Positions 1-64,000 of a stretch of DNA of 64,000 nt are shown here, in pieces (the stretch's first letter is position 1; each line of letters opens with the position of its first letter). Source of the stretch: an uncultured virus (IMG/VR IMGVR_UViG_3300012012_002042) (lineage: Duplodnaviria > Heunggongvirae > Uroviricota > Caudoviricetes); IMG/VR virus record IMGVR_UViG_3300012012_002042. One strand, 5' to 3'. A model generated the notes under the pieces. That model was not told where the DNA came from. It saw only the letters and a program-made list of their open reading frames with translations, and ran no database searches. Position numbers and translations under genes: made by a program.

Positions 1-25
1 TTGGACACAATATCCCGTCTGTGAA

Positions 26-1546
26 ATGGCTGACCAGAACCAACCCGTCGAATTTCGCGAACCAGCCGTAGCGCTGAACATTGACAGCTTCGATGATTAC
101 GAGCTGTTCGGGATCACTGTGTCTGCCACCATTGACCAAGGACTGTCGATCAGCGCGAGTGTAAGCCCGCCGGAAGCTCCCAATGGTGGTGTGATGGAAG
201 TCGTAGCCCTGCCCATGTTTGAGGCACTGGCGGGAATTCAGGAGGAAAAGTTCAACCAGTTTTTCGCCGTGAAATCCGGAACGGCGACCGTCGATAAACT
301 GGAAATTCCAGCAACGCTGGTGGACACGTCGTTCACCATCATGTCAGAGGGGATGTTCGACATGACCCTGAATCTCGCCTCAATGCAACAGCTCATGATG
401 CAGTTGCAGACGAGTATTTATGCCAGCACCGGCGGACAGGAGAAAGCTGCGTCCGACGGACCTATCACTGGGCCGATTTCTGCTAGAATAAAAGAGGTGT
501 TGGTGCGTTTGATCAAGCACTGGGATGACAAGTTCAAATCCAGCACAGGAGACGCTGTCGAAATGGATGCTTCCACACTTCTGATCCTGAAGAATATCGA
601 CAAGTCGAACCGCCAAGGGAAGCCTACATCTTCCCTGGAGGCTTGGTATGCCTTGCTGGACGCCAGCAATGCCACCACTACCATTGACGAGATCGACAAA
701 GCTGAGGCTGCCAATTGTGCCGGAGTGACGCTGGCAATTTCCGCATTCATCGCCAGCGTTTACTCGCAAGGTTCCGCGAATTTTCTGCAGGTCATGCAAA
801 CGCTCAACACAGCGTTCGGGCTCATCTACGTACCTTCGATGGACAAGAAAAAGCCGTATGGACATCTGCAACGGGTGACGTCGGTCATGCAAACTCCCCT
901 GCGGAAGGTATTGCCGATCAGTTCCATCCGCAGCGCCTTCGCGCCGTCCACACTGCTCCCCGTGACATCCGTGATTGTGACTGGCGATGGCGTGGTGGAG
1001 GAGAAGTCAGGCTCGAATGATTCTGGGCAACCACCGGAGAAAGTGTTCGAGATGTGGCCTCCAGATTCGGACCAGATATTTGGTCAGTCTCTGCGAGAAC
1101 CGCTCCCACCCTGGATGCCCAAATTCAGTGATCTGGCGGCGGCCGGAGATGTTCCCGGCACGGACGCCGTTTTGCCTCTGCAGTCCGGGTCTTATCAGCC
1201 GCTGTTCGATGCCAGGAATGTCGCAATTTCCTCATCCCAGAAGGAGATCAAAAAAATAATCTCCGAGTGGGCTCGCATGAAATACTTGGACGCCTCAATC
1301 GGCGGAGACGCCATGGCCGTGACCATCCCTCTGGATGTGTCGTGGGAGTTGGGGAAGCGATATTCCTTGGAAGGAACGGGATCTGATGATCTGCTGTTTA
1401 CCGGATTTCTATTCTCCATCACGCACACTGTCGTCAAAGGGGAGGACGACAAACGTCAGGTTCGCGGCCAGGCGGAAACGCAGTTGAAATTTACACACGT
1501 TGAAGCCGCAAACTTCGAGCTACCATACGCGCAACCCATTGTCTAA
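26..1546 (+). CDS. putative baseplate hub / tail protein (gp27/gpD-like)
   Basis: C-terminal pattern AVTIPLDVSWELGKRYSL...FTGFLFSITHTV...TQLKFTHV is typical of hub proteins; lies upstream of baseplate genes. Confidence 0.5.
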   Translation: MADQNQPVEFREPAVALNIDSFDDYELFGITVSATIDQGLSISASVSPPEAPNGGVMEVVALPMFEALAGIQEEKFNQFFAVKSGTATVDKLEIPATLVDTSFTIMSEGMFDMTLNLASMQQLMMQLQTSIYASTGGQEKAASDGPITGPISARIKEVLVRLIKHWDDKFKSSTGDAVEMDASTLLILKNIDKSNRQGKPTSSLEAWYALLDASNATTTIDEIDKAEAANCAGVTLAISAFIASVYSQGSANFLQVMQTLNTAFGLIYVPSMDKKKPYGHLQRVTSVMQTPLRKVLPISSIRSAFAPSTLLPVTSVIVTGDGVVEEKSGSNDSGQPPEKVFEMWPPDSDQIFGQSLREPLPPWMPKFSDLAAAGDVPGTDAVLPLQSGSYQPLFDARNVAISSSQKEIKKIISEWARMKYLDASIGGDAMAVTIPLDVSWELGKRYSLEGTGSDDLLFTGFLFSITHTVVKGEDDKRQVRGQAETQLKFTHVEAANFELPYAQPIV

Positions 1547-1554
1547 ACTCACGC

Positions 1555-4500
1555 ATGGATCCTTCTGAAGCAGCCAAACGTCAAGCCGCCCGAGCTGCTG
1601 CTCGCGCCCCCGGCTGTGCCAGCAACATTCCCACAACGCTGCCAGAGTCTCCCATCGTTGATCGTCCTCCTGATGTACGACGCCCGCCCGCTCCGTGTGA
1701 TCCTGCGACGCCTGACGTGCAACAGCCGTTTGTGGTTCCAACAGATCGTCCGAGCGTCCCGCCGCTGCTGAACACTCCGGGAACGATTCAGATCGGGAAT
1801 GATGAGATTGTGCTGACGTGTGCGGACGTCGAGGGAGCCGGGCCGTCGGGCGACTCGGTGACAATATTGCAGAGTATCATCACGCAGGATTTTGTCTGGC
1901 TGGATATTCCGACGCTGACGCCGGAGCAGTTGGATTTTATTTCCCGCGCTGACGTTTCGCAAATTAACACGCGACCTCTGTTGGACGGTTCGCTGGAAGA
2001 TGTGATGAATCTTCTTCACGTCACGCGCGCACAAGCTGAAAGCATCCAAACGGCGGCCGCTGCTATGAAGGCGTCGCTGAATGCCCAAGCCGAGGCCACA
2101 GCGCGCGCGGCCATTGTTTGCGGCTGGTATAATTCGGTCGCACAATCCGCATGTCCCGGAACTGCCCTGGATAATCCTCAGATTGACGACCGGGTCAACA
2201 ATCCGTCGGTCGTGCCGGCCGGATCTATATTCTCGCGAATCAGCGAGGCTGACGCCACGGCAAATGCCCAGACGCTGGCTCTCGGCGCGTTGCGGTGTTT
2301 TTACGGGAATGTCGAGGTGACCGTCACCTGTGCTGATCTCGGCTTCACCGACCCCGTCGCCACCGATGCTGGAGTCTCCCCTGTCGGAATACAGCGGGTC
2401 AGCTCGGTGACAGTTCTCGCAAATACGGTCGTCACGGACAATCAGGCGACCTCTGATCTCATGGCTCGAGATCGGGCCATGTCGCAACTGGTGTGCGCCT
2501 ACCTGAACCCTTTGAAATTGTATTCCTGCGAGGACATCAGCGCGATGGGCACGCTGCTCCAGGCACCAGGATCTGTGCAGAATCAGATCTCCGGGAATCC
2601 AGTGACGGCGGAATTCGGTGTGACTCTTTCTACGAAATCACCAAATGATGCCGAGGCCCAGGCGTTCGATGCAGCCAAAGCTCTGTTGATCTGCGAATGG
2701 GGAAACTCACCGCTGACTTTGACATGCACAGCCCAGACTGTGCCGAATCCGCTGAATCCAGCCGAGTCGGTGACCATGAACCCTTCCACCAAATCACCCG
2801 TGCTCACGGTCACGGTGGAAGCTGCAGCCTACGTCTCGACCATCAGTCAGGCCGATGCAGATTCCATGGCCCTTCTGTTTGCGCGTGCGCAGCTGGATTG
2901 TCTCTACTGCAATTCAATCACACCGCCGACATGCGTTCCGGAAAGCATTTACGCCGGCGTTGCTGATGGCACAATTCCTCTCCCTGTTCCGCTGAGCCTC
3001 GTGACGAGCCTCTGGGCGGATGACGCCACTCTCGGGGCCGCCGCCGGGACATTCTGTGATGCCGACCCAACCATCGCCGCACAGCTCGCGGCCACGGTGC
3101 TCCCGATTCCGATCAGCGCTTTGGCGCCATCAGCTACGCAGTGTCGCTACGGAAATGATCGGTTGAATTACAGCTGCATCAACGGGCAGTTGCCGTCACC
3201 GCCCGATCTGCAAAATTCCGTCACCATCGCCAAGGATACTTACATGGTGTCCCTGGCGGACGTGCCTGCGACTTTCACCGAAGCGCAAGAAGGAGTTCCG
3301 CGCGAGAAGCTGTATGCAAATGCTCTCGCGCTGGTTGATGCCCGTGCGACGCTTAATTGCGCGTGGTGGAATGTGGAGAAAATTGTGACGTGCGAAAGCG
3401 CGTTCAGCAAATTAAACGTGCATCCGACTGCCATCGGCTCCGCGGAACATCCCGTGCTCATCGAGGCGAATTCATTCCCTTCCACGGTCAGCCAGGCCGA
3501 CGCGGACATGCAAGCGCTGTCTGTCGGGATGGCACAACTGGACTGCTTTTACCTCAGCCGGAAAACGACCGTGTTGTGCGGAGCGCGTTCCATCGACGCA
3601 AACATCTCACTGCTCCCGAGCAGCTACAATATGGTTTATGGCTCCGGAGCGTTGGTGCCTTCGGACGGCTCTGGGTTTGGGTCTGCGCTATTGGTCTCCC
3701 CTGACTCCACAGGGTCGCTGGAAAATCCAATTAAGGTGGAGGAAGCGGAGCACGCCAGCACGCAGAGCCAATTGCATGCAGACACGTTGGCATTTCAGGA
3801 AGCGATCCGACACCTTGATTGTTTCTGGTACAATTTCAGTGTCACACTGCGCTGCGGAGCCGCAAGCTCCCTGGGCTGGGCCCTCTGGATGAATCTGTTG
3901 CCGGACAGCGCTTACATTTGGGACGGAAATGGATTTTTGGGTGGCGGATTTGTCACACCAGCCATTGGAAGTGCCGAGCAACCAGCCTTGATCGAGGGGA
4001 AGACCTACAAGAGCAAAATCAGCAGATACGACGCATGCGTGAGGGCCTACAATACCGCCTATTCAATGCTCACGTGCTGCTGGGGAAACCAAATAACGGA
4101 CAGGGTGTGCGGACAGGTGGAAGGCGGTCCGATTCCGGATGAGGACGTAGTATCCACACCCTCTGCGTTTGCGCATCTGAAAGCGCATCTCGATCAATAC
4201 ACTGTGCCGTCCTGCGTCAGTCAGGGAGCGGCCAATATTTCTGCGTGGGACTTGCTGGGCGCGATGCTAGTTTGCTCTTACACGAATAAGGCAGTTGGAG
4301 CAGGGAACGGCGGCGATGCCAAATGCGCCGCGCAGAACTGTGAGACAGAGGGGCCTACGGACATGCCGGAGGGATTGTTTCACAGCCCGCTCTCGTCTGC
4401 ATTCGCGGATGTGGAGGCGAAACTGTTTCTGAGCTCCCTGCAGGAATGCAAGTGCACGACTAATCCATACGTCCTGGGATCGGGCAAATTCGCATGCAAT

Positions 4501-5607
4501 GACGCCCGCCTCGTCGGCCCCTACGGTGGTGTTGCGGACAAACCAGATCCAGACCGCGATCTGACAAGACCGATGTTGGACGAATGGTGGGAGGAGCGCG
4601 CCAAAGATGGCAACCTGCTCGACGTGAACGGCGCTGTCACACAGGGGTGGACAGGAGATTTGGTTCGCATCCACAGAAAACCGATCGATGGCGGCAAAAC
4701 CGAGATTTACATATTCAGACGCACCCTGACCAAAGACAACACCGGGCGGGATTTAATTGTGGGGCAGGAAGAGGAACCGGAAAAATTCACCGAGAGTTCG
4801 GCGCAAGGGAGCGCCGCCGGATTCAACGTGGACGCAGGTCTCCCTTCTGGCTCTCCGTATGTGACTGTCTCCCCGTCCACTTTGTTTGGGGATTTTCCCG
4901 CGGGAATGAATGCAACCACTCCCGTGAGTTTGCATGTTTCCACTGGTGATAAAATCTATGCGGCGGTGAAATGGGATGGGAGGGTGTTGGCTAACGGGAG
5001 CACCACCGGCACCTTCACCGACCGCGCGATTGGAAAAGCAGCGACCACGCCGACGAACGATCCGCTCAACGGGCTTTACTATTTCGAACTCGCCTCAATC
5101 ACGGGGATGACGTCGTATCCCGACGGTAGTATGGCTCCCGTAATAAATCAGACGTTGTGGGGACCGATTGACAAGCTGCCTGGGACTGCGGTGAACCCGT
5201 ATCTGATGCCGCCGTCGCCAGGCACGCAAACCGTCGCCCAATCATACTACTGGGATTTGACGGAGGCTGGTAAGGGCAAGGACGCCGATAATGCTATCCT
5301 CTCGCCGACCTACGATTCAATCAAGTTGTACAAATCTGGCTTTGTCCGATTCGTGAATGACGCTGGCAATTTGAAGGCGTTCGTGAGTCCAGTAACGATT
5401 AATTCCACAGGACAGACCGTGGCTGCGGGCCCAGAAGAACTCGTCGTGGAGCACGAGCAGATCGACGTGCTCGTTGGAATGCGGCTTTACGACGGGCATT
5501 TGGAGGGGCAATATAGGAAGGTGTGGGTGTTGAAAGATGATGCTGGTGATACTGAGTGGTTGCCTCTGCTCCCGACGCGGCCCAGCTCCCCAGTAACCTG
5601 TATGTAA
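1555..5607 (+). CDS. large Cys-rich repeat protein (DUF5977-like repeats), probable tail fibre/structural adhesin
   Basis: About 11 repeats of the form C-x-[WY]-x-N...C...V-x-A...S-x-x-SQADA...L (e.g. AAAYVSTISQADADSMAL, ANSFPSTVSQADADMQAL); tail gene context. Confidence 0.6.
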   Translation: MDPSEAAKRQAARAAARAPGCASNIPTTLPESPIVDRPPDVRRPPAPCDPATPDVQQPFVVPTDRPSVPPLLNTPGTIQIGNDEIVLTCADVEGAGPSGDSVTILQSIITQDFVWLDIPTLTPEQLDFISRADVSQINTRPLLDGSLEDVMNLLHVTRAQAESIQTAAAAMKASLNAQAEATARAAIVCGWYNSVAQSACPGTALDNPQIDDRVNNPSVVPAGSIFSRISEADATANAQTLALGALRCFYGNVEVTVTCADLGFTDPVATDAGVSPVGIQRVSSVTVLANTVVTDNQATSDLMARDRAMSQLVCAYLNPLKLYSCEDISAMGTLLQAPGSVQNQISGNPVTAEFGVTLSTKSPNDAEAQAFDAAKALLICEWGNSPLTLTCTAQTVPNPLNPAESVTMNPSTKSPVLTVTVEAAAYVSTISQADADSMALLFARAQLDCLYCNSITPPTCVPESIYAGVADGTIPLPVPLSLVTSLWADDATLGAAAGTFCDADPTIAAQLAATVLPIPISALAPSATQCRYGNDRLNYSCINGQLPSPPDLQNSVTIAKDTYMVSLADVPATFTEAQEGVPREKLYANALALVDARATLNCAWWNVEKIVTCESAFSKLNVHPTAIGSAEHPVLIEANSFPSTVSQADADMQALSVGMAQLDCFYLSRKTTVLCGARSIDANISLLPSSYNMVYGSGALVPSDGSGFGSALLVSPDSTGSLENPIKVEEAEHASTQSQLHADTLAFQEAIRHLDCFWYNFSVTLRCGAASSLGWALWMNLLPDSAYIWDGNGFLGGGFVTPAIGSAEQPALIEGKTYKSKISRYDACVRAYNTAYSMLTCCWGNQITDRVCGQVEGGPIPDEDVVSTPSAFAHLKAHLDQYTVPSCVSQGAANISAWDLLGAMLVCSYTNKAVGAGNGGDAKCAAQNCETEGPTDMPEGLFHSPLSSAFADVEAKLFLSSLQECKCTTNPYVLGSGKFACNDARLVGPYGGVADKPDPDRDLTRPMLDEWWEERAKDGNLLDVNGAVTQGWTGDLVRIHRKPIDGGKTEIYIFRRTLTKDNTGRDLIVGQEEEPEKFTESSAQGSAAGFNVDAGLPSGSPYVTVSPSTLFGDFPAGMNATTPVSLHVSTGDKIYAAVKWDGRVLANGSTTGTFTDRAIGKAATTPTNDPLNGLYYFELASITGMTSYPDGSMAPVINQTLWGPIDKLPGTAVNPYLMPPSPGTQTVAQSYYWDLTEAGKGKDADNAILSPTYDSIKLYKSGFVRFVNDAGNLKAFVSPVTINSTGQTVAAGPEELVVEHEQIDVLVGMRLYDGHLEGQYRKVWVLKDDAGDTEWLPLLPTRPSSPVTCM

Positions 5608-5610
5608 TAC

Positions 5611-6180
5611 ATGTCCGCGACTCTCCTAGTGAATTGCGAAAACGACGGGCTACTGACGGACTGCTCCGGCAGCAGTCTTCTGACGGATTGTGGAGGCGTG
5701 GTGAGGATCAGATACACATGGACTTCCGATCCTTATGAGCCCGGCTTCTGGACAGAAACTTCCGGCGGCTCGGTTTACACCAAGCCGAAGGGTGGATTAG
5801 ACCTATTTTCTGAAATCACGTTTTTGGATCGCAGTCTAGGCTGGATTAGTAACGGCCTCGGCCCCCAGTGGTATATGACTTGGTTCGTCAACGAGATACC
5901 GTATGTGGGAGGTTACGAGGAATACACCGTGCGTGTTGACGACGCTCATACGGACGGAATGTGGGCCTCGTCAACCGCGATATACCTTAAAGCGGACTGG
6001 TATTATACTCCTGGAAACTCGCTGACAGTGACCGTTTCTTATCACGGCGTCACGCAGGTAAAAACAATTTCTCCCGGAGAAATCACAACAATTGAAACTT
6101 TTGTCGATGGCCCCTCACAGATCGTGACACCTGTCGGCTACATCACGGTGAATGCTGACGGGACGTTCACCCTCTTTTAG
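5611..6180 (+). CDS. hypothetical beta-rich structural protein
   Basis: 189-aa ORF 3 nt after the fibre gene; rich in Trp, Tyr and Thr. Confidence 0.55.
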   Translation: MSATLLVNCENDGLLTDCSGSSLLTDCGGVVRIRYTWTSDPYEPGFWTETSGGSVYTKPKGGLDLFSEITFLDRSLGWISNGLGPQWYMTWFVNEIPYVGGYEEYTVRVDDAHTDGMWASSTAIYLKADWYYTPGNSLTVTVSYHGVTQVKTISPGEITTIETFVDGPSQIVTPVGYITVNADGTFTLF

Positions 6181-6202
6181 AATCAGAGTTGCGAGTAAAA
6201 CT

Positions 6203-6237
6203 TTGACACGCAAACATTCTTCTGCAATTTCAAGAAT
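6203..6237 (+). promoter_or_regulatory. sigma70-like promoter, likely leaderless transcript
   Basis: TTGACA at 6203, then N16, CAATTT, and ATG 7 nt later (6238). Confidence 0.45.
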
Positions 6238-6939
6238 ATGAACATTTCCGACTGCCTCCACATTCTCGCTTCACTTCTGGCCGTGGTTCTTTCCGGCTGT
6301 TATGTGTCCTCCGCCTGGAATCACACGACGTTGCCGATCATGCTTTTCCGTCCGAAAAATGTTTTCACCAGCGACGAGTGGAAAATCTACGCAACATTGC
6401 GCTGGCCAAAATTCTTCGGCAAATTGTTCACCTGCCCCACATGTCAGATCCCGTGGATCGCCGCCGCACTGACGACAATTGCAGGAATGGTCGACCATCA
6501 ATCCTTCCAGGCGCGTCTGTGGGTATTCGCCTGCGCCATCGGGATTATGAGTCTGATCCTGCGGAATCGGACGGCACCCAAACCACCAAGTCCAGCCAAG
6601 GTGCCGCCGGCTCCGGAACCACCAGATGCTCTGGATAAAATTAGCAAGTTGGATGTCGCGAAAAAATACATGGAGGCTTTCAGCATAAAGGCGAATGCCG
6701 CCGGAAACGTGACGCTGAGTGCAAACACCATTTCGGACAAACTCCGGATCGTCATGCCATTCTTTTCGGAAGCGCCGTGCTGGTTTGACGGGTGCTCTGA
6801 ACTGCGCGCCAACTACCAGAAGGAACTCGAGCCCATGCGGGCAGACCCGAACTGTCCCGAGTGTGCTGAAGGTGACCTGATGCGGAAATACTCTCTGCGT
6901 GTTCACTCGAAACTGTGGCCTGTCGAGAATGCCTCCTGA
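6238..6939 (+). CDS. membrane protein with DUF1360-like CxxC segment and Cys-containing C-terminal domain
   Basis: Hydrophobic helices; GKLFTCPTCQIPWIAA motif; C-terminal CWFDGC...NCPEC. Confidence 0.55.
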   Translation: MNISDCLHILASLLAVVLSGCYVSSAWNHTTLPIMLFRPKNVFTSDEWKIYATLRWPKFFGKLFTCPTCQIPWIAAALTTIAGMVDHQSFQARLWVFACAIGIMSLILRNRTAPKPPSPAKVPPAPEPPDALDKISKLDVAKKYMEAFSIKANAAGNVTLSANTISDKLRIVMPFFSEAPCWFDGCSELRANYQKELEPMRADPNCPECAEGDLMRKYSLRVHSKLWPVENAS

Positions 6940-7114
6940 TTACGATATTCCTGGGCTGCATCAACACCCGGACCTCTGGTTGAAACTGGAAGCCCGCCTC
7001 AAGAGAATTTCCGCCTCGGGGAAATGCTGCACTGGAGAGCGGGAGAAAGCCCTGGCCGAGTTCCATAATGAGGTCACCGCACGCGAGCTTGCCCGAAAGC
7101 GAACAGGCAGCTAG
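6929..7114 (+). CDS. small hypothetical protein
   Basis: ATG at 6929 overlaps the end of the upstream gene; 61 aa. Confidence 0.5.
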   Translation: MPPDYDIPGLHQHPDLWLKLEARLKRISASGKCCTGEREKALAEFHNEVTARELARKRTGS

Positions 7115-7124
7115 ACTCACCCCC

Positions 7125-7877
7125 GTGACTGTCACACCGCCGCCACCCGCCAGCGTCAATTTGCCGCCACCTTACCTGAGCACTTTCCAGCAGTGGAAGG
7201 AGACAGGGGATCCGACGCACCTGCATGCGACGGTCAAACATCTCCAGCCTGCCATCAATGGTGTCCTACGTTCCATGGGCAGTGCGGACGACCCGACCAC
7301 CGCGGTGAAAGCGAAGATCATGGCGACCAAAGCGGTGCGGACCTACGACCCGAATATGGGAGCCGGCATGCCCACTTGGGTCAGCCAGCAATTGCAGCCT
7401 CTCCGGCGATTCCGGCGAATGGAGCGTTCCACGGTGCGGGTGCCGGAGCGTATTCAGCTGGATGCACTGCACATCATGAAGAAGGAGCAGGAGTTTACGG
7501 ACAAGCATCAGCGTGATCCGGATGTCGAGGAGCTGGCGGATTTCGCCAAGATGCCGGTCAAAAGAATTTCCGAGGTTCGACATCGGTTCCGGAAAGTCGT
7601 GAGTCAAACGGCGATCGGGGATGCGGCCACGCAATTTTCCAATCAACAGCCAACGGATTTTTCCGACGAAGCTCTCGGCTACGTTTACAGCGATGCTGAT
7701 CGGGTGGACAGGGCGATCATCGAAATGAAGACGGGATATGGCGGCAAGCACGAGCCGATGGAACCGAATGTGATCGCGCAGAAACTGGGGCTGTCTCCGG
7801 TGCAGCTCTCCCGCCGCTCAGCCCGAATGGCGGTAAAGATAGACAACATCCGGGACGCCCTCTCACGCACAGCATGA
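7125..7877 (+). CDS. RNA polymerase sigma-70 family factor (regions 2-4)
   Basis: KAVRTYDPNMGAGMPTWV (region 2), STVRVPER, RDPDVEELADF (region 3), C-terminal HTH NVIAQKLGLSPVQLSR (region 4); start GTG 7125 or ATG 7068. Confidence 0.85.
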   Translation: MTVTPPPPASVNLPPPYLSTFQQWKETGDPTHLHATVKHLQPAINGVLRSMGSADDPTTAVKAKIMATKAVRTYDPNMGAGMPTWVSQQLQPLRRFRRMERSTVRVPERIQLDALHIMKKEQEFTDKHQRDPDVEELADFAKMPVKRISEVRHRFRKVVSQTAIGDAATQFSNQQPTDFSDEALGYVYSDADRVDRAIIEMKTGYGGKHEPMEPNVIAQKLGLSPVQLSRRSARMAVKIDNIRDALSRTA

Positions 7878-8221
7878 ATCTCGACACCAAAGATCTGACG
7901 AGGAGCGAGCGTGACGAATCCGTGCGCAGCATTGCGAACTTTCTGACGCAGCAGAAATCACAGGCTGGAGTCTACGATGAATTCGCTTCGCTGAGCATGG
8001 TCGAACTGGACAAAGCCATCGAGGACAAAAACACGGAGGCCAGGACAGCCTCATCCGATGCCCGCTATTCCGCACTGAATCATCTCTCGTTCCTGGTGGC
8101 CCGCCGGCGCGATCTGAAATACGCCCTGGCTTCACGCAGTCAGCTGGAGGCTCATGCCATGAACCAAGCCATGCTGCGCAATTATTTCGCAGCGCGTTCC
8201 AACATCCTCTTCCCGTCGTAA
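7874..8221 (+). CDS. hypothetical protein
   Basis: ATGA overlap with the sigma gene; 115 aa. Confidence 0.6.
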   Translation: MNLDTKDLTRSERDESVRSIANFLTQQKSQAGVYDEFASLSMVELDKAIEDKNTEARTASSDARYSALNHLSFLVARRRDLKYALASRSQLEAHAMNQAMLRNYFAARSNILFPS

Positions 8222-8222
8222 T

Positions 8223-8630
8223 ATGGCTCTCAAGGGATTGAAAATTCAAATCAACTCGAATGGTGTCGGCGCCATTCTCGCGGAAAGCGTTGAAGGCATC
8301 GGGTGCAATCACCAGAACGCGCTGGTGATCATCACGACAATGGAGGGGTCGGACCAAGCATTTCCGAAGAAGGGTACCGAACTCCTGATGCAGGGATTGC
8401 AGAATGCGATATTCGACAATGCCAGCGCTCAGCATTCGGCGAACTTTGCTGCGCTGAGCGCTGTGTCATTTTGTCGGAAGACGACTTCTCCGTTGCACCG
8501 CGACATCGGGATCAGTGGAATCCGATTGATCCCTCGCGTAATCAGGGTGCAATATTTACAGTTCCAAGCCATAATGACCTTCGCGAATGGTGAGAAGATC
8601 ACTTCCGCTCACAACGTAACCTCGACATGA
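8223..8630 (+). CDS. putative baseplate wedge protein (gp25/gpW-like)
   Basis: 135 aa with GSDQAFPKKGTEL motif, directly before a baseplate J-like gene. Confidence 0.55.
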   Translation: MALKGLKIQINSNGVGAILAESVEGIGCNHQNALVIITTMEGSDQAFPKKGTELLMQGLQNAIFDNASAQHSANFAALSAVSFCRKTTSPLHRDIGISGIRLIPRVIRVQYLQFQAIMTFANGEKITSAHNVTST

Positions 8631-10381
8631 CCTCCATCTGGAATCCCGATTTTGTTGCCTCGTATTTTCCCTCGCTGAAGGACATCTCTCCTGAGGTCGT
8701 TCAGTCCGCCCGCAATCGGATGGAATCGTGGCTGCGTGCCGGCTGGCCTGATGAGGACATGCAACCTGGCAGTGTTGTCGGTGATCGTGTGCTGACCCCA
8801 TTCGCATTCCTCATGGCCGGGCTCGAGGTAGCGGCCGGACGTCTAATGTCTGATTTGGACACGAGTCAGATTGCACAAAATATCATCTTCAACTGCGACT
8901 TTGTGTCGGCGTTCCTGCAGAATTTCGCGGTCCAGGATTCCGCGGTATTGCAAAGCTCCGGGATGCTTCAGCTGGTTCTCTCCGACGATGCAGCCATCCA
9001 GTTGGATCGCAGCCTGCAATTCCAACTCGACGGCAACTCCTTCAGCATGGATCTGCCATACTCAGGCCCAATGAACCTCGTTCCCGTGGGCGGCGTGGCC
9101 TTGCCAGGCCAGAACTTCGTGATCTTCACCGATCTCGGGAACTCTCGCTACGCCGCGAATGTCAGGGTGCTCGGCGGCAGCGGCAAGTCTGTGACCGCAA
9201 ACACGACAGCCGCGACGAGCGTGCCAGTTGCCAACCTGCTGGCGGCCACAGCGCTCCATGATTTCTACGCAGGCAGCGCTGTCACGTCGCTCCCAGAGTT
9301 GGCGCGGATGACGCGTCAGACATTTCCGGCGGCCGCACTCACCTCGCGGGCGAGCGCCATCAGCGCCATGACGCGCTTGTTCCCTGGGCTCATAGGTGCG
9401 TATCCCAGCATGACTGGTGACGCCGTCATGCTGCGTGATTCTGTGAATGCCCTCGGGATTGCCAGTCCGCGTGTGGACATGCATGTGCGGTCGCCCTACT
9501 ACGATTATTTGGCGTCCGTCACGGTGAATATTCCGTTTTTCGCCACACAGAACTCGGCGGCGCTGAATCAGTTCATCACGGAACTCGCTCTCCCGGGGAA
9601 CCCGACATTCATCAAGGACGTCACCTCAGTGTCGAATCCTGACGTCGTTCTGATTCCCGGCATCAGCGCCAATGTGTGGTCTGCCAGTCTGAACAACGCC
9701 AGGTGTCCGCTCCTGACCTGCGCCGGCACTGCGGAAGAACAACTATGGCTCACCTTTCCGATGCCGGTCGATGCGGTCACCAGCTCTGATTTGCTGGTAA
9801 CGCAGACCGACGGGGACGGGAACCGGTTCGCTCAATTCGTCATCCGCTATTATTACGACCCAGTGCTGGCGTCTGTTGCCGCACGTCTCGACAGTCCGGA
9901 CTGCAAGCCTGCCAACGCTGAGATTCTCACGCGTCCGTTCATCCCAGTCATCATCAGCAATTTTCAGATCCGCTACACCAAGCTGCCTGGGCAGGTTGTG
10001 GACACGGCCTCCGCGAGTGAAGAGATTTACCAGTATCTGCGCACCCTGACCTCGCCCGAGAAATATTCAGACGCCAAGGTTTCCGACGCGCTGTTCTATC
10101 GTGGGGCACATGGCGTCCGTGGAATAAGTGTGAGCGCGCGTGTCTGGTGGTCTGCCGGTCATTTGCTGATTCCGAACGAAGGCGTCACCCCGGACACGGA
10201 TTACGTCACAGCTCTGGCCAACGCCGCGAATTATCCGGTCCCGGCAGTTTACATCCGCGCCACGTCTGATTTGGAACTGGCCGACTTCGTGGAACTCACG
10301 TCCAAAGCTGCAGCGAAAGCGGCCACCATCTGTTTCGTCATCGACAAGGAGAATATCACTTTCGTGGAGGAACTCCTGTGA
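8627..10381 (+). CDS. baseplate J-like / wedge protein
   Basis: N-terminal WPDEDMQPGSVVGDRVLTP motif; size and position after the gp25-like gene. Confidence 0.65.
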   Translation: MTSIWNPDFVASYFPSLKDISPEVVQSARNRMESWLRAGWPDEDMQPGSVVGDRVLTPFAFLMAGLEVAAGRLMSDLDTSQIAQNIIFNCDFVSAFLQNFAVQDSAVLQSSGMLQLVLSDDAAIQLDRSLQFQLDGNSFSMDLPYSGPMNLVPVGGVALPGQNFVIFTDLGNSRYAANVRVLGGSGKSVTANTTAATSVPVANLLAATALHDFYAGSAVTSLPELARMTRQTFPAAALTSRASAISAMTRLFPGLIGAYPSMTGDAVMLRDSVNALGIASPRVDMHVRSPYYDYLASVTVNIPFFATQNSAALNQFITELALPGNPTFIKDVTSVSNPDVVLIPGISANVWSASLNNARCPLLTCAGTAEEQLWLTFPMPVDAVTSSDLLVTQTDGDGNRFAQFVIRYYYDPVLASVAARLDSPDCKPANAEILTRPFIPVIISNFQIRYTKLPGQVVDTASASEEIYQYLRTLTSPEKYSDAKVSDALFYRGAHGVRGISVSARVWWSAGHLLIPNEGVTPDTDYVTALANAANYPVPAVYIRATSDLELADFVELTSKAAAKAATICFVIDKENITFVEELL

Positions 10382-11796
10382 CGTCAGAACATCCGATTGC
10401 CGAACAGGCGTTCACCATGCACGGGCGCTTGGGAACTTTCTGGGTGGAAAGTTTTTCCGGCGACATGGAAGTCTTGCTGCGTTCCATGTCGTCTTTACAG
10501 GCCAGATCCTCGGCTCCGTTCACATTGCTTGGAGGCATGCGCGCGGCGGCCGGCGCTCCGGCTGTGCAATGGGCTGGGCGGCGGTGGAGCTTCAAGGCTG
10601 GGGATGTGGTGGCGATCGGACCATTTCTTCAGCAGCGCATTCTGACGAAATGGGCTGCCTCTGGCTACTCCACCGGATACGTCACGCGTCGAGTGCGGGC
10701 GGCTGACGTGGAATATCTTCAGAGCGGGCATTTTACTTTGGAGAATGAGCTCGACGCGAATGGGGTGAAACTTTTCCAGACTGAGAGTTCCCAATACTGG
10801 CTGTTTCCATCGCCAACCGGAGTTCCCGTCATTTCCCCGACGCAGGATGAAGTCGTGTTGAAATACGCTCTGCCAATTCCGCCGGGACAGTATCCGACCA
10901 GTCTCCGGAATATTGCCGGACGTGATTTCGCACTCGGCGTCGATTATCGGCAATCCGGCAATTTGCTGATATTCGGCTGCGAACATCCCGATTCTCTTTT
11001 CCCGCAACGGGTGATCCTCGCACCTGCGGGCTGGGAGAAAACGTCTGGCCTGCTGAATTACACTAACAAACTGGATGGCGTCATGCCATCTACATTTCCT
11101 GGAGAATATTATCGACAGAACCAAAGCGCTGAATCCTGGGTGCGCGCGTTGGCAGTGGCCAGCGGCATGCATGTCATGGAAAGCGCCGCAGTCATTGCGG
11201 ACGTGGAGACGATAGGCCGGGACACGTTTTACACCACCACGGCTGGAGATGTGCATGCGGTGGACTATCCGCATCGGCGTCACACCGTTGGCGACAGTCT
11301 GATTCGCGGGGACATTCTCGGCAGTCCGTTGCGCATTTATCACAAAAGGCACGCTGGCGATGGCTCGTGGTGGAAACAATTGGACTGGTCCGCCGGACTG
11401 AGCATGGATTCCTTCTGCCTGGTCAAAGGCCTGACGGCCCCGGACGCTTCCGTCGGGGCTTCGTGGGTATCCACAGAGGATGGCAAGTATCACATTCGTT
11501 TCCCGCTGACTGGCACGTCGGACGCTCAGGATGCGTATTGGAATATGGTGTGGGAGAACGAGCGGGTTACGGGGAAATATTTGAACGACATTGTGGGAAT
11601 CGCGAGCACGTCTCAGATTGTTCCGGTCAATCCTGTGAGTCTGTTGTTCTCGTATGGGTTGAACGAATCCGCGTGGGTTCTCGACCGATACAATTTCCAA
11701 TTATGGGATGGCAAATCGCAGCGCGACTTCTCCCATTTTTTTAAGTCGGAACGTCCATTCGGTTCTGTCATGATCCTGCGAGAATCCACCATCTGA
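10378..11796 (+). CDS. putative baseplate wedge subunit
   Basis: GTGA overlap with the J-like gene; LGTFW near the N-terminus and RPFGS near the C-terminus; context. Confidence 0.5.
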   Translation: MTSEHPIAEQAFTMHGRLGTFWVESFSGDMEVLLRSMSSLQARSSAPFTLLGGMRAAAGAPAVQWAGRRWSFKAGDVVAIGPFLQQRILTKWAASGYSTGYVTRRVRAADVEYLQSGHFTLENELDANGVKLFQTESSQYWLFPSPTGVPVISPTQDEVVLKYALPIPPGQYPTSLRNIAGRDFALGVDYRQSGNLLIFGCEHPDSLFPQRVILAPAGWEKTSGLLNYTNKLDGVMPSTFPGEYYRQNQSAESWVRALAVASGMHVMESAAVIADVETIGRDTFYTTTAGDVHAVDYPHRRHTVGDSLIRGDILGSPLRIYHKRHAGDGSWWKQLDWSAGLSMDSFCLVKGLTAPDASVGASWVSTEDGKYHIRFPLTGTSDAQDAYWNMVWENERVTGKYLNDIVGIASTSQIVPVNPVSLLFSYGLNESAWVLDRYNFQLWDGKSQRDFSHFFKSERPFGSVMILRESTI

Positions 11797-12206
11797 TGCT
11801 CACGCTCACACGACATTCACTTTCCGACACGGCGTCCCTGGACGGAGCTGCGCAGCACACGTGGCCGCTGAAGATTGTCTGCACGCCGGACAATGGAAGC
11901 ACCCTCTCGCCAAAGATATTCGTATTCCACGCGGCGAAGCCGGATGCCGCCGGCCCGCAAGATGAATTCGAAGTGGTGGCGTCGGTGCATCAGATGCAAG
12001 ACATCCCGGCGGATCAACCGCACTATGTGGACGGGGATCCGGCGAAGTGTGTGCCCTACTACCGGCTGGCTGAATTGACGTGGCACTGCCTGTCGCCGGC
12101 TGAGGCTGACGATCTGTGGGAGCATATTAAGGAAGACGTGACGGATCTGGTGGGGAATCAGAAAGCTCTCGGCAAATTGAAGACAGAGAGCACGATCAGC
12201 ATTTAA
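11796..12206 (+). CDS. hypothetical protein (tail cluster)
   Basis: TGATG overlap; 136 aa. Confidence 0.6.
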   Translation: MLTLTRHSLSDTASLDGAAQHTWPLKIVCTPDNGSTLSPKIFVFHAAKPDAAGPQDEFEVVASVHQMQDIPADQPHYVDGDPAKCVPYYRLAELTWHCLSPAEADDLWEHIKEDVTDLVGNQKALGKLKTESTISI

Positions 12207-12223
12207 GCCACCACCTGAATTTT

Positions 12224-12925
12224 ATGTTCCAAGTCGGTAATGCCACCCTAAATCGTAACAGCTCCAAGAATGGCAGCGTTGTGTTCTTGAAGGCTTTTCG
12301 CACGGTCCCTGTCGTCAACACCTGGGTCCAGAGAGTGACCGGCGACAATCTGATCAGCGTTTATCCTGCCAACGTGACCGAGACTGGATTCGATTACGAA
12401 CTGGACCAAGTCCCCGATGACACGGACGATTATTCCCTCGGATGGATGGCAGGCGATGCGTCCATTGACACTCCAGCTCATCCTTCTGTCAGTTACGGAG
12501 GAGGCGGCGGTGCGTCACCAACAGTGACGGCTCCTCCGCCGGCGAGGCCGACGGGATTCCGCGGGTTGCCGAGCATGCCTTTCAGCGGCAGGCTGGGCCC
12601 AGCCTACGGCGTTTTTCCGGCGGATGCAGGCGGGAAAGAAGAGCAGATCGAATCGGATCCGGACGGCTCTGCGGAAGTGGTTCTATATTACGCACCCAAC
12701 AGCGCCCTGCTCGAAAATATCCACGTGCTGGTTGTGGATATCAGCGACGTGGTGATTTACGAAACCACGGACCGGACGGACGTGATGATCACATCCCGAG
12801 GGAACGTGGACGTTCACACATTGCACGTGCCTGTGGGGACACTGCCGCGGCAGCCTGCCATCTGGCAAATCAAGGTCGGCAACGGGCCAATTCGGAGATT
12901 TATCAGCGGGAGGAACATGCGATGA
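12224..12925 (+). CDS. hypothetical two-domain protein with Pro/Gly linker
   Basis: 233-aa ORF with GGGGGASPTVTAPPPARP linker. Confidence 0.55.
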   Translation: MFQVGNATLNRNSSKNGSVVFLKAFRTVPVVNTWVQRVTGDNLISVYPANVTETGFDYELDQVPDDTDDYSLGWMAGDASIDTPAHPSVSYGGGGGASPTVTAPPPARPTGFRGLPSMPFSGRLGPAYGVFPADAGGKEEQIESDPDGSAEVVLYYAPNSALLENIHVLVVDISDVVIYETTDRTDVMITSRGNVDVHTLHVPVGTLPRQPAIWQIKVGNGPIRRFISGRNMR

Positions 12926-13107
12926 ACCAAGAAGAGAATTACGGACAAATTGCCTACGAGACATACTGCGAAACTCGCGGTTGGAAATCGTTCGACGGTA
13001 AACCTCTACCGCAATGGAGGCAGCAGAGCGAGGCTCTTCGGGAAGCGTGGATTGCCGCGGCAGGGGCCGTGCTGAACGAGCATCGAATCCAAACCGGACC
13101 TGGATAA
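12922..13107 (+). CDS. small hypothetical phage protein
   Basis: ATGA overlap; YGQIAYETYC...LPQW...REAWIAAA pattern common in small phage proteins. Confidence 0.6.
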   Translation: MNQEENYGQIAYETYCETRGWKSFDGKPLPQWRQQSEALREAWIAAAGAVLNEHRIQTGPG

Positions 13108-13451
13108 TGCTGGAATACCTGATCGGTGCTCATTTGATCGGGGACTTCTTACTGCAGGATCACAGCATGCAGACCAAGTCTGAAAAGTCCTGGGTCTGCA
13201 CAATTCACCTGCTGCATTACGCGCTGCCTTTTATCTTCATGCTGTTTATGGGTGTGAAAATCCCTGCATGGATGTTCCTGGCAATAATGATCGAGCACTG
13301 GCTACAGGATCGCTTCCGGCTGCATCTGCTGTGGATGAAGTGGTATGGTCAGACTCCGCCGAGCATCTGGCGTGAGGGTCCGCTCTTCGTGGACCAGGCG
13401 ATGCACATCGGGTTCATGTGGTTTCTCTGTCTGATCAACCAGCCTGTGTGA
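13107..13451 (+). CDS. DUF3307-family membrane protein
   Basis: AHLIGDFLLQ, HLLHY, HWLQD and VDQAMHI motifs; TAATG overlap start at 13107. Confidence 0.75.
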   Translation: MLEYLIGAHLIGDFLLQDHSMQTKSEKSWVCTIHLLHYALPFIFMLFMGVKIPAWMFLAIMIEHWLQDRFRLHLLWMKWYGQTPPSIWREGPLFVDQAMHIGFMWFLCLINQPV

Positions 13452-15936
13452 AGTCTGCCATCGAGGGAATGCCTTCGCGTTTCATGATCGGCATCTGCCC
13501 GTAGAAATTGCTCAGCAGGTCGAGCATGGAAATGGCATCAACCGTAATTGATTCCGCCGCCGGCAGGACCGTTCTGCAGATGGTGGTCAGCTCGAGGTAG
13601 AGTTCCTCCATATTCACATCGAGACCCTTGGTGGAAATAATCACCGTCTGATCCATCAAGTGTTGCGCCAGATGATTCTTCGTGAGGTGGAATGGGATCT
13701 GGTTGAGCAACCGCTCCAGACGCAGATGCACCGGGGAAGACACCGGCCACGTCAATCCGGTTGCCTGACTGATGATGGAGGCGCCTTCGCGCGCAAGCGC
13801 CGTCCCGTAATCGACACTGCTGAACATCTTCAGCATGCCGCCGGCTGTCTTCATGATCCATTGCAGACACTCCTTGAATATCCACGGCAGAGTCGGCAGA
13901 AGAAGATTCAATTCCTGATCGGTCGCCGTTCCGTAAATAGGCGTTCCAATATCTCCCAGTGCGACGAAGGTTTGACCGGCCCGTTCGATCTGTCCTCTGG
14001 ACGCGCCGGTGACGAGCATGGGGAAGCCGCGGATGCCTTTGATTTCGATGCCAGACGATGAGCGAACGCTAAAAGAAAACGGTTCGGTTTGCCCGAGGGC
14101 TCGGAAGATATTGCGCAGCAGATTATGGCCTTCGGAAGTGAAAGCGATGGCCAATGGTTTCACGGCAAAATCCGCGAAACTGCGTCCCAGCAGTCCGATC
14201 AGTTTACTGACAATATCCGCCAACACGATCGGGACATCGGTGTGGATGGCGACTGGGGCGGGTTGCATCTGCAAATCGTAGCAGTGCCAGAAGTCATAAT
14301 TCGGATTTGGGGTCCGGACATTGGTTGCCCATTCTTCCGCGCTGATCCGGCCCCACGGCGTCCAGAATCCATTCTTCCGGTGATTCCATCCTAAGCCGTC
14401 CATGCCTTCGTGGCGGTCGAGATTTGATATCTGCTCACGGAAGTATCCAAGCAGGCGGCGCGCGTAATGTCGTTCCTTGATGGTCGGGGTTGGAGAGCCT
14501 TCGACGGAATTTTTGGCATGTTTGAATTCCGTCATGCGGACGGCATTCTCCATGTCTTCGAGGCTGGCCAGGTCTGCGCTGGAAATGGACAGCGGATATT
14601 TGGCCCCTCGGAAATGCATCGTGCCGGTGTGCGCGTAAACGCTGGTGTCGGGGAAGATGATATTGTCATCGAACTCGCAAGTGAAGTTCGTCAACTCCAC
14701 CCGGCTGCCATCAGTGCGTATGGCGTAATAACCGTCGGCCGCGTGATAGAACAGAATGCCGTCATGGGAGATGATGTAGCGGGTCTGCCGCATTTTCTCG
14801 AGCGTCTGCGCCTCTCGCATATATCGTAGCTGATTGAGTTCAAACAGCAATTGTTTGAATTCAGAACTGCTGAATTGCAGCGCGCTGATATTATCCTCGG
14901 TCTCCCTTGAAATGCCGTTCTTGATGATACCAGTCAGCGCATGCTGGATGATGAACTTGGACCAGCTCAGATTGCCCGCGACCGTCGAAACGGTGACAGG
15001 CATTTTGGAGGCTAGATCTGCGACTCCCCGAAGAAGTTTTACCGGGACGTCCGTCGGATCGTAAGTGATCCCATTGAACAACCAGTCGTTGTAATTTCCC
15101 CGAGGCTCGTAGACCATCCCGACGGAGAAGATATCTGGACGCAGACGCGCGTGCTCGGTGTTTGCTTGAATGGCTGTGATCGCTTCGGTGTGCAGATGGA
15201 GCCGTGTGGCTCTGGGGTTGCGGTCGAGTAGTCCGGTGAAGCCAAATTTATATTCCTCGAAGTGGTGCAGCACCATTCGGGTGCTCGAGTTGGATTGGAA
15301 GAAAAAGAATCCGGCTATCACGGACGGAGCGGCAAAAAGCGGGACGACCAGCATGGCAGATCCAGGCCTGAGGGAATATTTTGGGAGACCGACATCGGGA
15401 CAATATTCGGCGGAAAGTTCCAGAAGCTCGGAGAATTGTTTTCTGGAAAGGCAGAGTATGGAAGCCGTCTGCACGGAAGCATCCATACTCTGCGTCTTCA
15501 ACCAGGACCGGGCCTGGATCATTTCAATGGACCCTATTTCCGTGTCTGGTTTCCCGTGACGGATGAAGAAGTCCAGGAGTGCCCGCCTTTTCCGCAGCCC
15601 TGCTTCGATGTCATACAGCGCGCTTTCTGACAGGTGGTTGAAGCGCTTCGGGTAGGCGGCCCGCACCGTTTGGAGGGCTTTCCCGTAGCTCTGGTCAATG
15701 GCTGCGATGATGTCGATCGCAGTACCTGTGCGGAAGTTGCAGAAGCGGTTCTCGCACAGCACGTGGTGCGTGTAGATATGCAGGGTCTGCCTGCAGGCTG
15801 GGCAGGTCGTGGTTTGCCCGCCTGGATGTGCCCGGCTGGCATGGAAGTCATACAGGGCTTCGGAAATGGAAATGGATTGAGAAATCAGGTCTGCGGTCAC
15901 TGGGCAGAGGCTAGAGGGGTTTTGAGCATACGGCAA
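13435..15936 (-). CDS. large protein with N-terminal primase-type zinc finger; degenerate primase/helicase-like
   Basis: CPAC...CENRFC Zn finger followed by IDIIA; LVVPLF..IAGF; GLGWNHRKNGFWTPWG (DUF927-like); no intact TOPRIM or Walker A seen; start uncertain. Confidence 0.5.
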   Translation of the reverse strand: MPYAQNPSSLCPVTADLISQSISISEALYDFHASRAHPGGQTTTCPACRQTLHIYTHHVLCENRFCNFRTGTAIDIIAAIDQSYGKALQTVRAAYPKRFNHLSESALYDIEAGLRKRRALLDFFIRHGKPDTEIGSIEMIQARSWLKTQSMDASVQTASILCLSRKQFSELLELSAEYCPDVGLPKYSLRPGSAMLVVPLFAAPSVIAGFFFFQSNSSTRMVLHHFEEYKFGFTGLLDRNPRATRLHLHTEAITAIQANTEHARLRPDIFSVGMVYEPRGNYNDWLFNGITYDPTDVPVKLLRGVADLASKMPVTVSTVAGNLSWSKFIIQHALTGIIKNGISRETEDNISALQFSSSEFKQLLFELNQLRYMREAQTLEKMRQTRYIISHDGILFYHAADGYYAIRTDGSRVELTNFTCEFDDNIIFPDTSVYAHTGTMHFRGAKYPLSISSADLASLEDMENAVRMTEFKHAKNSVEGSPTPTIKERHYARRLLGYFREQISNLDRHEGMDGLGWNHRKNGFWTPWGRISAEEWATNVRTPNPNYDFWHCYDLQMQPAPVAIHTDVPIVLADIVSKLIGLLGRSFADFAVKPLAIAFTSEGHNLLRNIFRALGQTEPFSFSVRSSSGIEIKGIRGFPMLVTGASRGQIERAGQTFVALGDIGTPIYGTATDQELNLLLPTLPWIFKECLQWIMKTAGGMLKMFSSVDYGTALAREGASIISQATGLTWPVSSPVHLRLERLLNQIPFHLTKNHLAQHLMDQTVIISTKGLDVNMEELYLELTTICRTVLPAAESITVDAISMLDLLSNFYGQMPIMKREGIPSMADFTQAG

Positions 15937-15967
15937 CTGTCGTGTGAAATAAAAGCCCTTTGCGAGT

Positions 15968-16337
15968 TATATGGAATTGCTGAGGACATCTTCTCCTCCT
16001 CTGAATTCCGGCTGCGCCGCGAGACACCAGGGCAATTCTGTTTACTTCCATAAAGGTGTAAAACACGAATGTCGAAAGGTCATTGGCGCAGCCGGAATTC
16101 AGGGGAGGGATTTTCCGCGCGAGGTTACTCACGCGGAGACAAGGCGCGGTGACGTTCGGTCACTGACGCCAGAGCGCTCGTGCCACATGCGCAGGGGACC
16201 CCTACTCGGGTGGGTTTATTGAGAGGCCCCCGGACGGCCTTTCCTAATGTGGTGAGTCCGGAGAAAAGCGGCGGGCTGCGCGGAATGCGCTCGGGTGCAA
16301 ATCAATGCGCCTACGACATGGCCCGCCGTCTTTTCTT
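15968..16337 (+). ncRNA. candidate structured non-coding RNA of unknown family
   Basis: Perfect 18-bp inverted repeat 16001-16018/16085-16102, extended by G-U pairs; at least five further hairpins; two potential pseudoknots; lies between divergent genes. Confidence 0.55.
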
Positions 16338-16372
16338 TTTACATCGCGGTGAATTCGTGGCAGAATCGCCGA
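16338..16372 (+). promoter_or_regulatory. sigma70-like promoter, leaderless
   Basis: TTTACA-N17-CAGAAT-N6-ATG(16373). Confidence 0.5.
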
Positions 16373-17449
16373 ATGCTGGATTATCTAAAAGACAAAAACC
16401 CGGGTTGGCTTCGCGCGGTAAATGGCGCCATGCCCGATTGGGTGAAGGACGCTCCGCATCCGTCCGAAGACGAACTCGTGAAAATGTCCTCTGCCACTTT
16501 CGCGGATCCTCTGCACCGCCTGCACCCGCTCCACACACCAGCGGCGGCTTTTTCTTCCCTCGCTTATCTTCTGGCAAATGGAGCCTCGGCAGAATCCCCG
16601 GAAGTTCAAACCGCCAAGACTGCTGCTGCAAAATGGGAAATCGAGCAGGCAGAACTGGATGCACTCATCGAGAGCGTCACCGTGCACATCAAGAGTGCCG
16701 CAGCCGACGCTCCTGAGATCCCGCTCGTCGCCATGACTGTGAAAAACGCCGCCGGAGACGCCGACGGCTTCTACGATATTTCCACCGTAGGGCAGATGAT
16801 GGAGTCGGCGGAGCAACTCGCACGGGATTACAGCGATCAGAAAATTCCAGCCCTGTGGGCCAAGGAAGCCTGCGCCAACATCAAGTCGGCTGCGGACGCG
16901 CGCGGCGTGCCCCTGTCCGAATTGCATCCGCTCGTGAAGCACATGACTGATGAGCGTGTCCGCGATTTCGATCGCGCGCGCGAACTGGTGGGCTTCCGCA
17001 AATATGCGCGAGTGTCCACGGCGGATGTCGAGACCTACCGTGACATCGTCAATTCGGTCGAGCACGAGGAGGTGAGCGTCGAAGAGGGTGTCGAAATGAT
17101 GGAGGCGCTGGACCAGACGCACCTCATCAAATACGCGGGCCTGCAGACAGATCCGTGGACCATCCTCAATTCCGGTCACACTCAGGATGAGATCGTCAAG
17201 ATGGCGGACTCCTCGGTGCTGATGGCGGACACCATTGTGCCTGCACACGTCATCGCCCACATCCCCGAGGAAACTGTTCGGATGCGCTTCGCCAAATCTG
17301 CGGCGGATCAAGTGTGGGAGATCGTGAAAACCGCTTCCGTGGCTCCCCCAGACGCTACTGTGATGGCGGGCAATCTGGAGCCTGATGTTCAACGCGGCGT
17401 GTTGGCCCTCGCGCTGCAGATGGCTGGCGGGTTGCCGGCGCCTGCATAA
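16373..17449 (+). CDS. putative head/virion protein with multiple K-x-A motifs
   Basis: FADPLHRLHPLHT motif; KTAA, KSAA (x3), KMAD, KTAS; near the terminase; ORF-track start is 16295. Confidence 0.55.
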   Translation: MLDYLKDKNPGWLRAVNGAMPDWVKDAPHPSEDELVKMSSATFADPLHRLHPLHTPAAAFSSLAYLLANGASAESPEVQTAKTAAAKWEIEQAELDALIESVTVHIKSAAADAPEIPLVAMTVKNAAGDADGFYDISTVGQMMESAEQLARDYSDQKIPALWAKEACANIKSAADARGVPLSELHPLVKHMTDERVRDFDRARELVGFRKYARVSTADVETYRDIVNSVEHEEVSVEEGVEMMEALDQTHLIKYAGLQTDPWTILNSGHTQDEIVKMADSSVLMADTIVPAHVIAHIPEETVRMRFAKSAADQVWEIVKTASVAPPDATVMAGNLEPDVQRGVLALALQMAGGLPAPA

Positions 17450-18030
17450 TGCTCAGCAAAAACTTTCCTTTCAAACGGGAAACGTGCGCCTCGGCTTTGG
17501 CTGATATCAGCACTCCGGCTGTGGTGCTCTTCGCGATTGTCTCGGCCGCCTACGGGAGCGAGATGTATCCAGACGAGCCTGGCGAGGAGCCGTGGGATCC
17601 GGTGACGTTGTGGCATCATCTGCGGGAGGATTTCAAGGTCGAGGTTTCGATTGAAGCGGAGAACCGGCTCAACGCGATTCGCACGGCGATCGAGACCGAT
17701 TTATTTTATCTGGATGTCGAGGCACTCGAAGCCATCACGATGGCCATTGTGCACGGCTCTGTGGACGATGCGATACTGGGTGAATCGTCGGACCTTTCCA
17801 CTGTGGAAATCATGACGGCGATTTTCGAGATCGAACTCGTCCGAGGAGACAGCCATCCGGTTTATTCGCAGGGCGTGGCGGCTTTCATCGCAGGTGTCAT
17901 GCAGGACGATGTGGATTCCGATGACTCGGGACAGGACACGGCAGATTCCTATTTGGTTCTGCACAAGCACGAGGTGGAAGAGTGGTTCCACCGTCTGGGT
18001 GTGAAGGAAGAGGTTCTGGCAGGGATCTGA
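17449..18030 (+). CDS. hypothetical acidic protein (packaging/head cluster)
   Basis: TAATG overlap; 193 aa. Confidence 0.6.
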   Translation: MLSKNFPFKRETCASALADISTPAVVLFAIVSAAYGSEMYPDEPGEEPWDPVTLWHHLREDFKVEVSIEAENRLNAIRTAIETDLFYLDVEALEAITMAIVHGSVDDAILGESSDLSTVEIMTAIFEIELVRGDSHPVYSQGVAAFIAGVMQDDVDSDDSGQDTADSYLVLHKHEVEEWFHRLGVKEEVLAGI

Positions 18031-18036
18031 TCCCGG

Positions 18037-18300
18037 ATGATTGGAAAAACAATACGCACGGGAGAACCGTGCCCAAATTACAAACGCAAAATGAGCATCA
18101 AAAAGAAGCGCAGCAAAATAATGCCGCACCATAAGGAACGCGCACACGGAGCAATGGACATGATTGGTCTCACCGAGGAACTCCCTCCGCTGGCCATGAA
18201 GGGAATCAAAGAGGATGTGAAACTGGAGGATATGGAATTGGAGCCAGGCCAGCCGTTCGGCTGGTCACCCGCTGACAGCCGTCGAAAGGCGCTGTCCTAG
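18037..18300 (+). CDS. small hypothetical protein
   Basis: 87-aa ORF converging on the terminase; start uncertain. Confidence 0.4.
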   Translation: MIGKTIRTGEPCPNYKRKMSIKKKRSKIMPHHKERAHGAMDMIGLTEELPPLAMKGIKEDVKLEDMELEPGQPFGWSPADSRRKALS

Positions 18301-20163
18301 ACGTCCAGTCATATTGCCGCCGGCCCCGCCAAAATTGAACATGCGCTGCAATTCCCTCTTCAGCGCTGGGTCATCGTAGAGTGGTTCCCCGAGAACCATC
18401 TTGGCGAGGAAGGTGGCGAAATTGATGGCGTGCAGTCCGTCGTCCGGTTTGGAGCCGTGGCGGCGGTAGAGGAAGTAGGGATTGGCTGAGGCGATGTCGG
18501 CCGGCAAACGGCGGAGGTTGAGAATGTCGGTGATGTAGGGGCGGGCCAATTCCCATGCGTATGTCCGGATACGCGGCTTCTTGTCCTTCAACATGCTGAA
18601 CAGCTGCGTGATCGTCTCCGTCTTGTTGATGTTGTAGTGGTTCGGCAGCATGCTGTCCTTGGCCTTCGCGATGAGCCGATAATTGGGTGCTTGGTAGCCA
18701 AAGATGAAATGCTTCGACGGATCCATCCCGGGGACGTTGTGGATCTCCAGGTTGTAAATCGAGCCGGCCGAGAAATCTGAGGCGAGGTAGCTGCCATTAT
18801 ACTCCCGATGGTTTCTCACGATCATTTGCAGGATGGACTGGTAATCCATCGCCGAATACTTCTCCATGTGCAGGATGTCGAATTGTTTGTCGTGCGTGAT
18901 GCCGACGATCGCGTGAAAGGTGTAGGACTGCTTCGTCTTGTCCACGGGATTCCAGTCGGAGCCGCCCCAGTCCACACCGGACACGATCATGTGGTAGTAG
19001 CCCTTCTTGCAGCGCTCCTTCAGCGCGGCTGGAGTTTCCGGAAGACAGCAGGCAAGTTTGAGATCTGCCTCGGAAATTTCACCATGACCCTCCTCCGTGG
19101 GAATCCCGAGGACTTCCTGGATGAATTTCTTGATCTGGCCGATGCGGGTGTATTCCTGCAGCTGACGGTAAACGGGGGCCCATTGATTGTAGTCGGTGAC
19201 AAATTCCGGAATCAGGATTTGGGGGACATGATATGAAATGAACCCCTCCTTGAATCGAGATTCAGAGCCATGCACCCATTGCCCGTCCGCCATGTTCAGA
19301 AGCCTGTTCGTAAACGGACACGTGGGACCGTCCACCTGGATGATTTTCAGAACCTCATCGGGGTCTCCGCAGTTGATCCAATTCTTGCCGTCCATGGCCC
19401 GCGCATGCCACGTGCCCTGGCTGCCAGATTGGTATTTGGCTTCGAGGAATGTGCTGAAGTCGAGCGAGGTGCCTGCGAAGAGTTTGGACTTCATCTGGCC
19501 GGCGCGCAGCACCTGCTCGACTTCCGGCATGAAGGTCGCGTCAAAGTGTTGCGATTCGTCCACGATTATTTCATCGGCACTCTTCGAGCGAATATCCGAC
19601 ACGCTGGTGTCGACACGCACCATGTTGATCGACGAGGAGTTTGGGTATTCCTTGAACTGCAAATTCTGTCGGAAGCCGGTGACGTTTTTGAAGTAGCGGA
19701 AGTGACGTTCCATGTCCCGCATCCTGTTCGCATACGTCTTCAAATAAGACATGTGCGGCGCGATGTAGATCGACGACCAATTCGGGATCATGTGCGAGAG
19801 GATCAACTGCCGCGCGATGAAGGTGGTCGACTTTGAGATTTGCCGGCTTCCGCGGATCGTCGTTTCGCCTTGCGGATTGATGTCGGTCAGCGCGAATGCG
19901 AACGGTCGGTTGAAAAGCGAGAGCGGTCTGGCATGCTGGATTTCGTCCGTAGGCGGGAGAGCTTCCGGGAAGAAGAAGGGGAAGAGAATGCCGCAGTTGT
20001 AATTCGCGGTTTTGAAGATACGATAAACCTGATCACGGGTCTCACCGCTGAAGGCCGCGCGCGCTCCCAGGCGTTCGCAGACTTCATCCAAACGGCCCAG
20101 TTCAACCTCAATGCGGTTGACAAGCTCCGTGTCTGTCTGTAACGCACTGTAAAAATCTTCCAT
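18265..20163 (-). CDS. terL: terminase large subunit (lambda gpA-like)
   Basis: Walker A RGSRQISKST, Walker B IIVDESQ, coupling motif FAGTS, nuclease GVDWGG and DDGLHA; ATG at 20163 (ORF extends to 20202). Confidence 0.88.
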   Translation of the reverse strand: MEDFYSALQTDTELVNRIEVELGRLDEVCERLGARAAFSGETRDQVYRIFKTANYNCGILFPFFFPEALPPTDEIQHARPLSLFNRPFAFALTDINPQGETTIRGSRQISKSTTFIARQLILSHMIPNWSSIYIAPHMSYLKTYANRMRDMERHFRYFKNVTGFRQNLQFKEYPNSSSINMVRVDTSVSDIRSKSADEIIVDESQHFDATFMPEVEQVLRAGQMKSKLFAGTSLDFSTFLEAKYQSGSQGTWHARAMDGKNWINCGDPDEVLKIIQVDGPTCPFTNRLLNMADGQWVHGSESRFKEGFISYHVPQILIPEFVTDYNQWAPVYRQLQEYTRIGQIKKFIQEVLGIPTEEGHGEISEADLKLACCLPETPAALKERCKKGYYHMIVSGVDWGGSDWNPVDKTKQSYTFHAIVGITHDKQFDILHMEKYSAMDYQSILQMIVRNHREYNGSYLASDFSAGSIYNLEIHNVPGMDPSKHFIFGYQAPNYRLIAKAKDSMLPNHYNINKTETITQLFSMLKDKKPRIRTYAWELARPYITDILNLRRLPADIASANPYFLYRRHGSKPDDGLHAINFATFLAKMVLGEPLYDDPALKRELQRMFNFGGAGGNMTGRLGQRLSTAVSG

Positions 20164-20258
20164 GTCGACCAGCACCTCACCACAGAAAATCCGCAGTGTC
20201 AAACCGGGCGTTTTTCCCGCGGCGAGAATTGCTGCGAAAATGCCAACCCTGAAAGTTC

Positions 20259-20840
20259 ATGAACCCGCAAACCAAACCGCAGGAAACGCCGTTACCAACC
20301 ACGCTGCCCCCATCGTTCCACCTGCTGCCGGAGCCGGCGGTATTCGCGACCGATACAACTAGCCGGCGGCTGATCCCAGAGCCTGCCTCCTACGTCCAGG
20401 CAGCGCCCGCTCCGCGTCGGTCGAATAATTTCGCCGACCGCTACCCGAGGATGTTCCGGCTGCTGCAGAAGATGATGAAGCAGGACAACACCGGCGAGGT
20501 TCGGCGGGTGGCCATTCAAGCGGAACTGGACGGGGAGTCTGTGGTCTTGGATTACCGATTGCAGTTGATCACGAGAAAAGGTCTGCTCACAGCAGCTTCT
20601 GGCCAGACGCCGTTGTCACATATATTGGCACCCTCGCGGCGCGTGGATGCGGTGGAAGCATTTGGTTCCGCCATGACACAGACGATCGCGCCCATTGTGG
20701 CGCAGTTTCACAACCTTCTAAATTTACACACCATTGCCGACGAACCCAACTTCCCCCCTGGATCAGAAGAGAGAGAATTACTACCGAACCAGCTTTCCGC
20801 CGCGGGAAATCCACGACGTATTCCTGACGACCGACGGTAG
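20259..20840 (+). CDS. hypothetical protein
   Basis: 193-aa ORF, divergent from the terminase. Confidence 0.55.
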   Translation: MNPQTKPQETPLPTTLPPSFHLLPEPAVFATDTTSRRLIPEPASYVQAAPAPRRSNNFADRYPRMFRLLQKMMKQDNTGEVRRVAIQAELDGESVVLDYRLQLITRKGLLTAASGQTPLSHILAPSRRVDAVEAFGSAMTQTIAPIVAQFHNLLNLHTIADEPNFPPGSEERELLPNQLSAAGNPRRIPDDRR

Positions 20841-21525
20841 CGGTCACATCAATGGATTGTCCGGCAGTGCCGCCGTTTGGTTTTCGCCAAAACTGAGACT
20901 CTTCAATTTAGCTGTCGGCGGCTGGACTGGTTCCTCTGTGGACCGCAGTGAGCTCGACGCGCTTCTCGCCGGCCTGCATGGAATTCTGACGTGGGCGCTC
21001 GCCAATGGATACACCGAGGCAGGCCTGACGGCGCGCCCGATGATGTTGCACTGGACGAATGATCGGGAGTCTCTGGTGTTGTCCGTAGCTCGTAATCCCG
21101 AGACTGGAGAGACATTTTACAAGCGGAAGGTGAACATGGATTTGTGGGCGCGATTCGCCTACTACGAGAAATTGTTTCGCATCACGGCCTGTCGGAAGGA
21201 CCGGAACACTTCGTTCCTAATGGCGCTGGTGGACAAGCTTGCTGGAGATCAATTCGCTCATTTCAAGGACTACGTGAAACTCTGGCCGTCGGAGTTTTCG
21301 TTCTTCGTGGACTGGCTGAATTACTGGGAAAAGCCAGAAAACATCAACGCTGAAGTCGGGAGACTGATGATGATCAAGATTCGGAACGGAGATTTGGAAG
21401 AGGCCAAGGCATTCATGGACACACGATTTCAGCCCAGCGTGCTGAAGTTGATTGACCATATTCTGGAGAGGCCTGAGATGTGGCGGGACGAGAAATTCAC
21501 GAAATCATTTTACATACCAACCTAA
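20734..21525 (+). CDS. ribonuclease HI-like protein
   Basis: TDGSG, RSELDALL, WTNDRE, VNMDLW and VDKLA motifs. Confidence 0.75.
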   Translation: MPTNPTSPLDQKRENYYRTSFPPREIHDVFLTTDGSGHINGLSGSAAVWFSPKLRLFNLAVGGWTGSSVDRSELDALLAGLHGILTWALANGYTEAGLTARPMMLHWTNDRESLVLSVARNPETGETFYKRKVNMDLWARFAYYEKLFRITACRKDRNTSFLMALVDKLAGDQFAHFKDYVKLWPSEFSFFVDWLNYWEKPENINAEVGRLMMIKIRNGDLEEAKAFMDTRFQPSVLKLIDHILERPEMWRDEKFTKSFYIPT

Positions 21526-21540
21526 TGGAGAAGAAAAAAC

Positions 21541-22671
21541 ATGCTGACAAGAACTGAGACAATTGCATTTACGGCGGACTGGCAGCTTCGGCGCACCCAA
21601 TATGGATTCGCCTGGCGTGGTCGGGACTTCCTGAATGCTGCCCTTGAGGTAATTCGAGACGCAGCCAAACAGGGCGTCAAATACCTCTTCCACGGTGGGG
21701 ATATGCTCGATCTGAAACAACAGCCTTCGGAGCTGATGGACCAGTTGCTCGAGGTCGAGAATGAACTCCGGAAACATGACATGTATATGCCCGTCATCAG
21801 CGGCAACCATGAGCGGGACAAACCCACATGGACTGAAGTGCTCGGGCGCTGGCTGAAGTGTTACGCACCTGATATTGAGCCGCGCATGCAGTGCATGGAC
21901 GACCGAACAATCACGCTGCCGTCCGGTCTGACCGTTTACGGGTATCCCTCCTGCTCTCCAGGGGAACTGCGGGAGATGATCAAGAAACGAAAGGAGCCCG
22001 CAGACATTCTGGTGTGGCACGGCGCTGTGAAGGAGTTCTTCGGATTCGGTGGTGAGGAGGTCATCGCCATCCAGGACTTCCTGGGAGGGCAGTTCCGCAA
22101 TGTGCTGCTCGGCGATATTCACGTGCAGAAGTTCCTGGGACTGCCAGGCGGCGGAGTCATCGGTTATCCGGGCTCCACGGAATTGTGCAGCAGTTCGGAG
22201 AATCCAGAGAAGTTCTACACGCTACTTCGGTTCCAACCGGAGCAGCCAGTGCAGCTGGCGCACATGCGAATTCCCACTCGGCGGGTCATTCTGGCCAGTG
22301 TCGGGAATGAGGAGACATTGCAGCAGGTGCTGGCGCGCGATATTGCGCCTTTTAAGGACGAGCCTGCGATCATTTTCCTGAATTACAATCCGGCGATCCA
22401 GAATGTGTTTTCACGCATTCAGATGGTGTCTCATCCGAAATCGATCATCCGACCTTCGCCGGTGGATGTGGAGTTCGATGGGAACATCCGGGTCGAGGTG
22501 AAGGAAAGCGAGCTGCCCCCTGTTGAGCATTTCCTGCCGGCGTTCATTTCACCCGAACTGACGTCGTTGCATTCGTTGGCGGTCTCTCTGATCACTCGGA
22601 AGGGTGAGGATGCTCGCGCGGAAATTACGGGATACGTGGAACGCAGAAAACAAGAACTCACAAAATGCTGA
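21541..22671 (+). CDS. sbcD: SbcD/Mre11/gp47-like metallophosphoesterase nuclease
   Basis: ADWQ, GGDMLD, SGNHE, LGDIH and YPGS motifs; adjacent to SbcC. Confidence 0.88.
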   Translation: MLTRTETIAFTADWQLRRTQYGFAWRGRDFLNAALEVIRDAAKQGVKYLFHGGDMLDLKQQPSELMDQLLEVENELRKHDMYMPVISGNHERDKPTWTEVLGRWLKCYAPDIEPRMQCMDDRTITLPSGLTVYGYPSCSPGELREMIKKRKEPADILVWHGAVKEFFGFGGEEVIAIQDFLGGQFRNVLLGDIHVQKFLGLPGGGVIGYPGSTELCSSSENPEKFYTLLRFQPEQPVQLAHMRIPTRRVILASVGNEETLQQVLARDIAPFKDEPAIIFLNYNPAIQNVFSRIQMVSHPKSIIRPSPVDVEFDGNIRVEVKESELPPVEHFLPAFISPELTSLHSLAVSLITRKGEDARAEITGYVERRKQELTKC

Positions 22672-25226
22672 TACCTCGACTCAAACTCACAAACTTCGGC
22701 CAGCACCAATCGCTGGAATTGAAGCTGCCCCCGGGCATCATCGGATTGATCGGGCCCACCGGCTCGGGAAAATCCACCATCCTGAAGTCCATCGAGTTTG
22801 CCCTCACCGGCAACCTCTCATCCAAGGAAACTGCGGAGAGCTTCGTGTTCCGCCGCGGTACAGACACCCCGGCAAATGGATCCGCGGAAATGGACATCAT
22901 CAAGCATGGACGCCTCGGCACCCTGTTCCGCCAGATCGGGAAGACTCCGAAGCGCACGCTGAAGTGGGCTGACTCGGAGGACAAGGTGACGAAGAGCGGC
23001 GACATCGACCGCATCCTCGAAGAAGTGTTCGGCGCCGATAAAAAGGCCATCTCGTCCATCGTGTTCCTCCCGCAGGGCGCGATCGGGAAGATGCTCTTCG
23101 CGGACAAGGCCGAGAGGGAATTGATCTTCCAGCGCCTGCTGCTGATCGGCTACATGCCCCCGATTGAAGCGGCCGCCACTGCGCAGGTCAAACTGCTGGA
23201 ATCGACGATTCAGGATTACAGCGTGGTTCTGGATGAATTGCGCACTCAGCGGAAGGCCGCCGAGACAGAGCATAAGCTGGCCGTGGCTCAGATTCCAGGG
23301 TTCGACGAAAATGCATATAAGGCGTTCCTGGCTTTCAAGGAAGCAATCAGCAATCGCACGCGTATTCGTGCGGATGAAGTGACGGCGCGCGCGAAGCATA
23401 ATCAGGTTCTGATTGAGAACCGGAGCCTGCTCGATACGAAGGATCGAGAGCTTGGCATGCTGGAGGGCGCCGCGCCTGCGCCCTTGGTGAAAGAGAATTG
23501 CGCCGCCTGGATCGGTGAACAGCGGGAAGCTGCACGCGTCACCGCCGCGAAACTCTCGGCGGATTTGGCCGATGCGGAAAACGACGCCGACGTCATCGCC
23601 AAACACAAAAGCCTGACGGAACAGCGCGACGCAGCCAAACGGGAGAAGGAGAACTACGAGACACAGATCGGGAGTATTCCATTCAACGTGGTTGGGATGC
23701 TGGTAGCTCGCAAGAAACTGTGGGAGACATTGGTGACGATGAACAATGCGAGAGCCGTGTTAGATACCGCCAAGAGTGCGCTGGATATGCTGAATAGCAA
23801 ACTGCCTGAGATTCAGGAGCACAAGCGTGGTCGCGAAGAGGCTGAGACCAAAGGTCTCAATCTTAATTCCAAGCTGAGTTTTCTGGAAGGTCAGATCAGT
23901 TTCCTGAGAGTGCTAGAGAAGGGTCATCGAGAAGACTCGTCTTGTCCGTTCTGCAACACGGAGAATCCTGATGCCTCCAAATTCCCGAAGTTGGAGATTC
24001 TGCTGCCAGAGCAGACTCGGCTAAAAACGGAGCTGGCCAATTCGAGGTTGATATGGGGACAGCACAACACGGTGATTCAGGAGTTCGACAAAAAGCTGGG
24101 TATGGCGCATAGTGCGGAGAAGGAAGCCTACGATAAATACGATCAGGCTTTCACTGCGCATTCGACGGCTCAGCAGTCCAAAGAGCCCGGCTTCATGAAT
24201 TATGAAGAGGCGCAACTCGAGACATGGGTCACTGAGAAACATCGGCTCGTCACTCTGCTCGCCATTCCGACAAAGACGCTCGCTGATACGGATCTGGCGC
24301 TCGCCAGCTTGTCTGGGCGGCTGCCGAAAGACAAGCCGACGACGGCGGACATTCCACAACTGCGCCTTGCTGCGAACACAGCTCGGGAAAAATGGCAGGC
24401 GTGGCATGACTTCTTCACGTCGTGGAATATTCTGCAGGGAGACATCGGACGTTGCCGTGAGGCCATCAGGACCGCAGACGCCGACTTCGCAGTCGTGTCC
24501 AACGCTGTGATGATCGCGAACGACTCCTGGCTCACAGCCCGGAAGAATCTGCCGGACGGGATCATACCGCACGACATCCCGATGGAGGACGTTGAAACAC
24601 GCATCGGCGAATACGAAGCCGCGCGGACGCTGCGTGTTCAGGCGCAGGCCAGGGCGGATCAGGTGAATGCCCAATTGAATGGCATTCTTATCCGGATGAC
24701 GGAAATCGACAAAGCCATGGAGCAGCAGGAGACGACGCGACAGATCATCAACGAATTGTCCACGCTGGCGAAAACCTTCGCACGCACGGGCCTGCCGTCC
24801 ACGTATCTGAATGACCGATTCCAGCGAACCATGAAGCTGACGAACACCAACCTCCGGGCGATGGGTTCGGAGTTTACGGTGCGAGCTTCCGGCGAAGAGT
24901 CGCTGTCGTTCGATTTCCTGCGTCACGACCGTGATGATGCGGTCTGGATGGAACAGGAGAAACTGTCAGGAGGCCAGCGCATGAAGTTGGCTGTGGCATT
25001 CCTGTTGGGGCTGCAATCCACCACCATTCCCGATGTAGGACTTCTGGTGATGGACGAGCCTTCGACACATTTGGATCCGGATTGTGTGGACGAACTGCGG
25101 GAACTGCTTACGGTGATGGGGCCTCAATTCGCAGCCCGCGAAGCCCAAATCATTGTGTGTGACCATAATCCCCGTCTGATACCATTTGACGTACATGTGA
25201 TCGATCTGGCAAAGATCGCTGCCTGA
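22665..25226 (+). CDS. sbcC: SbcC/Rad50/gp46-like SMC ATPase
   Basis: GPTGSGKST, Q-loop LPQG, coiled coil with CPFC hook, LSGGQ, MDEPSTHLD, H-loop. Confidence 0.92.
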   Translation: MLIPRLKLTNFGQHQSLELKLPPGIIGLIGPTGSGKSTILKSIEFALTGNLSSKETAESFVFRRGTDTPANGSAEMDIIKHGRLGTLFRQIGKTPKRTLKWADSEDKVTKSGDIDRILEEVFGADKKAISSIVFLPQGAIGKMLFADKAERELIFQRLLLIGYMPPIEAAATAQVKLLESTIQDYSVVLDELRTQRKAAETEHKLAVAQIPGFDENAYKAFLAFKEAISNRTRIRADEVTARAKHNQVLIENRSLLDTKDRELGMLEGAAPAPLVKENCAAWIGEQREAARVTAAKLSADLADAENDADVIAKHKSLTEQRDAAKREKENYETQIGSIPFNVVGMLVARKKLWETLVTMNNARAVLDTAKSALDMLNSKLPEIQEHKRGREEAETKGLNLNSKLSFLEGQISFLRVLEKGHREDSSCPFCNTENPDASKFPKLEILLPEQTRLKTELANSRLIWGQHNTVIQEFDKKLGMAHSAEKEAYDKYDQAFTAHSTAQQSKEPGFMNYEEAQLETWVTEKHRLVTLLAIPTKTLADTDLALASLSGRLPKDKPTTADIPQLRLAANTAREKWQAWHDFFTSWNILQGDIGRCREAIRTADADFAVVSNAVMIANDSWLTARKNLPDGIIPHDIPMEDVETRIGEYEAARTLRVQAQARADQVNAQLNGILIRMTEIDKAMEQQETTRQIINELSTLAKTFARTGLPSTYLNDRFQRTMKLTNTNLRAMGSEFTVRASGEESLSFDFLRHDRDDAVWMEQEKLSGGQRMKLAVAFLLGLQSTTIPDVGLLVMDEPSTHLDPDCVDELRELLTVMGPQFAAREAQIIVCDHNPRLIPFDVHVIDLAKIAA

Positions 25227-25228
25227 AC

Positions 25229-25876
25229 ATGCTTTACGAGATCCGGTTGAAAGTCACGAAGCCCCTGCTGGGAGACCAGCACGGGACGCATGCGCGAAAA
25301 TTCAAGCGTGCGAAAGACGGTCGCCGGATCCTGTGGCCAGCTGGACGTTGGGAGTGGGCCCTGAAAAATGCGGCCCACTCCCTCCGGATGGAGGTGGATG
25401 TTCAGACGGTGAATCTCCCAGAGGACTTCTTCGCTCCCACGACACAATTGTGTCACCGCGAATGGAAAGACGTGAAGGGCAAGCACACGGAAATATTCGA
25501 GTCCATCCCCGTCGGTTCCGTCATCTCGATATATCCGGAGTTGCCAATGGAATCTCATCCCGCCGGCCGCACGGTGCCTTCGCTCGGGCAGTTGGAGATT
25601 CTGATGGAATACGTCGGCAAACTCTGCGGCATGTCGGCCTGGGGTAGTGATTGGGGTTACGGACGATTCATGGTGGAGAGTATTGGGGAGGCGTCATTCC
25701 AGGATCAGTTTCTGTCGGTGAAGAGCGGCGCGTTGCCGGAGGCTTTTCTGAAGGAATATACGGTCCGGGCACGCGAGACGCGATTCTTGGGGAAACCCAT
25801 TTGCAGTCTGAGTCGGAATGAATTACTGGCAGTGGCAGCTCACGGAATTTTAACGAAAAAACAGAATGAAGAATGA
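25229..25876 (+). CDS. stand-alone RAMP/Cas7-like protein
   Basis: N-terminal strand IRLKVTKPLLG, ILWPAGRWEWALKNAA helix, FESIPVGS, and C-terminal G-rich loop GMSAWGSDWGYGRF. Confidence 0.6.
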   Translation: MLYEIRLKVTKPLLGDQHGTHARKFKRAKDGRRILWPAGRWEWALKNAAHSLRMEVDVQTVNLPEDFFAPTTQLCHREWKDVKGKHTEIFESIPVGSVISIYPELPMESHPAGRTVPSLGQLEILMEYVGKLCGMSAWGSDWGYGRFMVESIGEASFQDQFLSVKSGALPEAFLKEYTVRARETRFLGKPICSLSRNELLAVAAHGILTKKQNEE

Positions 25877-26213
25877 ACACATCGCGCGGCTGATTTATGC
25901 CGCACATTCGGAATACAATATCATCCAGGGACTCGGATCCAGGTGTCGCTGGGATGAGGCAGACCGCCCCAGTCGGCAGGCCTACATCAGCGTCGTAGAG
26001 CGCACCTTGCTGCAGCCGACGAAATCCGCTTTCGACAATCACGAGCTCTGGCGCGCAAGCTGGGAAGCGAATGGTTGGAAATACGGCCCGGTGCGGGATG
26101 ACGTAAAGAAGACCCATCCGTCGCTGGTTCCCTACGCCGAGCTTCCCGAGGACCAGCGAGTGAAGCTGGAATTGGAGATTGCAATCGTGCGGCTATTTGT
26201 CCCGGCTCCGTGA
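25866..26213 (+). CDS. RyR-domain protein
   Basis: HELW...NGWKYGPVRDDVKKTHPSLVPYAELPEDQR signature. Confidence 0.85.
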   Translation: MKNEHIARLIYAAHSEYNIIQGLGSRCRWDEADRPSRQAYISVVERTLLQPTKSAFDNHELWRASWEANGWKYGPVRDDVKKTHPSLVPYAELPEDQRVKLELEIAIVRLFVPAP

Positions 26214-26515
26214 GTGACGGCACCCCAAAATTACTGACTGGAGCGCAGAGGAAGGCGTTGGAGAAACGCGTGAGGTTGCACAGTCACAATCTTCGACGAC
26301 AGATTCATGCGGTGGTCGAGGCAGAGAAGGAGCCTATTCAGATTACAAAAGCCCGGAAAACGGTAGAGCTATGGGATGCCGGACGGGACAAAAGAATTGG
26401 AGAGTTGCAAGCCCGTATCGATCTGAAAGAAAAGTTGCTCGTGGAAAGTCTGCTCTTCGATCCTGCGGACGCATGCCTGAGGGACGTGCAAACATTTGAG
26501 GAGAAAAAACTATGA
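26210..26515 (+). CDS. hypothetical protein
   Basis: GTGA overlap; 101 aa. Confidence 0.55.
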   Translation: MSDGTPKLLTGAQRKALEKRVRLHSHNLRRQIHAVVEAEKEPIQITKARKTVELWDAGRDKRIGELQARIDLKEKLLVESLLFDPADACLRDVQTFEEKKL

Positions 26516-26775
26516 GTATGAACACGAAATACACCGCATGGATCTGGAAGGGTGCTCCCGGCCCCACAACACCTCGCCGCGAGCACACGGGAATGCCGAC
26601 GGAAGCGTTGGCTAAACAATGGATCACCGACCGCATGGTCAATTGGAATGAGGCCACGGAATATGGCATCGGACACGAGATGCTCAGCGGATTCGTTCTC
26701 GACTTCGGCAGCGCTCCTGTGAGGGCGCGCGCGGAGCGTGGAGAGGATCCGCGGACTCACTGGTGGGACATGTGA
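26512..26775 (+). CDS. hypothetical protein
   Basis: ATGA overlap; 87 aa. Confidence 0.55.
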   Translation: MSMNTKYTAWIWKGAPGPTTPRREHTGMPTEALAKQWITDRMVNWNEATEYGIGHEMLSGFVLDFGSAPVRARAERGEDPRTHWWDM

Positions 26776-26803
26776 CCGGGAATTACATTTTAACGACAAA
26801 CAA

Positions 26804-27112
26804 ATGATCTACATCGTAGGAAAATCAAAAAAGCACGCGGAGGCATGGATAAAGCTGCAGAACATCACCCGAGGGGTTTCGATCATTTCCACCGAAGTGG
26901 ACATCCGAGGAACGCCCATGTTGCATTCAGGCATCATTCGACTTCCAGGTTGGCGGCACGGGAAGAGTGCGAAGACTATTCAGCACATCGAGGCGCTGAC
27001 CATTGCGTTGGAATCTTCCGCGCCTAATGGTGACGCTTTCTCTGTGTATTCTATGCTGGTGAGAGGTTTCGATAATCTCAAGTCAACCGGCAAAAATACG
27101 GACGGCCAGTGA
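26804..27112 (+). CDS. hypothetical protein
   Basis: ATG at 26804 after an A-rich leader. Confidence 0.55.
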   Translation: MIYIVGKSKKHAEAWIKLQNITRGVSIISTEVDIRGTPMLHSGIIRLPGWRHGKSAKTIQHIEALTIALESSAPNGDAFSVYSMLVRGFDNLKSTGKNTDGQ

Positions 27113-28551
27113 GCATGGCGGAAATTCACCTGGTGGTGGATGACACGCGGCTGATGATCGCGCCGACGCACCCTGCCTTCGAGCAGATGCTGCGTTACGA
27201 GCACAAGTCCCTGGTCTCACAGCCGGGACAGCCATGGAATCGTGTCACCAAAAGAGAGGAGCGTTTGCTTTATCTACTCAAGGAAAAGGAAGGAATTACA
27301 GCGCTGATCACCCATCACGGATTTTTGCACAGAGTGGTGCAATTCTGCGTGCGCTGCCGCTGGCCGGTAAAGTTCGGCGACGAAGACGATCGCCGGACCA
27401 AATTACCCCCACCCCTGCTCAACAACATGCACGGGTTCCGGTTCTCGCAGAAGGCACTGCTGGAGAAGTTTCTCCTGGCCGACTGCTCGGGATGTCTGAA
27501 GGCTCCGACGCGCTATGGAAAGTCGACGCTCATCGTGAACACCATGCGCGCCTATCCTGGCATCACCACGGTCTTCACCTGTCCGGGAGAGGATTTGCTG
27601 CGGCAATCCGTCAAAGACTTCAAGGCGGCCATGCCAGAGCGCGACATCCGCATGCTGGGTGCCGGCTCCTCCAACCGCATCTCAGGCCCCGACATCACCA
27701 TCTGCAGCATGGACAGCCTACACCTGTGCGATTACGGGAAAGTCAGGCTGCTGATCGTTGATGAGCCACATGCGCTGATGACGGATGGAAGAATCCCGCA
27801 GTTGAACAAATTCCAATTCGCCCGCCGGCTGTCTTTCGGTGCGACATTGGAAGGCCGGTTCGATGGGCGGGATCTCGTGCTCGAGGGATTGCTCGGGCCG
27901 GTGCTCGCGGAACGGACGTATGAGGAGGCCGTGAAGGAGGGTGCGATTTGCCCGTTGGTGATCCTCTTGCTGAAGGTGAATTTGCACCGCAAGGCTGTGA
28001 CCGGAAAGCGGGATCAGGTTTACAAGCACACCATTTTCGAGAGTCCGGAGATTGCCAGCATGATGGCGAACATTTGCAGGCTGATGCCGGATGATTGGCA
28101 GCACCTGGTTTTCATCCGGCAGGAAGTGCAGGCGGATTTGATTCAGGAAGCTCTCGGCGATGACACGCCGATCGCGATGGCGAAGGTATTGAAAAAGAAG
28201 GTGCGCGCGCAGATGGCGCAGGACATGCGCTTCAATAATTTGCGCCGCTGCATTTCGTCGGATATCTTCGCGACAGGAGTCACTTTCCACGACATTCGAT
28301 GTGTTGTGAATGCCTCTGGCGGAGCCGGTAATATTTCCTCAATTCAAAAGCCAGGCCGATTGGCGGAGGTGCGTCCGAATAAGAAGTGCGGCGTAATGAT
28401 CGATTTTCTTTACCTGTGTGATGAAAACCCAAAGAATTGTCTGACCATTGATTCCTGGAGTCGGCACAAGGTCTACAAGGCGAAGGGATATGACGTGCGC
28501 GTCGTGGGATCTGTGGAGGAATTAAACAACCAATTGAAATCATGTCGATAG
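27109..28551 (+). CDS. superfamily 2 helicase (UvsW-like)
   Basis: APTRYGKS, IVDEPH, FGAT, ATGV and QKPGRLAE motifs. Confidence 0.85.
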   Translation: MSMAEIHLVVDDTRLMIAPTHPAFEQMLRYEHKSLVSQPGQPWNRVTKREERLLYLLKEKEGITALITHHGFLHRVVQFCVRCRWPVKFGDEDDRRTKLPPPLLNNMHGFRFSQKALLEKFLLADCSGCLKAPTRYGKSTLIVNTMRAYPGITTVFTCPGEDLLRQSVKDFKAAMPERDIRMLGAGSSNRISGPDITICSMDSLHLCDYGKVRLLIVDEPHALMTDGRIPQLNKFQFARRLSFGATLEGRFDGRDLVLEGLLGPVLAERTYEEAVKEGAICPLVILLLKVNLHRKAVTGKRDQVYKHTIFESPEIASMMANICRLMPDDWQHLVFIRQEVQADLIQEALGDDTPIAMAKVLKKKVRAQMAQDMRFNNLRRCISSDIFATGVTFHDIRCVVNASGGAGNISSIQKPGRLAEVRPNKKCGVMIDFLYLCDENPKNCLTIDSWSRHKVYKAKGYDVRVVGSVEELNNQLKSCR

Positions 28552-29177
28552 AGCCGTCGATTGAACAATACGCCGCGATTCTGCGTAGGGATTATCGGCA
28601 GAGGACTGGAAAGGACAAACGGCGTTATGACGACATGTCCGATATGTCTGATTGGCACCGCATCGCGAAGAATGTCATCGATCTGAAAGCAGATCCTCGG
28701 TCATTTATGGATGCGGCATTCATGCACGCGGGTAATCACGTTGCAAAGAGTTCTGTCCATTCGACCGGGGCTCCATACGTGAATACGTTGAAGAACTCTG
28801 AGTGGTGTCTGAAGGCGTGGAAAAGCGCCAACCCGCAGCAATACGGAATGGCAGACGACGCTCCCGAATTCTCGTGCTCACCGCGGGAGGAATGGAAACT
28901 CATGCAGCGTGTCGCAGGAGAGTATTTCCTGCGCATCCTCGGGAAGGTTGATTTGCTGGACGCACAGACATTACAGGAGTTGCGGGAGCCATTTTGCAAC
29001 CTACATCCCGTTGCACGTGTGGTGCTGTCAGACAACGACCCGGAGGTTCTGCGGCTTTACGGCAAGGCGGCTCACGGGTATTTGTGGAGGCGGCAGGAAT
29101 TGAAAAGATTAATTGAGAGTGAAGGCTTCAAATTTGAAACATTACCACCAGATGCCATCGATACCAACTTCCTCTGA
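28542..29177 (+). CDS. hypothetical replication-cluster protein
   Basis: Lies between the two helicases; C-terminus resembles that of 31236-32396. Confidence 0.6.
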   Translation: MSIEPSIEQYAAILRRDYRQRTGKDKRRYDDMSDMSDWHRIAKNVIDLKADPRSFMDAAFMHAGNHVAKSSVHSTGAPYVNTLKNSEWCLKAWKSANPQQYGMADDAPEFSCSPREEWKLMQRVAGEYFLRILGKVDLLDAQTLQELREPFCNLHPVARVVLSDNDPEVLRLYGKAAHGYLWRRQELKRLIESEGFKFETLPPDAIDTNFL

Positions 29178-30603
29178 CCTCGACCTAAAAACGGCCAAGG
29201 AGTGGGTGACAAACAATAAAGACGTTTTTGAGAAGATGGTCGTGGCCGCCGCATACGCGAGCCCGAAACATCTGCGGATATTCGAGCCGCACCTGTGTCA
29301 GGATAAAAACCGAAAAGGCGTGCCGGTTTGGGTAGATGATTTCTCCAGGCCGCCACTGTTCGCGCTTTATCGTGCGATTGCGGAGCACGCGCGGCTCATC
29401 CGGAAATCGGACATTGCGGACCGCCGGATCAGCCCAGCACAGATGCACTCGTTCATCACCGCGTATGCGAACATGGCGGAATGCATCTCTCTGCCGGAAG
29501 TGGACCAAGCGATGACGTGCATGTCAGACGAGGTGGCTCCGCTCGCGACACCGCAGAATTTCGCCTTCATGGATTCAATTTATCCGCATTGGCTCCATCA
29601 GCAAAAGCGTACGCGGCTTATCGTGAAGGACATGCAGGGGCGTTCTGACGACGAGAGTGTGGAGCTGGACGAGAAGCTTCGGGACGTCCGGCGCAGTCTG
29701 ATGGCGACGCGCACATTCAGCATGCACCGGTTTGCGGAGGACATTGATAAGGACGAGGTGATGACGCCACGACTCCCGACCGGATTGCATTCTGTGGATT
29801 CGGCCTTTGGAGGAGGAGTTGGATTGGAGGAGTCGACCCTGATCATGGCATGTCCATCGGCCGGCAAGACAGTGTTGGCCACGCAATTCGCAGGCTCGTT
29901 CGCCATGGGAAAGGTCAAGACTCTGTTCGTCACTACCGAGCAAAACAATCGTAGGCTTCAGCCGAGGTTCATTTCGGCGATCTGCGGTGTGCCGTTCAAC
30001 AAGATTAAGGACAAGGTTTCAGAACTGCAGATGACGCCGGAACAGATTATCCACTACCGCAAATGCAAAGAGCGTTTGAATGAGAATTTGATCATGGTCA
30101 ATTGGCAGGAGAATTCCGACGACTTCGCTGGCGAGATCGAGGCCCTCTTCGATCGGGCCGTCGTGGAATTTGGAGAGCAACCGAAGATCATGATCCTGGA
30201 CTGGCTCGGTGGTGCGTTCGGAAAAAGGGTAGCCCACGATCCTGGAATGTATCGTCGCGCGCTTCGCTGCGGGGCTGACGCGATGTCGGACGTCGCGAAG
30301 AAATTCAAAATGCACACCATCACCTGCGCACAGCTGGCTACGGTGCAGTGCAAGAATAAAATGAACGTGGATTCGACCATGCTTAGCGAATGCAAAACCC
30401 TGCACGAGCCGATGACGAACGCGTTGGGAGTTACCTTCATCGAGGATGCGGAAGCGCGGGATTCGGCTGAGGACAAAGCTCAAATCAGCAATAATCAATA
30501 CTTCTGCATCTCCAAGTCTCGGCAGGGAACGGATCGAAGGTTCCCGGTGAAGCGGGAGTTTCCGTATCAGCGGTTTGCATATCGCGAATTGCGGGGCGGA
30601 TGA
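29152..30603 (+). CDS. DnaB/gp41-like replicative helicase
   Basis: LPTGLHSVD, ACPSAGKT, VTTEQ, MILDWL, TCAQL and SKSRQG motifs. Confidence 0.85.
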   Translation: MPSIPTSSDLDLKTAKEWVTNNKDVFEKMVVAAAYASPKHLRIFEPHLCQDKNRKGVPVWVDDFSRPPLFALYRAIAEHARLIRKSDIADRRISPAQMHSFITAYANMAECISLPEVDQAMTCMSDEVAPLATPQNFAFMDSIYPHWLHQQKRTRLIVKDMQGRSDDESVELDEKLRDVRRSLMATRTFSMHRFAEDIDKDEVMTPRLPTGLHSVDSAFGGGVGLEESTLIMACPSAGKTVLATQFAGSFAMGKVKTLFVTTEQNNRRLQPRFISAICGVPFNKIKDKVSELQMTPEQIIHYRKCKERLNENLIMVNWQENSDDFAGEIEALFDRAVVEFGEQPKIMILDWLGGAFGKRVAHDPGMYRRALRCGADAMSDVAKKFKMHTITCAQLATVQCKNKMNVDSTMLSECKTLHEPMTNALGVTFIEDAEARDSAEDKAQISNNQYFCISKSRQGTDRRFPVKREFPYQRFAYRELRGG

Positions 30604-31082
30604 ACGCTTACAGGATTCTGACCCAGACTGACAAGGGCTGCAGGGAGAGGGATCGGCTTTTGCACGGAAATATTCCGGAAGCCGCGCGGACCGTTGAGTG
30701 GTTGAATTATTTGGCGGGGTCGGCGTTGGGAGAGAGTTGGGCGCTCGGTTTCACGCTCAAGGAGACTTCGGCGATCATCACAGGAATTATTGGCACGGAT
30801 AGATTCGCCTCGGTGATGGCCGCGCTCCCGTATAATTCAGTGTTTCTCGTTTCCCGTTACTGGAAAACTGTGGCGCAGGAAGTCAAGAGAAGGGGCAATT
30901 ACATTTGCGTGACCTGCGCGGCATATGACACAAAGGAAATGCGCGCGCATCATCAGACATACGTCCGACGGGGACTCGAGCATCTCCACATGGCAGACCT
31001 GGTCTGCATGTGCGACCCCTGTCACAAAAAGCTGCACAAGATTGGGCGTCAAAAAGTTTCCGGAAACTTTTTGACGCGATGA
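30600..31082 (+). CDS. HNH endonuclease-domain protein
   Basis: CVTC...AHHQTY...DLVCMCDPCHKKLH. Confidence 0.8.
   Translation: MNAYRILTQTDKGCRERDRLLHGNIPEAARTVEWLNYLAGSALGESWALGFTLKETSAIITGIIGTDRFASVMAALPYNSVFLVSRYWKTVAQEVKRRGNYICVTCAAYDTKEMRAHHQTYVRRGLEHLHMADLVCMCDPCHKKLHKIGRQKVSGNFLTR
31046..31077. repeat. 32-bp perfect palindrome
   Basis: gcgtcaaaaagtttccggaaactttttgacgc equals its own reverse complement. Confidence 0.95.
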
Positions 31083-31098
31083 CGCAAATGCGTAGGAT
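31071..31098 (+). promoter_or_regulatory. sigma70-like promoter
   Basis: TTGACG-N16-TAGGAT. Confidence 0.55.
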
Positions 31099-31104
31099 GG
31101 GATC

Positions 31105-31228
31105 GCCGAGTCGAAACGGCAAAACAGCGCCCAGCACCGCACTCACAAATCTTTGCCCGTCTCGGGCCCGTTCACGTTTTCCGTGCTGGAATTTCGACCG
31201 TGAATGACCGAGGCGGGCTTTTTGTTTT
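31105..31228 (+). promoter_or_regulatory. structured leader / attenuator with intrinsic terminator (C4/CI target-like)
   Basis: gcccgtctcgg/ccgaggcgggc stem plus U-tract; loop elements gtgctgg and tttcgac are complementary to upstream ccagcac and gtcgaaa. Confidence 0.6.
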
Positions 31229-31235
31229 CAATCAC

Positions 31236-32396
31236 ATGTCCAAAACCATATTTCGGGTAAATCGGAAATCACACTTTACCACCATTCCCAATACCACTGT
31301 TCGGGACAAAACGCTGTCATTCCGTGCCCGCGGGATTCTGGCGCTGCTTCTGTCAAATACTGAAGACTGGGTGGTGCATAAGTCATGGATCGTAGAGCAG
31401 GGCACTGAAGGAAAGGAGGCGATTGCGGCCGCGCTTCGAGAGCTGGAGTCGAAAGGTTACGCGACCTATGCAGAGCTTCGCGAGAAGGGACAATTCGTAG
31501 GTGCGCAGTGGACATTCCACGACGAGCCGGTAGCAGAGGAAAAGAGGACGAACTATCGGGGCAAATACCCAGCGAGGAAGAAACGTGTGAGGCATTACAC
31601 CAAGACCTCACCGATGTCCGGGAACCCGGAGGTCGGGCACCCAGACGTCGGGAAACCCGCCGCTAAGAATACTATAGGGAAAGAAGATCATCAGAAAGAA
31701 GAAGAAGGGGAAATTTCTTCTTCTTTGAAGATCAATAAAGAGAAAGCATCTCCCAAAATTCCAGACTCCCGAAAGTCCGACGCTCCCGATAAAGAAAAAC
31801 TACTCCCCGTCCTCGAACGCTGGAGGGAGGTCTACGAGATCGTACAAGGCAGCCCGTATGTCGAGAGTCGAAAAGACATGGAAGCCCTCTCCCATCTGCT
31901 CCACAGATGGCCCGATGCTGACCAATTGGCGGGTGTGATTGAGTCTGCCTTCCTCCTCGTCGGACACCCGAAGGCCTGGACGTGCAATAATCGGATGGAG
32001 ACAATTGACGCCTTCGCGGTGAATATCGCGAAAATCATGGGCGAAGTGAAGAAGCATGCCGTCCAGCACGAAGCGACGTACCGGATGGAGTTGGCCCGAC
32101 GTGAAAGGTTGTGGGCGAATATGCAGGAAAGGGCGCTGTTGTTTATGCAGCGAAAATTCGGAAAGAACCTCACGGTCACCGCCAGTGTTTTGGAGTTCCT
32201 GCGTGGCCATGAGGCCATCGAGGAAGTCCCCCCGTATTTCCGATGCGTGAACTGCGACGGGGATCCCGAAGTGATGGCAGCTCACGGCGACGCTGCCCGT
32301 GAGGCGTTGGATGATGCCAACATGGAAGGCTTCGTAGAGTTCCTGCAATTCAGGGGCTGGTGGATGGATCTGTCACCCTACGAGCGCGGGCGCTGA
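31236..32396 (+). CDS. phage replication initiator-like winged-HTH protein
   Basis: N-terminus FTTIPNTTVRDKTLSFRARGILALLLS...EGKEAIAAALRELESKGY is typical of phage Rep/replisome organisers. Confidence 0.75.
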   Translation: MSKTIFRVNRKSHFTTIPNTTVRDKTLSFRARGILALLLSNTEDWVVHKSWIVEQGTEGKEAIAAALRELESKGYATYAELREKGQFVGAQWTFHDEPVAEEKRTNYRGKYPARKKRVRHYTKTSPMSGNPEVGHPDVGKPAAKNTIGKEDHQKEEEGEISSSLKINKEKASPKIPDSRKSDAPDKEKLLPVLERWREVYEIVQGSPYVESRKDMEALSHLLHRWPDADQLAGVIESAFLLVGHPKAWTCNNRMETIDAFAVNIAKIMGEVKKHAVQHEATYRMELARRERLWANMQERALLFMQRKFGKNLTVTASVLEFLRGHEAIEEVPPYFRCVNCDGDPEVMAAHGDAAREALDDANMEGFVEFLQFRGWWMDLSPYERGR

Positions 32397-32401
32397 GTCT
32401 C

Positions 32402-33628
32402 ATGGATCTCTCAGACTGCCCACAAATCATCCAGGATGAGGCACAGGCCATCGCAAGGCTGTCCTCGGCCCTTGGCCGCCTCCACGGGGAAGTCAGGCCA
32501 ATGCGGGAGTCCTCTGGATTGCAATTATACGTTTGCTGCCCCGACTGCCTGCAAGTGAAGGGTCGGGAGGAGTTGTTCGACCGGAAATTGGCAGTGAACG
32601 TGGACCGGTATTTGCGCCTTGGAAAATTCAAGACGTTGTCCGCCGACCATGCGGATTATTCCGGCTACTGCATGCGGATGGGCAAAATCTACAAGGTGTC
32701 CGATCTGCTGAAGCGCTACACGCCGATCCAGCAACGGGGCTTTCCTGAAGCTCGAGTCGGCGTCGCGGAAATGCAGTCGAAACTCTGCCTCATCGATGAC
32801 GGACGCGGCAACATGATCCCAGACCATCCCGGCGACGTGGTGAGCCTGGCCGAATTGCCGGAGGACCACCCCGCGATCGTCTACCTCACGAAACGAGGCT
32901 ACAGCATCTCCGGACTCATCAAGCAATTCCGGGCGTCATTCTGTTTCAAGGAGGCCCCCGTGGATTGGAGCAAGGGTCGCGGATATCGCGTGGTTTACGA
33001 CGACTTCTTGGACACGCCGCAGAACCGGATCATTTTCTACGGGGACATGTATGGCGTTCAGCGCGGCTGGCAGGCGCGCGTGATCGACGCTGTGAAGGAT
33101 GGCATCCGATATTATCTCCACCCCTACACCAACCAGTGGATGCCGGCGGAGCACAAAATCGGAAACGACTGGGAGCCGCTGCCGCATATTCTGGAGGCCC
33201 GCGGGAAATTCAATATCTCGAAATACAAGACGGCATTTTCCGCGAGCCGAAACGAGATGCTGATGGGACTCGACGCCGCGCTGGAGTGGAACAAGGAGCA
33301 GAGAGCTGGAAAGCCAAAGGTGGCAATTCTTGCAGAGGGACCGCTTGACGCGGGTAGATGGGGCGCGCCGGGAATCCCGTTGTTGGGAAAACATTTCTCA
33401 CCGACACAGATGCGACTCCTGGCTGGTGCAGGATTCGAGAGGATTATTTATTCCGGGCAGAACGATGCGATGTCGCAGAAGCTCGGGAAGGATATCGAGC
33501 TGGCCTGTCTGGGGAAGATGCAGTTCGCTGCGATTTATCCGCCGAAGGAGTTCAAGGATTACGGAGACATGACAACCGTGGCCGCGTTCCAACACGCATG
33601 GCCCATCATCGAAAAATTCTACACATGA
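32402..33628 (+). CDS. DNA primase (TOPRIM)
   Basis: CPDC Zn region, YLTKRG, NRIIF, ILAEGPLDA and KDYGD motifs. Confidence 0.8.
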   Translation: MDLSDCPQIIQDEAQAIARLSSALGRLHGEVRPMRESSGLQLYVCCPDCLQVKGREELFDRKLAVNVDRYLRLGKFKTLSADHADYSGYCMRMGKIYKVSDLLKRYTPIQQRGFPEARVGVAEMQSKLCLIDDGRGNMIPDHPGDVVSLAELPEDHPAIVYLTKRGYSISGLIKQFRASFCFKEAPVDWSKGRGYRVVYDDFLDTPQNRIIFYGDMYGVQRGWQARVIDAVKDGIRYYLHPYTNQWMPAEHKIGNDWEPLPHILEARGKFNISKYKTAFSASRNEMLMGLDAALEWNKEQRAGKPKVAILAEGPLDAGRWGAPGIPLLGKHFSPTQMRLLAGAGFERIIYSGQNDAMSQKLGKDIELACLGKMQFAAIYPPKEFKDYGDMTTVAAFQHAWPIIEKFYT

Positions 33629-33894
33629 GTGACGAAAACCTGAAAGACGAAGTGGCGAGGCTGCGTGCTCTGGAGAAAGGACGCAAGGCGGCCGCGGGCT
33701 GGTATTCCCAGGCAATGGAAGTGCTCGGACCGCTGCGTTGGCATATTGAAGAACTGCTGCAGGCGGCAGAAGATCATAATCGAGCCGCGGACAGACTTGA
33801 TCACATCAAGTTTCGCGAGGATAAAATTGTGGCGGCCCGAGCCGCGCAGAAATTGGTGGAGGATTTTTTCACCAGACCACATCCAAAATTTTAA
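33625..33894 (+). CDS. hypothetical protein
   Basis: ATGA overlap with the primase. Confidence 0.55.
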   Translation: MSDENLKDEVARLRALEKGRKAAAGWYSQAMEVLGPLRWHIEELLQAAEDHNRAADRLDHIKFREDKIVAARAAQKLVEDFFTRPHPKF

Positions 33895-33913
33895 GAATAA
33901 ACCCATAGAAACA

Positions 33914-34285
33914 ATGAACGCGAAAACACTGACAGCACTGACGGATTCCATTGAGCACTGGGAGCGCCTGGCAACCGGGAAATCACGCAAGAATGAGGAA
34001 ATATATCAGGACGATTGTGCGCTGTGTAATGCATTCTTCCGTGGCGGCACATGCGAAGGCTGTCCCGTAAACACTGCAGGTTTTCCATCGTGTCGCCGTT
34101 CGGTATGGGAGGATTGCACAATCGCGATTGAGGATTGGCAGTGCAGGCCGCATAACAAATACAAAAGCTGGAAAGATGATCCGAAGTTTCGCAAGGCTGC
34201 ACGGGCGCAGGTGAAATTCCTCGAAAGCCTGCTGCCGAAGAAGAAGTCCAAACCGAAGAAAAAGGCAAATGGCCCTGGTCACTGA
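33914..34285 (+). CDS. Cys-rich hypothetical phage protein
   Basis: SIEHW, CALC and CEGCP motifs. Confidence 0.65.
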   Translation: MNAKTLTALTDSIEHWERLATGKSRKNEEIYQDDCALCNAFFRGGTCEGCPVNTAGFPSCRRSVWEDCTIAIEDWQCRPHNKYKSWKDDPKFRKAARAQVKFLESLLPKKKSKPKKKANGPGH

Positions 34286-34511
34286 ATTCATTTGCAGTTC
34301 CTGCCAGCGGTCGGTGTGGGGACTCGTCTATGCTGATAAAATGTGCGCGGAGTGCCGTGTGAAAAATGCCGATCTCGCTCGACGGTTACACTTTGGCGCA
34401 TTGAATGGTCTGACGGTCCAAGAGCGGCTGTCTCGGATCGAGATTCAATTGTATGATCTCGATGCCGAGAAACGATTGAAAGCGCTGGAAGCCAAAAATG
34501 CCACCTACTGA
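34269..34511 (+). CDS. small zinc-finger protein
   Basis: CSSC...CAEC. Confidence 0.55.
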   Translation: MALVTEFICSSCQRSVWGLVYADKMCAECRVKNADLARRLHFGALNGLTVQERLSRIEIQLYDLDAEKRLKALEAKNATY

Positions 34512-34565
34512 ACCCACTGACAAAACTCCACCGAGTTCAGCGAGTGCTGGCATTACCACAACCCA

Positions 34566-37500
34566 ATGATTGACCCCAATTGCCCTCCGAAGAAAACGAA
34601 GATGGAGGATGTGCCGGAAATGCCGGACCACAAACCTCCGACGAAAGTCCTGACGACCCGAAGATACGACCGGAAACTCTACCTGGCCGGCGTGGGCTCC
34701 GCCAATGCCCAGATCATGTTCCTGGCCACCTCGGCACTCGAGGATGAATGCGCAGAACAGAAGGAGGTCGCCTACGGCGTTTCCACGGCCACGACCCCAC
34801 GCTACCTGCGTGGGCCGGCGGGCCACATTCTGAAGGATATTCTGTCGATGGTTGGAGTGGATCTCGACTGTCAGTATTACACGGCTCTGGTGAAATACCT
34901 GTTGCCGAAGCATGAGAGGGCCAAACCCAAGAAGCCCGATATCGAGAATTGTCTCCCGATTTTGGAGGAGGAGATTCAACGCATCGGACCGAAGATCATC
35001 GTGACCTTCGGCAAGCCAGCATTTGAGGCGGTCGTGGATCAGAAAATCCGGTTCGATCAAATCGAAGCCTGCTGGTTTTATTCCGAGAAGTATGATGCTC
35101 GCGTCTTCGTGATGCCGGACGTCAACCTTCCCGTGTGGAAGCCGGAGTATGTGGAAATATTCCGGATCAACCTGACGGAGCTGCGATTCATGCTGGATGA
35201 ATTGCGCGGAGTGGTGTCGGAGAAGGTGAAGGAGGACACGGGCATCATCACCAACTCGCAGCAGCTGAAGGAACTGACCCAGACACTGATCGACGAGCAG
35301 GCTTTCACCATGTGCCCGGATACGGAATTCGGCGGGATTAATTTCCTCGATGCCAAGATCCGGTCGCTGCAACTCTCATGGTTCCGGCCGGACGGGACGA
35401 TCGCGGCGCGTTACATCCGCCTGATGGATGACCAGGGCAATTACGTGTTCGATGCGGACTACGGGACAGTTGGAAAAATTCTGTCCCCGCACCTTGACAA
35501 CCCAAAGGTGAAATACGTCGGCGCCCACATCTCCGCGGATTTGCCGGTGATGCACCACTGGTTCGGACTTCAGTGGTTCAACAAGACGCTGTTCGACACG
35601 GAGTTCGCGGAGCAGTGCATCAACGAGAATGCGGAGTTCGGTTTGGAACGCATCTCCCTCAAATACACGCGCAAAGGGCGCTACGATGGAGACCTCGTCC
35701 GCTGGGTTTCGGAAAACAAAGCGCTCGTCACCAAAGAGACGGGATACCTCTACATCCCCGATGCAATCCTGATCCCCTACGCATTGAACGACGTGATCGT
35801 ACCAATGATGGCAATGCCGGTGATGAAGGAGCGGATGCGTCTGGATGACGTGTGGAATTTCTACACCAATTTCGTGAATCCCCTGGTCGGAAACATCTTC
35901 ACGCATTTTGCCATCAACGGACTGCCGATCAACCGGTCGAAGATCGACACCCTGCGCGAATTGTATTCCTACGCACGCGTGCTGCTCGAAAAGGATTTCG
36001 TGGAGGACATCGTGGCAGAGTCGAAAATCCTGCTCATCCGGGAACTGATGCTCGCAGCACCTCCCGAAGACTTGCTGGCTGGACAACGCACGTATCAGGA
36101 GATCTTGCGATGCATGACGGAAGAGGGAGCAGGGATGCGTGCGCTCGAGATCTTCAAGGCGTTCGTCGGCCCGGCCAAACTCCTGAAGGCATTACCAGTG
36201 ATGGAACACTTCCTGGACGCTCCGAATTTCAAGATCGCATCCTCGGATCAGAAATCCCGATGGCTCTTCCAGGTCCGCCGATTCCGGCCGATCAAATCCA
36301 CGAACAACAAGGAGAAGGGTCGTCCCTCAATGCCGTGGGATTCGGTGGAGCGTATTATTGCGAAGGCTCCTCACCTTGCGCATCTCTACAAGCCGGCGGC
36401 GGACAAGCAGAGTATTAAAATGCTTGGGGATGAAACGCAGGACAGGATGCTCATCAAACTCCTCGACGTCATGGCGGTGGCGAATGTTTGCAAGGCATTC
36501 TTGAAGCCGGCCGACTTGGATGACGAGGGCGAATTGGTGAAGGAGAATGGACTGCATTACTGGATTGCGTCTGATGGCAAGATTCACGGGATGTACTCGG
36601 CCACTGAAACGTGGAGGCCCAGGGGATGGCAGCCGAATCCACTAAATTGGCCGAAATTCGTTTTCACGGGCATTAAACGGGCGCTGGCGCTGGTGCTGAA
36701 AAAGGAAAAGGACCGCGGAACACTGCCGGTGCAATTCGAGAAATATCTCGACGTCAATAATATTCCCAGTTTGCGCTCGGTGGTGGACGTGGCGGAGCTG
36801 CCACCACTGCCTGGATCACAGGGTTGGTGTTTCACCGAAACGGATTACGTCACGGCGGAATTGCGCGGTCTGGGATTCCAGTCAGGCGATGCGATGCTCA
36901 TCAAATTGCTCACCGAGGCGGACACGCAGTTTGGAATTCCGAAAGACAAGTCGAAGTCAAAACTCCGCGTGCGTTTGAAGTATGCGGACGACTGCGGCAT
37001 TCCCGAGGATCATCGGGATCAGAAATTCCTCATGAAGGCGGTGGTGAATAATAAAGTCCTTGGGGAATTTACGATGGATGATTTGTTGAGGAATGACGTG
37101 GGAGAATTGGTTCATCCGCCGCATGATTTGCATTGGAGTTTGGTCGAATGGGTATTTCTGGCGCCTCGGGAATTGTTTGATTCGGATATTCAAAGAACTG
37201 GTGTCGGGAAGACAGGAAATTTCTCCAGCATATACGGTGCCTCTGGTAAATCTCTGGAAAGAAAAGGTCGAGCGGAGACCGGAAAAATAATGGAACCTGG
37301 CACCGGTGATAAAATTCTGGAAGCACTCAGAGCGCGACAACCAGTCGCCACGGAATATTTGGAGGAATTGGCGAAGCTGCCGAAAACTACCGGATATTAT
37401 CAGCACGAGTCCGGAGCCAAGCGGCGGTTCATAATGCACGGCGACGGCGTGCGAGGATTGAAGGAGAGGGATATTGACACAATTGCCGGAAGTCTCGGAA

Positions 37501-37850
37501 GACAGGCACGTAATTTCCCTATGCAGCACTCAGTGGCAGCGACGGCAATTCGCGGCGGCGATTGGTTATTGACGCACACTCGCGTGAGTAGGATGTATGG
37601 GTCGCCGATGATTTGCTTGTATGACTCAATTGTCAGTTTATCGCCAGTGGAGGAGCGATGGATTATGAAGGAACTGCATCAGAAATATCTGACAGATTTG
37701 AATGTGTGGCACGACCACGGGAGGGAATGGAATTATACCATTGAATCCGATTTCTGCACGGCCTGGTCAGCGAAGCCGACGAAGGAGATGGCGAAGAAAC
37801 TGGACGACACGGAATGGGCCTCAGACCCAGGCACGATCCGTGCCATTTGA
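34566..37850 (+). CDS. polA: family A DNA polymerase with N-terminal uracil-DNA glycosylase-like domain and 3'-5' exonuclease
   Basis: UDG4-like GPAG...CLPILEEEIQRIGPKIIVTFG; exonuclease DTE, ADL, YALND; motif A DYVTAELR; motif B RTGVGKTGNFSSIYG; motif C LYDS. Confidence 0.9.
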   Translation: MIDPNCPPKKTKMEDVPEMPDHKPPTKVLTTRRYDRKLYLAGVGSANAQIMFLATSALEDECAEQKEVAYGVSTATTPRYLRGPAGHILKDILSMVGVDLDCQYYTALVKYLLPKHERAKPKKPDIENCLPILEEEIQRIGPKIIVTFGKPAFEAVVDQKIRFDQIEACWFYSEKYDARVFVMPDVNLPVWKPEYVEIFRINLTELRFMLDELRGVVSEKVKEDTGIITNSQQLKELTQTLIDEQAFTMCPDTEFGGINFLDAKIRSLQLSWFRPDGTIAARYIRLMDDQGNYVFDADYGTVGKILSPHLDNPKVKYVGAHISADLPVMHHWFGLQWFNKTLFDTEFAEQCINENAEFGLERISLKYTRKGRYDGDLVRWVSENKALVTKETGYLYIPDAILIPYALNDVIVPMMAMPVMKERMRLDDVWNFYTNFVNPLVGNIFTHFAINGLPINRSKIDTLRELYSYARVLLEKDFVEDIVAESKILLIRELMLAAPPEDLLAGQRTYQEILRCMTEEGAGMRALEIFKAFVGPAKLLKALPVMEHFLDAPNFKIASSDQKSRWLFQVRRFRPIKSTNNKEKGRPSMPWDSVERIIAKAPHLAHLYKPAADKQSIKMLGDETQDRMLIKLLDVMAVANVCKAFLKPADLDDEGELVKENGLHYWIASDGKIHGMYSATETWRPRGWQPNPLNWPKFVFTGIKRALALVLKKEKDRGTLPVQFEKYLDVNNIPSLRSVVDVAELPPLPGSQGWCFTETDYVTAELRGLGFQSGDAMLIKLLTEADTQFGIPKDKSKSKLRVRLKYADDCGIPEDHRDQKFLMKAVVNNKVLGEFTMDDLLRNDVGELVHPPHDLHWSLVEWVFLAPRELFDSDIQRTGVGKTGNFSSIYGASGKSLERKGRAETGKIMEPGTGDKILEALRARQPVATEYLEELAKLPKTTGYYQHESGAKRRFIMHGDGVRGLKERDIDTIAGSLGRQARNFPMQHSVAATAIRGGDWLLTHTRVSRMYGSPMICLYDSIVSLSPVEERWIMKELHQKYLTDLNVWHDHGREWNYTIESDFCTAWSAKPTKEMAKKLDDTEWASDPGTIRAI

Positions 37851-37999
37851 GAGAAAACTGCGATATGGAAAAAATAAGTATTTTCCACTTTCCAGCGAGA
37901 GAATCACGACGAGAATACGCGCCGCCATCGACACCGAGCTAGTCTCATTCAGTCAGCGTGGCGCTTAACAACAACAACCCAAAAACCAAAAACAACAAC

Positions 38000-39823
38000 A
38001 TGATCAGTTCAACAGTCCCAGGCTTCGGTGAAGCCCCCGCAGCAGCAGCCCCGTCGAAGTCGTCCTACAAGCCCGTTTACACGGGAGTGAGTTCGTATGA
38101 CACAGTGACCAAACAGGTCGAGTCCTCCTTCAGCGGAGGTCATCAGTTCCTCACATCAGGACGCCGCATCCAGTTCCCTGGTGAGAAATATTACATGGCA
38201 GGTCGCCTTCTTCCTGCCTTCCATCCCGGAGTTCCCGTGAACGATCCGCGCGCCGCGATTTCGTGGATGCCATATCGTGTCGGACGCCCAGGCAGCGTGG
38301 GTCCGGATCAGATGGACACACAGCGCAACGTGCCCTCGCCTTCGCCATGGTTCCTGCCGTGGTATGGCATCCGTCTGTTCAATCAGAAGCACGACATCGT
38401 GAGCCCGAAGACCCTCGCGTTTTTCGGCGTTCGCCCTGAAGACGAAAGCGCCGGAGATGTCCTCGAGGACTTGAAGAACTACATCTGGAAGATCTACCGC
38501 AACGATCCAGACAAACGGAAGCACTGGCTGGACAAACCTCAGGGCAAACAATCCTCTGCACGGATTCCCTCCCTGCGGCAGTTTGCGCTGATGAACTTCT
38601 GGGGCCACGGCGCCGACGAAAAGAATCCGAAGGTGCCCGGCAATTGTCTGGTCGCCATCTCCATTCAAGGGTTTGGCATTCTGCTTGACGATCTGGCATA
38701 TCCGCCACCGCACGGTTCTGTTTCCAGGGATCCCAACTTCCCCGAGACGATTTACGGCGACATCACCAACCCCTCCACGGGTCTGTGGGCCACGGCCATG
38801 CAGGTTCAGTCGGCGGGGTCGGCCACAACGCCGTTCTCGTTCGTGTTCAGCGAAAGCAAGACCACGCTCAATGGAGCGCGTGTCGTGCCTGTCGGTGACG
38901 ATGTTCTGGCCGCGCGCACGCGTTTCACACGCGAGATGTTCAACATCCCCACGCAGCAGGAATACGTGAATATGGTGCGCGAGAGCAAAGAGATCCCGGT
39001 GGAATTCCTCCGGGAGATTCGTCCCGAGTGCGATATTCCCGATCGCAAGAATGCGACGCACTTCCCAGCAACCGGGGAGGTCGCGCGCGCGCAAGCGTTC
39101 GGAGAGCCGCAATCGGCAGCTCCTGCATTCGGCAGCGCGCCAACTGGTCAACCGCATGACGGCGGGCAGCCGTCTGTTCCTACATTTGCTCAGCCGACCG
39201 CGGCTGCGTCCTTCAGCCAGCCGACCGCCGGCCCTGGAGTCGGTGCGATGCCTCCGCTTCCTCAGGCGACAGGCGCAATGCCTCCGATCCCGCAGGCTGC
39301 GCCCCCGCCGCCGGAACCTGCGTTCTGGGTGCTGGTGAATAATCAGCCGCATCCGGAAGCGGTTCCGCAGAGCCGGCTGGCGCAATTCAACGTCGACGCA
39401 ACGGTGCTCGTGGCGAATGAAGCGCTGACTGGTGGGCAGTGGAAGCCGCTCGCGCAGTTTCTTCCGCAGCCAGCGGCAGATGTGTCGCGCGGGCAGGTGT
39501 CTCAGGCCGCAACTCAGTCTACCTCGTCGTTCGATTTCGATCCGGGGACGACGAGGTTGCGGGTAACGCAGCAGGCACAGCCCCAGGCGGCCGCAGCCTC
39601 GTTCCAGCCGCCTGCGCAGGCGAATCCTGAAGTGCCGACGGCGGGGAACATGACTGCGGCGCCGCAAGGTGGCGGAGCGCAGCCTCTGACACCGGCCGAG
39701 ATGGAAGAGCTGAAGGCGATGGAAATGATCCTGAGCCGTAACGAGGTCATGGAGCAGACCTCGACCATGCGGTATGTGATCCTGTCGGCACGGGCTCGCA
39801 CTTGCGGGCAAGTCGTAGCGTAA
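38000..39823 (+). CDS. hypothetical protein, possibly ssDNA-binding/recombination mediator, with Pro/Gln/Ala-rich tail and GYF-like domain
   Basis: Lies between polA and the RecA-like gene; low-complexity tail; FWVLVNNQP...GGQWKPLAQF. Confidence 0.5.
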   Translation: MISSTVPGFGEAPAAAAPSKSSYKPVYTGVSSYDTVTKQVESSFSGGHQFLTSGRRIQFPGEKYYMAGRLLPAFHPGVPVNDPRAAISWMPYRVGRPGSVGPDQMDTQRNVPSPSPWFLPWYGIRLFNQKHDIVSPKTLAFFGVRPEDESAGDVLEDLKNYIWKIYRNDPDKRKHWLDKPQGKQSSARIPSLRQFALMNFWGHGADEKNPKVPGNCLVAISIQGFGILLDDLAYPPPHGSVSRDPNFPETIYGDITNPSTGLWATAMQVQSAGSATTPFSFVFSESKTTLNGARVVPVGDDVLAARTRFTREMFNIPTQQEYVNMVRESKEIPVEFLREIRPECDIPDRKNATHFPATGEVARAQAFGEPQSAAPAFGSAPTGQPHDGGQPSVPTFAQPTAAASFSQPTAGPGVGAMPPLPQATGAMPPIPQAAPPPPEPAFWVLVNNQPHPEAVPQSRLAQFNVDATVLVANEALTGGQWKPLAQFLPQPAADVSRGQVSQAATQSTSSFDFDPGTTRLRVTQQAQPQAAAASFQPPAQANPEVPTAGNMTAAPQGGGAQPLTPAEMEELKAMEMILSRNEVMEQTSTMRYVILSARARTCGQVVA

Positions 39824-39840
39824 ACTGAAATCAGGTCAGG

Positions 39841-39871
39841 CACCCCCGGGAGTAAATTCCCGGGGGTGTTT
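39841..39871 (+). terminator. intrinsic terminator-like hairpin
   Basis: cacccccggga...tcccgggggtg followed by ttt. Confidence 0.6.
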
Positions 39872-39884
39872 GGCCGCCCCTTTA

Positions 39885-41432
39885 ATGACCAAAAAACCAA
39901 CCAAGAAAAAGACGACGCCGAAGAAGGCGCCGAAGAAGGCCCCAAAGGCGAAAGCCGCCAAGGCGGAGAAGAAGTCCACGGCAGTCAGGGAACTGCCGGT
40001 TATTGGACTCATGGATAACACGAGCCTGCTGAGCGATATTGCGACGCTGGCCAACACGGTCCTGTCCGGCCGTAAAAATCGGACGACCGGGTTCTGTGCG
40101 ATGTCAGACATTCGTGAGGAGTATTATGCGCTCCCATTTTATCTGCAGAGCTTTTTCGGGTGCATCGGGATTCACCGGCAGACGTGGATGAATATCATCG
40201 GCGGCACTGGGGTAGGGAAGACGACGTTCGGGATGACCCTGATGTCGTATCTGATTCAGAAGACCAATGGTTTCGGCCTGCACATCGATACGGAGAATAA
40301 ATCGCACACAGTGCTGCAACGCTGGCGGCACATTTCCACCAACCCGATTATTGCGGAGCAAATCCACCGTCAGCGTCTTGCGTTTAAGCATGCCTACACG
40401 CTGGACGAAATGGTGGAGACGATTGAGGAGTTCCTGAAGGCCGCCCGTGGCGTGACAGTGCGCGGAGGCAAATCCGTGTTTCTGAACATGCGGCAGCCGA
40501 TCTTCATCTTCGTGGATCCGCTGAGCAAATTGATGACCCCGGCTGAAGCCGTCGATGTTTACGCCTACAAGAACTACATGAACATGGCGGGGCGTGATAC
40601 GGAAAAGGAAGAGGCTGAAGCCGCCGGGAAGAAGGGCAAAAAAGGCAAGGACAAGAAGAAGGAGGCGACGAAAAAGGAAATCGGCACTGGATCCAATTTG
40701 GGGTTCGCCAAATTCCAGCACGAGTTCATGAGAAAAGTGCCGGCAATGTGTGCGCAATACAACGCCACGTTCATTTGCTCCCATCAGCAGAACGACAAGA
40801 TCGACATGGCCGGCAACGGGATGTCCGCATTCATTCCCGAAGAATACAAGGCACTGTTCAACGACGTGTGCATCGGTGGAAATGCCGCGGATCAGAATGC
40901 TTCTTACATTGTGATTCTGTCGCGGGGTTCGGACATCAAGGACAGCAATGGTGGGATCATCGGGCACCGCAATCGAATGCGGCTGCACAAGAATTCGTTC
41001 GGACCAGGCGACACGATTCGTAGTTACGAGATATTCACGCAATATCCGATGGACCGTGCGGATTATCTCTCTCCGGCGATGTATATGGACAGGGAGATGC
41101 TGTTCTGGCTGGCGAAGGAAAAATTGATCCCAGATCTGAAGTATGACAACGGACTGTGGCACTGCCCCTCGCTGAATATGTATGGGCAGTCTGTGGAAGC
41201 CGTGGTCGCGGCGCTGAAATCTGAGTCGTGTCAGTATTTTCCGACCATCGGACGATTGCTGAAAATCGACGGATATTACGACGTCGTGCGCGAGGTGAAG
41301 AAGGCAGTGGCGGATGACCCGAAGCTGCTGCAATTGCCGGCTGGCGTCACACCGCAGATTGTGGTGGAGCAGGAAGAAGAGATGACGGAGGAAAACAATT
41401 CACAGGAGGAACAACCTGATGCTGTCGGCTAA
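39885..41432 (+). CDS. RecA/UvsX-like recombinase
   Basis: GGTGVGKTT, HIDTE, FVDPL, HQ..DKI, GGNA and HKNSFG motifs; Lys/Ala-rich N-terminus. Confidence 0.82.
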   Translation: MTKKPTKKKTTPKKAPKKAPKAKAAKAEKKSTAVRELPVIGLMDNTSLLSDIATLANTVLSGRKNRTTGFCAMSDIREEYYALPFYLQSFFGCIGIHRQTWMNIIGGTGVGKTTFGMTLMSYLIQKTNGFGLHIDTENKSHTVLQRWRHISTNPIIAEQIHRQRLAFKHAYTLDEMVETIEEFLKAARGVTVRGGKSVFLNMRQPIFIFVDPLSKLMTPAEAVDVYAYKNYMNMAGRDTEKEEAEAAGKKGKKGKDKKKEATKKEIGTGSNLGFAKFQHEFMRKVPAMCAQYNATFICSHQQNDKIDMAGNGMSAFIPEEYKALFNDVCIGGNAADQNASYIVILSRGSDIKDSNGGIIGHRNRMRLHKNSFGPGDTIRSYEIFTQYPMDRADYLSPAMYMDREMLFWLAKEKLIPDLKYDNGLWHCPSLNMYGQSVEAVVAALKSESCQYFPTIGRLLKIDGYYDVVREVKKAVADDPKLLQLPAGVTPQIVVEQEEEMTEENNSQEEQPDAVG

Positions 41433-41847
41433 AATCAGAACGTCGTTGAAGGCGTTATTCAAGAGGGAAATTGGAGGGCATGAAACCACAGAGGATTATT
41501 TGCGGGCGATGCCAGCATCCGGGGATCACTACAGTCTGCCATTTTCCCCGGCGCTGATGGATTTGTGTATAGAGGACGTGAAGATGCTGCACGAGTTCGT
41601 GACCCAGCCGAAGGTGTCTGTAGGCTTCGAGAGACTGTTCTCGCAATTCCAGGGCAAATACGTCATGATCGCTGACCCTGGACTCCCCCTGCCAGACAGC
41701 ATCTACATCGTGAGGAAGCTCGCGGTGTCTGCTGAATCGATCGCGCCATGGCTCGGCTGCATGCGTCATCCGAAAGTGATGGTCACGCCGAGCAGGGAAA
41801 AGGGGATGATATTCGCAGCATTCAGTTTCACCGGATTCTTCAAATGA
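41419..41847 (+). CDS. hypothetical protein
   Basis: 142-aa ORF within the operon. Confidence 0.55.
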   Translation: MLSAKIRTSLKALFKREIGGHETTEDYLRAMPASGDHYSLPFSPALMDLCIEDVKMLHEFVTQPKVSVGFERLFSQFQGKYVMIADPGLPLPDSIYIVRKLAVSAESIAPWLGCMRHPKVMVTPSREKGMIFAAFSFTGFFK

Positions 41848-42266
41848 GCTCAGATTCAAACAAACCAAAATCAGCAGAAACAAAGAAACGCACGTGGTAT
41901 GAGATTCTGCATCGGCTTGACGATGCGCCGGCGCTGAAGGGATTCTCCTTTCTGGATGCCAGCCATTATCAGTCGGTGCGCGGGCTGACGCCCGCGAGGG
42001 AAGCGGTGTCGCTGTTCGGTGTTTATCGACTTTATGACAAGCCTGTGCATGGTGTCCGCGGTCTGCGCGAGATGGACATTATCCAGGTCGTCGGCGTGGC
42101 GCCGGTGTTGGCGAGCCGCAGTTGGCTGGTGGTCAATCGGGACAAAGTGCAATTGCCGGAGTTCAATAATTATCGAGGGGTGTTCAATGAGGCGGACGAT
42201 GTCGCGTATGTGCTGGTGGAGTTTCCGAAGGGGCTGACCTTCGCGGCATTTTGCAACAAGAAATGA
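41844..42266 (+). CDS. hypothetical protein
   Basis: ATGA overlap start at 41844. Confidence 0.55.
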   Translation: MSSDSNKPKSAETKKRTWYEILHRLDDAPALKGFSFLDASHYQSVRGLTPAREAVSLFGVYRLYDKPVHGVRGLREMDIIQVVGVAPVLASRSWLVVNRDKVQLPEFNNYRGVFNEADDVAYVLVEFPKGLTFAAFCNKK

Positions 42267-42811
42267 GTCGCGGCCTTTCGCAGCAAGAAATGAGTCACCA
42301 TCTGGTGCTGGCTTATTTGCACACAGGCGATGACGGGAAATTGAAATTCACCAATTCCCCGTGGGTGTTCGAGGAGGACCGCCAATTCCGCGTTCAAATT
42401 ATGAGTGCCACATCCGGCTGCGCATTGCCGCTCCTTGAGGGAGAGGCTGCGTCATTTCGGGAATTGGTAGACATAACCAGAGGTTGTCTCAGTAAATTCT
42501 GCCAGACGCCAGGCCTCCCGAAGACGGTGCATTCCGTCCACTGCAAGAGCATGGTGCAACGTCTGATGACGTTCGAGAATCTGCGGTCGAATCCGTGGCC
42601 GGTCAGAAGATTTGCCACAGATCCAATCCTGGCTTTCAATGACCTGGTGGAGGTGGTTAACGCGCCTGCGATTATCACCTACGCGGAGCGGGTGGCGTTC
42701 TCCCCAGAACGGCTCCGGAAAATAATGGGGGAGGACAACGATCAGGATTACAGCAACACAGGGATAACTAGCACACTATGCAAACTGACAGCACGGATTA
42801 CACAGCCATAA
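42263..42811 (+). CDS. hypothetical protein
   Basis: ATGA overlap start at 42263. Confidence 0.55.
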   Translation: MSRGLSQQEMSHHLVLAYLHTGDDGKLKFTNSPWVFEEDRQFRVQIMSATSGCALPLLEGEAASFRELVDITRGCLSKFCQTPGLPKTVHSVHCKSMVQRLMTFENLRSNPWPVRRFATDPILAFNDLVEVVNAPAIITYAERVAFSPERLRKIMGEDNDQDYSNTGITSTLCKLTARITQP

Positions 42812-45591
42812 GGTTCCCTGACCGGAACAGCAAGATCGACGGGGAATTGTTCATACGCGGGCAGGAGAAACTCCCAGTGTTCATGAAAAAGATGGGATAC
42901 ACCAGTCTCCGGCCTGGGCAGGAGAAGATTGTGGTCAGCATCATGACACGCCGTGACACGATCGGGATTCTCCCGACATCCGTAGGTAAGTGCTTCTCCG
43001 CAGGGACGGGTATTTTGATGTTTGATGGAACAGTGAAATATGTCGAGGAGGTGCGTGTTGGGGATATGGTCATGGGCCCTGATTCAAATCCTCGAGTGGT
43101 CACATCTACACATGAAGGTGTAGATAATTTGTGGCGGGTGATTCCCAAAAAGGGGGAGCCGTATACTGTAAACTCTCAGCACACTCTTTCGTTAAAGATT
43201 ACTAGCACGAAGCGTAAGAATCGACGTGCGGATCTTGTGAGATGCGGTGACGCACAATTCGCGAGCGGAGCCTTGGCAAATATTGAGCTGCAAGATTATC
43301 TGGCGAGCAATAAGACATTCAAACACTGCGCCAAAGGCTGGCGTGTAGGCGTGGAGTTCGAGGCAAAGAAAATTCTCAAGGATATGCCGCCCTACATATT
43401 GGGATTATGGCTGGGGGACGGCAGCGTTGGAAAAACTGAAATCACGAAGCCAGATCCAGAGGTCGAGAAATCAATTAGAGATTACTGCGCTTCGTTGCCG
43501 GGGCATCACGTTCGAGTCGGGCATAATGACTCAGGGTGTCCTCAGATGTCGATTTCAGGACCGGAGGATGATCAACGTGGATGCAAGGGAGGTTCAAATC
43601 TGATGCGCAATGCGTTGAAGAAGTTGGGAGTCTGGACGGATAAACACATTCCAGCTATCTACCGTAATAATTCACGGAAAGTCAGGTTGGAATTGCTGGC
43701 TGGTATTTTGGATGCGGATGGGCATTTACATCCTGGCGGATTTGATTTCATACAGAAGCGAGAACAGCTGATGAATGACGTCATATTTCTGGCTCGGTCA
43801 CTGGGCTTGGCGGCGGTCTCGAAACCCTGCGAAAAGTCATGCCAGGGAGGATTTACAGGCGACTACTTCCGCGCGTTCATTCACGGAGACATATCCGAAA
43901 TCCCGTGCCGCATCCCTCGACGTATCGGTAAAACTCTTAATCGGCGAAAAGATGTGCTGCGTGTGGGAATCACCGTCGAATCGGCAGGTCGTGGAAAATA
44001 TTATGGATTCTCTGTCAGCGGACCGGACTCGCTGTTCCTGCTGTCAGATTTCACAGTGGTGCATAATTCGGCCACATTCATTCTGCCGACCATGGCGCTG
44101 GGATGGAGAACTCTAATTTTCTCTCCGCTGACGGCGTTGATGCGTGATCAAGTGCAGAAGCTGAACAATCAGTTCGGCTTTCCGGCCGGGCAAATGTCAG
44201 GGCCGCAAGGCCCCGCCATGAATATCGAGGCGGCGAAGATGTGGATCTCCGGGGCACTGAATTTCTTTTACGTCGCTCCGGAGCGAATGAAGAATGCGTG
44301 GTTTCAGAACGCCATGAAGGCTGTTCCGCCGGACATGATCGTGATCGACGAAGCACATTGCATCTCGGAATGGGGCGAGGATTTCCGATACGATTACACG
44401 CACATCGGTGATTACGTGCGTGAGAATCCTCCAAAAGTGGTGCTCGCGTTGACGGCGACGTGCACGCCGGAGATCGAGGCGGACATCAGGCGGGTGCTTG
44501 GAATGGCCAATGCCAACAAGGTGATGCACTACACCCCGAGGCCGAATCTGAAACTCCACAGCTCGACGCTGACGGATTTGTCGGAGATCTCTGCGTTGAT
44601 CGACAAACACCGAGGCGATGGCACTGCGCTCGTTTACTGCTCCACGATCAACCCGTCGGCCTCGAACGGAGTCGTCCAGGTGGCGAATTATCTGCAGATG
44701 ACCATGCAGCAGGAGATCGGAGTTTATCACGGCGATCTGAGTGACAGCAAGAAACCGCAGATCCTCGACGACTTCATGTCCGGACGTCTGCCGATTCTGG
44801 TGGCGACAAACGCATTCGGTATGGGCGTGGACAAAGGGGATATTCGAGTGCTGATTCATCACGATATTCCAGGGTCGATCGAGTCGCTCTCTCAGGAGGT
44901 GGGACGCGCCGGGCGTGACTGGAAGGACTCCTACTGTCACACGTTTTTCACGAAGAAGGGGCTCAGCACTCAGGAGTTCTTTCTGCGGATGAAGTTCGCC
45001 ACGGAGGAAGATATTCGCAGACTGCACCAGACCCTGAATCATCTGAAGTCGTCGGACGGTGTGGCGCGGACCGATTATGCCACGATGTCGAAATTGTCCG
45101 GAGTGAAACCGCAGTTTCTGGGAGCGTGCATTCAGAGTATGTTTGCTGCGAGCGTCATTCAGTCTGCGCGCAGCGATGTGTCCATGCACACGTTCCGGTT
45201 CCTCAACGCGCCAGATGAGTCGCACGTGCAATATGTGAATTTCGAGATTCTGCGGGAAGTGGTGAACCGATTCGGAGCCAAGGACGTGGCATCTGGAAAT
45301 TTCACGATCGAAGACGGAGCATTGATGTCCGCGTTTCCGGTGACAAAGCCGACGGTCAAAAAATACCTGAGGCAGCTCAGGGAGTTCGGTTTCATCTTTT
45401 ACAAGGAGCCCGTCGGCGGCGCGCAGTATCGGGTCCTGGGAGGGATGGAGCGCATGGACTTCCCGCGCCTGGCTGCCCGCGTCCAGCTGGGATCTGAGAG
45501 GCTGCGCTACGTGGTGCGATACACCAACGAAATCGCCGACGTTGACAAGCAGGCATTTCTGAAAGAATACTTCGAGCACCCTGTGATATAA
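42778..45591 (+). CDS. recQ: RecQ-family helicase containing an intein
   Basis: LRPGQ, LPTSVGK|S, SPLTALMRDQV, APER, DEAHCISEWGEDFR, TAT, ATNAFGMGVDK and QEVGRAGRD motifs. Confidence 0.92.
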   Translation: MQTDSTDYTAIRFPDRNSKIDGELFIRGQEKLPVFMKKMGYTSLRPGQEKIVVSIMTRRDTIGILPTSVGKCFSAGTGILMFDGTVKYVEEVRVGDMVMGPDSNPRVVTSTHEGVDNLWRVIPKKGEPYTVNSQHTLSLKITSTKRKNRRADLVRCGDAQFASGALANIELQDYLASNKTFKHCAKGWRVGVEFEAKKILKDMPPYILGLWLGDGSVGKTEITKPDPEVEKSIRDYCASLPGHHVRVGHNDSGCPQMSISGPEDDQRGCKGGSNLMRNALKKLGVWTDKHIPAIYRNNSRKVRLELLAGILDADGHLHPGGFDFIQKREQLMNDVIFLARSLGLAAVSKPCEKSCQGGFTGDYFRAFIHGDISEIPCRIPRRIGKTLNRRKDVLRVGITVESAGRGKYYGFSVSGPDSLFLLSDFTVVHNSATFILPTMALGWRTLIFSPLTALMRDQVQKLNNQFGFPAGQMSGPQGPAMNIEAAKMWISGALNFFYVAPERMKNAWFQNAMKAVPPDMIVIDEAHCISEWGEDFRYDYTHIGDYVRENPPKVVLALTATCTPEIEADIRRVLGMANANKVMHYTPRPNLKLHSSTLTDLSEISALIDKHRGDGTALVYCSTINPSASNGVVQVANYLQMTMQQEIGVYHGDLSDSKKPQILDDFMSGRLPILVATNAFGMGVDKGDIRVLIHHDIPGSIESLSQEVGRAGRDWKDSYCHTFFTKKGLSTQEFFLRMKFATEEDIRRLHQTLNHLKSSDGVARTDYATMSKLSGVKPQFLGACIQSMFAASVIQSARSDVSMHTFRFLNAPDESHVQYVNFEILREVVNRFGAKDVASGNFTIEDGALMSAFPVTKPTVKKYLRQLREFGFIFYKEPVGGAQYRVLGGMERMDFPRLAARVQLGSERLRYVVRYTNEIADVDKQAFLKEYFEHPVI
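42991..44067 (+). mobile_element. intein (359 aa) with LAGLIDADG homing endonuclease
   Basis: Begins CFSAGT and ends VVHN with +1 Ser; LGLWLGDG and LAGILDADG blocks; inserted in Walker A; lower GC. Confidence 0.93.
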
Positions 45592-45594
45592 ATT

Positions 45595-46137
45595 ATGGAC
45601 ACGTTCGGAGTTCCCAGTGACATCCTAGTTGACATTTTACCAGTCGTGGAGCGCGTGGCCGAGGAGACTCGTGTCAGGCGCCTCAAGGAGGATGCCACTG
45701 CTCTGACCCTGGGCAAATGCGCCTGCGGTTACAACACCGAACTACTGAATTTTTCCGTGGTGAATACGGGGAAGATCGATGCCGTGGAAAACATCTGCGC
45801 GCACTGTGTGAAGAACTTTTCGAAGATGGCGCGCATCGTGTGTCGGAATTGCCGGACACCCGTTATTTACGTTTCAGAGCACACGGACGCTCGCGGGTTC
45901 AAATTTCAGGCTGGAAAATGGTATCACGTTTCGATCTGTCCGACGTGCTACCCAGATGCAAAGATGGCGATTCCCGAGGAGAAGATCGTTTACGATTTTC
46001 GGAAAAATGGAAACGGTTTGAACATGAACAGATTCCTCGAGCTTAACTGGGGAGAGTGGTCACGTCCCGCGCCGGCAGAAAAGGTCTCCGGCGACTGCGG
46101 TAGAAATATCATTGACAGGGTTCAGGGCGGAGTTTAA
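45595..46137 (+). CDS. zinc-finger protein
   Basis: CAC, CAHC, CRNC and CPTC motifs. Confidence 0.65.
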   Translation: MDTFGVPSDILVDILPVVERVAEETRVRRLKEDATALTLGKCACGYNTELLNFSVVNTGKIDAVENICAHCVKNFSKMARIVCRNCRTPVIYVSEHTDARGFKFQAGKWYHVSICPTCYPDAKMAIPEEKIVYDFRKNGNGLNMNRFLELNWGEWSRPAPAEKVSGDCGRNIIDRVQGGV

Positions 46138-46146
46138 TTCAATCCC
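46112..46146 (+). promoter_or_regulatory. sigma70-like promoter, likely leaderless
   Basis: TTGACA at 46112, AT-rich -10 region tttaattc, ATG exactly 35 nt downstream. Confidence 0.45.
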
Positions 46147-46800
46147 ATGATTGAAAAAACCACGTTCGAGAAGTGCCGCCACACTGTGGCTGCGGAATTC
46201 AAGCCGGCCTACATTCAAGGAGAAGATTTCGAAACGGCCCGAGTCGTGTTCGTGAGTCCGGAAGGTCGGGAAATCACGATGCGGGCGACACCGCCAGCCT
46301 GGGCGCGCATCCGCGGTAACCGTCTCGGCGGGCGCGTGGATGATCAGCGTCATTCTGGTTACGACCGTATCGCCAATCACGATTTCGTCGTATGCGCGCA
46401 GACTAGGCAGATTGGCGGCGTCAGTGAAGATGTGGTGATTGGTGTGCACCGGATCAAACGGCAGGCATACGACCGTCACTCGGAGCCGCAGGAAATTCGA
46501 GATCTCAAGGACATCGTGGTCACTGTCGATTCGGTCAGCGGCGAGATGATCGTCGACATGTATCCCATGCGTACGCGGAAGCCCGCACTCCACGCCATGC
46601 TCTACTGGCTCGAGAAGGAAAAGACACTCAAGCCGGGAGACGCGCACTCGAATGGGACGTCCACGTTCCGGGTCAAGTCGGCAGGCGGAGACGAACTGCG
46701 CATCACGCACATCTCTGTCGAAACGTCGGCCCCGACCACTACTTCCGCGGCCATCGCCGAGAAGGAGCAGGAGCTCGCTGGAGCCGCGAGGCAGGACTGA
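46147..46800 (+). CDS. hypothetical protein
   Basis: 217-aa ORF with genome-typical codon usage. Confidence 0.6.
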   Translation: MIEKTTFEKCRHTVAAEFKPAYIQGEDFETARVVFVSPEGREITMRATPPAWARIRGNRLGGRVDDQRHSGYDRIANHDFVVCAQTRQIGGVSEDVVIGVHRIKRQAYDRHSEPQEIRDLKDIVVTVDSVSGEMIVDMYPMRTRKPALHAMLYWLEKEKTLKPGDAHSNGTSTFRVKSAGGDELRITHISVETSAPTTTSAAIAEKEQELAGAARQD

Positions 46801-46863
46801 GGAATTTGAAATAGCGCGACGTTTCGCGGTATATGATTTCGACACCTTCACAGGTTGTCGTCA

Positions 46864-47766
46864 ATGATCATACCAGATCAACCCGCGGGTGTGCACTGCC
46901 TGAAGCACATCCGATTATTCGCGAAAGACCGGCAGCTTCACTTCAATGAAGCTGGGCCGGTGCTTGGCACATCATTCAGGCTAGGGATGTGCTACGCAGA
47001 GTTCCAAGTGGCGGACGGGGGAGAGAATCCAAGGGATGACTCCCCCATCGGCGAGCACGAGCGATTGAGGCGGCTCGATCGCTTTCCGATGTGTATCGAC
47101 CACGATGACGTGGACCCGAATACACACGCGCTGCTAGACGAGATGGTGCTCGACGACTCCGCGCCCAACAAGCGGTTGGGGTTCACCCACGGAGGATTCA
47201 CCGTGGAGTGCCTGGCGAAGAAGGCGTTCCCCAGCATAATGCCGGGGGACTACCAATTCGCCAAGTGGCAGGCGCACGAGGTGACCATGCGGAGCTGGCT
47301 CGAAAAAAGCCAGTATGCCGCAAACTCGGAATGGACGACGCCGGACGTACGGCTCGTGGTCGGGGTGTTGCAGAACGCGCCCGATGCGGTGGATGTTCAA
47401 GTCGCCGGGCGGACGCAGAAGTTGCGTCCGCTGAATGTCCCGGTCTACTTTGGCAATCGCCAAGCACTCGACCCGGGATTCCCATCCGGGGATTTGGAGT
47501 GGGGCGATATCGCCCACCGCACATTCGCTACGTGGCTCGACTCCATCGGCGTCGGAAACATGCCGCTGCATGCGGCGCTGGTGTGTTCCCGGAGTCGGTC
47601 CGGGCCAGGGATTACGAGATCCCTGGTGGAGTTCAGCGAAAAAAAGTGGCACACGATGTGTGCCACGATTCCACACAACGACTGGTGGCGGCTCACAGAG
47701 CCCGATTGGGAGAAGGTTATCCCATTCCTCCACCAAGAGGTCCCACCCGCGGAGGGCGCGTGGTGA
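46864..47766 (+). CDS. hypothetical protein
   Basis: 300-aa ORF. Confidence 0.6.
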   Translation: MIIPDQPAGVHCLKHIRLFAKDRQLHFNEAGPVLGTSFRLGMCYAEFQVADGGENPRDDSPIGEHERLRRLDRFPMCIDHDDVDPNTHALLDEMVLDDSAPNKRLGFTHGGFTVECLAKKAFPSIMPGDYQFAKWQAHEVTMRSWLEKSQYAANSEWTTPDVRLVVGVLQNAPDAVDVQVAGRTQKLRPLNVPVYFGNRQALDPGFPSGDLEWGDIAHRTFATWLDSIGVGNMPLHAALVCSRSRSGPGITRSLVEFSEKKWHTMCATIPHNDWWRLTEPDWEKVIPFLHQEVPPAEGAW

Positions 47767-47769
47767 TTG

Positions 47770-47799
47770 AAAAGGGGCGGGCAGCCGTCCCTTTTCTTT
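47770..47799 (+). terminator. terminator-like hairpin
   Basis: gaaaaggggcgg...ccgtcccttttc followed by ttt. Confidence 0.5.
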
Positions 47800-47832
47800 A
47801 CGTCCCGCAGAAAATGCTGTAGTATTTCCATC
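47797..47832 (+). promoter_or_regulatory. sigma70-like promoter, leaderless
   Basis: TTTACG-N17-TAGTAT-N7-ATG(47833). Confidence 0.5.
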
Positions 47833-49236
47833 ATGGTCGATCCTTATGATGAAAATTTGAAGCCCATCACGCTACCCAACGGTGTGGTGTTGCGCGCGCC
47901 GGAGGACTTTGACACTCTCCGGAAAAGTATTTACGACACTGCCAAGGAACGCACAGCTTCTGCGTTCCCGATGTCCTACAACGGAGTGAGGGTCGAGTTG
48001 TCGGATTTGGATTACGCGGATCCGGATTACATCTCGGTGGCCGACCAAAAAAAGGCGATGCTGGAGGACAAATCAATTACCCGTCGGCTGCGCGGTAAAT
48101 TGAAACTCTTGAATGAGCAGGATGGATCGCTGCTGGATGAGCGAGAGCTGACTTTGATGCGCGTACCGCACCTGACTCAGCGGGGCACGTTCATCAACGC
48201 TGGGAACGAATACACGCACTCAATGCAGGCGCGTTTGCTGCATGGCGCATATTCCAGACGGCAGAATAATGGAGAGTTGGAAACTCAGTTCAACGTGAAG
48301 CCTGGCACCGGGCGTGTGTTCCGTGTGGGATTCGAGCCGGAAACCGCTCAGTATCGGTTCCGTGTCGGCGGGAGCAACTTGCATCTCTACTCTCTGCTGA
48401 AGGACATGGGCATACCGGACGCCCAGCTCGAAAAAAGTTGGGGCCCTGAGGTGTTGGCGCTCAATCGCGACAATTATGATGCCAAGGTTTTTCCAAAGGC
48501 GTATCAGAATATGGTGCCAGCCAAACTGCAGGTGGCGAGCGCTCCACATCCGGAAAAAGTCGAGGCGCTGCACGCAGCCTTGAATTCCTCGCAGCTCCAT
48601 TACCGGGCTGTGAAGAGAACGCTGCCGGCGATGCTTGGGGCCAAGATGGCGAGCCGATGGCGCGCTGGGATTGGGATCAAAATGGCAGCGCTCGGGCAGG
48701 TGGCATTCACGCCTGACCTGACTCCCGACGAGGCTGCGCTACAATTTCTCGAGTCCGTGTCTCCGGAGATATTTTACGATCTGGAGAATGTGAAGAGCGC
48801 TGCAGGCTTCTCGCCAGATCTCTCGAAGGATGACATGCAGCCGGCGTATGATGCCATTTACGCGCATGCGGGACCGCGATTGGCGGGCATGAAGAAGTGG
48901 CCTGAGAAATGGTTCCCGCCTGGTAGCGATGATCTCGGGTGGGTTTCCTGGTATATGAAATACGCCGATGGGGAGCGCGGGCATGATGACACCCGGCAGA
49001 TCAATCGCTGGAAAAGTTTCAGGCAGAAGAACGTGTCGCAGTTCTTGAAGAACCCGACGGCGCGGCGGGCGTTTGCGCTCCGCTACTGGGCCATCGATCC
49101 GCTAAAGTTGCTGGACAACGAGGAGCAGAGGAAAGAAGTTCGCGATGAAATGAACGCGTATCGAAAACAGGAACTCGAGAAATTTCACGGCAAGGACAAA
49201 CAGCAACTGGCGGAAGCGCTGGAAAAATCAGTATGA
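47833..49236 (+). CDS. RNA polymerase beta subunit N-terminal fragment fused to an extra C-terminal domain
   Basis: RVPHLTQRGTFINAGNEY...QARLLHGAY matches the rpoB motif IPLMT..GTFIING.E...QL.RSPG. Confidence 0.8.
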   Translation: MVDPYDENLKPITLPNGVVLRAPEDFDTLRKSIYDTAKERTASAFPMSYNGVRVELSDLDYADPDYISVADQKKAMLEDKSITRRLRGKLKLLNEQDGSLLDERELTLMRVPHLTQRGTFINAGNEYTHSMQARLLHGAYSRRQNNGELETQFNVKPGTGRVFRVGFEPETAQYRFRVGGSNLHLYSLLKDMGIPDAQLEKSWGPEVLALNRDNYDAKVFPKAYQNMVPAKLQVASAPHPEKVEALHAALNSSQLHYRAVKRTLPAMLGAKMASRWRAGIGIKMAALGQVAFTPDLTPDEAALQFLESVSPEIFYDLENVKSAAGFSPDLSKDDMQPAYDAIYAHAGPRLAGMKKWPEKWFPPGSDDLGWVSWYMKYADGERGHDDTRQINRWKSFRQKNVSQFLKNPTARRAFALRYWAIDPLKLLDNEEQRKEVRDEMNAYRKQELEKFHGKDKQQLAEALEKSV

Positions 49237-49916
49237 TCTCCGCGTCCAAAATCCCACGCAATATCGGAAAGCCAGCGGCTGAAACGGAAGCCGGTGCCGG
49301 CGATCCGGAGTTCGTCCCAATCGGCATGCAGGGCGTCCTGGCGTCCACGGAGAAGCTACTGGCCATCAACCGAGGCCTCGAGGATCCCGACGAACGTGAT
49401 TCTTACGGCTTCAAATCCATTTGGGAATCGCACAAGCATCTCGGCGAAAGAATCGGATTGGATGCAGGTCATGTGCGAAGGGGTATGATCCGGAACGCAG
49501 CGAAGACGAAATCGCTGCGCGGTCTCTACCCATTTATCTTCGATGCGTATTCGAAGGGATTGTTGCTGGGCGATTTGAATGACGCGAACCCGTTGTCGTC
49601 ACCGACGGAGGAAATTAATCCGATGCACATTCTGGAGCAGTCCCGTCGAATTACGCAGATGGGGCCCGGAGGAATTGGATCCACGACGGCAATAACGGCG
49701 GATGCCCAAAATGTCCACCCAAGCCAATTCGGATTTGTGTGTCCAATTAGTGGTCCCGAAAGCGAGAAAGCAGGTGTTGATGCTCGTCTGTCCGAGGGAA
49801 CGCGCATCGGATCCGACGGCAGACTTTACCAGCAATTCAAGCATCGCAAATCTGGAAAGACGGAATGGCTGACGCCTGAGGATTTGGAGACGAAGATTGT
49901 GGCAGTGCCGAAATAG
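49233..49916 (+). CDS. RNA polymerase beta subunit middle (fork/Rif-pocket) fragment
   Basis: EEINPMHILEQSRRITQMGPGGI...NVHPSQFGFVCPISGPESEKAG matches the rpoB motif DQ.NPL....KRR.SALGPGG...DVHP.HYGR.CP.ETPEG. Confidence 0.88.
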   Translation: MISASKIPRNIGKPAAETEAGAGDPEFVPIGMQGVLASTEKLLAINRGLEDPDERDSYGFKSIWESHKHLGERIGLDAGHVRRGMIRNAAKTKSLRGLYPFIFDAYSKGLLLGDLNDANPLSSPTEEINPMHILEQSRRITQMGPGGIGSTTAITADAQNVHPSQFGFVCPISGPESEKAGVDARLSEGTRIGSDGRLYQQFKHRKSGKTEWLTPEDLETKIVAVPK

Positions 49917-49918
49917 GC

Positions 49919-49947
49919 TTGACGGATAATCCGGGATGTCATTTAAT
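49919..49947 (+). promoter_or_regulatory. sigma70-like promoter
   Basis: TTGACG-N17-TTTAAT. Confidence 0.55.
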
Positions 49948-49992
49948 TGCGACGCTCAATCACGAATTACCCATCTTCTTTTTACCACTCAC

Positions 49993-51036
49993 ATGAAAGT
50001 CCAAAACATCTCCGGCCGCACAATCACCGTCACACTCGGCAGGGAATCACGCCTGCTCGATGCCTCCGCAACGGCCACGTTCCCCGATTCCGCCCAGGCT
50101 GAATTGGATTACGCGGCGGCCGCGAAAATGGGCTACATCCGCAAGGTCGGCTCCGGCATCGCTGGCGGCGCAACCACGGATGCCGCGGGTTACGCCATCG
50201 GCGCCACCAGCATCACTCTGGCCTCGGCTGGCACAGGACGCATTGCAGCAGGTCAGACTGCACGCTTCGGTGATGACACGACGGACTACCTGGTCACGAC
50301 TGGCACGAATGATGTCTCCGGTGGTGGCACCATCGTTGTGACGCCGGCGCTCGTCGCAGCCATTCCTGCCGAGGCGACGGCGATTGCGGTCGCGGATCCG
50401 GTGTCGCTCCCCATCGGCGCGCAGGACCAGCAGCTCTGCATTCTCACTTTCGGCACGAGCGTCCCAGGGGACACCGGCACGCTTATCATCAACGGCGTGA
50501 CCTTCGAGTTCGATACCGCGTCCAGCTCCACGATCACGGCGGGGAATGTTCGGATTCCGACGAATGGTCTCACTGCGGCCGAGGATATCGCGGCCATCAC
50601 GAAGACCACGGTCAACGCCAATGCAACCCTGGATGCTCTGGGCATCAAGATCACGGACCTCCTCACGATTTCCACGACCACCTACGCGGCACTGGTTTGC
50701 CCGGTGGAGACCACGCTCGTGGTATCCGAGGCTGCCACGAACCTCACCGTCAGCACCGAGGCCCCCATCTATCGCAGTTCGCGGCGGCTGCAAATGTTCA
50801 CGCACACGTTGACCGGAACCACTGGTCAGATCTACACCGGCTTCTCGAAGATCGAGTCCGTGTTCGTCCAGGTCCGCAGTTCTTCTGGCACTGTGCTGCT
50901 CTACAATGGAGCTGTCACCACGTCGAACGGCTGGATCTCGCTGGCCGCGGCGCCGGCGGGCACCATCACCGGTTATGATCCGGTGCGTGTTCTCGCCAAC
51001 ACGGACGTGGTCACGCTGCTCGTGACGGGCTGGTAA
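49993..51036 (+). CDS. putative virion structural/decoration protein
   Basis: Thr/Ala/Gly-rich beta protein; LIINGVTFEFD motif. Confidence 0.6.
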   Translation: MKVQNISGRTITVTLGRESRLLDASATATFPDSAQAELDYAAAAKMGYIRKVGSGIAGGATTDAAGYAIGATSITLASAGTGRIAAGQTARFGDDTTDYLVTTGTNDVSGGGTIVVTPALVAAIPAEATAIAVADPVSLPIGAQDQQLCILTFGTSVPGDTGTLIINGVTFEFDTASSSTITAGNVRIPTNGLTAAEDIAAITKTTVNANATLDALGIKITDLLTISTTTYAALVCPVETTLVVSEAATNLTVSTEAPIYRSSRRLQMFTHTLTGTTGQIYTGFSKIESVFVQVRSSSGTVLLYNGAVTTSNGWISLAAAPAGTITGYDPVRVLANTDVVTLLVTGW

Positions 51037-51070
51037 TTCACGATTCTCAATTCAACTCCGAATCCAAATC

Positions 51071-51286
51071 ATGAACCCATCCACTCAAATCCCGAAGATG
51101 TCCGAAGTCGCAGCCGCGGTTGCCGCAGGCTACGCCACGCAGCTTTCCCAGCTCGGCTATCACCCGTATTACGTCAAAGCCGCTTCCGCCAAGAAGCTGG
51201 CGATGACACGCGGCAAGCTGCTCATGATGTCGAAGACGGCTCACGCGATTCTGGGCCGTCCGGCTCGGATCTTCGTTGAGGGCTAA
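51071..51286 (+). CDS. small basic putative virion protein
   Basis: 71 aa with KAAS, KLA and KTA motifs. Confidence 0.55.
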   Translation: MNPSTQIPKMSEVAAAVAAGYATQLSQLGYHPYYVKAASAKKLAMTRGKLLMMSKTAHAILGRPARIFVEG

Positions 51287-51343
51287 TCCCTTGCGTCACA
51301 GTTTTGCGACGCGGGCGGTGTTGAAAATCACCGTCGCGCGCAG

Positions 51344-52024
51344 ATGATGGCAACCTTCTCAGACGATCGCCGACAATTCGTCAGCGACCTTCGTAGGCTC
51401 CTCAAAGAGGGGCATCACACGAGCGCCACCATTGCGGCTGTCTGCGGCGTGGTTCCTCGGACGGTGCAATATTGGCTGCGGCAGGGAACCTGCAACGCAC
51501 CGGCAGGCAGGCTACGGGAGTTTCGGGTAAGCTTGCAGATGACGTCCGAAAGGCATTCGAAGGTGCCGGTTCGGATGGGCTCGTTGTTGTCCAGGGCCAT
51601 GGCAGATGTGGAGCGGGCCAGGGTGTCGAAGGTGGATGTGAGCGGGAGGGGTGTGGAGTTCGCTTCAGTGGGAAAAATTGCGTCCGACATATTACGACGA
51701 CAGAGGATACCGCATCGCCTTGTCGTGGACTGCAACAATTACCCCGTGACCACGGTAGAGATCTGGTTCGACCAGCCTAATTTCCTGCCCACTGCGTGGA
51801 GGCTGGTTTTGATCGACGGCCCTCACAATATCATCTACGAACTGTCGGAGCCTGATGAGGACAGACAGCCCCGACTGCAGTATGGAGACTTCCATCCCGC
51901 GATTCTTGAGCAGATCGTCAAAAAGGTTTTGCAATTGGCGAAATCTCATCAATTATCCCAACGTCAGCGATGCGCGCAAGAATTGAAGGATCGCATGCTT
52001 CAAACTATCATCCAACGCCAATAA
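51344..52024 (+). CDS. HTH DNA-binding protein
   Basis: TSATIAAVCGVVPRTVQYWLRQG helix-turn-helix. Confidence 0.65.
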   Translation: MMATFSDDRRQFVSDLRRLLKEGHHTSATIAAVCGVVPRTVQYWLRQGTCNAPAGRLREFRVSLQMTSERHSKVPVRMGSLLSRAMADVERARVSKVDVSGRGVEFASVGKIASDILRRQRIPHRLVVDCNNYPVTTVEIWFDQPNFLPTAWRLVLIDGPHNIIYELSEPDEDRQPRLQYGDFHPAILEQIVKKVLQLAKSHQLSQRQRCAQELKDRMLQTIIQRQ

Positions 52025-52470
52025 TGTCCCATCACGCATTCCAGTCCGAAGTGGACGCGACCGACGCGTTTCAGAAAAGGCTGCTCGCCGGCGACATCCC
52101 ACAGCAAGCGGCTATCCCGGCGAGGAACGAAGATCGGAGTGATGAGCCGAACAGTGAGTTGATCCGCATGCAATTCTCTCCAGATGTGGAATTGCCGGAT
52201 TCAGGCAGAACGGTGACCTTGCATTTACGAGACATTGCTTTCGAACTGCACGTGCTGGATGTGGCAATTGGAGATGACCAGATTGGATTGCTTCTGCCGA
52301 TGAACGTGAAGATTCAGTCGATGAAGATTCGAACCAAACTGATTCTGGAGGTCGGCGAAACGGGCGAAGAAAAACAAAAGCACTCGGTGATGTATCTCGG
52401 CGGGAATCTGGTTTTCCAACTTCGACGCTGCGAGCTTCGCGTCTTGTCTTTCTGTCGGCTGACCGACTAG
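52024..52470 (+). CDS. hypothetical protein
   Basis: TAATG overlap start. Confidence 0.55.
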   Translation: MSHHAFQSEVDATDAFQKRLLAGDIPQQAAIPARNEDRSDEPNSELIRMQFSPDVELPDSGRTVTLHLRDIAFELHVLDVAIGDDQIGLLLPMNVKIQSMKIRTKLILEVGETGEEKQKHSVMYLGGNLVFQLRRCELRVLSFCRLTD

Positions 52471-52481
52471 AATATAGCATC

Positions 52482-52664
52482 ATGATCAAAAAAGGCGCCG
52501 TCACTCCAGAAACCCCGTCGTTCTTTTCCGGACACCGCGGAAAGACGCACATGGTCAAGCTGGGCTCGGTTGGGGCGGAGCCGGCTGATGAGGATGATGC
52601 AGAGGATGTGGACGACATCCGGAAAATGTCTGATGAGAAAAAGGAGAATCTGAAAGATGGCTAA
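52482..52664 (+). CDS. small hypothetical protein preceding the portal
   Basis: 60 aa; overlaps the portal start. Confidence 0.55.
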   Translation: MIKKGAVTPETPSFFSGHRGKTHMVKLGSVGAEPADEDDAEDVDDIRKMSDEKKENLKDG

Positions 52665-54468
52665 TTCATTCGGCAACGGTCCCGTTGATCGGGAACTTTC
52701 CAAGCAATTCGGACTCCCGACCGTAGGCGGCGATCCCGACTTCTACGATCCATTCATGATGGACTCGGCCATGTTCATGCCGAGGTCGCTGGACACGTTC
52801 TGGGATTATGCTTTCCACCTCTTCTACCTGAACCAGCAGTATCGTCATGCCTGGCATCGGCTGGCTGCGTATTTTGCCACAGGAATCGAATTCAAGGGAA
52901 AGAAGCATGGTGACGATGACGAGCAAATAGAGCTGAAGAATCATCTCATCAACGACGTGAATATCATGGGGCAGATCACCCTCGGGGGCATGGAAGTGGG
53001 CGCCTACGGAAACACGATTTTCACGTGGGCCTTCCCTTTTGACCGAGTGCTCATCGACACTCGGAGAGACTTGCGCGAATATCCTCTGGGCGCCATGAAG
53101 GATTACGGCGAGGTCCGTTATCATTACAAGACGATGGAATATGAAATCGATGATCCGAAGGATGCCGGGCTTTCCGCCGGCAAGCGTCGGCGCATCAGGT
53201 TGCCTTTCATGGACCGTCCCAGCAGAGATTCCAGCAGGCTGAAAATTCAGCGGTTGGATTTGCGGGAGATGCATTTGCTCACCTCGGCCTCCGAGCATTC
53301 GTTCGAATATATTCGACGGTTCTCTCCAGACTTCCTGCGGAAGGTGCGTGACGGCGATCCGTTTTATGTGAGCGATGTTCCGATGGAGCAATTGGTGGCG
53401 GTCGCCAAGGAAGAGGATTTCCTCTACAATGAGGATTCGGTGATCCACATCAAGATGCCGACGATCCGTGGCCTTCGGAATTTTGGATGGGGTATCCCAG
53501 AGACGTTCGCCAATTACAGATCGCTGCATCATATTCAGGTGCTCCGACGCATCGATGAAGCCGTCGGCAAAGATTATCTACTGCCGCTGCGGATGTGGGT
53601 ACCACAACCGCAGCAGCAATACGACGACATGTCGCGCATGGAGATCGCCAGCAATATGCGGCAGATCATCAGCGAGCATCGACGCGACCCGTATGCCGTG
53701 CACTCAGTGCCGTTCCCAATGACTTTGATCGAGCCGGGCACGAACGGCAAGGCCTTGGTGCAATCCGATCAGATCGAATATCACATGAACGCAATGTTGG
53801 GAGCCTCCGGACTCCCGATCGAGCTCTACAACGGCTCAATGCAAATCCAGAATATTCCATCCGCCTTGCGGCTGTTTGAAGGGACGTGGCAGTTTCTGTA
53901 TTACGGGTTCGACAAACTCATTCGCAAAACGGCGGGACACATTCAGGACGTCAAAAATGCCGCACGCATCGACTGTCTGCTCAAGAAGTCTGACATGGCA
54001 GACGACATCGAAGAGCGTGGAATTTATCTGTCACTCGTGGCCAGCGGAGAAATCAGCCGCGCGCGAGGCTACGGTTCCATCAACATCGAAGACCCGATCG
54101 AGGAGCGAAAGAAGCGTATGCGCGAGGATGCCGAACTCGCCCGAGAAGACAACGACATGCAGAAACAGATGCAGATGGAACTTCAGGCAGGCTCCATCGG
54201 TGTCGGTCAGCCTGGTGCTGGCGGGCAGGCGGGTTACGGCAATCAGCCTGGCGGTGGCGTGGTGACTCCGCAGGATGCCGCAGCCTCGGCCACTCAGCAG
54301 GCGCAGACGCTGCTGCAGATGGATACCGGGTCGCGCATGAAAGAATTGGCGAAACTGCGAGCGACTGATCCAAATGGCTCATACCCGCTCGTGAAACAGA
54401 AAATGGAAGAGCTCAGACGCCAAGGAGAATCCCAAGGTCGCGCGGCGGTGGGACAGCAACAACAGTAA
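52657..54468 (+). CDS. putative portal protein
   Basis: 603 aa; GAYGNT, VIHIK and GWGIP motifs; helical C-terminus with Gln/Gly tail; head gene context. Confidence 0.65.
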   Translation: MANSFGNGPVDRELSKQFGLPTVGGDPDFYDPFMMDSAMFMPRSLDTFWDYAFHLFYLNQQYRHAWHRLAAYFATGIEFKGKKHGDDDEQIELKNHLINDVNIMGQITLGGMEVGAYGNTIFTWAFPFDRVLIDTRRDLREYPLGAMKDYGEVRYHYKTMEYEIDDPKDAGLSAGKRRRIRLPFMDRPSRDSSRLKIQRLDLREMHLLTSASEHSFEYIRRFSPDFLRKVRDGDPFYVSDVPMEQLVAVAKEEDFLYNEDSVIHIKMPTIRGLRNFGWGIPETFANYRSLHHIQVLRRIDEAVGKDYLLPLRMWVPQPQQQYDDMSRMEIASNMRQIISEHRRDPYAVHSVPFPMTLIEPGTNGKALVQSDQIEYHMNAMLGASGLPIELYNGSMQIQNIPSALRLFEGTWQFLYYGFDKLIRKTAGHIQDVKNAARIDCLLKKSDMADDIEERGIYLSLVASGEISRARGYGSINIEDPIEERKKRMREDAELAREDNDMQKQMQMELQAGSIGVGQPGAGGQAGYGNQPGGGVVTPQDAAASATQQAQTLLQMDTGSRMKELAKLRATDPNGSYPLVKQKMEELRRQGESQGRAAVGQQQQ

Positions 54469-54469
54469 C

Positions 54470-54628
54470 ATGAATGAGACAACGCGAATTCTGCTAAGCA
54501 TGCCGCGCGAGGCCCGCACTGCATATTTACGCACGCTTCAGAAGCGCGTGATGGCGCGCGTGATGCCTGAGCTGAAACAGGGATTGGCTGACGCAAAAAG
54601 TGTGGTAAGATCCTCGCGACCAAAATGA
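54470..54628 (+). CDS. small hypothetical protein (52 aa, not in ORF track)
   Basis: MNETTRILLSMPREARTAYL... fills the gap; its stop overlaps the next ATG. Confidence 0.45.
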   Translation: MNETTRILLSMPREARTAYLRTLQKRVMARVMPELKQGLADAKSVVRSSRPK

Positions 54629-54870
54629 ACGTCCCTGGAACAAATCCGCGCAGCATTGAGCAAATGTGCAAGAGCGTACGTGAGTTGCTGGCCAAGGATA
54701 TCCCGTCCGCAATTCCGGGAGAAAAAATGAAGCACTACGCAGGCGACCCGGAGCCAGTGAACACCAACCGCAGCGCAGGTGAATTGCCGGCGGATATCAG
54801 TCCGCGTCCGGCAGCCCTGGGAGTGAACAGTCTGCGCTCCCGATTCGAGAACGCGTATCGCGACAGCTAA
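54625..54870 (+). CDS. small hypothetical protein
   Basis: 81 aa. Confidence 0.5.
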   Translation: MNVPGTNPRSIEQMCKSVRELLAKDIPSAIPGEKMKHYAGDPEPVNTNRSAGELPADISPRPAALGVNSLRSRFENAYRDS

Positions 54871-54875
54871 TTTCC

Positions 54876-55925
54876 ATGAGCGCACCAACTCCAAAAATTC
54901 CAGAGCGGCCGGACCCACTGGCTCCGTCGGTTGAGTTTGAGCCTACGTCGATGCAGGTAGCGGCACATGATCCTGCTTTCCGCCGCAGACACCCCGGTGT
55001 GGCCGCGGTGAACGCCTACAAATACAACTCGAATGACAGTACGCTTGGCGGTTGGGCCGGGAACATGCTTCGAGGAATTACCAGCAATCCAATGGTTCGC
55101 GGGGCAGGCAATTTTATCAGCAAAGGTTTTAACCACGGCCCCCTCATGGGAGCAGGCGCGGGAGCTGGACTCGGTTACGCCGGAGGAGCACTCATCACGA
55201 AAATTATGCAACTACTCGGAAACACAAATGCGCCGGATCTTGCACTGCCAATGGCGGCCCTCGGGACTGCTGCGGGTGGGTATGCCGGACACACTCGACA
55301 AGAAGCCGTCAAATTGGGCGCGGCCATCGCCACGTTGCATTTCGGCTACAGTCCCGGCGAATTCGAACGGCTGAGCCATATCGAGAGTGAAATCGACAAC
55401 GCAAGTTCGCCCGCCGGAAACGGAGAAACCGCCCGTGGTGAAATGTCGAAAATGGCCTGCCGTATTGCCGCTCATGCCTTTGCGGAATTGGGAGAGAAGC
55501 ACGAACTGACGTTTCACTACTTCAACGAGATGTCGAAGAGCGCCCGCTGGAACACGGAGTTTCAACCCTACGCAGATGCGGTCGTAGTAGCATTGGCCAG
55601 GATGAATGCGTCTGCGACGGACAGACATTACGCCGAGCAGGAAGAAAACATCAAACACGGCGCTGCGATCGGGTCCACGGCTGCAAGGATTCTCGGCACC
55701 ACTGCGTCGAACACGCCGCAGATTGCCACGGCTTTGTTGGGACTGGCAGCGGCTGGTGGCGCGGGAGCCGGAGCCCTGACATGGCTGGCCGGCAAGCATG
55801 CTCGCGAGGACAGCAATGATGTCGAAGAGATCAAGCAGAAGCTCAATTACTACAGGTCGCTGACGCGCGAGATCAAAGAAGAGCTACGTGCGAAAAAGAT
55901 CTCACCTCCGGAGTTGGTATCATGA
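54876..55925 (+). CDS. glycine-zipper putative internal virion/ejection protein
   Basis: GAGAGAGLGYAGG and GLAAAGGAGAG segments; KLGA, KMA, KSA and KHGA motifs. Confidence 0.55.
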   Translation: MSAPTPKIPERPDPLAPSVEFEPTSMQVAAHDPAFRRRHPGVAAVNAYKYNSNDSTLGGWAGNMLRGITSNPMVRGAGNFISKGFNHGPLMGAGAGAGLGYAGGALITKIMQLLGNTNAPDLALPMAALGTAAGGYAGHTRQEAVKLGAAIATLHFGYSPGEFERLSHIESEIDNASSPAGNGETARGEMSKMACRIAAHAFAELGEKHELTFHYFNEMSKSARWNTEFQPYADAVVVALARMNASATDRHYAEQEENIKHGAAIGSTAARILGTTASNTPQIATALLGLAAAGGAGAGALTWLAGKHAREDSNDVEEIKQKLNYYRSLTREIKEELRAKKISPPELVS

Positions 55926-56314
55926 AATCGCGAGGGCAGGGGAAGGGCATCAAGCTCGCCAAAATAATTGAGGCGCAGCCCAGGCCTCCAGAGATGGAGC
56001 CGCCTGAGGAGGCCGAGCCGCCGCGCGTGGGTGAGTTCGTGGCTGAGCCATCGTTTTCCAATCAGTGGGCCACGCTCAAGGAGCATTGCAGAGTGCAGCT
56101 GGTTGAGTTCAGCATTTTCAAGGTCAGCACTACTGAGGGGAAGGAAGCCTACGACGTTTTCAATCGTCGAAGAGGTCCGGAAGGAGCTCCGGAATTGATC
56201 GTGCTGAAGGAGCAGGAATATTTCAGCCCGAACAACAGTGACATCATCGTGACTGTCCGGTATCGCAGAATTCTCTACCGGAAGCTGAATGAGAGACCTC
56301 GCTCGAGAAAGTGA
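55922..56314 (+). CDS. hypothetical protein
   Basis: ATGA overlap; 130 aa. Confidence 0.6.
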   Translation: MKSRGQGKGIKLAKIIEAQPRPPEMEPPEEAEPPRVGEFVAEPSFSNQWATLKEHCRVQLVEFSIFKVSTTEGKEAYDVFNRRRGPEGAPELIVLKEQEYFSPNNSDIIVTVRYRRILYRKLNERPRSRK

Positions 56315-56349
56315 TTCCTTTCAACAGACATCCCGTGATAACATTTCCA

Positions 56350-57486
56350 ATGATCAAAATCGCTCTAGCTCCCGCTGACAAGGATCTCATCTGGCATTGG
56401 GTCAGGGGCGGCGCAGCCATCGGCGCAGGCCTCGGTGCTGCGACCGCGCTCATAAATCAACTCGGAGAGAAAACCCAGGAGATCTCCGGTGACGATGACC
56501 CGCTGAAAAAAGACACACTGCGACTGCACCTTGGCCCAAAACCCAAAATCGCATCGACGGAAGGCCCGTCGCTGTTGCGCTCACCACTGGCTGTCCTCGG
56601 AGGCGCCGGAGCAGCAATCGGCACTGCAGGCCTGGTCACAGGCCTCTACCAATGGTACAAGAAAAAGGTGGCCGAGAAAGAATTGGAGGACGAGCAGAAC
56701 GCTTACCTGAATGTGGTTCAGCAAGAGCCTAAATCAGCCTCGGCAGCAGATCCCAGGAAGTCCATGTCCATCGGGGAAATCATTTCCTCAGCCCCCGGGG
56801 CGCTGGCCGCGTTGACGGCATTGGCCGCCGGTGTGATCACGAACCGGAGTCTGCAAAAGAATTTCCCGGATCGCAAATCCGCTATCCGAATGCAACCGCG
56901 ACGTGTCGTGGTGCAAAGGGATGACGATCCGAATGTGCCCGGCGATCAGTCCGAGGAGGACATCATCAATCTGCCCGAGAAGAGCGCAGCAGCCATGCTC
57001 TTTGAGCTGACCTCTCTCCTGCAACCGTCCGGACAGGAAACGGACTTCGACAATCTGATCAAGGCCGCGGCCACAGGTCAATACGACGCCATTCACCGGA
57101 CCGATTGGGATCTGGGCATTCTGACGGCGCTGGCGACTGTGGGAGGACATTCCTTGCGTGAAGTGGATCCGGTCAACGTCAAGATGGCATCGAGGGCGCT
57201 CGCCGAGGACGACAGTCTCCGGGAGTCGGTCAGCTTGCTGGCGGCTCTGGAGTATCGTGAACGCGCGCCGTGGAGCTGTTTGATGGCGGAATCGCTGACA
57301 CCATCCGAGGGAGCCAATTTGGTAAAATGGGCGACGGCCGAATTCGATCGGGAGTTCTTGAACGAACTCCCCGACATGGTGGAGTTCAGTAATGACGCTG
57401 CGAGCATTTCGAGTCACAGGACAGTGCCGGCCGGTTTGCTCGACAACTTGATTCGTTCCCAGAATGGCATTTCGAAAGTCGGGTAA
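56350..57486 (+). CDS. glycine-zipper putative internal virion/ejection protein
   Basis: GGAAIGAGLGAA and GGAGAAIGTAG segments; KIAS, KSAS, KSAA, KAAA and KMAS motifs; alternative start at 56311. Confidence 0.55.
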   Translation: MIKIALAPADKDLIWHWVRGGAAIGAGLGAATALINQLGEKTQEISGDDDPLKKDTLRLHLGPKPKIASTEGPSLLRSPLAVLGGAGAAIGTAGLVTGLYQWYKKKVAEKELEDEQNAYLNVVQQEPKSASAADPRKSMSIGEIISSAPGALAALTALAAGVITNRSLQKNFPDRKSAIRMQPRRVVVQRDDDPNVPGDQSEEDIINLPEKSAAAMLFELTSLLQPSGQETDFDNLIKAAATGQYDAIHRTDWDLGILTALATVGGHSLREVDPVNVKMASRALAEDDSLRESVSLLAALEYRERAPWSCLMAESLTPSEGANLVKWATAEFDREFLNELPDMVEFSNDAASISSHRTVPAGLLDNLIRSQNGISKVG

Positions 57487-57979
57487 AGGCATTCGACTGG
57501 CGGATCTTGCCCCTAAGCTTCGCGCTGAGGTGGAGCATCAGCTGAAGTCGCAGAGAAAGAGTTTACCGAAAGCCCTGCGGAAAAAGAAATCGGAACTGCC
57601 GCCAGTGCTTGGGCCGGCGGACTGGAGTTTCAAGATTTCTGGGCAGATTCTCGGCGGGAAGAACAACATTATCATCACGCGATCGGGAAAGCGGATTCCC
57701 TCAGCCACGTGGGCAGCTTGGCGTGATAAAGCTGTGGCGGAAGTGCGCGCACAATTACCGAAGGACTGGGAGGCCATTACCGTGCCTGTGAATGTGCAGT
57801 TCGACTATGTGGCTGGTGATCGGCTACGTCGCGACATGCCGGCAACGATTGATTCTGTGTGGCACGTCTTGGAGAAAGCAGGAGTCGTCGCGGATGATAC
57901 ACTGCTATGGGTGGCGCGTTCGTCGCGCCGATATTGTGTAGAGGAAGCAGGAGTGGTGATCAAAAAATTAAACGAATAA
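57464..57979 (+). CDS. RusA-family Holliday junction resolvase-like protein
   Basis: GKNN, PVNVQFDY, DRLRRD...LEKAGVVADD motifs. Confidence 0.75.
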   Translation: MAFRKSGKGIRLADLAPKLRAEVEHQLKSQRKSLPKALRKKKSELPPVLGPADWSFKISGQILGGKNNIIITRSGKRIPSATWAAWRDKAVAEVRAQLPKDWEAITVPVNVQFDYVAGDRLRRDMPATIDSVWHVLEKAGVVADDTLLWVARSSRRYCVEEAGVVIKKLNE

Positions 57980-57984
57980 TTTCA

Positions 57985-58641
57985 ATGCAAAAAGAGCCAA
58001 TTACGATGGAAGGGATTCTGTGTCTCACGCGAGCTTCTCGTTCGGGGACCAAGCCAACGGTGCTGGACCTGCGGGGATATCAGAACAGTGATGGAGGTGT
58101 TACGGAGCGCATGGCCATTGTCCCGTGGCAAGGAGAGAATGCTCTGTATCAGGGACTCCTGGAGCAGAGCATTGAGTGGATGGAGCGCGCGGTGAAGCCT
58201 GTGGATTTTCTCGAGAAAGACTGGAACGCAGCGATGGATCAGTCCATCGCGAGCTGGGAGAAGTCGCTGGATAAAATCAAGTGCGAGGTGTCCGGCGAAA
58301 ACAAAGCACTTTCAAAGAAGCCCACCTTCCTGGTTGAGGATGAGTATCCAGGCATTCTCATTGAGCGCGATGAGGAGAAAAATATCATCGGCGTCGCCAT
58401 CGATCGCTCGCTCCGTACTTTCACGTCGGAGCCGGATGGTGCGTCACAGAAGTCCACGGCTCACCGCGACGCCATCACGGCAGCCAAAGCCTATATCCGC
58501 GCAAGCAGTCCGATGAAATACTTCGTCGGGCGCGTGATCTTTCGAGCTGGTAAAGTGCAGGATATTGTCGCAACCGTAGTGACTGATGATTATGCACAAA
58601 TCTTTGACCAGGTGGTGTCGGGAGTTTCTACAGGAAGTTGA
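57985..58641 (+). CDS. hypothetical protein
   Basis: 218-aa ORF from ATG 57985. Confidence 0.6.
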   Translation: MQKEPITMEGILCLTRASRSGTKPTVLDLRGYQNSDGGVTERMAIVPWQGENALYQGLLEQSIEWMERAVKPVDFLEKDWNAAMDQSIASWEKSLDKIKCEVSGENKALSKKPTFLVEDEYPGILIERDEEKNIIGVAIDRSLRTFTSEPDGASQKSTAHRDAITAAKAYIRASSPMKYFVGRVIFRAGKVQDIVATVVTDDYAQIFDQVVSGVSTGS

Positions 58642-59170
58642 GCCTGTCGGTGAGGAGGTCATCGAGTTCCTGCCATACCGGACTGGGCGGAAGATTTATG
58701 ATCTGACTCTGTGGATGGAATTCGTCGGCGACGCTGCGTTCACTCGCAGCATGTTCGAGCGCGCTCCCAAACTGCCCATCTCCTTCATCTGGCGGCCCGC
58801 AATCAGGAATTATTTCTGGAACATGGTTCATCGCAATCATCTGTCGAAACTATCGCCGGAGAGCGCTCCGGCCGCCGCCGGGCTCCTAGTGCGACTTGGC
58901 ACATGCATGACCCCAGAGCGGATCATCTATGACTTCCAAGCGATCACAGAAGTTTGCCAGATGGGATACTGGGATTCGCGCGAGGAGTTTCTGAAGTTCG
59001 GTTTGGCGGATTTGAAGCCGAGCAAGGCCTGGCGGACGAAGACGATTGAGGAGCGCCGCGCGCGTGAGCGGTTCGCGGTGGAGATGCGGCAGAAGTTCTG
59101 GAGCCGTCTTGGGACCGAGGCTGCCTCGCCAATCATTGCTAATTTCCACAGAAAGACAGAGGAGTCATAG
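58586..59170 (+). CDS. hypothetical protein
   Basis: True start probably near 58638; Trp-rich ORF. Confidence 0.55.
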   Translation: MIMHKSLTRWCREFLQEVEPVGEEVIEFLPYRTGRKIYDLTLWMEFVGDAAFTRSMFERAPKLPISFIWRPAIRNYFWNMVHRNHLSKLSPESAPAAAGLLVRLGTCMTPERIIYDFQAITEVCQMGYWDSREEFLKFGLADLKPSKAWRTKTIEERRARERFAVEMRQKFWSRLGTEAASPIIANFHRKTEES

Positions 59171-59480
59171 GACGCGGTTTCGGAAAGTCTGAATTTCCAG
59201 CAGGAAACTGTATTTTCCATAGGGTGGCGAAATGGGTGGTGAAATGTAATGCTAAAACGAAATGGAATCGACGAATCGAGCGGATTAGGAATTTCCCGGT
59301 TCTCTCTGTAAAATGGCTGATAATTCGTTTATCCATTTCGCCGACAGCTAAATCATACCCACCTGCATTTACCATATTTTCTGGACGGTTCTACAGAGAA
59401 GAGGGGTGTGGAAAATTGGGGGTTTCTGAACGGGTTTCATGTTTTCAAATTCTCGCGCATGTGATTTCGGAAATCCGTCC
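59170..59480. other. AT-richer non-coding island with multiple inverted repeats (ncRNA or origin candidate)
   Basis: Imperfect terminal inverted repeats plus internal complementary segments. Confidence 0.4.
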
Positions 59481-59520
59481 GTGAGTAAACGCTTGCAAGA
59501 ATCCTGCGGTGTGCGAGAAC

Positions 59521-60267
59521 ATGCCAGTAATGACTCCCTGGGCCTTTTTCCGAGACATTCGCACTGATGCAAAAAAACATCACGACATAGATTTCCGCAT
59601 CACCTTCGGCATGCCGGAGATGTCGTGTGAAGATCTGATACTCGGAGTGTACTTCTACCACGACGGGAAGTTCGTGGTGCTGCAACTCAACGAGAAACTC
59701 CGATCCCGAATGCAATTCGGCTGGGTGCGTCCTTCGCAATTCCCGGAAGTGAGTATGCTGAGCATCAGCGACCGCGGCGCCAACGTGCAACAGTGGTGCA
59801 TATTCCGCCCTTCGGAGCAGGGCGCGCAGGTGACAATTCAGAACATGAGCGCCAACGCTTCCAGAGTACCGCTGCGACACGTGCTCACGCGGTTCTACTG
59901 CGGGGAACCAGTGGTTCGTGCGACGGTGCATGACCCGCGTTATCTGCTGCATCTGAAACACCATGAGTCGCGGCAATTGTATAGCACAGCGTTGTGTGTG
60001 AGATCGCCAGAGTCACAGTGGGCCGAGGAGCACTTCCGGCACACCCACAAGATTGTGGCAGCGGTGAACATACGGCAAGAATACCACACGGCGCCGGATG
60101 TTCAGAGGTTGATGGAATTACGCCCCCCAAGATTCTGGATTCACGACACAGAATTGCGGGAGGTGGACGGAGTGGAAGCTGCCAGGCTGGGCAGGGCGAA
60201 AGCGATAGCACATGTGTTTCGCATCGATGGGACGGAGTGGGAACCAATCAAACAAGTAAAAATCTGA
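59521..60267 (+). CDS. hypothetical protein
   Basis: About 248-aa ORF. Confidence 0.6.
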   Translation: MPVMTPWAFFRDIRTDAKKHHDIDFRITFGMPEMSCEDLILGVYFYHDGKFVVLQLNEKLRSRMQFGWVRPSQFPEVSMLSISDRGANVQQWCIFRPSEQGAQVTIQNMSANASRVPLRHVLTRFYCGEPVVRATVHDPRYLLHLKHHESRQLYSTALCVRSPESQWAEEHFRHTHKIVAAVNIRQEYHTAPDVQRLMELRPPRFWIHDTELREVDGVEAARLGRAKAIAHVFRIDGTEWEPIKQVKI

Positions 60268-60290
60268 GCTTATTCTCAATTCGAATCGCA

Positions 60291-60638
60291 ATGCACACCC
60301 CAATGGGGAAGCGCGTTGTTGAGCACTACAAGGGGCATTTGCCATGGGATCGGGGCGAGGAAAAATGGGCGAGGGATCACTTCAAGGCCGCGCACGGAAC
60401 AGGGACGCAACATCTGGGAGGATCAATGGACTGTTTCCCGGAACAGTTCACGGCGGAGATCCCGTTGTCAGCTGCACGAGGCAGTGTTTTTGTGCATCCG
60501 AAGGACTCGGCACAGCCGATTCTGATTCCGCTCGGCGATATTCTGAAGTGCGTAGAGGAGCGCGGTGTGGGGTTTTTCTTCACACCAGCATTTGGAAAGT
60601 GGATTTCTGTTGACGAATTGAAAAACTCGCCGCAGTAA
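60291..60638 (+). CDS. hypothetical protein
   Basis: ATG at 60291; 115 aa. Confidence 0.5.
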   Translation: MHTPMGKRVVEHYKGHLPWDRGEEKWARDHFKAAHGTGTQHLGGSMDCFPEQFTAEIPLSAARGSVFVHPKDSAQPILIPLGDILKCVEERGVGFFFTPAFGKWISVDELKNSPQ

Positions 60639-60713
60639 TTGGAGTTCAATAAAAATTCTCGAAAGTCGGGATGTATCGAGAATCAAATCATAATCTCACC
60701 AACAACAATCAAA

Positions 60714-61685
60714 ATGCGTATATCTAAATCAGCGAAAATGTTCGAGCCCACCGCCGTCCTGCAACATCATGACGTCACCGGCACCCCCCACGGCAGCAAG
60801 GAAGCTGCCATCTACCGCAATGCCCAACTGCACATCGGTCGGCGCATCGCCAACCTGGCATCTATCCTCGGAATGCCAATCGGCGAAATCACGGAGGAGA
60901 CAATCGCAACTGCGGCAACCGCGCTCACCGCGGACGCCCTCGAGGAGACAGCCAAGACGCTGCGCTCCGCCATCCCGATCCTGAAAACGGTGCCGAAAGG
61001 TTTGACCCCGGCGGCCGTCGGCGGTCAGCTCAATGTCGCCGCTGCTGTCACGGAGCCGCCCGCGAAAGTGGTGAAAGCTGGCAAGAGCGCTCCTGCTCCC
61101 AAAGCTGCCAAAGCCGAGACTCCTGCTGGCACACCGATGACCCTCGACGAGGCGAAGCTTTACCTGAAGAAGCACAGCAAGCCGGGCCGTCCGTCGCAGG
61201 CTGTTCTCGACGCTCGCGCAATTGTCGCGGCGGCGGAAGGTGCCGAGGCGGGGAAGCCTGCCGCGTCGAAGCCGGTCAAGGTTGTCAAAGTCGCGGCACC
61301 CAAGAAAGCTGCGCCGAAGAAAGCGGCAGCCCCCGCAGCGGCAGCCACACCGATGACCCTCGACGAGGCGAAGCGTTACCTGAAGAAGCACAGCAAGCCG
61401 GGCCGTCCGTCGCAGGCTGTTCTCGACGCGCGCGCAATTGTCGCGGCGGCGGAAGGTGCCGAGGCGGGGAAGCCTGCCGAAGGTAAAAAAAAAAGTAAGT
61501 CAGCAGTGAGCGAAGCTCCGTCTGTGGCAACCACACCATCTGTGATGGCGGCCCCTGCGGCCTCCGCGGCGTCTCCAGCGTTCACGACGCCGGTGCCGGC
61601 GACGGTTCTGGCGAGTCCCGGAAAAATGCCGGCGATTCCGCAGTCTCCGGACGCGGTCGGCATGCCTCCGCTCCACACGAACTGA
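60714..61685 (+). CDS. histone H1-like Lys/Ala/Pro-rich DNA-binding protein with a duplicated KPGRP domain
   Basis: AAPKKAAPKK; two copies of TPMTLDEAKxYLKKHSKPGRPSQAVLDARAIVAAAEGAEAGKPA. Confidence 0.65.
   Translation: MRISKSAKMFEPTAVLQHHDVTGTPHGSKEAAIYRNAQLHIGRRIANLASILGMPIGEITEETIATAATALTADALEETAKTLRSAIPILKTVPKGLTPAAVGGQLNVAAAVTEPPAKVVKAGKSAPAPKAAKAETPAGTPMTLDEAKLYLKKHSKPGRPSQAVLDARAIVAAAEGAEAGKPAASKPVKVVKVAAPKKAAPKKAAAPAAAATPMTLDEAKRYLKKHSKPGRPSQAVLDARAIVAAAEGAEAGKPAEGKKKSKSAVSEAPSVATTPSVMAAPAASAASPAFTTPVPATVLASPGKMPAIPQSPDAVGMPPLHTN
61130..61479 (+). repeat. 134-bp direct repeat, two copies (61130-61263 and 61346-61479)
   Basis: Near-identical copies with 2 mismatches seen; offset 216 bp, in frame. 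Confidence 0.9.
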
Positions 61686-61709
61686 TTCGGCGAGTTTAAT
61701 CGTTCAGTG

Positions 61710-61746
61710 AAGGCCGTCATTCAGGAAACTGGGTGACGGCCTTTTG
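61710..61746 (+). terminator. intrinsic terminator
   Basis: aaggccgtcattcag-GAAA-ctgggtgacggcctttt. Confidence 0.75.
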
Positions 61747-61811
61747 CTGTTCGCGAGTGGTGGTTGAGATTTTGTTTGCCAAATGCGGAATTACGGTTCA
61801 TTTGTTCGCCC

Positions 61812-62498
61812 ATGGAAAAACCAAGCGAGCCTGCCCCTTCACCCGCAATTCCGAAACCGCAGATAATTGGAGGCGTTGATTGGGGCGCTCGTGAGTCCAA
61901 ATCGGAATCACGCGTTACCATCCATCCGCCCGATAGTATTCCTGCCGGCCCCAATCTGGGGAAGGATTCATTCGTGGCACCATTGCTGGAGAAGATTCAC
62001 GGGAGACTCATCACGGACCCCACCGAGGCCTACAACAAGAAGATGGGTCTCGGACAATTCGCGAACAGTGAGATCACCGAGCTGGCCACCCCATTCATGG
62101 TGAAGTTTCACATCATCGCCAACGCACAGGATGCGTTGACCTCCACCTTTACGGAGCGTGTGTATTTTGTGAGGGCACCGAAGTCGAACATGGGGCAGGC
62201 CAATGTGCGGGCGGTCTGGCTCTGGGACAAATGGGAGAGGGTGAATCAGGGAAAGGAATTCGACGAATACCCGAAGTGCGCCGGCCGTGCTCGTGCCACA
62301 TTCCTCGACGAGTCGGACTGGTTGCAGTTCTGGCGAGATGCGCAGCGGTGGCCTTGTTTTCCGCGTAATTGGAATGAGGCCTTCGCGCCGCCGGCCTTCA
62401 CTTATTTCACGGATGTGGAGTTCGCGAAGATGAACTTCCCGCATGACTGCTTCGACTTTTTCCGTGGCATCAACCCTGAGGAAAATGTCGAAGCGTAA
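61812..62498 (+). CDS. hypothetical protein
   Basis: Trp/Phe-rich 228-aa ORF. Confidence 0.6.
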   Translation: MEKPSEPAPSPAIPKPQIIGGVDWGARESKSESRVTIHPPDSIPAGPNLGKDSFVAPLLEKIHGRLITDPTEAYNKKMGLGQFANSEITELATPFMVKFHIIANAQDALTSTFTERVYFVRAPKSNMGQANVRAVWLWDKWERVNQGKEFDEYPKCAGRARATFLDESDWLQFWRDAQRWPCFPRNWNEAFAPPAFTYFTDVEFAKMNFPHDCFDFFRGINPEENVEA

Positions 62499-62805
62499 TT
62501 ACACAGAAGTCCAGGTCGCTGTTCTCAATTACGAGGATGGCGCGGAAAGCAGGGAACTCGTCACGAGCGTGGAGTCCCTGGGAGAATTGATCGAGCAGGC
62601 GTTGAAGGTCTGCCGGGAATTCGAGACATTCGCCTTACGAGCGGAAACTGAGATTCAATCGCCACGGCTGAAGTTGCTCTTTCACGAGATCAATCAGATG
62701 CGTGAGGACTTCCGCAAAGCCGGGGTGCTGGTGGATATTGGGGACGAGGAAGATGAAGGGGATGGGGAGGAGAAGACAGACGAGGTCGGAGAAAACGAAC
62801 AATAA
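62485..62805 (+). CDS. hypothetical acidic protein
   Basis: ATG at 62485; acidic tail. Confidence 0.55.
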   Translation: MSKRNYTEVQVAVLNYEDGAESRELVTSVESLGELIEQALKVCREFETFALRAETEIQSPRLKLLFHEINQMREDFRKAGVLVDIGDEEDEGDGEEKTDEVGENEQ

Positions 62806-62812
62806 CATTTCA

Positions 62813-63466
62813 ATGAACAAAGACGACGAAAGGGTGCTCTGCGTACCCACGGCAGATGTGGTGGAGATTATCGGAGAAAGGACGGGACTGATCGATCATC
62901 CCGAGTTGCAAGAGAAGCTGGCTGATTTGGTGGTCCAGTCCTGTGCAACGAAGAAATTCGTGCGGCGCGGTGATTGTGAGAGGGATGAGAGCCTGCTGCA
63001 AATCATTCCATACGTGATTTACTGGCTGCGCGATTCCGGTGAGTTCCTGTCGTTCACGCGCGGATCCAAAATCCACGAGAACCGCCTGGCCAACAAGGTC
63101 AGCATCGGCATCGGCGGACACATGAACGAAGAGGATGGCGGGAATTATTTCGAGGCTCTGAAACGTGAACAGCGGGAGGAAGTTTCAGTTCCGCAGGAAC
63201 TCCTCGATACACAGTATCGCGTGAGCGGCTATCTGAGGCTCACCAATACTCCCGTGGATCGTGTCCATTTCGGCGTGGTGCATCTGGTGACAGTGCCGAG
63301 GGAAGCGCGTGAGAAGTTCCTGGTGCCTCCGTATGAGTCGGAAAATCTCACAGATTTGCAGTGGAGGACTGCGGAACAATTGCGCGCACTTTATTTGGTT
63401 GGGCGCCTTGAACCGTGGTCGGTGCAGTCGTTGAAAATGTTTCTCAGCATCGGACACGAGCAATGA
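62813..63466 (+). CDS. NUDIX-family phosphoesterase (COG4112/YmaB-like)
   Basis: E.DESLLQIIPY, SIGIGGHMN, ALKREQREEV and VHFG motifs. Confidence 0.8.
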   Translation: MNKDDERVLCVPTADVVEIIGERTGLIDHPELQEKLADLVVQSCATKKFVRRGDCERDESLLQIIPYVIYWLRDSGEFLSFTRGSKIHENRLANKVSIGIGGHMNEEDGGNYFEALKREQREEVSVPQELLDTQYRVSGYLRLTNTPVDRVHFGVVHLVTVPREAREKFLVPPYESENLTDLQWRTAEQLRALYLVGRLEPWSVQSLKMFLSIGHEQ

Positions 63467-64000
63467 TCGTGGAAAAAATGGGCGTGTCCTCAATGCGCGC
63501 CTTCATCGACAAGTGTGATCAGCAGTATTACAACGGCAGCTCGGATGTCCACGACAGTCTCTATGACCAGGTCAAGGCGCAGCTGAAAGCCTCCTGCCCG
63601 GATGACCCTCGCCTGACCCGCGTCGGCCCGCCGGTGATGGACTCCACACACGGTAAGATTCGACACTCGCATCCGATGGGATCGCTGGAGAACGTGCACA
63701 CGCCGGCGGAGTTCGACAAGTGGTGGGACAGCGTTCTGGCTTCCTACCCACACGCACGTGCGAATTGCAGTCAGAAGGCAGACGGCAGCAGCGTGTCCGT
63801 CAAATATGTGGACGGAGAATTGAAGCAGGGTCTGACGCGGGGCAATCACGAGATCGGAGACGACGTCACATCGAACATCGCCATGATCCCGAATGTGCCT
63901 CTGGTTGCCCATTTGGATGAGCGACCCTTCACCGGGTTCGTCCGTGGGGAAGTCGTGCTCACGACTGCGGCGTGGCTGAAGTTGGATCCGGATCAGACTT
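63463..64000 (+). CDS. ligA: NAD-dependent DNA ligase (partial, runs off the window)
   Basis: Manual translation: YYNG..DVHDSLYD, HSHPMGSL, QKADGSS, TRGN..GDDVT, VRGEV. Confidence 0.9.
   Translation, partial: MIVEKMGVSSMRAFIDKCDQQYYNGSSDVHDSLYDQVKAQLKASCPDDPRLTRVGPPVMDSTHGKIRHSHPMGSLENVHTPAEFDKWWDSVLASYPHARANCSQKADGSSVSVKYVDGELKQGLTRGNHEIGDDVTSNIAMIPNVPLVAHLDERPFTGFVRGEVVLTTAAWLKLDPDQT

Follow-up and report, generated by a model that had tools for sequence, protein, structure and literature searches.

What occupies the intergenic stretch that folds more strongly than any other part of an uncultured phage's DNA? We addressed this question for a stretch of 64,000 nt (the window, used in full throughout), in which the region concerned, 15901-16372, lies between two divergent genes. 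An earlier note on the same DNA had read most of it as a single structured non-coding RNA of about 370 nt with two possible pseudoknots, and had proposed a packaging RNA, a RAMP partner or a regulator of RNA polymerase as its function. Our analysis found the stretch non-coding, structured, and enclosed between a promoter box and a terminator-like stem, but not a single densely pseudoknotted fold, and nothing that we found pointed to any of the three functions. The evidence supports instead a promoter-to-terminator non-coding unit at the distal end of an array of cassettes that resemble the promoter-early stem-loop (PeSL) cassettes of T4-type phages.

To the left of the stretch, on the minus strand, lies a gene for an 821-aa protein (13435-15900), whose GTG start at 15900 was set by alignment to a homologue. 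The protein had no Pfam or PHROG match; by language-model features it resembled clusters of Zn-ribbon DnaG/Toprim/DUF927 primase-helicases (scores 0.91-0.94). To the right, on the plus strand, a conserved gene for a 358-aa protein begins at ATG 16373, a start backed by a homologue of 51% identity and by a further protein of 358 aa (P0004). Family and profile matches predicted from the sequence of this protein included no recognisable RNA-binding family, profile searches of solved structures returned nothing below E 0.07, and its structural model was poor and helical (pLDDT 61, pTM 0.31). The large terminase subunit (TerL, phrog_675) is encoded on the minus strand at 18265-20202, 2 kb from the structured stretch, so the genomic setting is the one that had been described, with divergent starts at 15900 and 16373 near the terminase. 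Elsewhere in the window, a DEAD/Helicase_C helicase gene (42778-45588, plus strand) is interrupted by an intein with Hom_end_hint, Hom_end, and LAGLIDADG_3 matches, and a 1094-aa protein (34566-37847, plus strand) matches the uracil-DNA glycosylase superfamily, a 3'-5' exonuclease, and family A DNA polymerase.

The phage has few relatives in existing collections. Its TerL is at best 22-23% identical to that of a cultured phage, and the cultured-phage collection contained neither a DNA match to the window nor relatives of either flanking protein. Scans of IMG/VR found no relatives, a genome collection held no relative of the primase-helicase, and a set of 5.8 billion proteins gave only three relatives of the 821-aa protein and two of the 358-aa protein. 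Twenty metagenome runs from lakes or freshwater, spread over 14 studies, contained variants of the window (best word share 0.67). The only RNA run with any words of the window (X20, word share 0.05) had no contigs on 15000-17300, an outcome that weighs neither way on transcription.

The structure of 15940-16339 is real and goes beyond chance. The plus strand of 15940-16350 has a minimum free energy (MFE) of -199.4 kcal/mol, compared to -149.0 ± 6.3 kcal/mol in 100 shuffles (z -7.97), and the minus strand of the same stretch has an MFE of -177.4 kcal/mol (z -7.62); measured against shuffles the two strands are thus nearly equal, while the plus-strand fold exceeds the minus-strand fold in stability by 18-22 kcal/mol. 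After GC correction, 15940-16339 ranked first of 318 sliding 400-nt segments on both strands (-4.73 and -3.06 sd). The long hairpin, H1 (15994-16109, plus strand), has a stem of 25-26 bp and a partly paired loop of 64-66 nt. Eighteen of its pairs are perfect (16001-16018/16085-16102), and the stem extends to 25 bp with two G·U pairs (15995-16019/16084-16108), both as previously described; an extra G·U pair at 15994/16109 is seen by eye. No inverted repeat in the 64 kb is longer than H1, with its arms of 24-25 nt. Its loop looks AT-richer by eye than the surroundings.

Downstream of H1 on the same strand, two smaller predicted hairpins, H2 (16112-16139, 8 + 3 bp) and H3 (16143-16170, 4 + 7 bp), correspond to those reported near 16114-16137 and at 16143-16170. 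The part between 16177 and 16261 is ambiguous, with competing helices that include a 72-nt stretch closed by gccacat/atgtggt, and it also contains a small terminator-like hairpin (16201-16214) followed by TTTATT. The last element, again in agreement with the earlier description, is a branched, terminator-like stem (16262-16342) with a 16-bp base (16262-16277/16320-16336) and a T-rich run that reaches 16340.

The two pseudoknots drawn across these elements fared less well. The complementary segments exist in both cases, but runs of such length are expected by chance, with 23 runs of 8 bp observed versus 21 ± 4 in shuffles for the first and 147 runs of 6 bp versus 141 ± 14 for the second. The 5' arm of the first (15973-15980) falls in the -10/start region of the promoter box described below, and hence is probably outside the RNA, and the ccggac/gtccgg pairing of the second competes with the gccacat/atgtggt helix in MFE folds that contain no knot. 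The G·U pairs had been taken as a sign of selection on RNA structure. Indeed, the plus strand has 13 G·U pairs versus one A·C mismatch and the more stable fold, but the minus strand has eight versus two and a z-score of almost the same size, so the sign is weak and the sense strand is favored only mildly.

Two further structured places were seen in the window. The second most structured stretch, 46740-47939 (plus strand, GC-corrected z down to -3.6), lies within an unbroken 300-aa frame without a family match, after a second promoter box (46807), and includes a terminator-like hairpin at about 47771-47800. A palindrome with perfect 18-nt arms (GCGTCAAAAAGTTTCCGG and CCGGAAACTTTTTGACGC) occupies 31046-31077, at the end of an ORF (30600-31082).

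The stretch looks non-coding. Its sole long ORF (15971-16219, 83 codons) had a codon score of -0.118 under a codon model trained on 16 window genes, whereas none of 120 chunks of real genes scored below 0.047, and it lacks the pattern of GC by codon position that these genes display. With Rfam 15, no family matched at its curated gathering score anywhere in the window, and 15800-16500 gave only three matches (E 2.3-7.9), at 8-19 bits versus thresholds of 61-70; the same tools scored a tRNA-Met of the relative L001 (see below) at 72.6 bits. The judgment that the element is neither tRNA nor tmRNA held, with no ARAGORN gene in the window and no Rfam tRNA match at E up to 10. A tRNA remnant was considered on account of strings of 9 and 7 nt shared in order, by eye, with the L001 tRNA, and was demoted to a minor alternative because no tRNA model matched.

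Signals for transcription in the plus direction bracket the region. A phage promoter box, TGAAATA-N14-GTTATAT(GGA), lies at 15945-15975 on the plus strand with a predicted start at about 15980-15983. The general form, TGAAATA-N14-GNTATAT, recurs exactly at 15945 and 46807 in the window, and the 46807 copy precedes a real 300-aa gene; the invariant positions of the box alignment (A3) are TGAAATA...C..G.TATAT. At the other end, the stem 16269-16277/16320-16328 (9 bp) followed by TCTTTTCTTTTT has the make-up of an intrinsic terminator, except that the short loop is replaced by a loop of 44 nt with two sub-hairpins, and a terminator scan did not call the branched stem 16262-16336. Together, box and stem make an RNA of about 355 nt plausible, and on these sequence signals the unit is probably transcribed.

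Each flanking gene also has a promoter-like site of its own. The primase-helicase gene is preceded on the minus strand by TTGCCG-17-TAGCCT (15908-15936, by eye), 7 nt before its GTG, and L001 has TTGATA-17-TACTAT in the matching place, ending 7 nt before the ATG. The 358-aa gene is preceded by TTTACA-17-CAGAAT (16338-16375 together with the ATG, plus strand), which lies 6 nt before the ATG and overlaps the U-run of the terminator. The same hexamers recur in the H1 loop as TTTACA-16-CAGAAT (16035-16062, minus strand), a predicted site that points left, towards the primase-helicase gene. These sites, 16035-16062 (minus) and 16338-16366 (plus), are the only two of their kind in the 64 kb (expected 0.00), and may form a divergent pair of a second promoter class; no counterpart was seen in the 40-nt loop of the L001 hairpin. 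A protein encoded at 7068-7874 (plus strand) matches Sigma70 region 3 and another at 49233-49913 (plus strand) matches RNA polymerase Rpb2 domain 3. These matches raise the possibility of transcription machinery redirected or supplied by the phage, perhaps in connection with the two promoter classes.

By eye, the starts of 35 window genes have almost no Shine-Dalgarno-like sequence, and in several of these genes a -10-like hexamer seems to stand 6-7 nt ahead of the start codon; together these features suggest leaderless or Shine-Dalgarno-independent initiation. The box also matches four bacterial contigs, about the number expected by chance according to a rough estimate. An exact box with the same GGAATTG tail was seen at 344-399 (minus strand) of a contig from a Chthoniobacter MAG (L004/L010, G001:C254), with a hairpin-rich leader of about 150 nt behind it. 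That contig is chromosomal and shares no protein with the window, and its box is either chance or, as a weak lead, a hint of a verrucomicrobial host.

To place these elements in an evolutionary context, we compared the window with the one relative for which DNA was fetched, a lineage represented by L001 and L002, which agree fully across this locus and have seven mismatches in all, none within 3666-7679. The comparison thus rests on two independent lineages, the window strains and L001. L001 is collinear with 8627-20202 of the window at 36-67% protein identity (about 51% for the homologue of the 358-aa protein); a gene for a DUF3307 membrane protein (13014-13451, plus strand), which overlaps the 3' end of the primase-helicase gene in the window, is absent from it. 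The counterpart of the structured stretch is found on the minus strand at 2821-2632, directly before the 360-aa homologue, and consists of a box, a hairpin, a terminator, a promoter-like site, and the ATG. The tail of this box (GTTATATAGAATTG) matches that of the window (GTTATATGGAATTG) at 13 of 14 positions, and the start region is partly conserved (GAATTG..GACA.AT). About 19 nt after the box stands a hairpin (2678-2767) of 10 + 14 bp with one T·T mismatch and 40 nt between its arms; 24 of 25 pairs are intact, and no inverted repeat in that 10.3-kb locus is longer. A 13-bp stem with T7 forms the terminator, and the gene's own promoter-like site and ATG follow. The L001 unit folds with a z of -8.10, about equally on both strands by z, and its sense strand has seven G·U pairs and no A·C mismatch (three and one on the other strand). 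The sequence of the L001 hairpin is unrelated to that of H1, with no loop or sequence motif in common. Hence the comparison supports a conserved core defined by arrangement, a long hairpin and a terminator with the same box before them and the same gene after them.

In L001 the hairpin unit is preceded by an array. Within 2632-4921 (minus strand), four box-led cassettes lie upstream of the hairpin unit, three with small genes and one with an ORF and a tRNA-Met; two of their products are present, without names, in the protein collection. The array has five exact boxes in 2.1 kb, every one of them oriented with the genes and 5-7 nt ahead of an ATG. It also has three terminators of identical sequence (GTCCGACAGCATTCGGAC plus a T-run) and a motif present five times, a T-run followed by ACCTATCYCA, with repeats in families D1-D4. 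The primase gene is 2.2 kb away from the hairpin, which nevertheless abuts the 360-aa gene. The cassette next to the primase gene (4883-4586) was considered as the counterpart of the structured stretch and rejected, since it is a different cassette with a fold z of only -3.1 and the true match is 2821-2632; it comprises a box, a 98-codon ORF of ambiguous coding signal, the tRNA-Met(CAT) at 4513-4585 behind that frame, and a terminator. The window has only two boxes and no repeated terminator, and therefore represents a collapsed form of such an array.

Differences among close strains converge on the same locus, where their breakpoints cluster. In strain X1, at least 99% alike over most pieces, 15954-15990 is exchanged for 945 letters, and in X13, about 92-93% alike, 15956-15994 gives way to about 670. 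The strain junctions, at 15953 and 15955, are within the box, which a loose end of X8 after 15953 re-forms at unchanged spacing. In X1, X13, and L001 alike, the extra material is confined to the interval from the box to the long hairpin; none separates the hairpin from the 358-aa gene. Both arms of H1 persist in X13, with a 64-letter spacer, and the X13 left arm is perfectly complementary to the right arm in the window, the wobble formed by T16000 and G having become a C-G pair. Behind H1, 83 other letters replace H2 and H3 (16114-16173). One base is inserted in X13 behind 16261, just before the terminator stem, and all six of its single-base deletions from 16262 on fall at 16279-16319, which places them in the inner branches and leaves the basal stem free of them. 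Relatives further carry single-base indels at 16205, 16206, 16209, and 16224.

These comparisons bear directly on the claim of one integrated, pseudoknotted 370-nt RNA. It is not supported, since near-identical strains swap its sub-domains and the distant relative has only the hairpin-terminator architecture in common with the window. Modular hairpins, and not a compact RNA fold, give rise to the strongest folding signal in the 64 kb.

The locus resembles a system known from T4-type phages, in which PeSL cassettes mediate insertions and deletions (PMC2839356; PMC4122927). PeSLs comprise repeated terminator and promoter motifs on either side of small orphan genes in a hypervariable region, and it is at these motifs that closely related T4-type phages begin to differ (PMC2839356). 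The L001 array has the same ingredients, with its repeated boxes and stem-loop terminators (five boxes, three identical terminators, five T-run motifs) flanking small orphan genes in a variable region whose flanks are collinear with the window, and the replacements in X1 and X13 and the loose end of X8 likewise begin inside the box. In contrast, PeSLs are described as terminator/promoter junctions with a sigma-70 consensus and a GGGG..CCCC stem (PMC2839356), motifs to which those of our phage are by that description unrelated, and the lineage itself is unrelated (TerL identity 22-23%). A conserved long-hairpin unit that closes the array is likewise not among the features of the PeSL description that we drew on (PMC2839356). 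Because the motifs differ from the ones described there, we regard the locus as an analogue of PeSLs and not as a member.

How might such a unit work? We favor, tentatively and at a probability of roughly 0.4, a cis-acting role in which the unit stops and disposes of transcription from an orphan cassette promoter, the last of the array, before it reaches the conserved gene. The box at 15945-15975 would start an RNA near 15982, which would fold at once into the 25-bp H1 and then into smaller, strain-specific hairpins, and would end near 16340, where the branched GC-rich stem and the U-run lie. The unit would thereby act as an insulator that keeps early transcription out of the downstream 358-aa gene, and the long H1 duplex would be a likely site for RNase III-type cleavage. 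H2, H3, and 16177-16261 would be interchangeable modules, or remnants that cassette turnover left behind, and would not belong to a single tertiary fold. Counting against this cis-acting role, and in favor of the trans-acting alternative considered below, a plain terminator would suffice as a stop.

Parts of this arrangement have precedents in well-studied phages. The lambda late promoter PR' gives rise to a short, terminated, non-coding 6S transcript, which ends at tR' just upstream of conserved downstream genes. The order of promoter, short non-coding transcript, and terminator before a conserved gene is the same here, but our locus showed no Q-like antiterminator, binding element, or pause signal, its box also drives ordinary small genes, and a promoter of its own seems to serve the 358-aa gene. 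The RNase III hairpins of the T7 early transcripts and of the lambda N leader are near-perfect, of about 20-25 bp, and placed shortly after a strong phage promoter, as is H1. Those hairpins lie within mRNAs and have genes after them, whereas here a terminator follows and the cleavage site is only predicted. The phi29 pRNA, a phage-encoded structured packaging RNA of a few hundred nucleotides transcribed from an early promoter, has a family in Rfam. It is comparable in being a structured phage RNA of that size; however, no Rfam family, that of pRNA included, reaches even E 2 at our locus, which lacks a conserved loop-loop pairing and belongs to a large genome with a conventional large terminase.

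A purpose-made RNA that acts in trans, formed by H1 alone or with H2, H3, and the 72-nt element, and serving as a double-stranded decoy or anti-defence RNA, as a regulator, or as a partner of the 358-aa protein, is unlikely in our estimation but is the main alternative. An additional 25-bp hairpin that has a promoter to itself and a start region conserved in part suggests that a hairpin RNA may be made on purpose, and the dedicated terminator, together with the retention of the hairpin's place and shape, though not its sequence, across phages at 51% identity, would fit such an RNA. So would the excess of G·U over A·C on the sense strand of both phages (13/1 and 7/0, versus 8/2 and 3/1 on the other strand), and array cassettes can carry RNA genes, as the L001 tRNA-Met illustrates. 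Lacking an Rfam match, the RNA would be new. It is difficult to reconcile with near-identical strains that swap H2, H3, and the 5' part, with pseudoknots at chance level, with the absence of any loop or sequence motif common to both phages, and with a 358-aa protein that has no recognisable RNA-binding family and a model of pLDDT 61. Somewhat less likely again is the stronger proposal that long-hairpin RNAs are a new kind of purposely expressed phage RNA, trans-acting (for instance as a dsRNA decoy against host defence or as a partner of the 358-aa protein) and kept by shape alone across distant lake phages. The same box could instead lead a leaderless mRNA for a small protein, of 81-83 codons from 15971 or 15977 and of 47 codons in L001, given that an open frame runs on from the box in both phages and that the other L001 boxes stand 5-7 nt before the ATGs of called genes. 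We consider this very improbable: the codon score is below that of every real-gene chunk, the window has no ATG or GTG at the expected start, the peptides of the two phages share nothing clear by eye, and the window peptide is unlike the 98-aa ORF of the other L001 cassette (E 5). In addition, X13 carries 10 single-base indels within 16205-16319 and a 60-to-83-letter replacement that would break the frame, and neither the exact ORF 15971-16219 nor the 47-codon ORF of the L001 unit is present in the protein collection.

The near-equality of the two strands by z, in the window and in L001, makes a role of the palindrome at the DNA level possible, such as an origin or loading site for the primase-helicase or a recombination hot spot, with transcription incidental. 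The position directly upstream of the 821-aa primase-helicase-like protein, the seemingly AT-rich H1 loop, and the clustering of strain breakpoints would be in keeping with that idea, which we nonetheless hold to be improbable, as 15800-16500 contains no direct-repeat families or iterons, the L001 hairpin adjoins the 360-aa gene 2.2 kb away from the primase gene, and T-runs and promoter boxes give the locus a clear transcription polarity. An equally small chance goes to functionless debris, an orphan promoter with leftover terminators and the decayed tRNA of lost cassettes. That a distant relative has a long hairpin in the corresponding position, with 24 of its 25 pairs intact, and that X13 retains the H1 arms both speak against debris, from which a preserved stem of 18 perfect and 25 total pairs is not expected if it evolves neutrally; the likeness to a tRNA is moreover undetectable by ARAGORN or Rfam. 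What debris would explain is the mosaic state of the locus between strains, the resemblance of the 16201-16214 hairpin and its TTTATT to cassette terminators, the position of the 72-nt element with its 7-bp closing stem, which is that of the pre-terminator tRNA in one L001 cassette, and the 9- and 7-nt strings shared in order with that tRNA by eye. Finally, 24-nt inverted repeats flank a 66-bp segment containing TTTACA-16-CAGAAT, with hexamers identical to those of the 358-aa gene's site, as in an invertible promoter switch. The segment is very short for this purpose, both contigs that cross H1 (X1 and X13, a small sample) have the window orientation, none of 12 scanned ORFs of 1555-25226 matches a recombinase family, and the 40-nt loop in L001 has no such promoter, so that we give the switch hardly any credence.

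If the hairpin RNA were to act in trans, it would represent a new class of phage RNA. If the cis-acting unit that we favor is correct, the shuffling of promoter/terminator cassettes known from T4-type phages would extend to an unrelated, uncultured freshwater lineage, with the added feature of a conserved long hairpin and terminator that close the array before a core gene. The locus would then offer a testable case of how phages shield core genes from a fast-changing accessory region.
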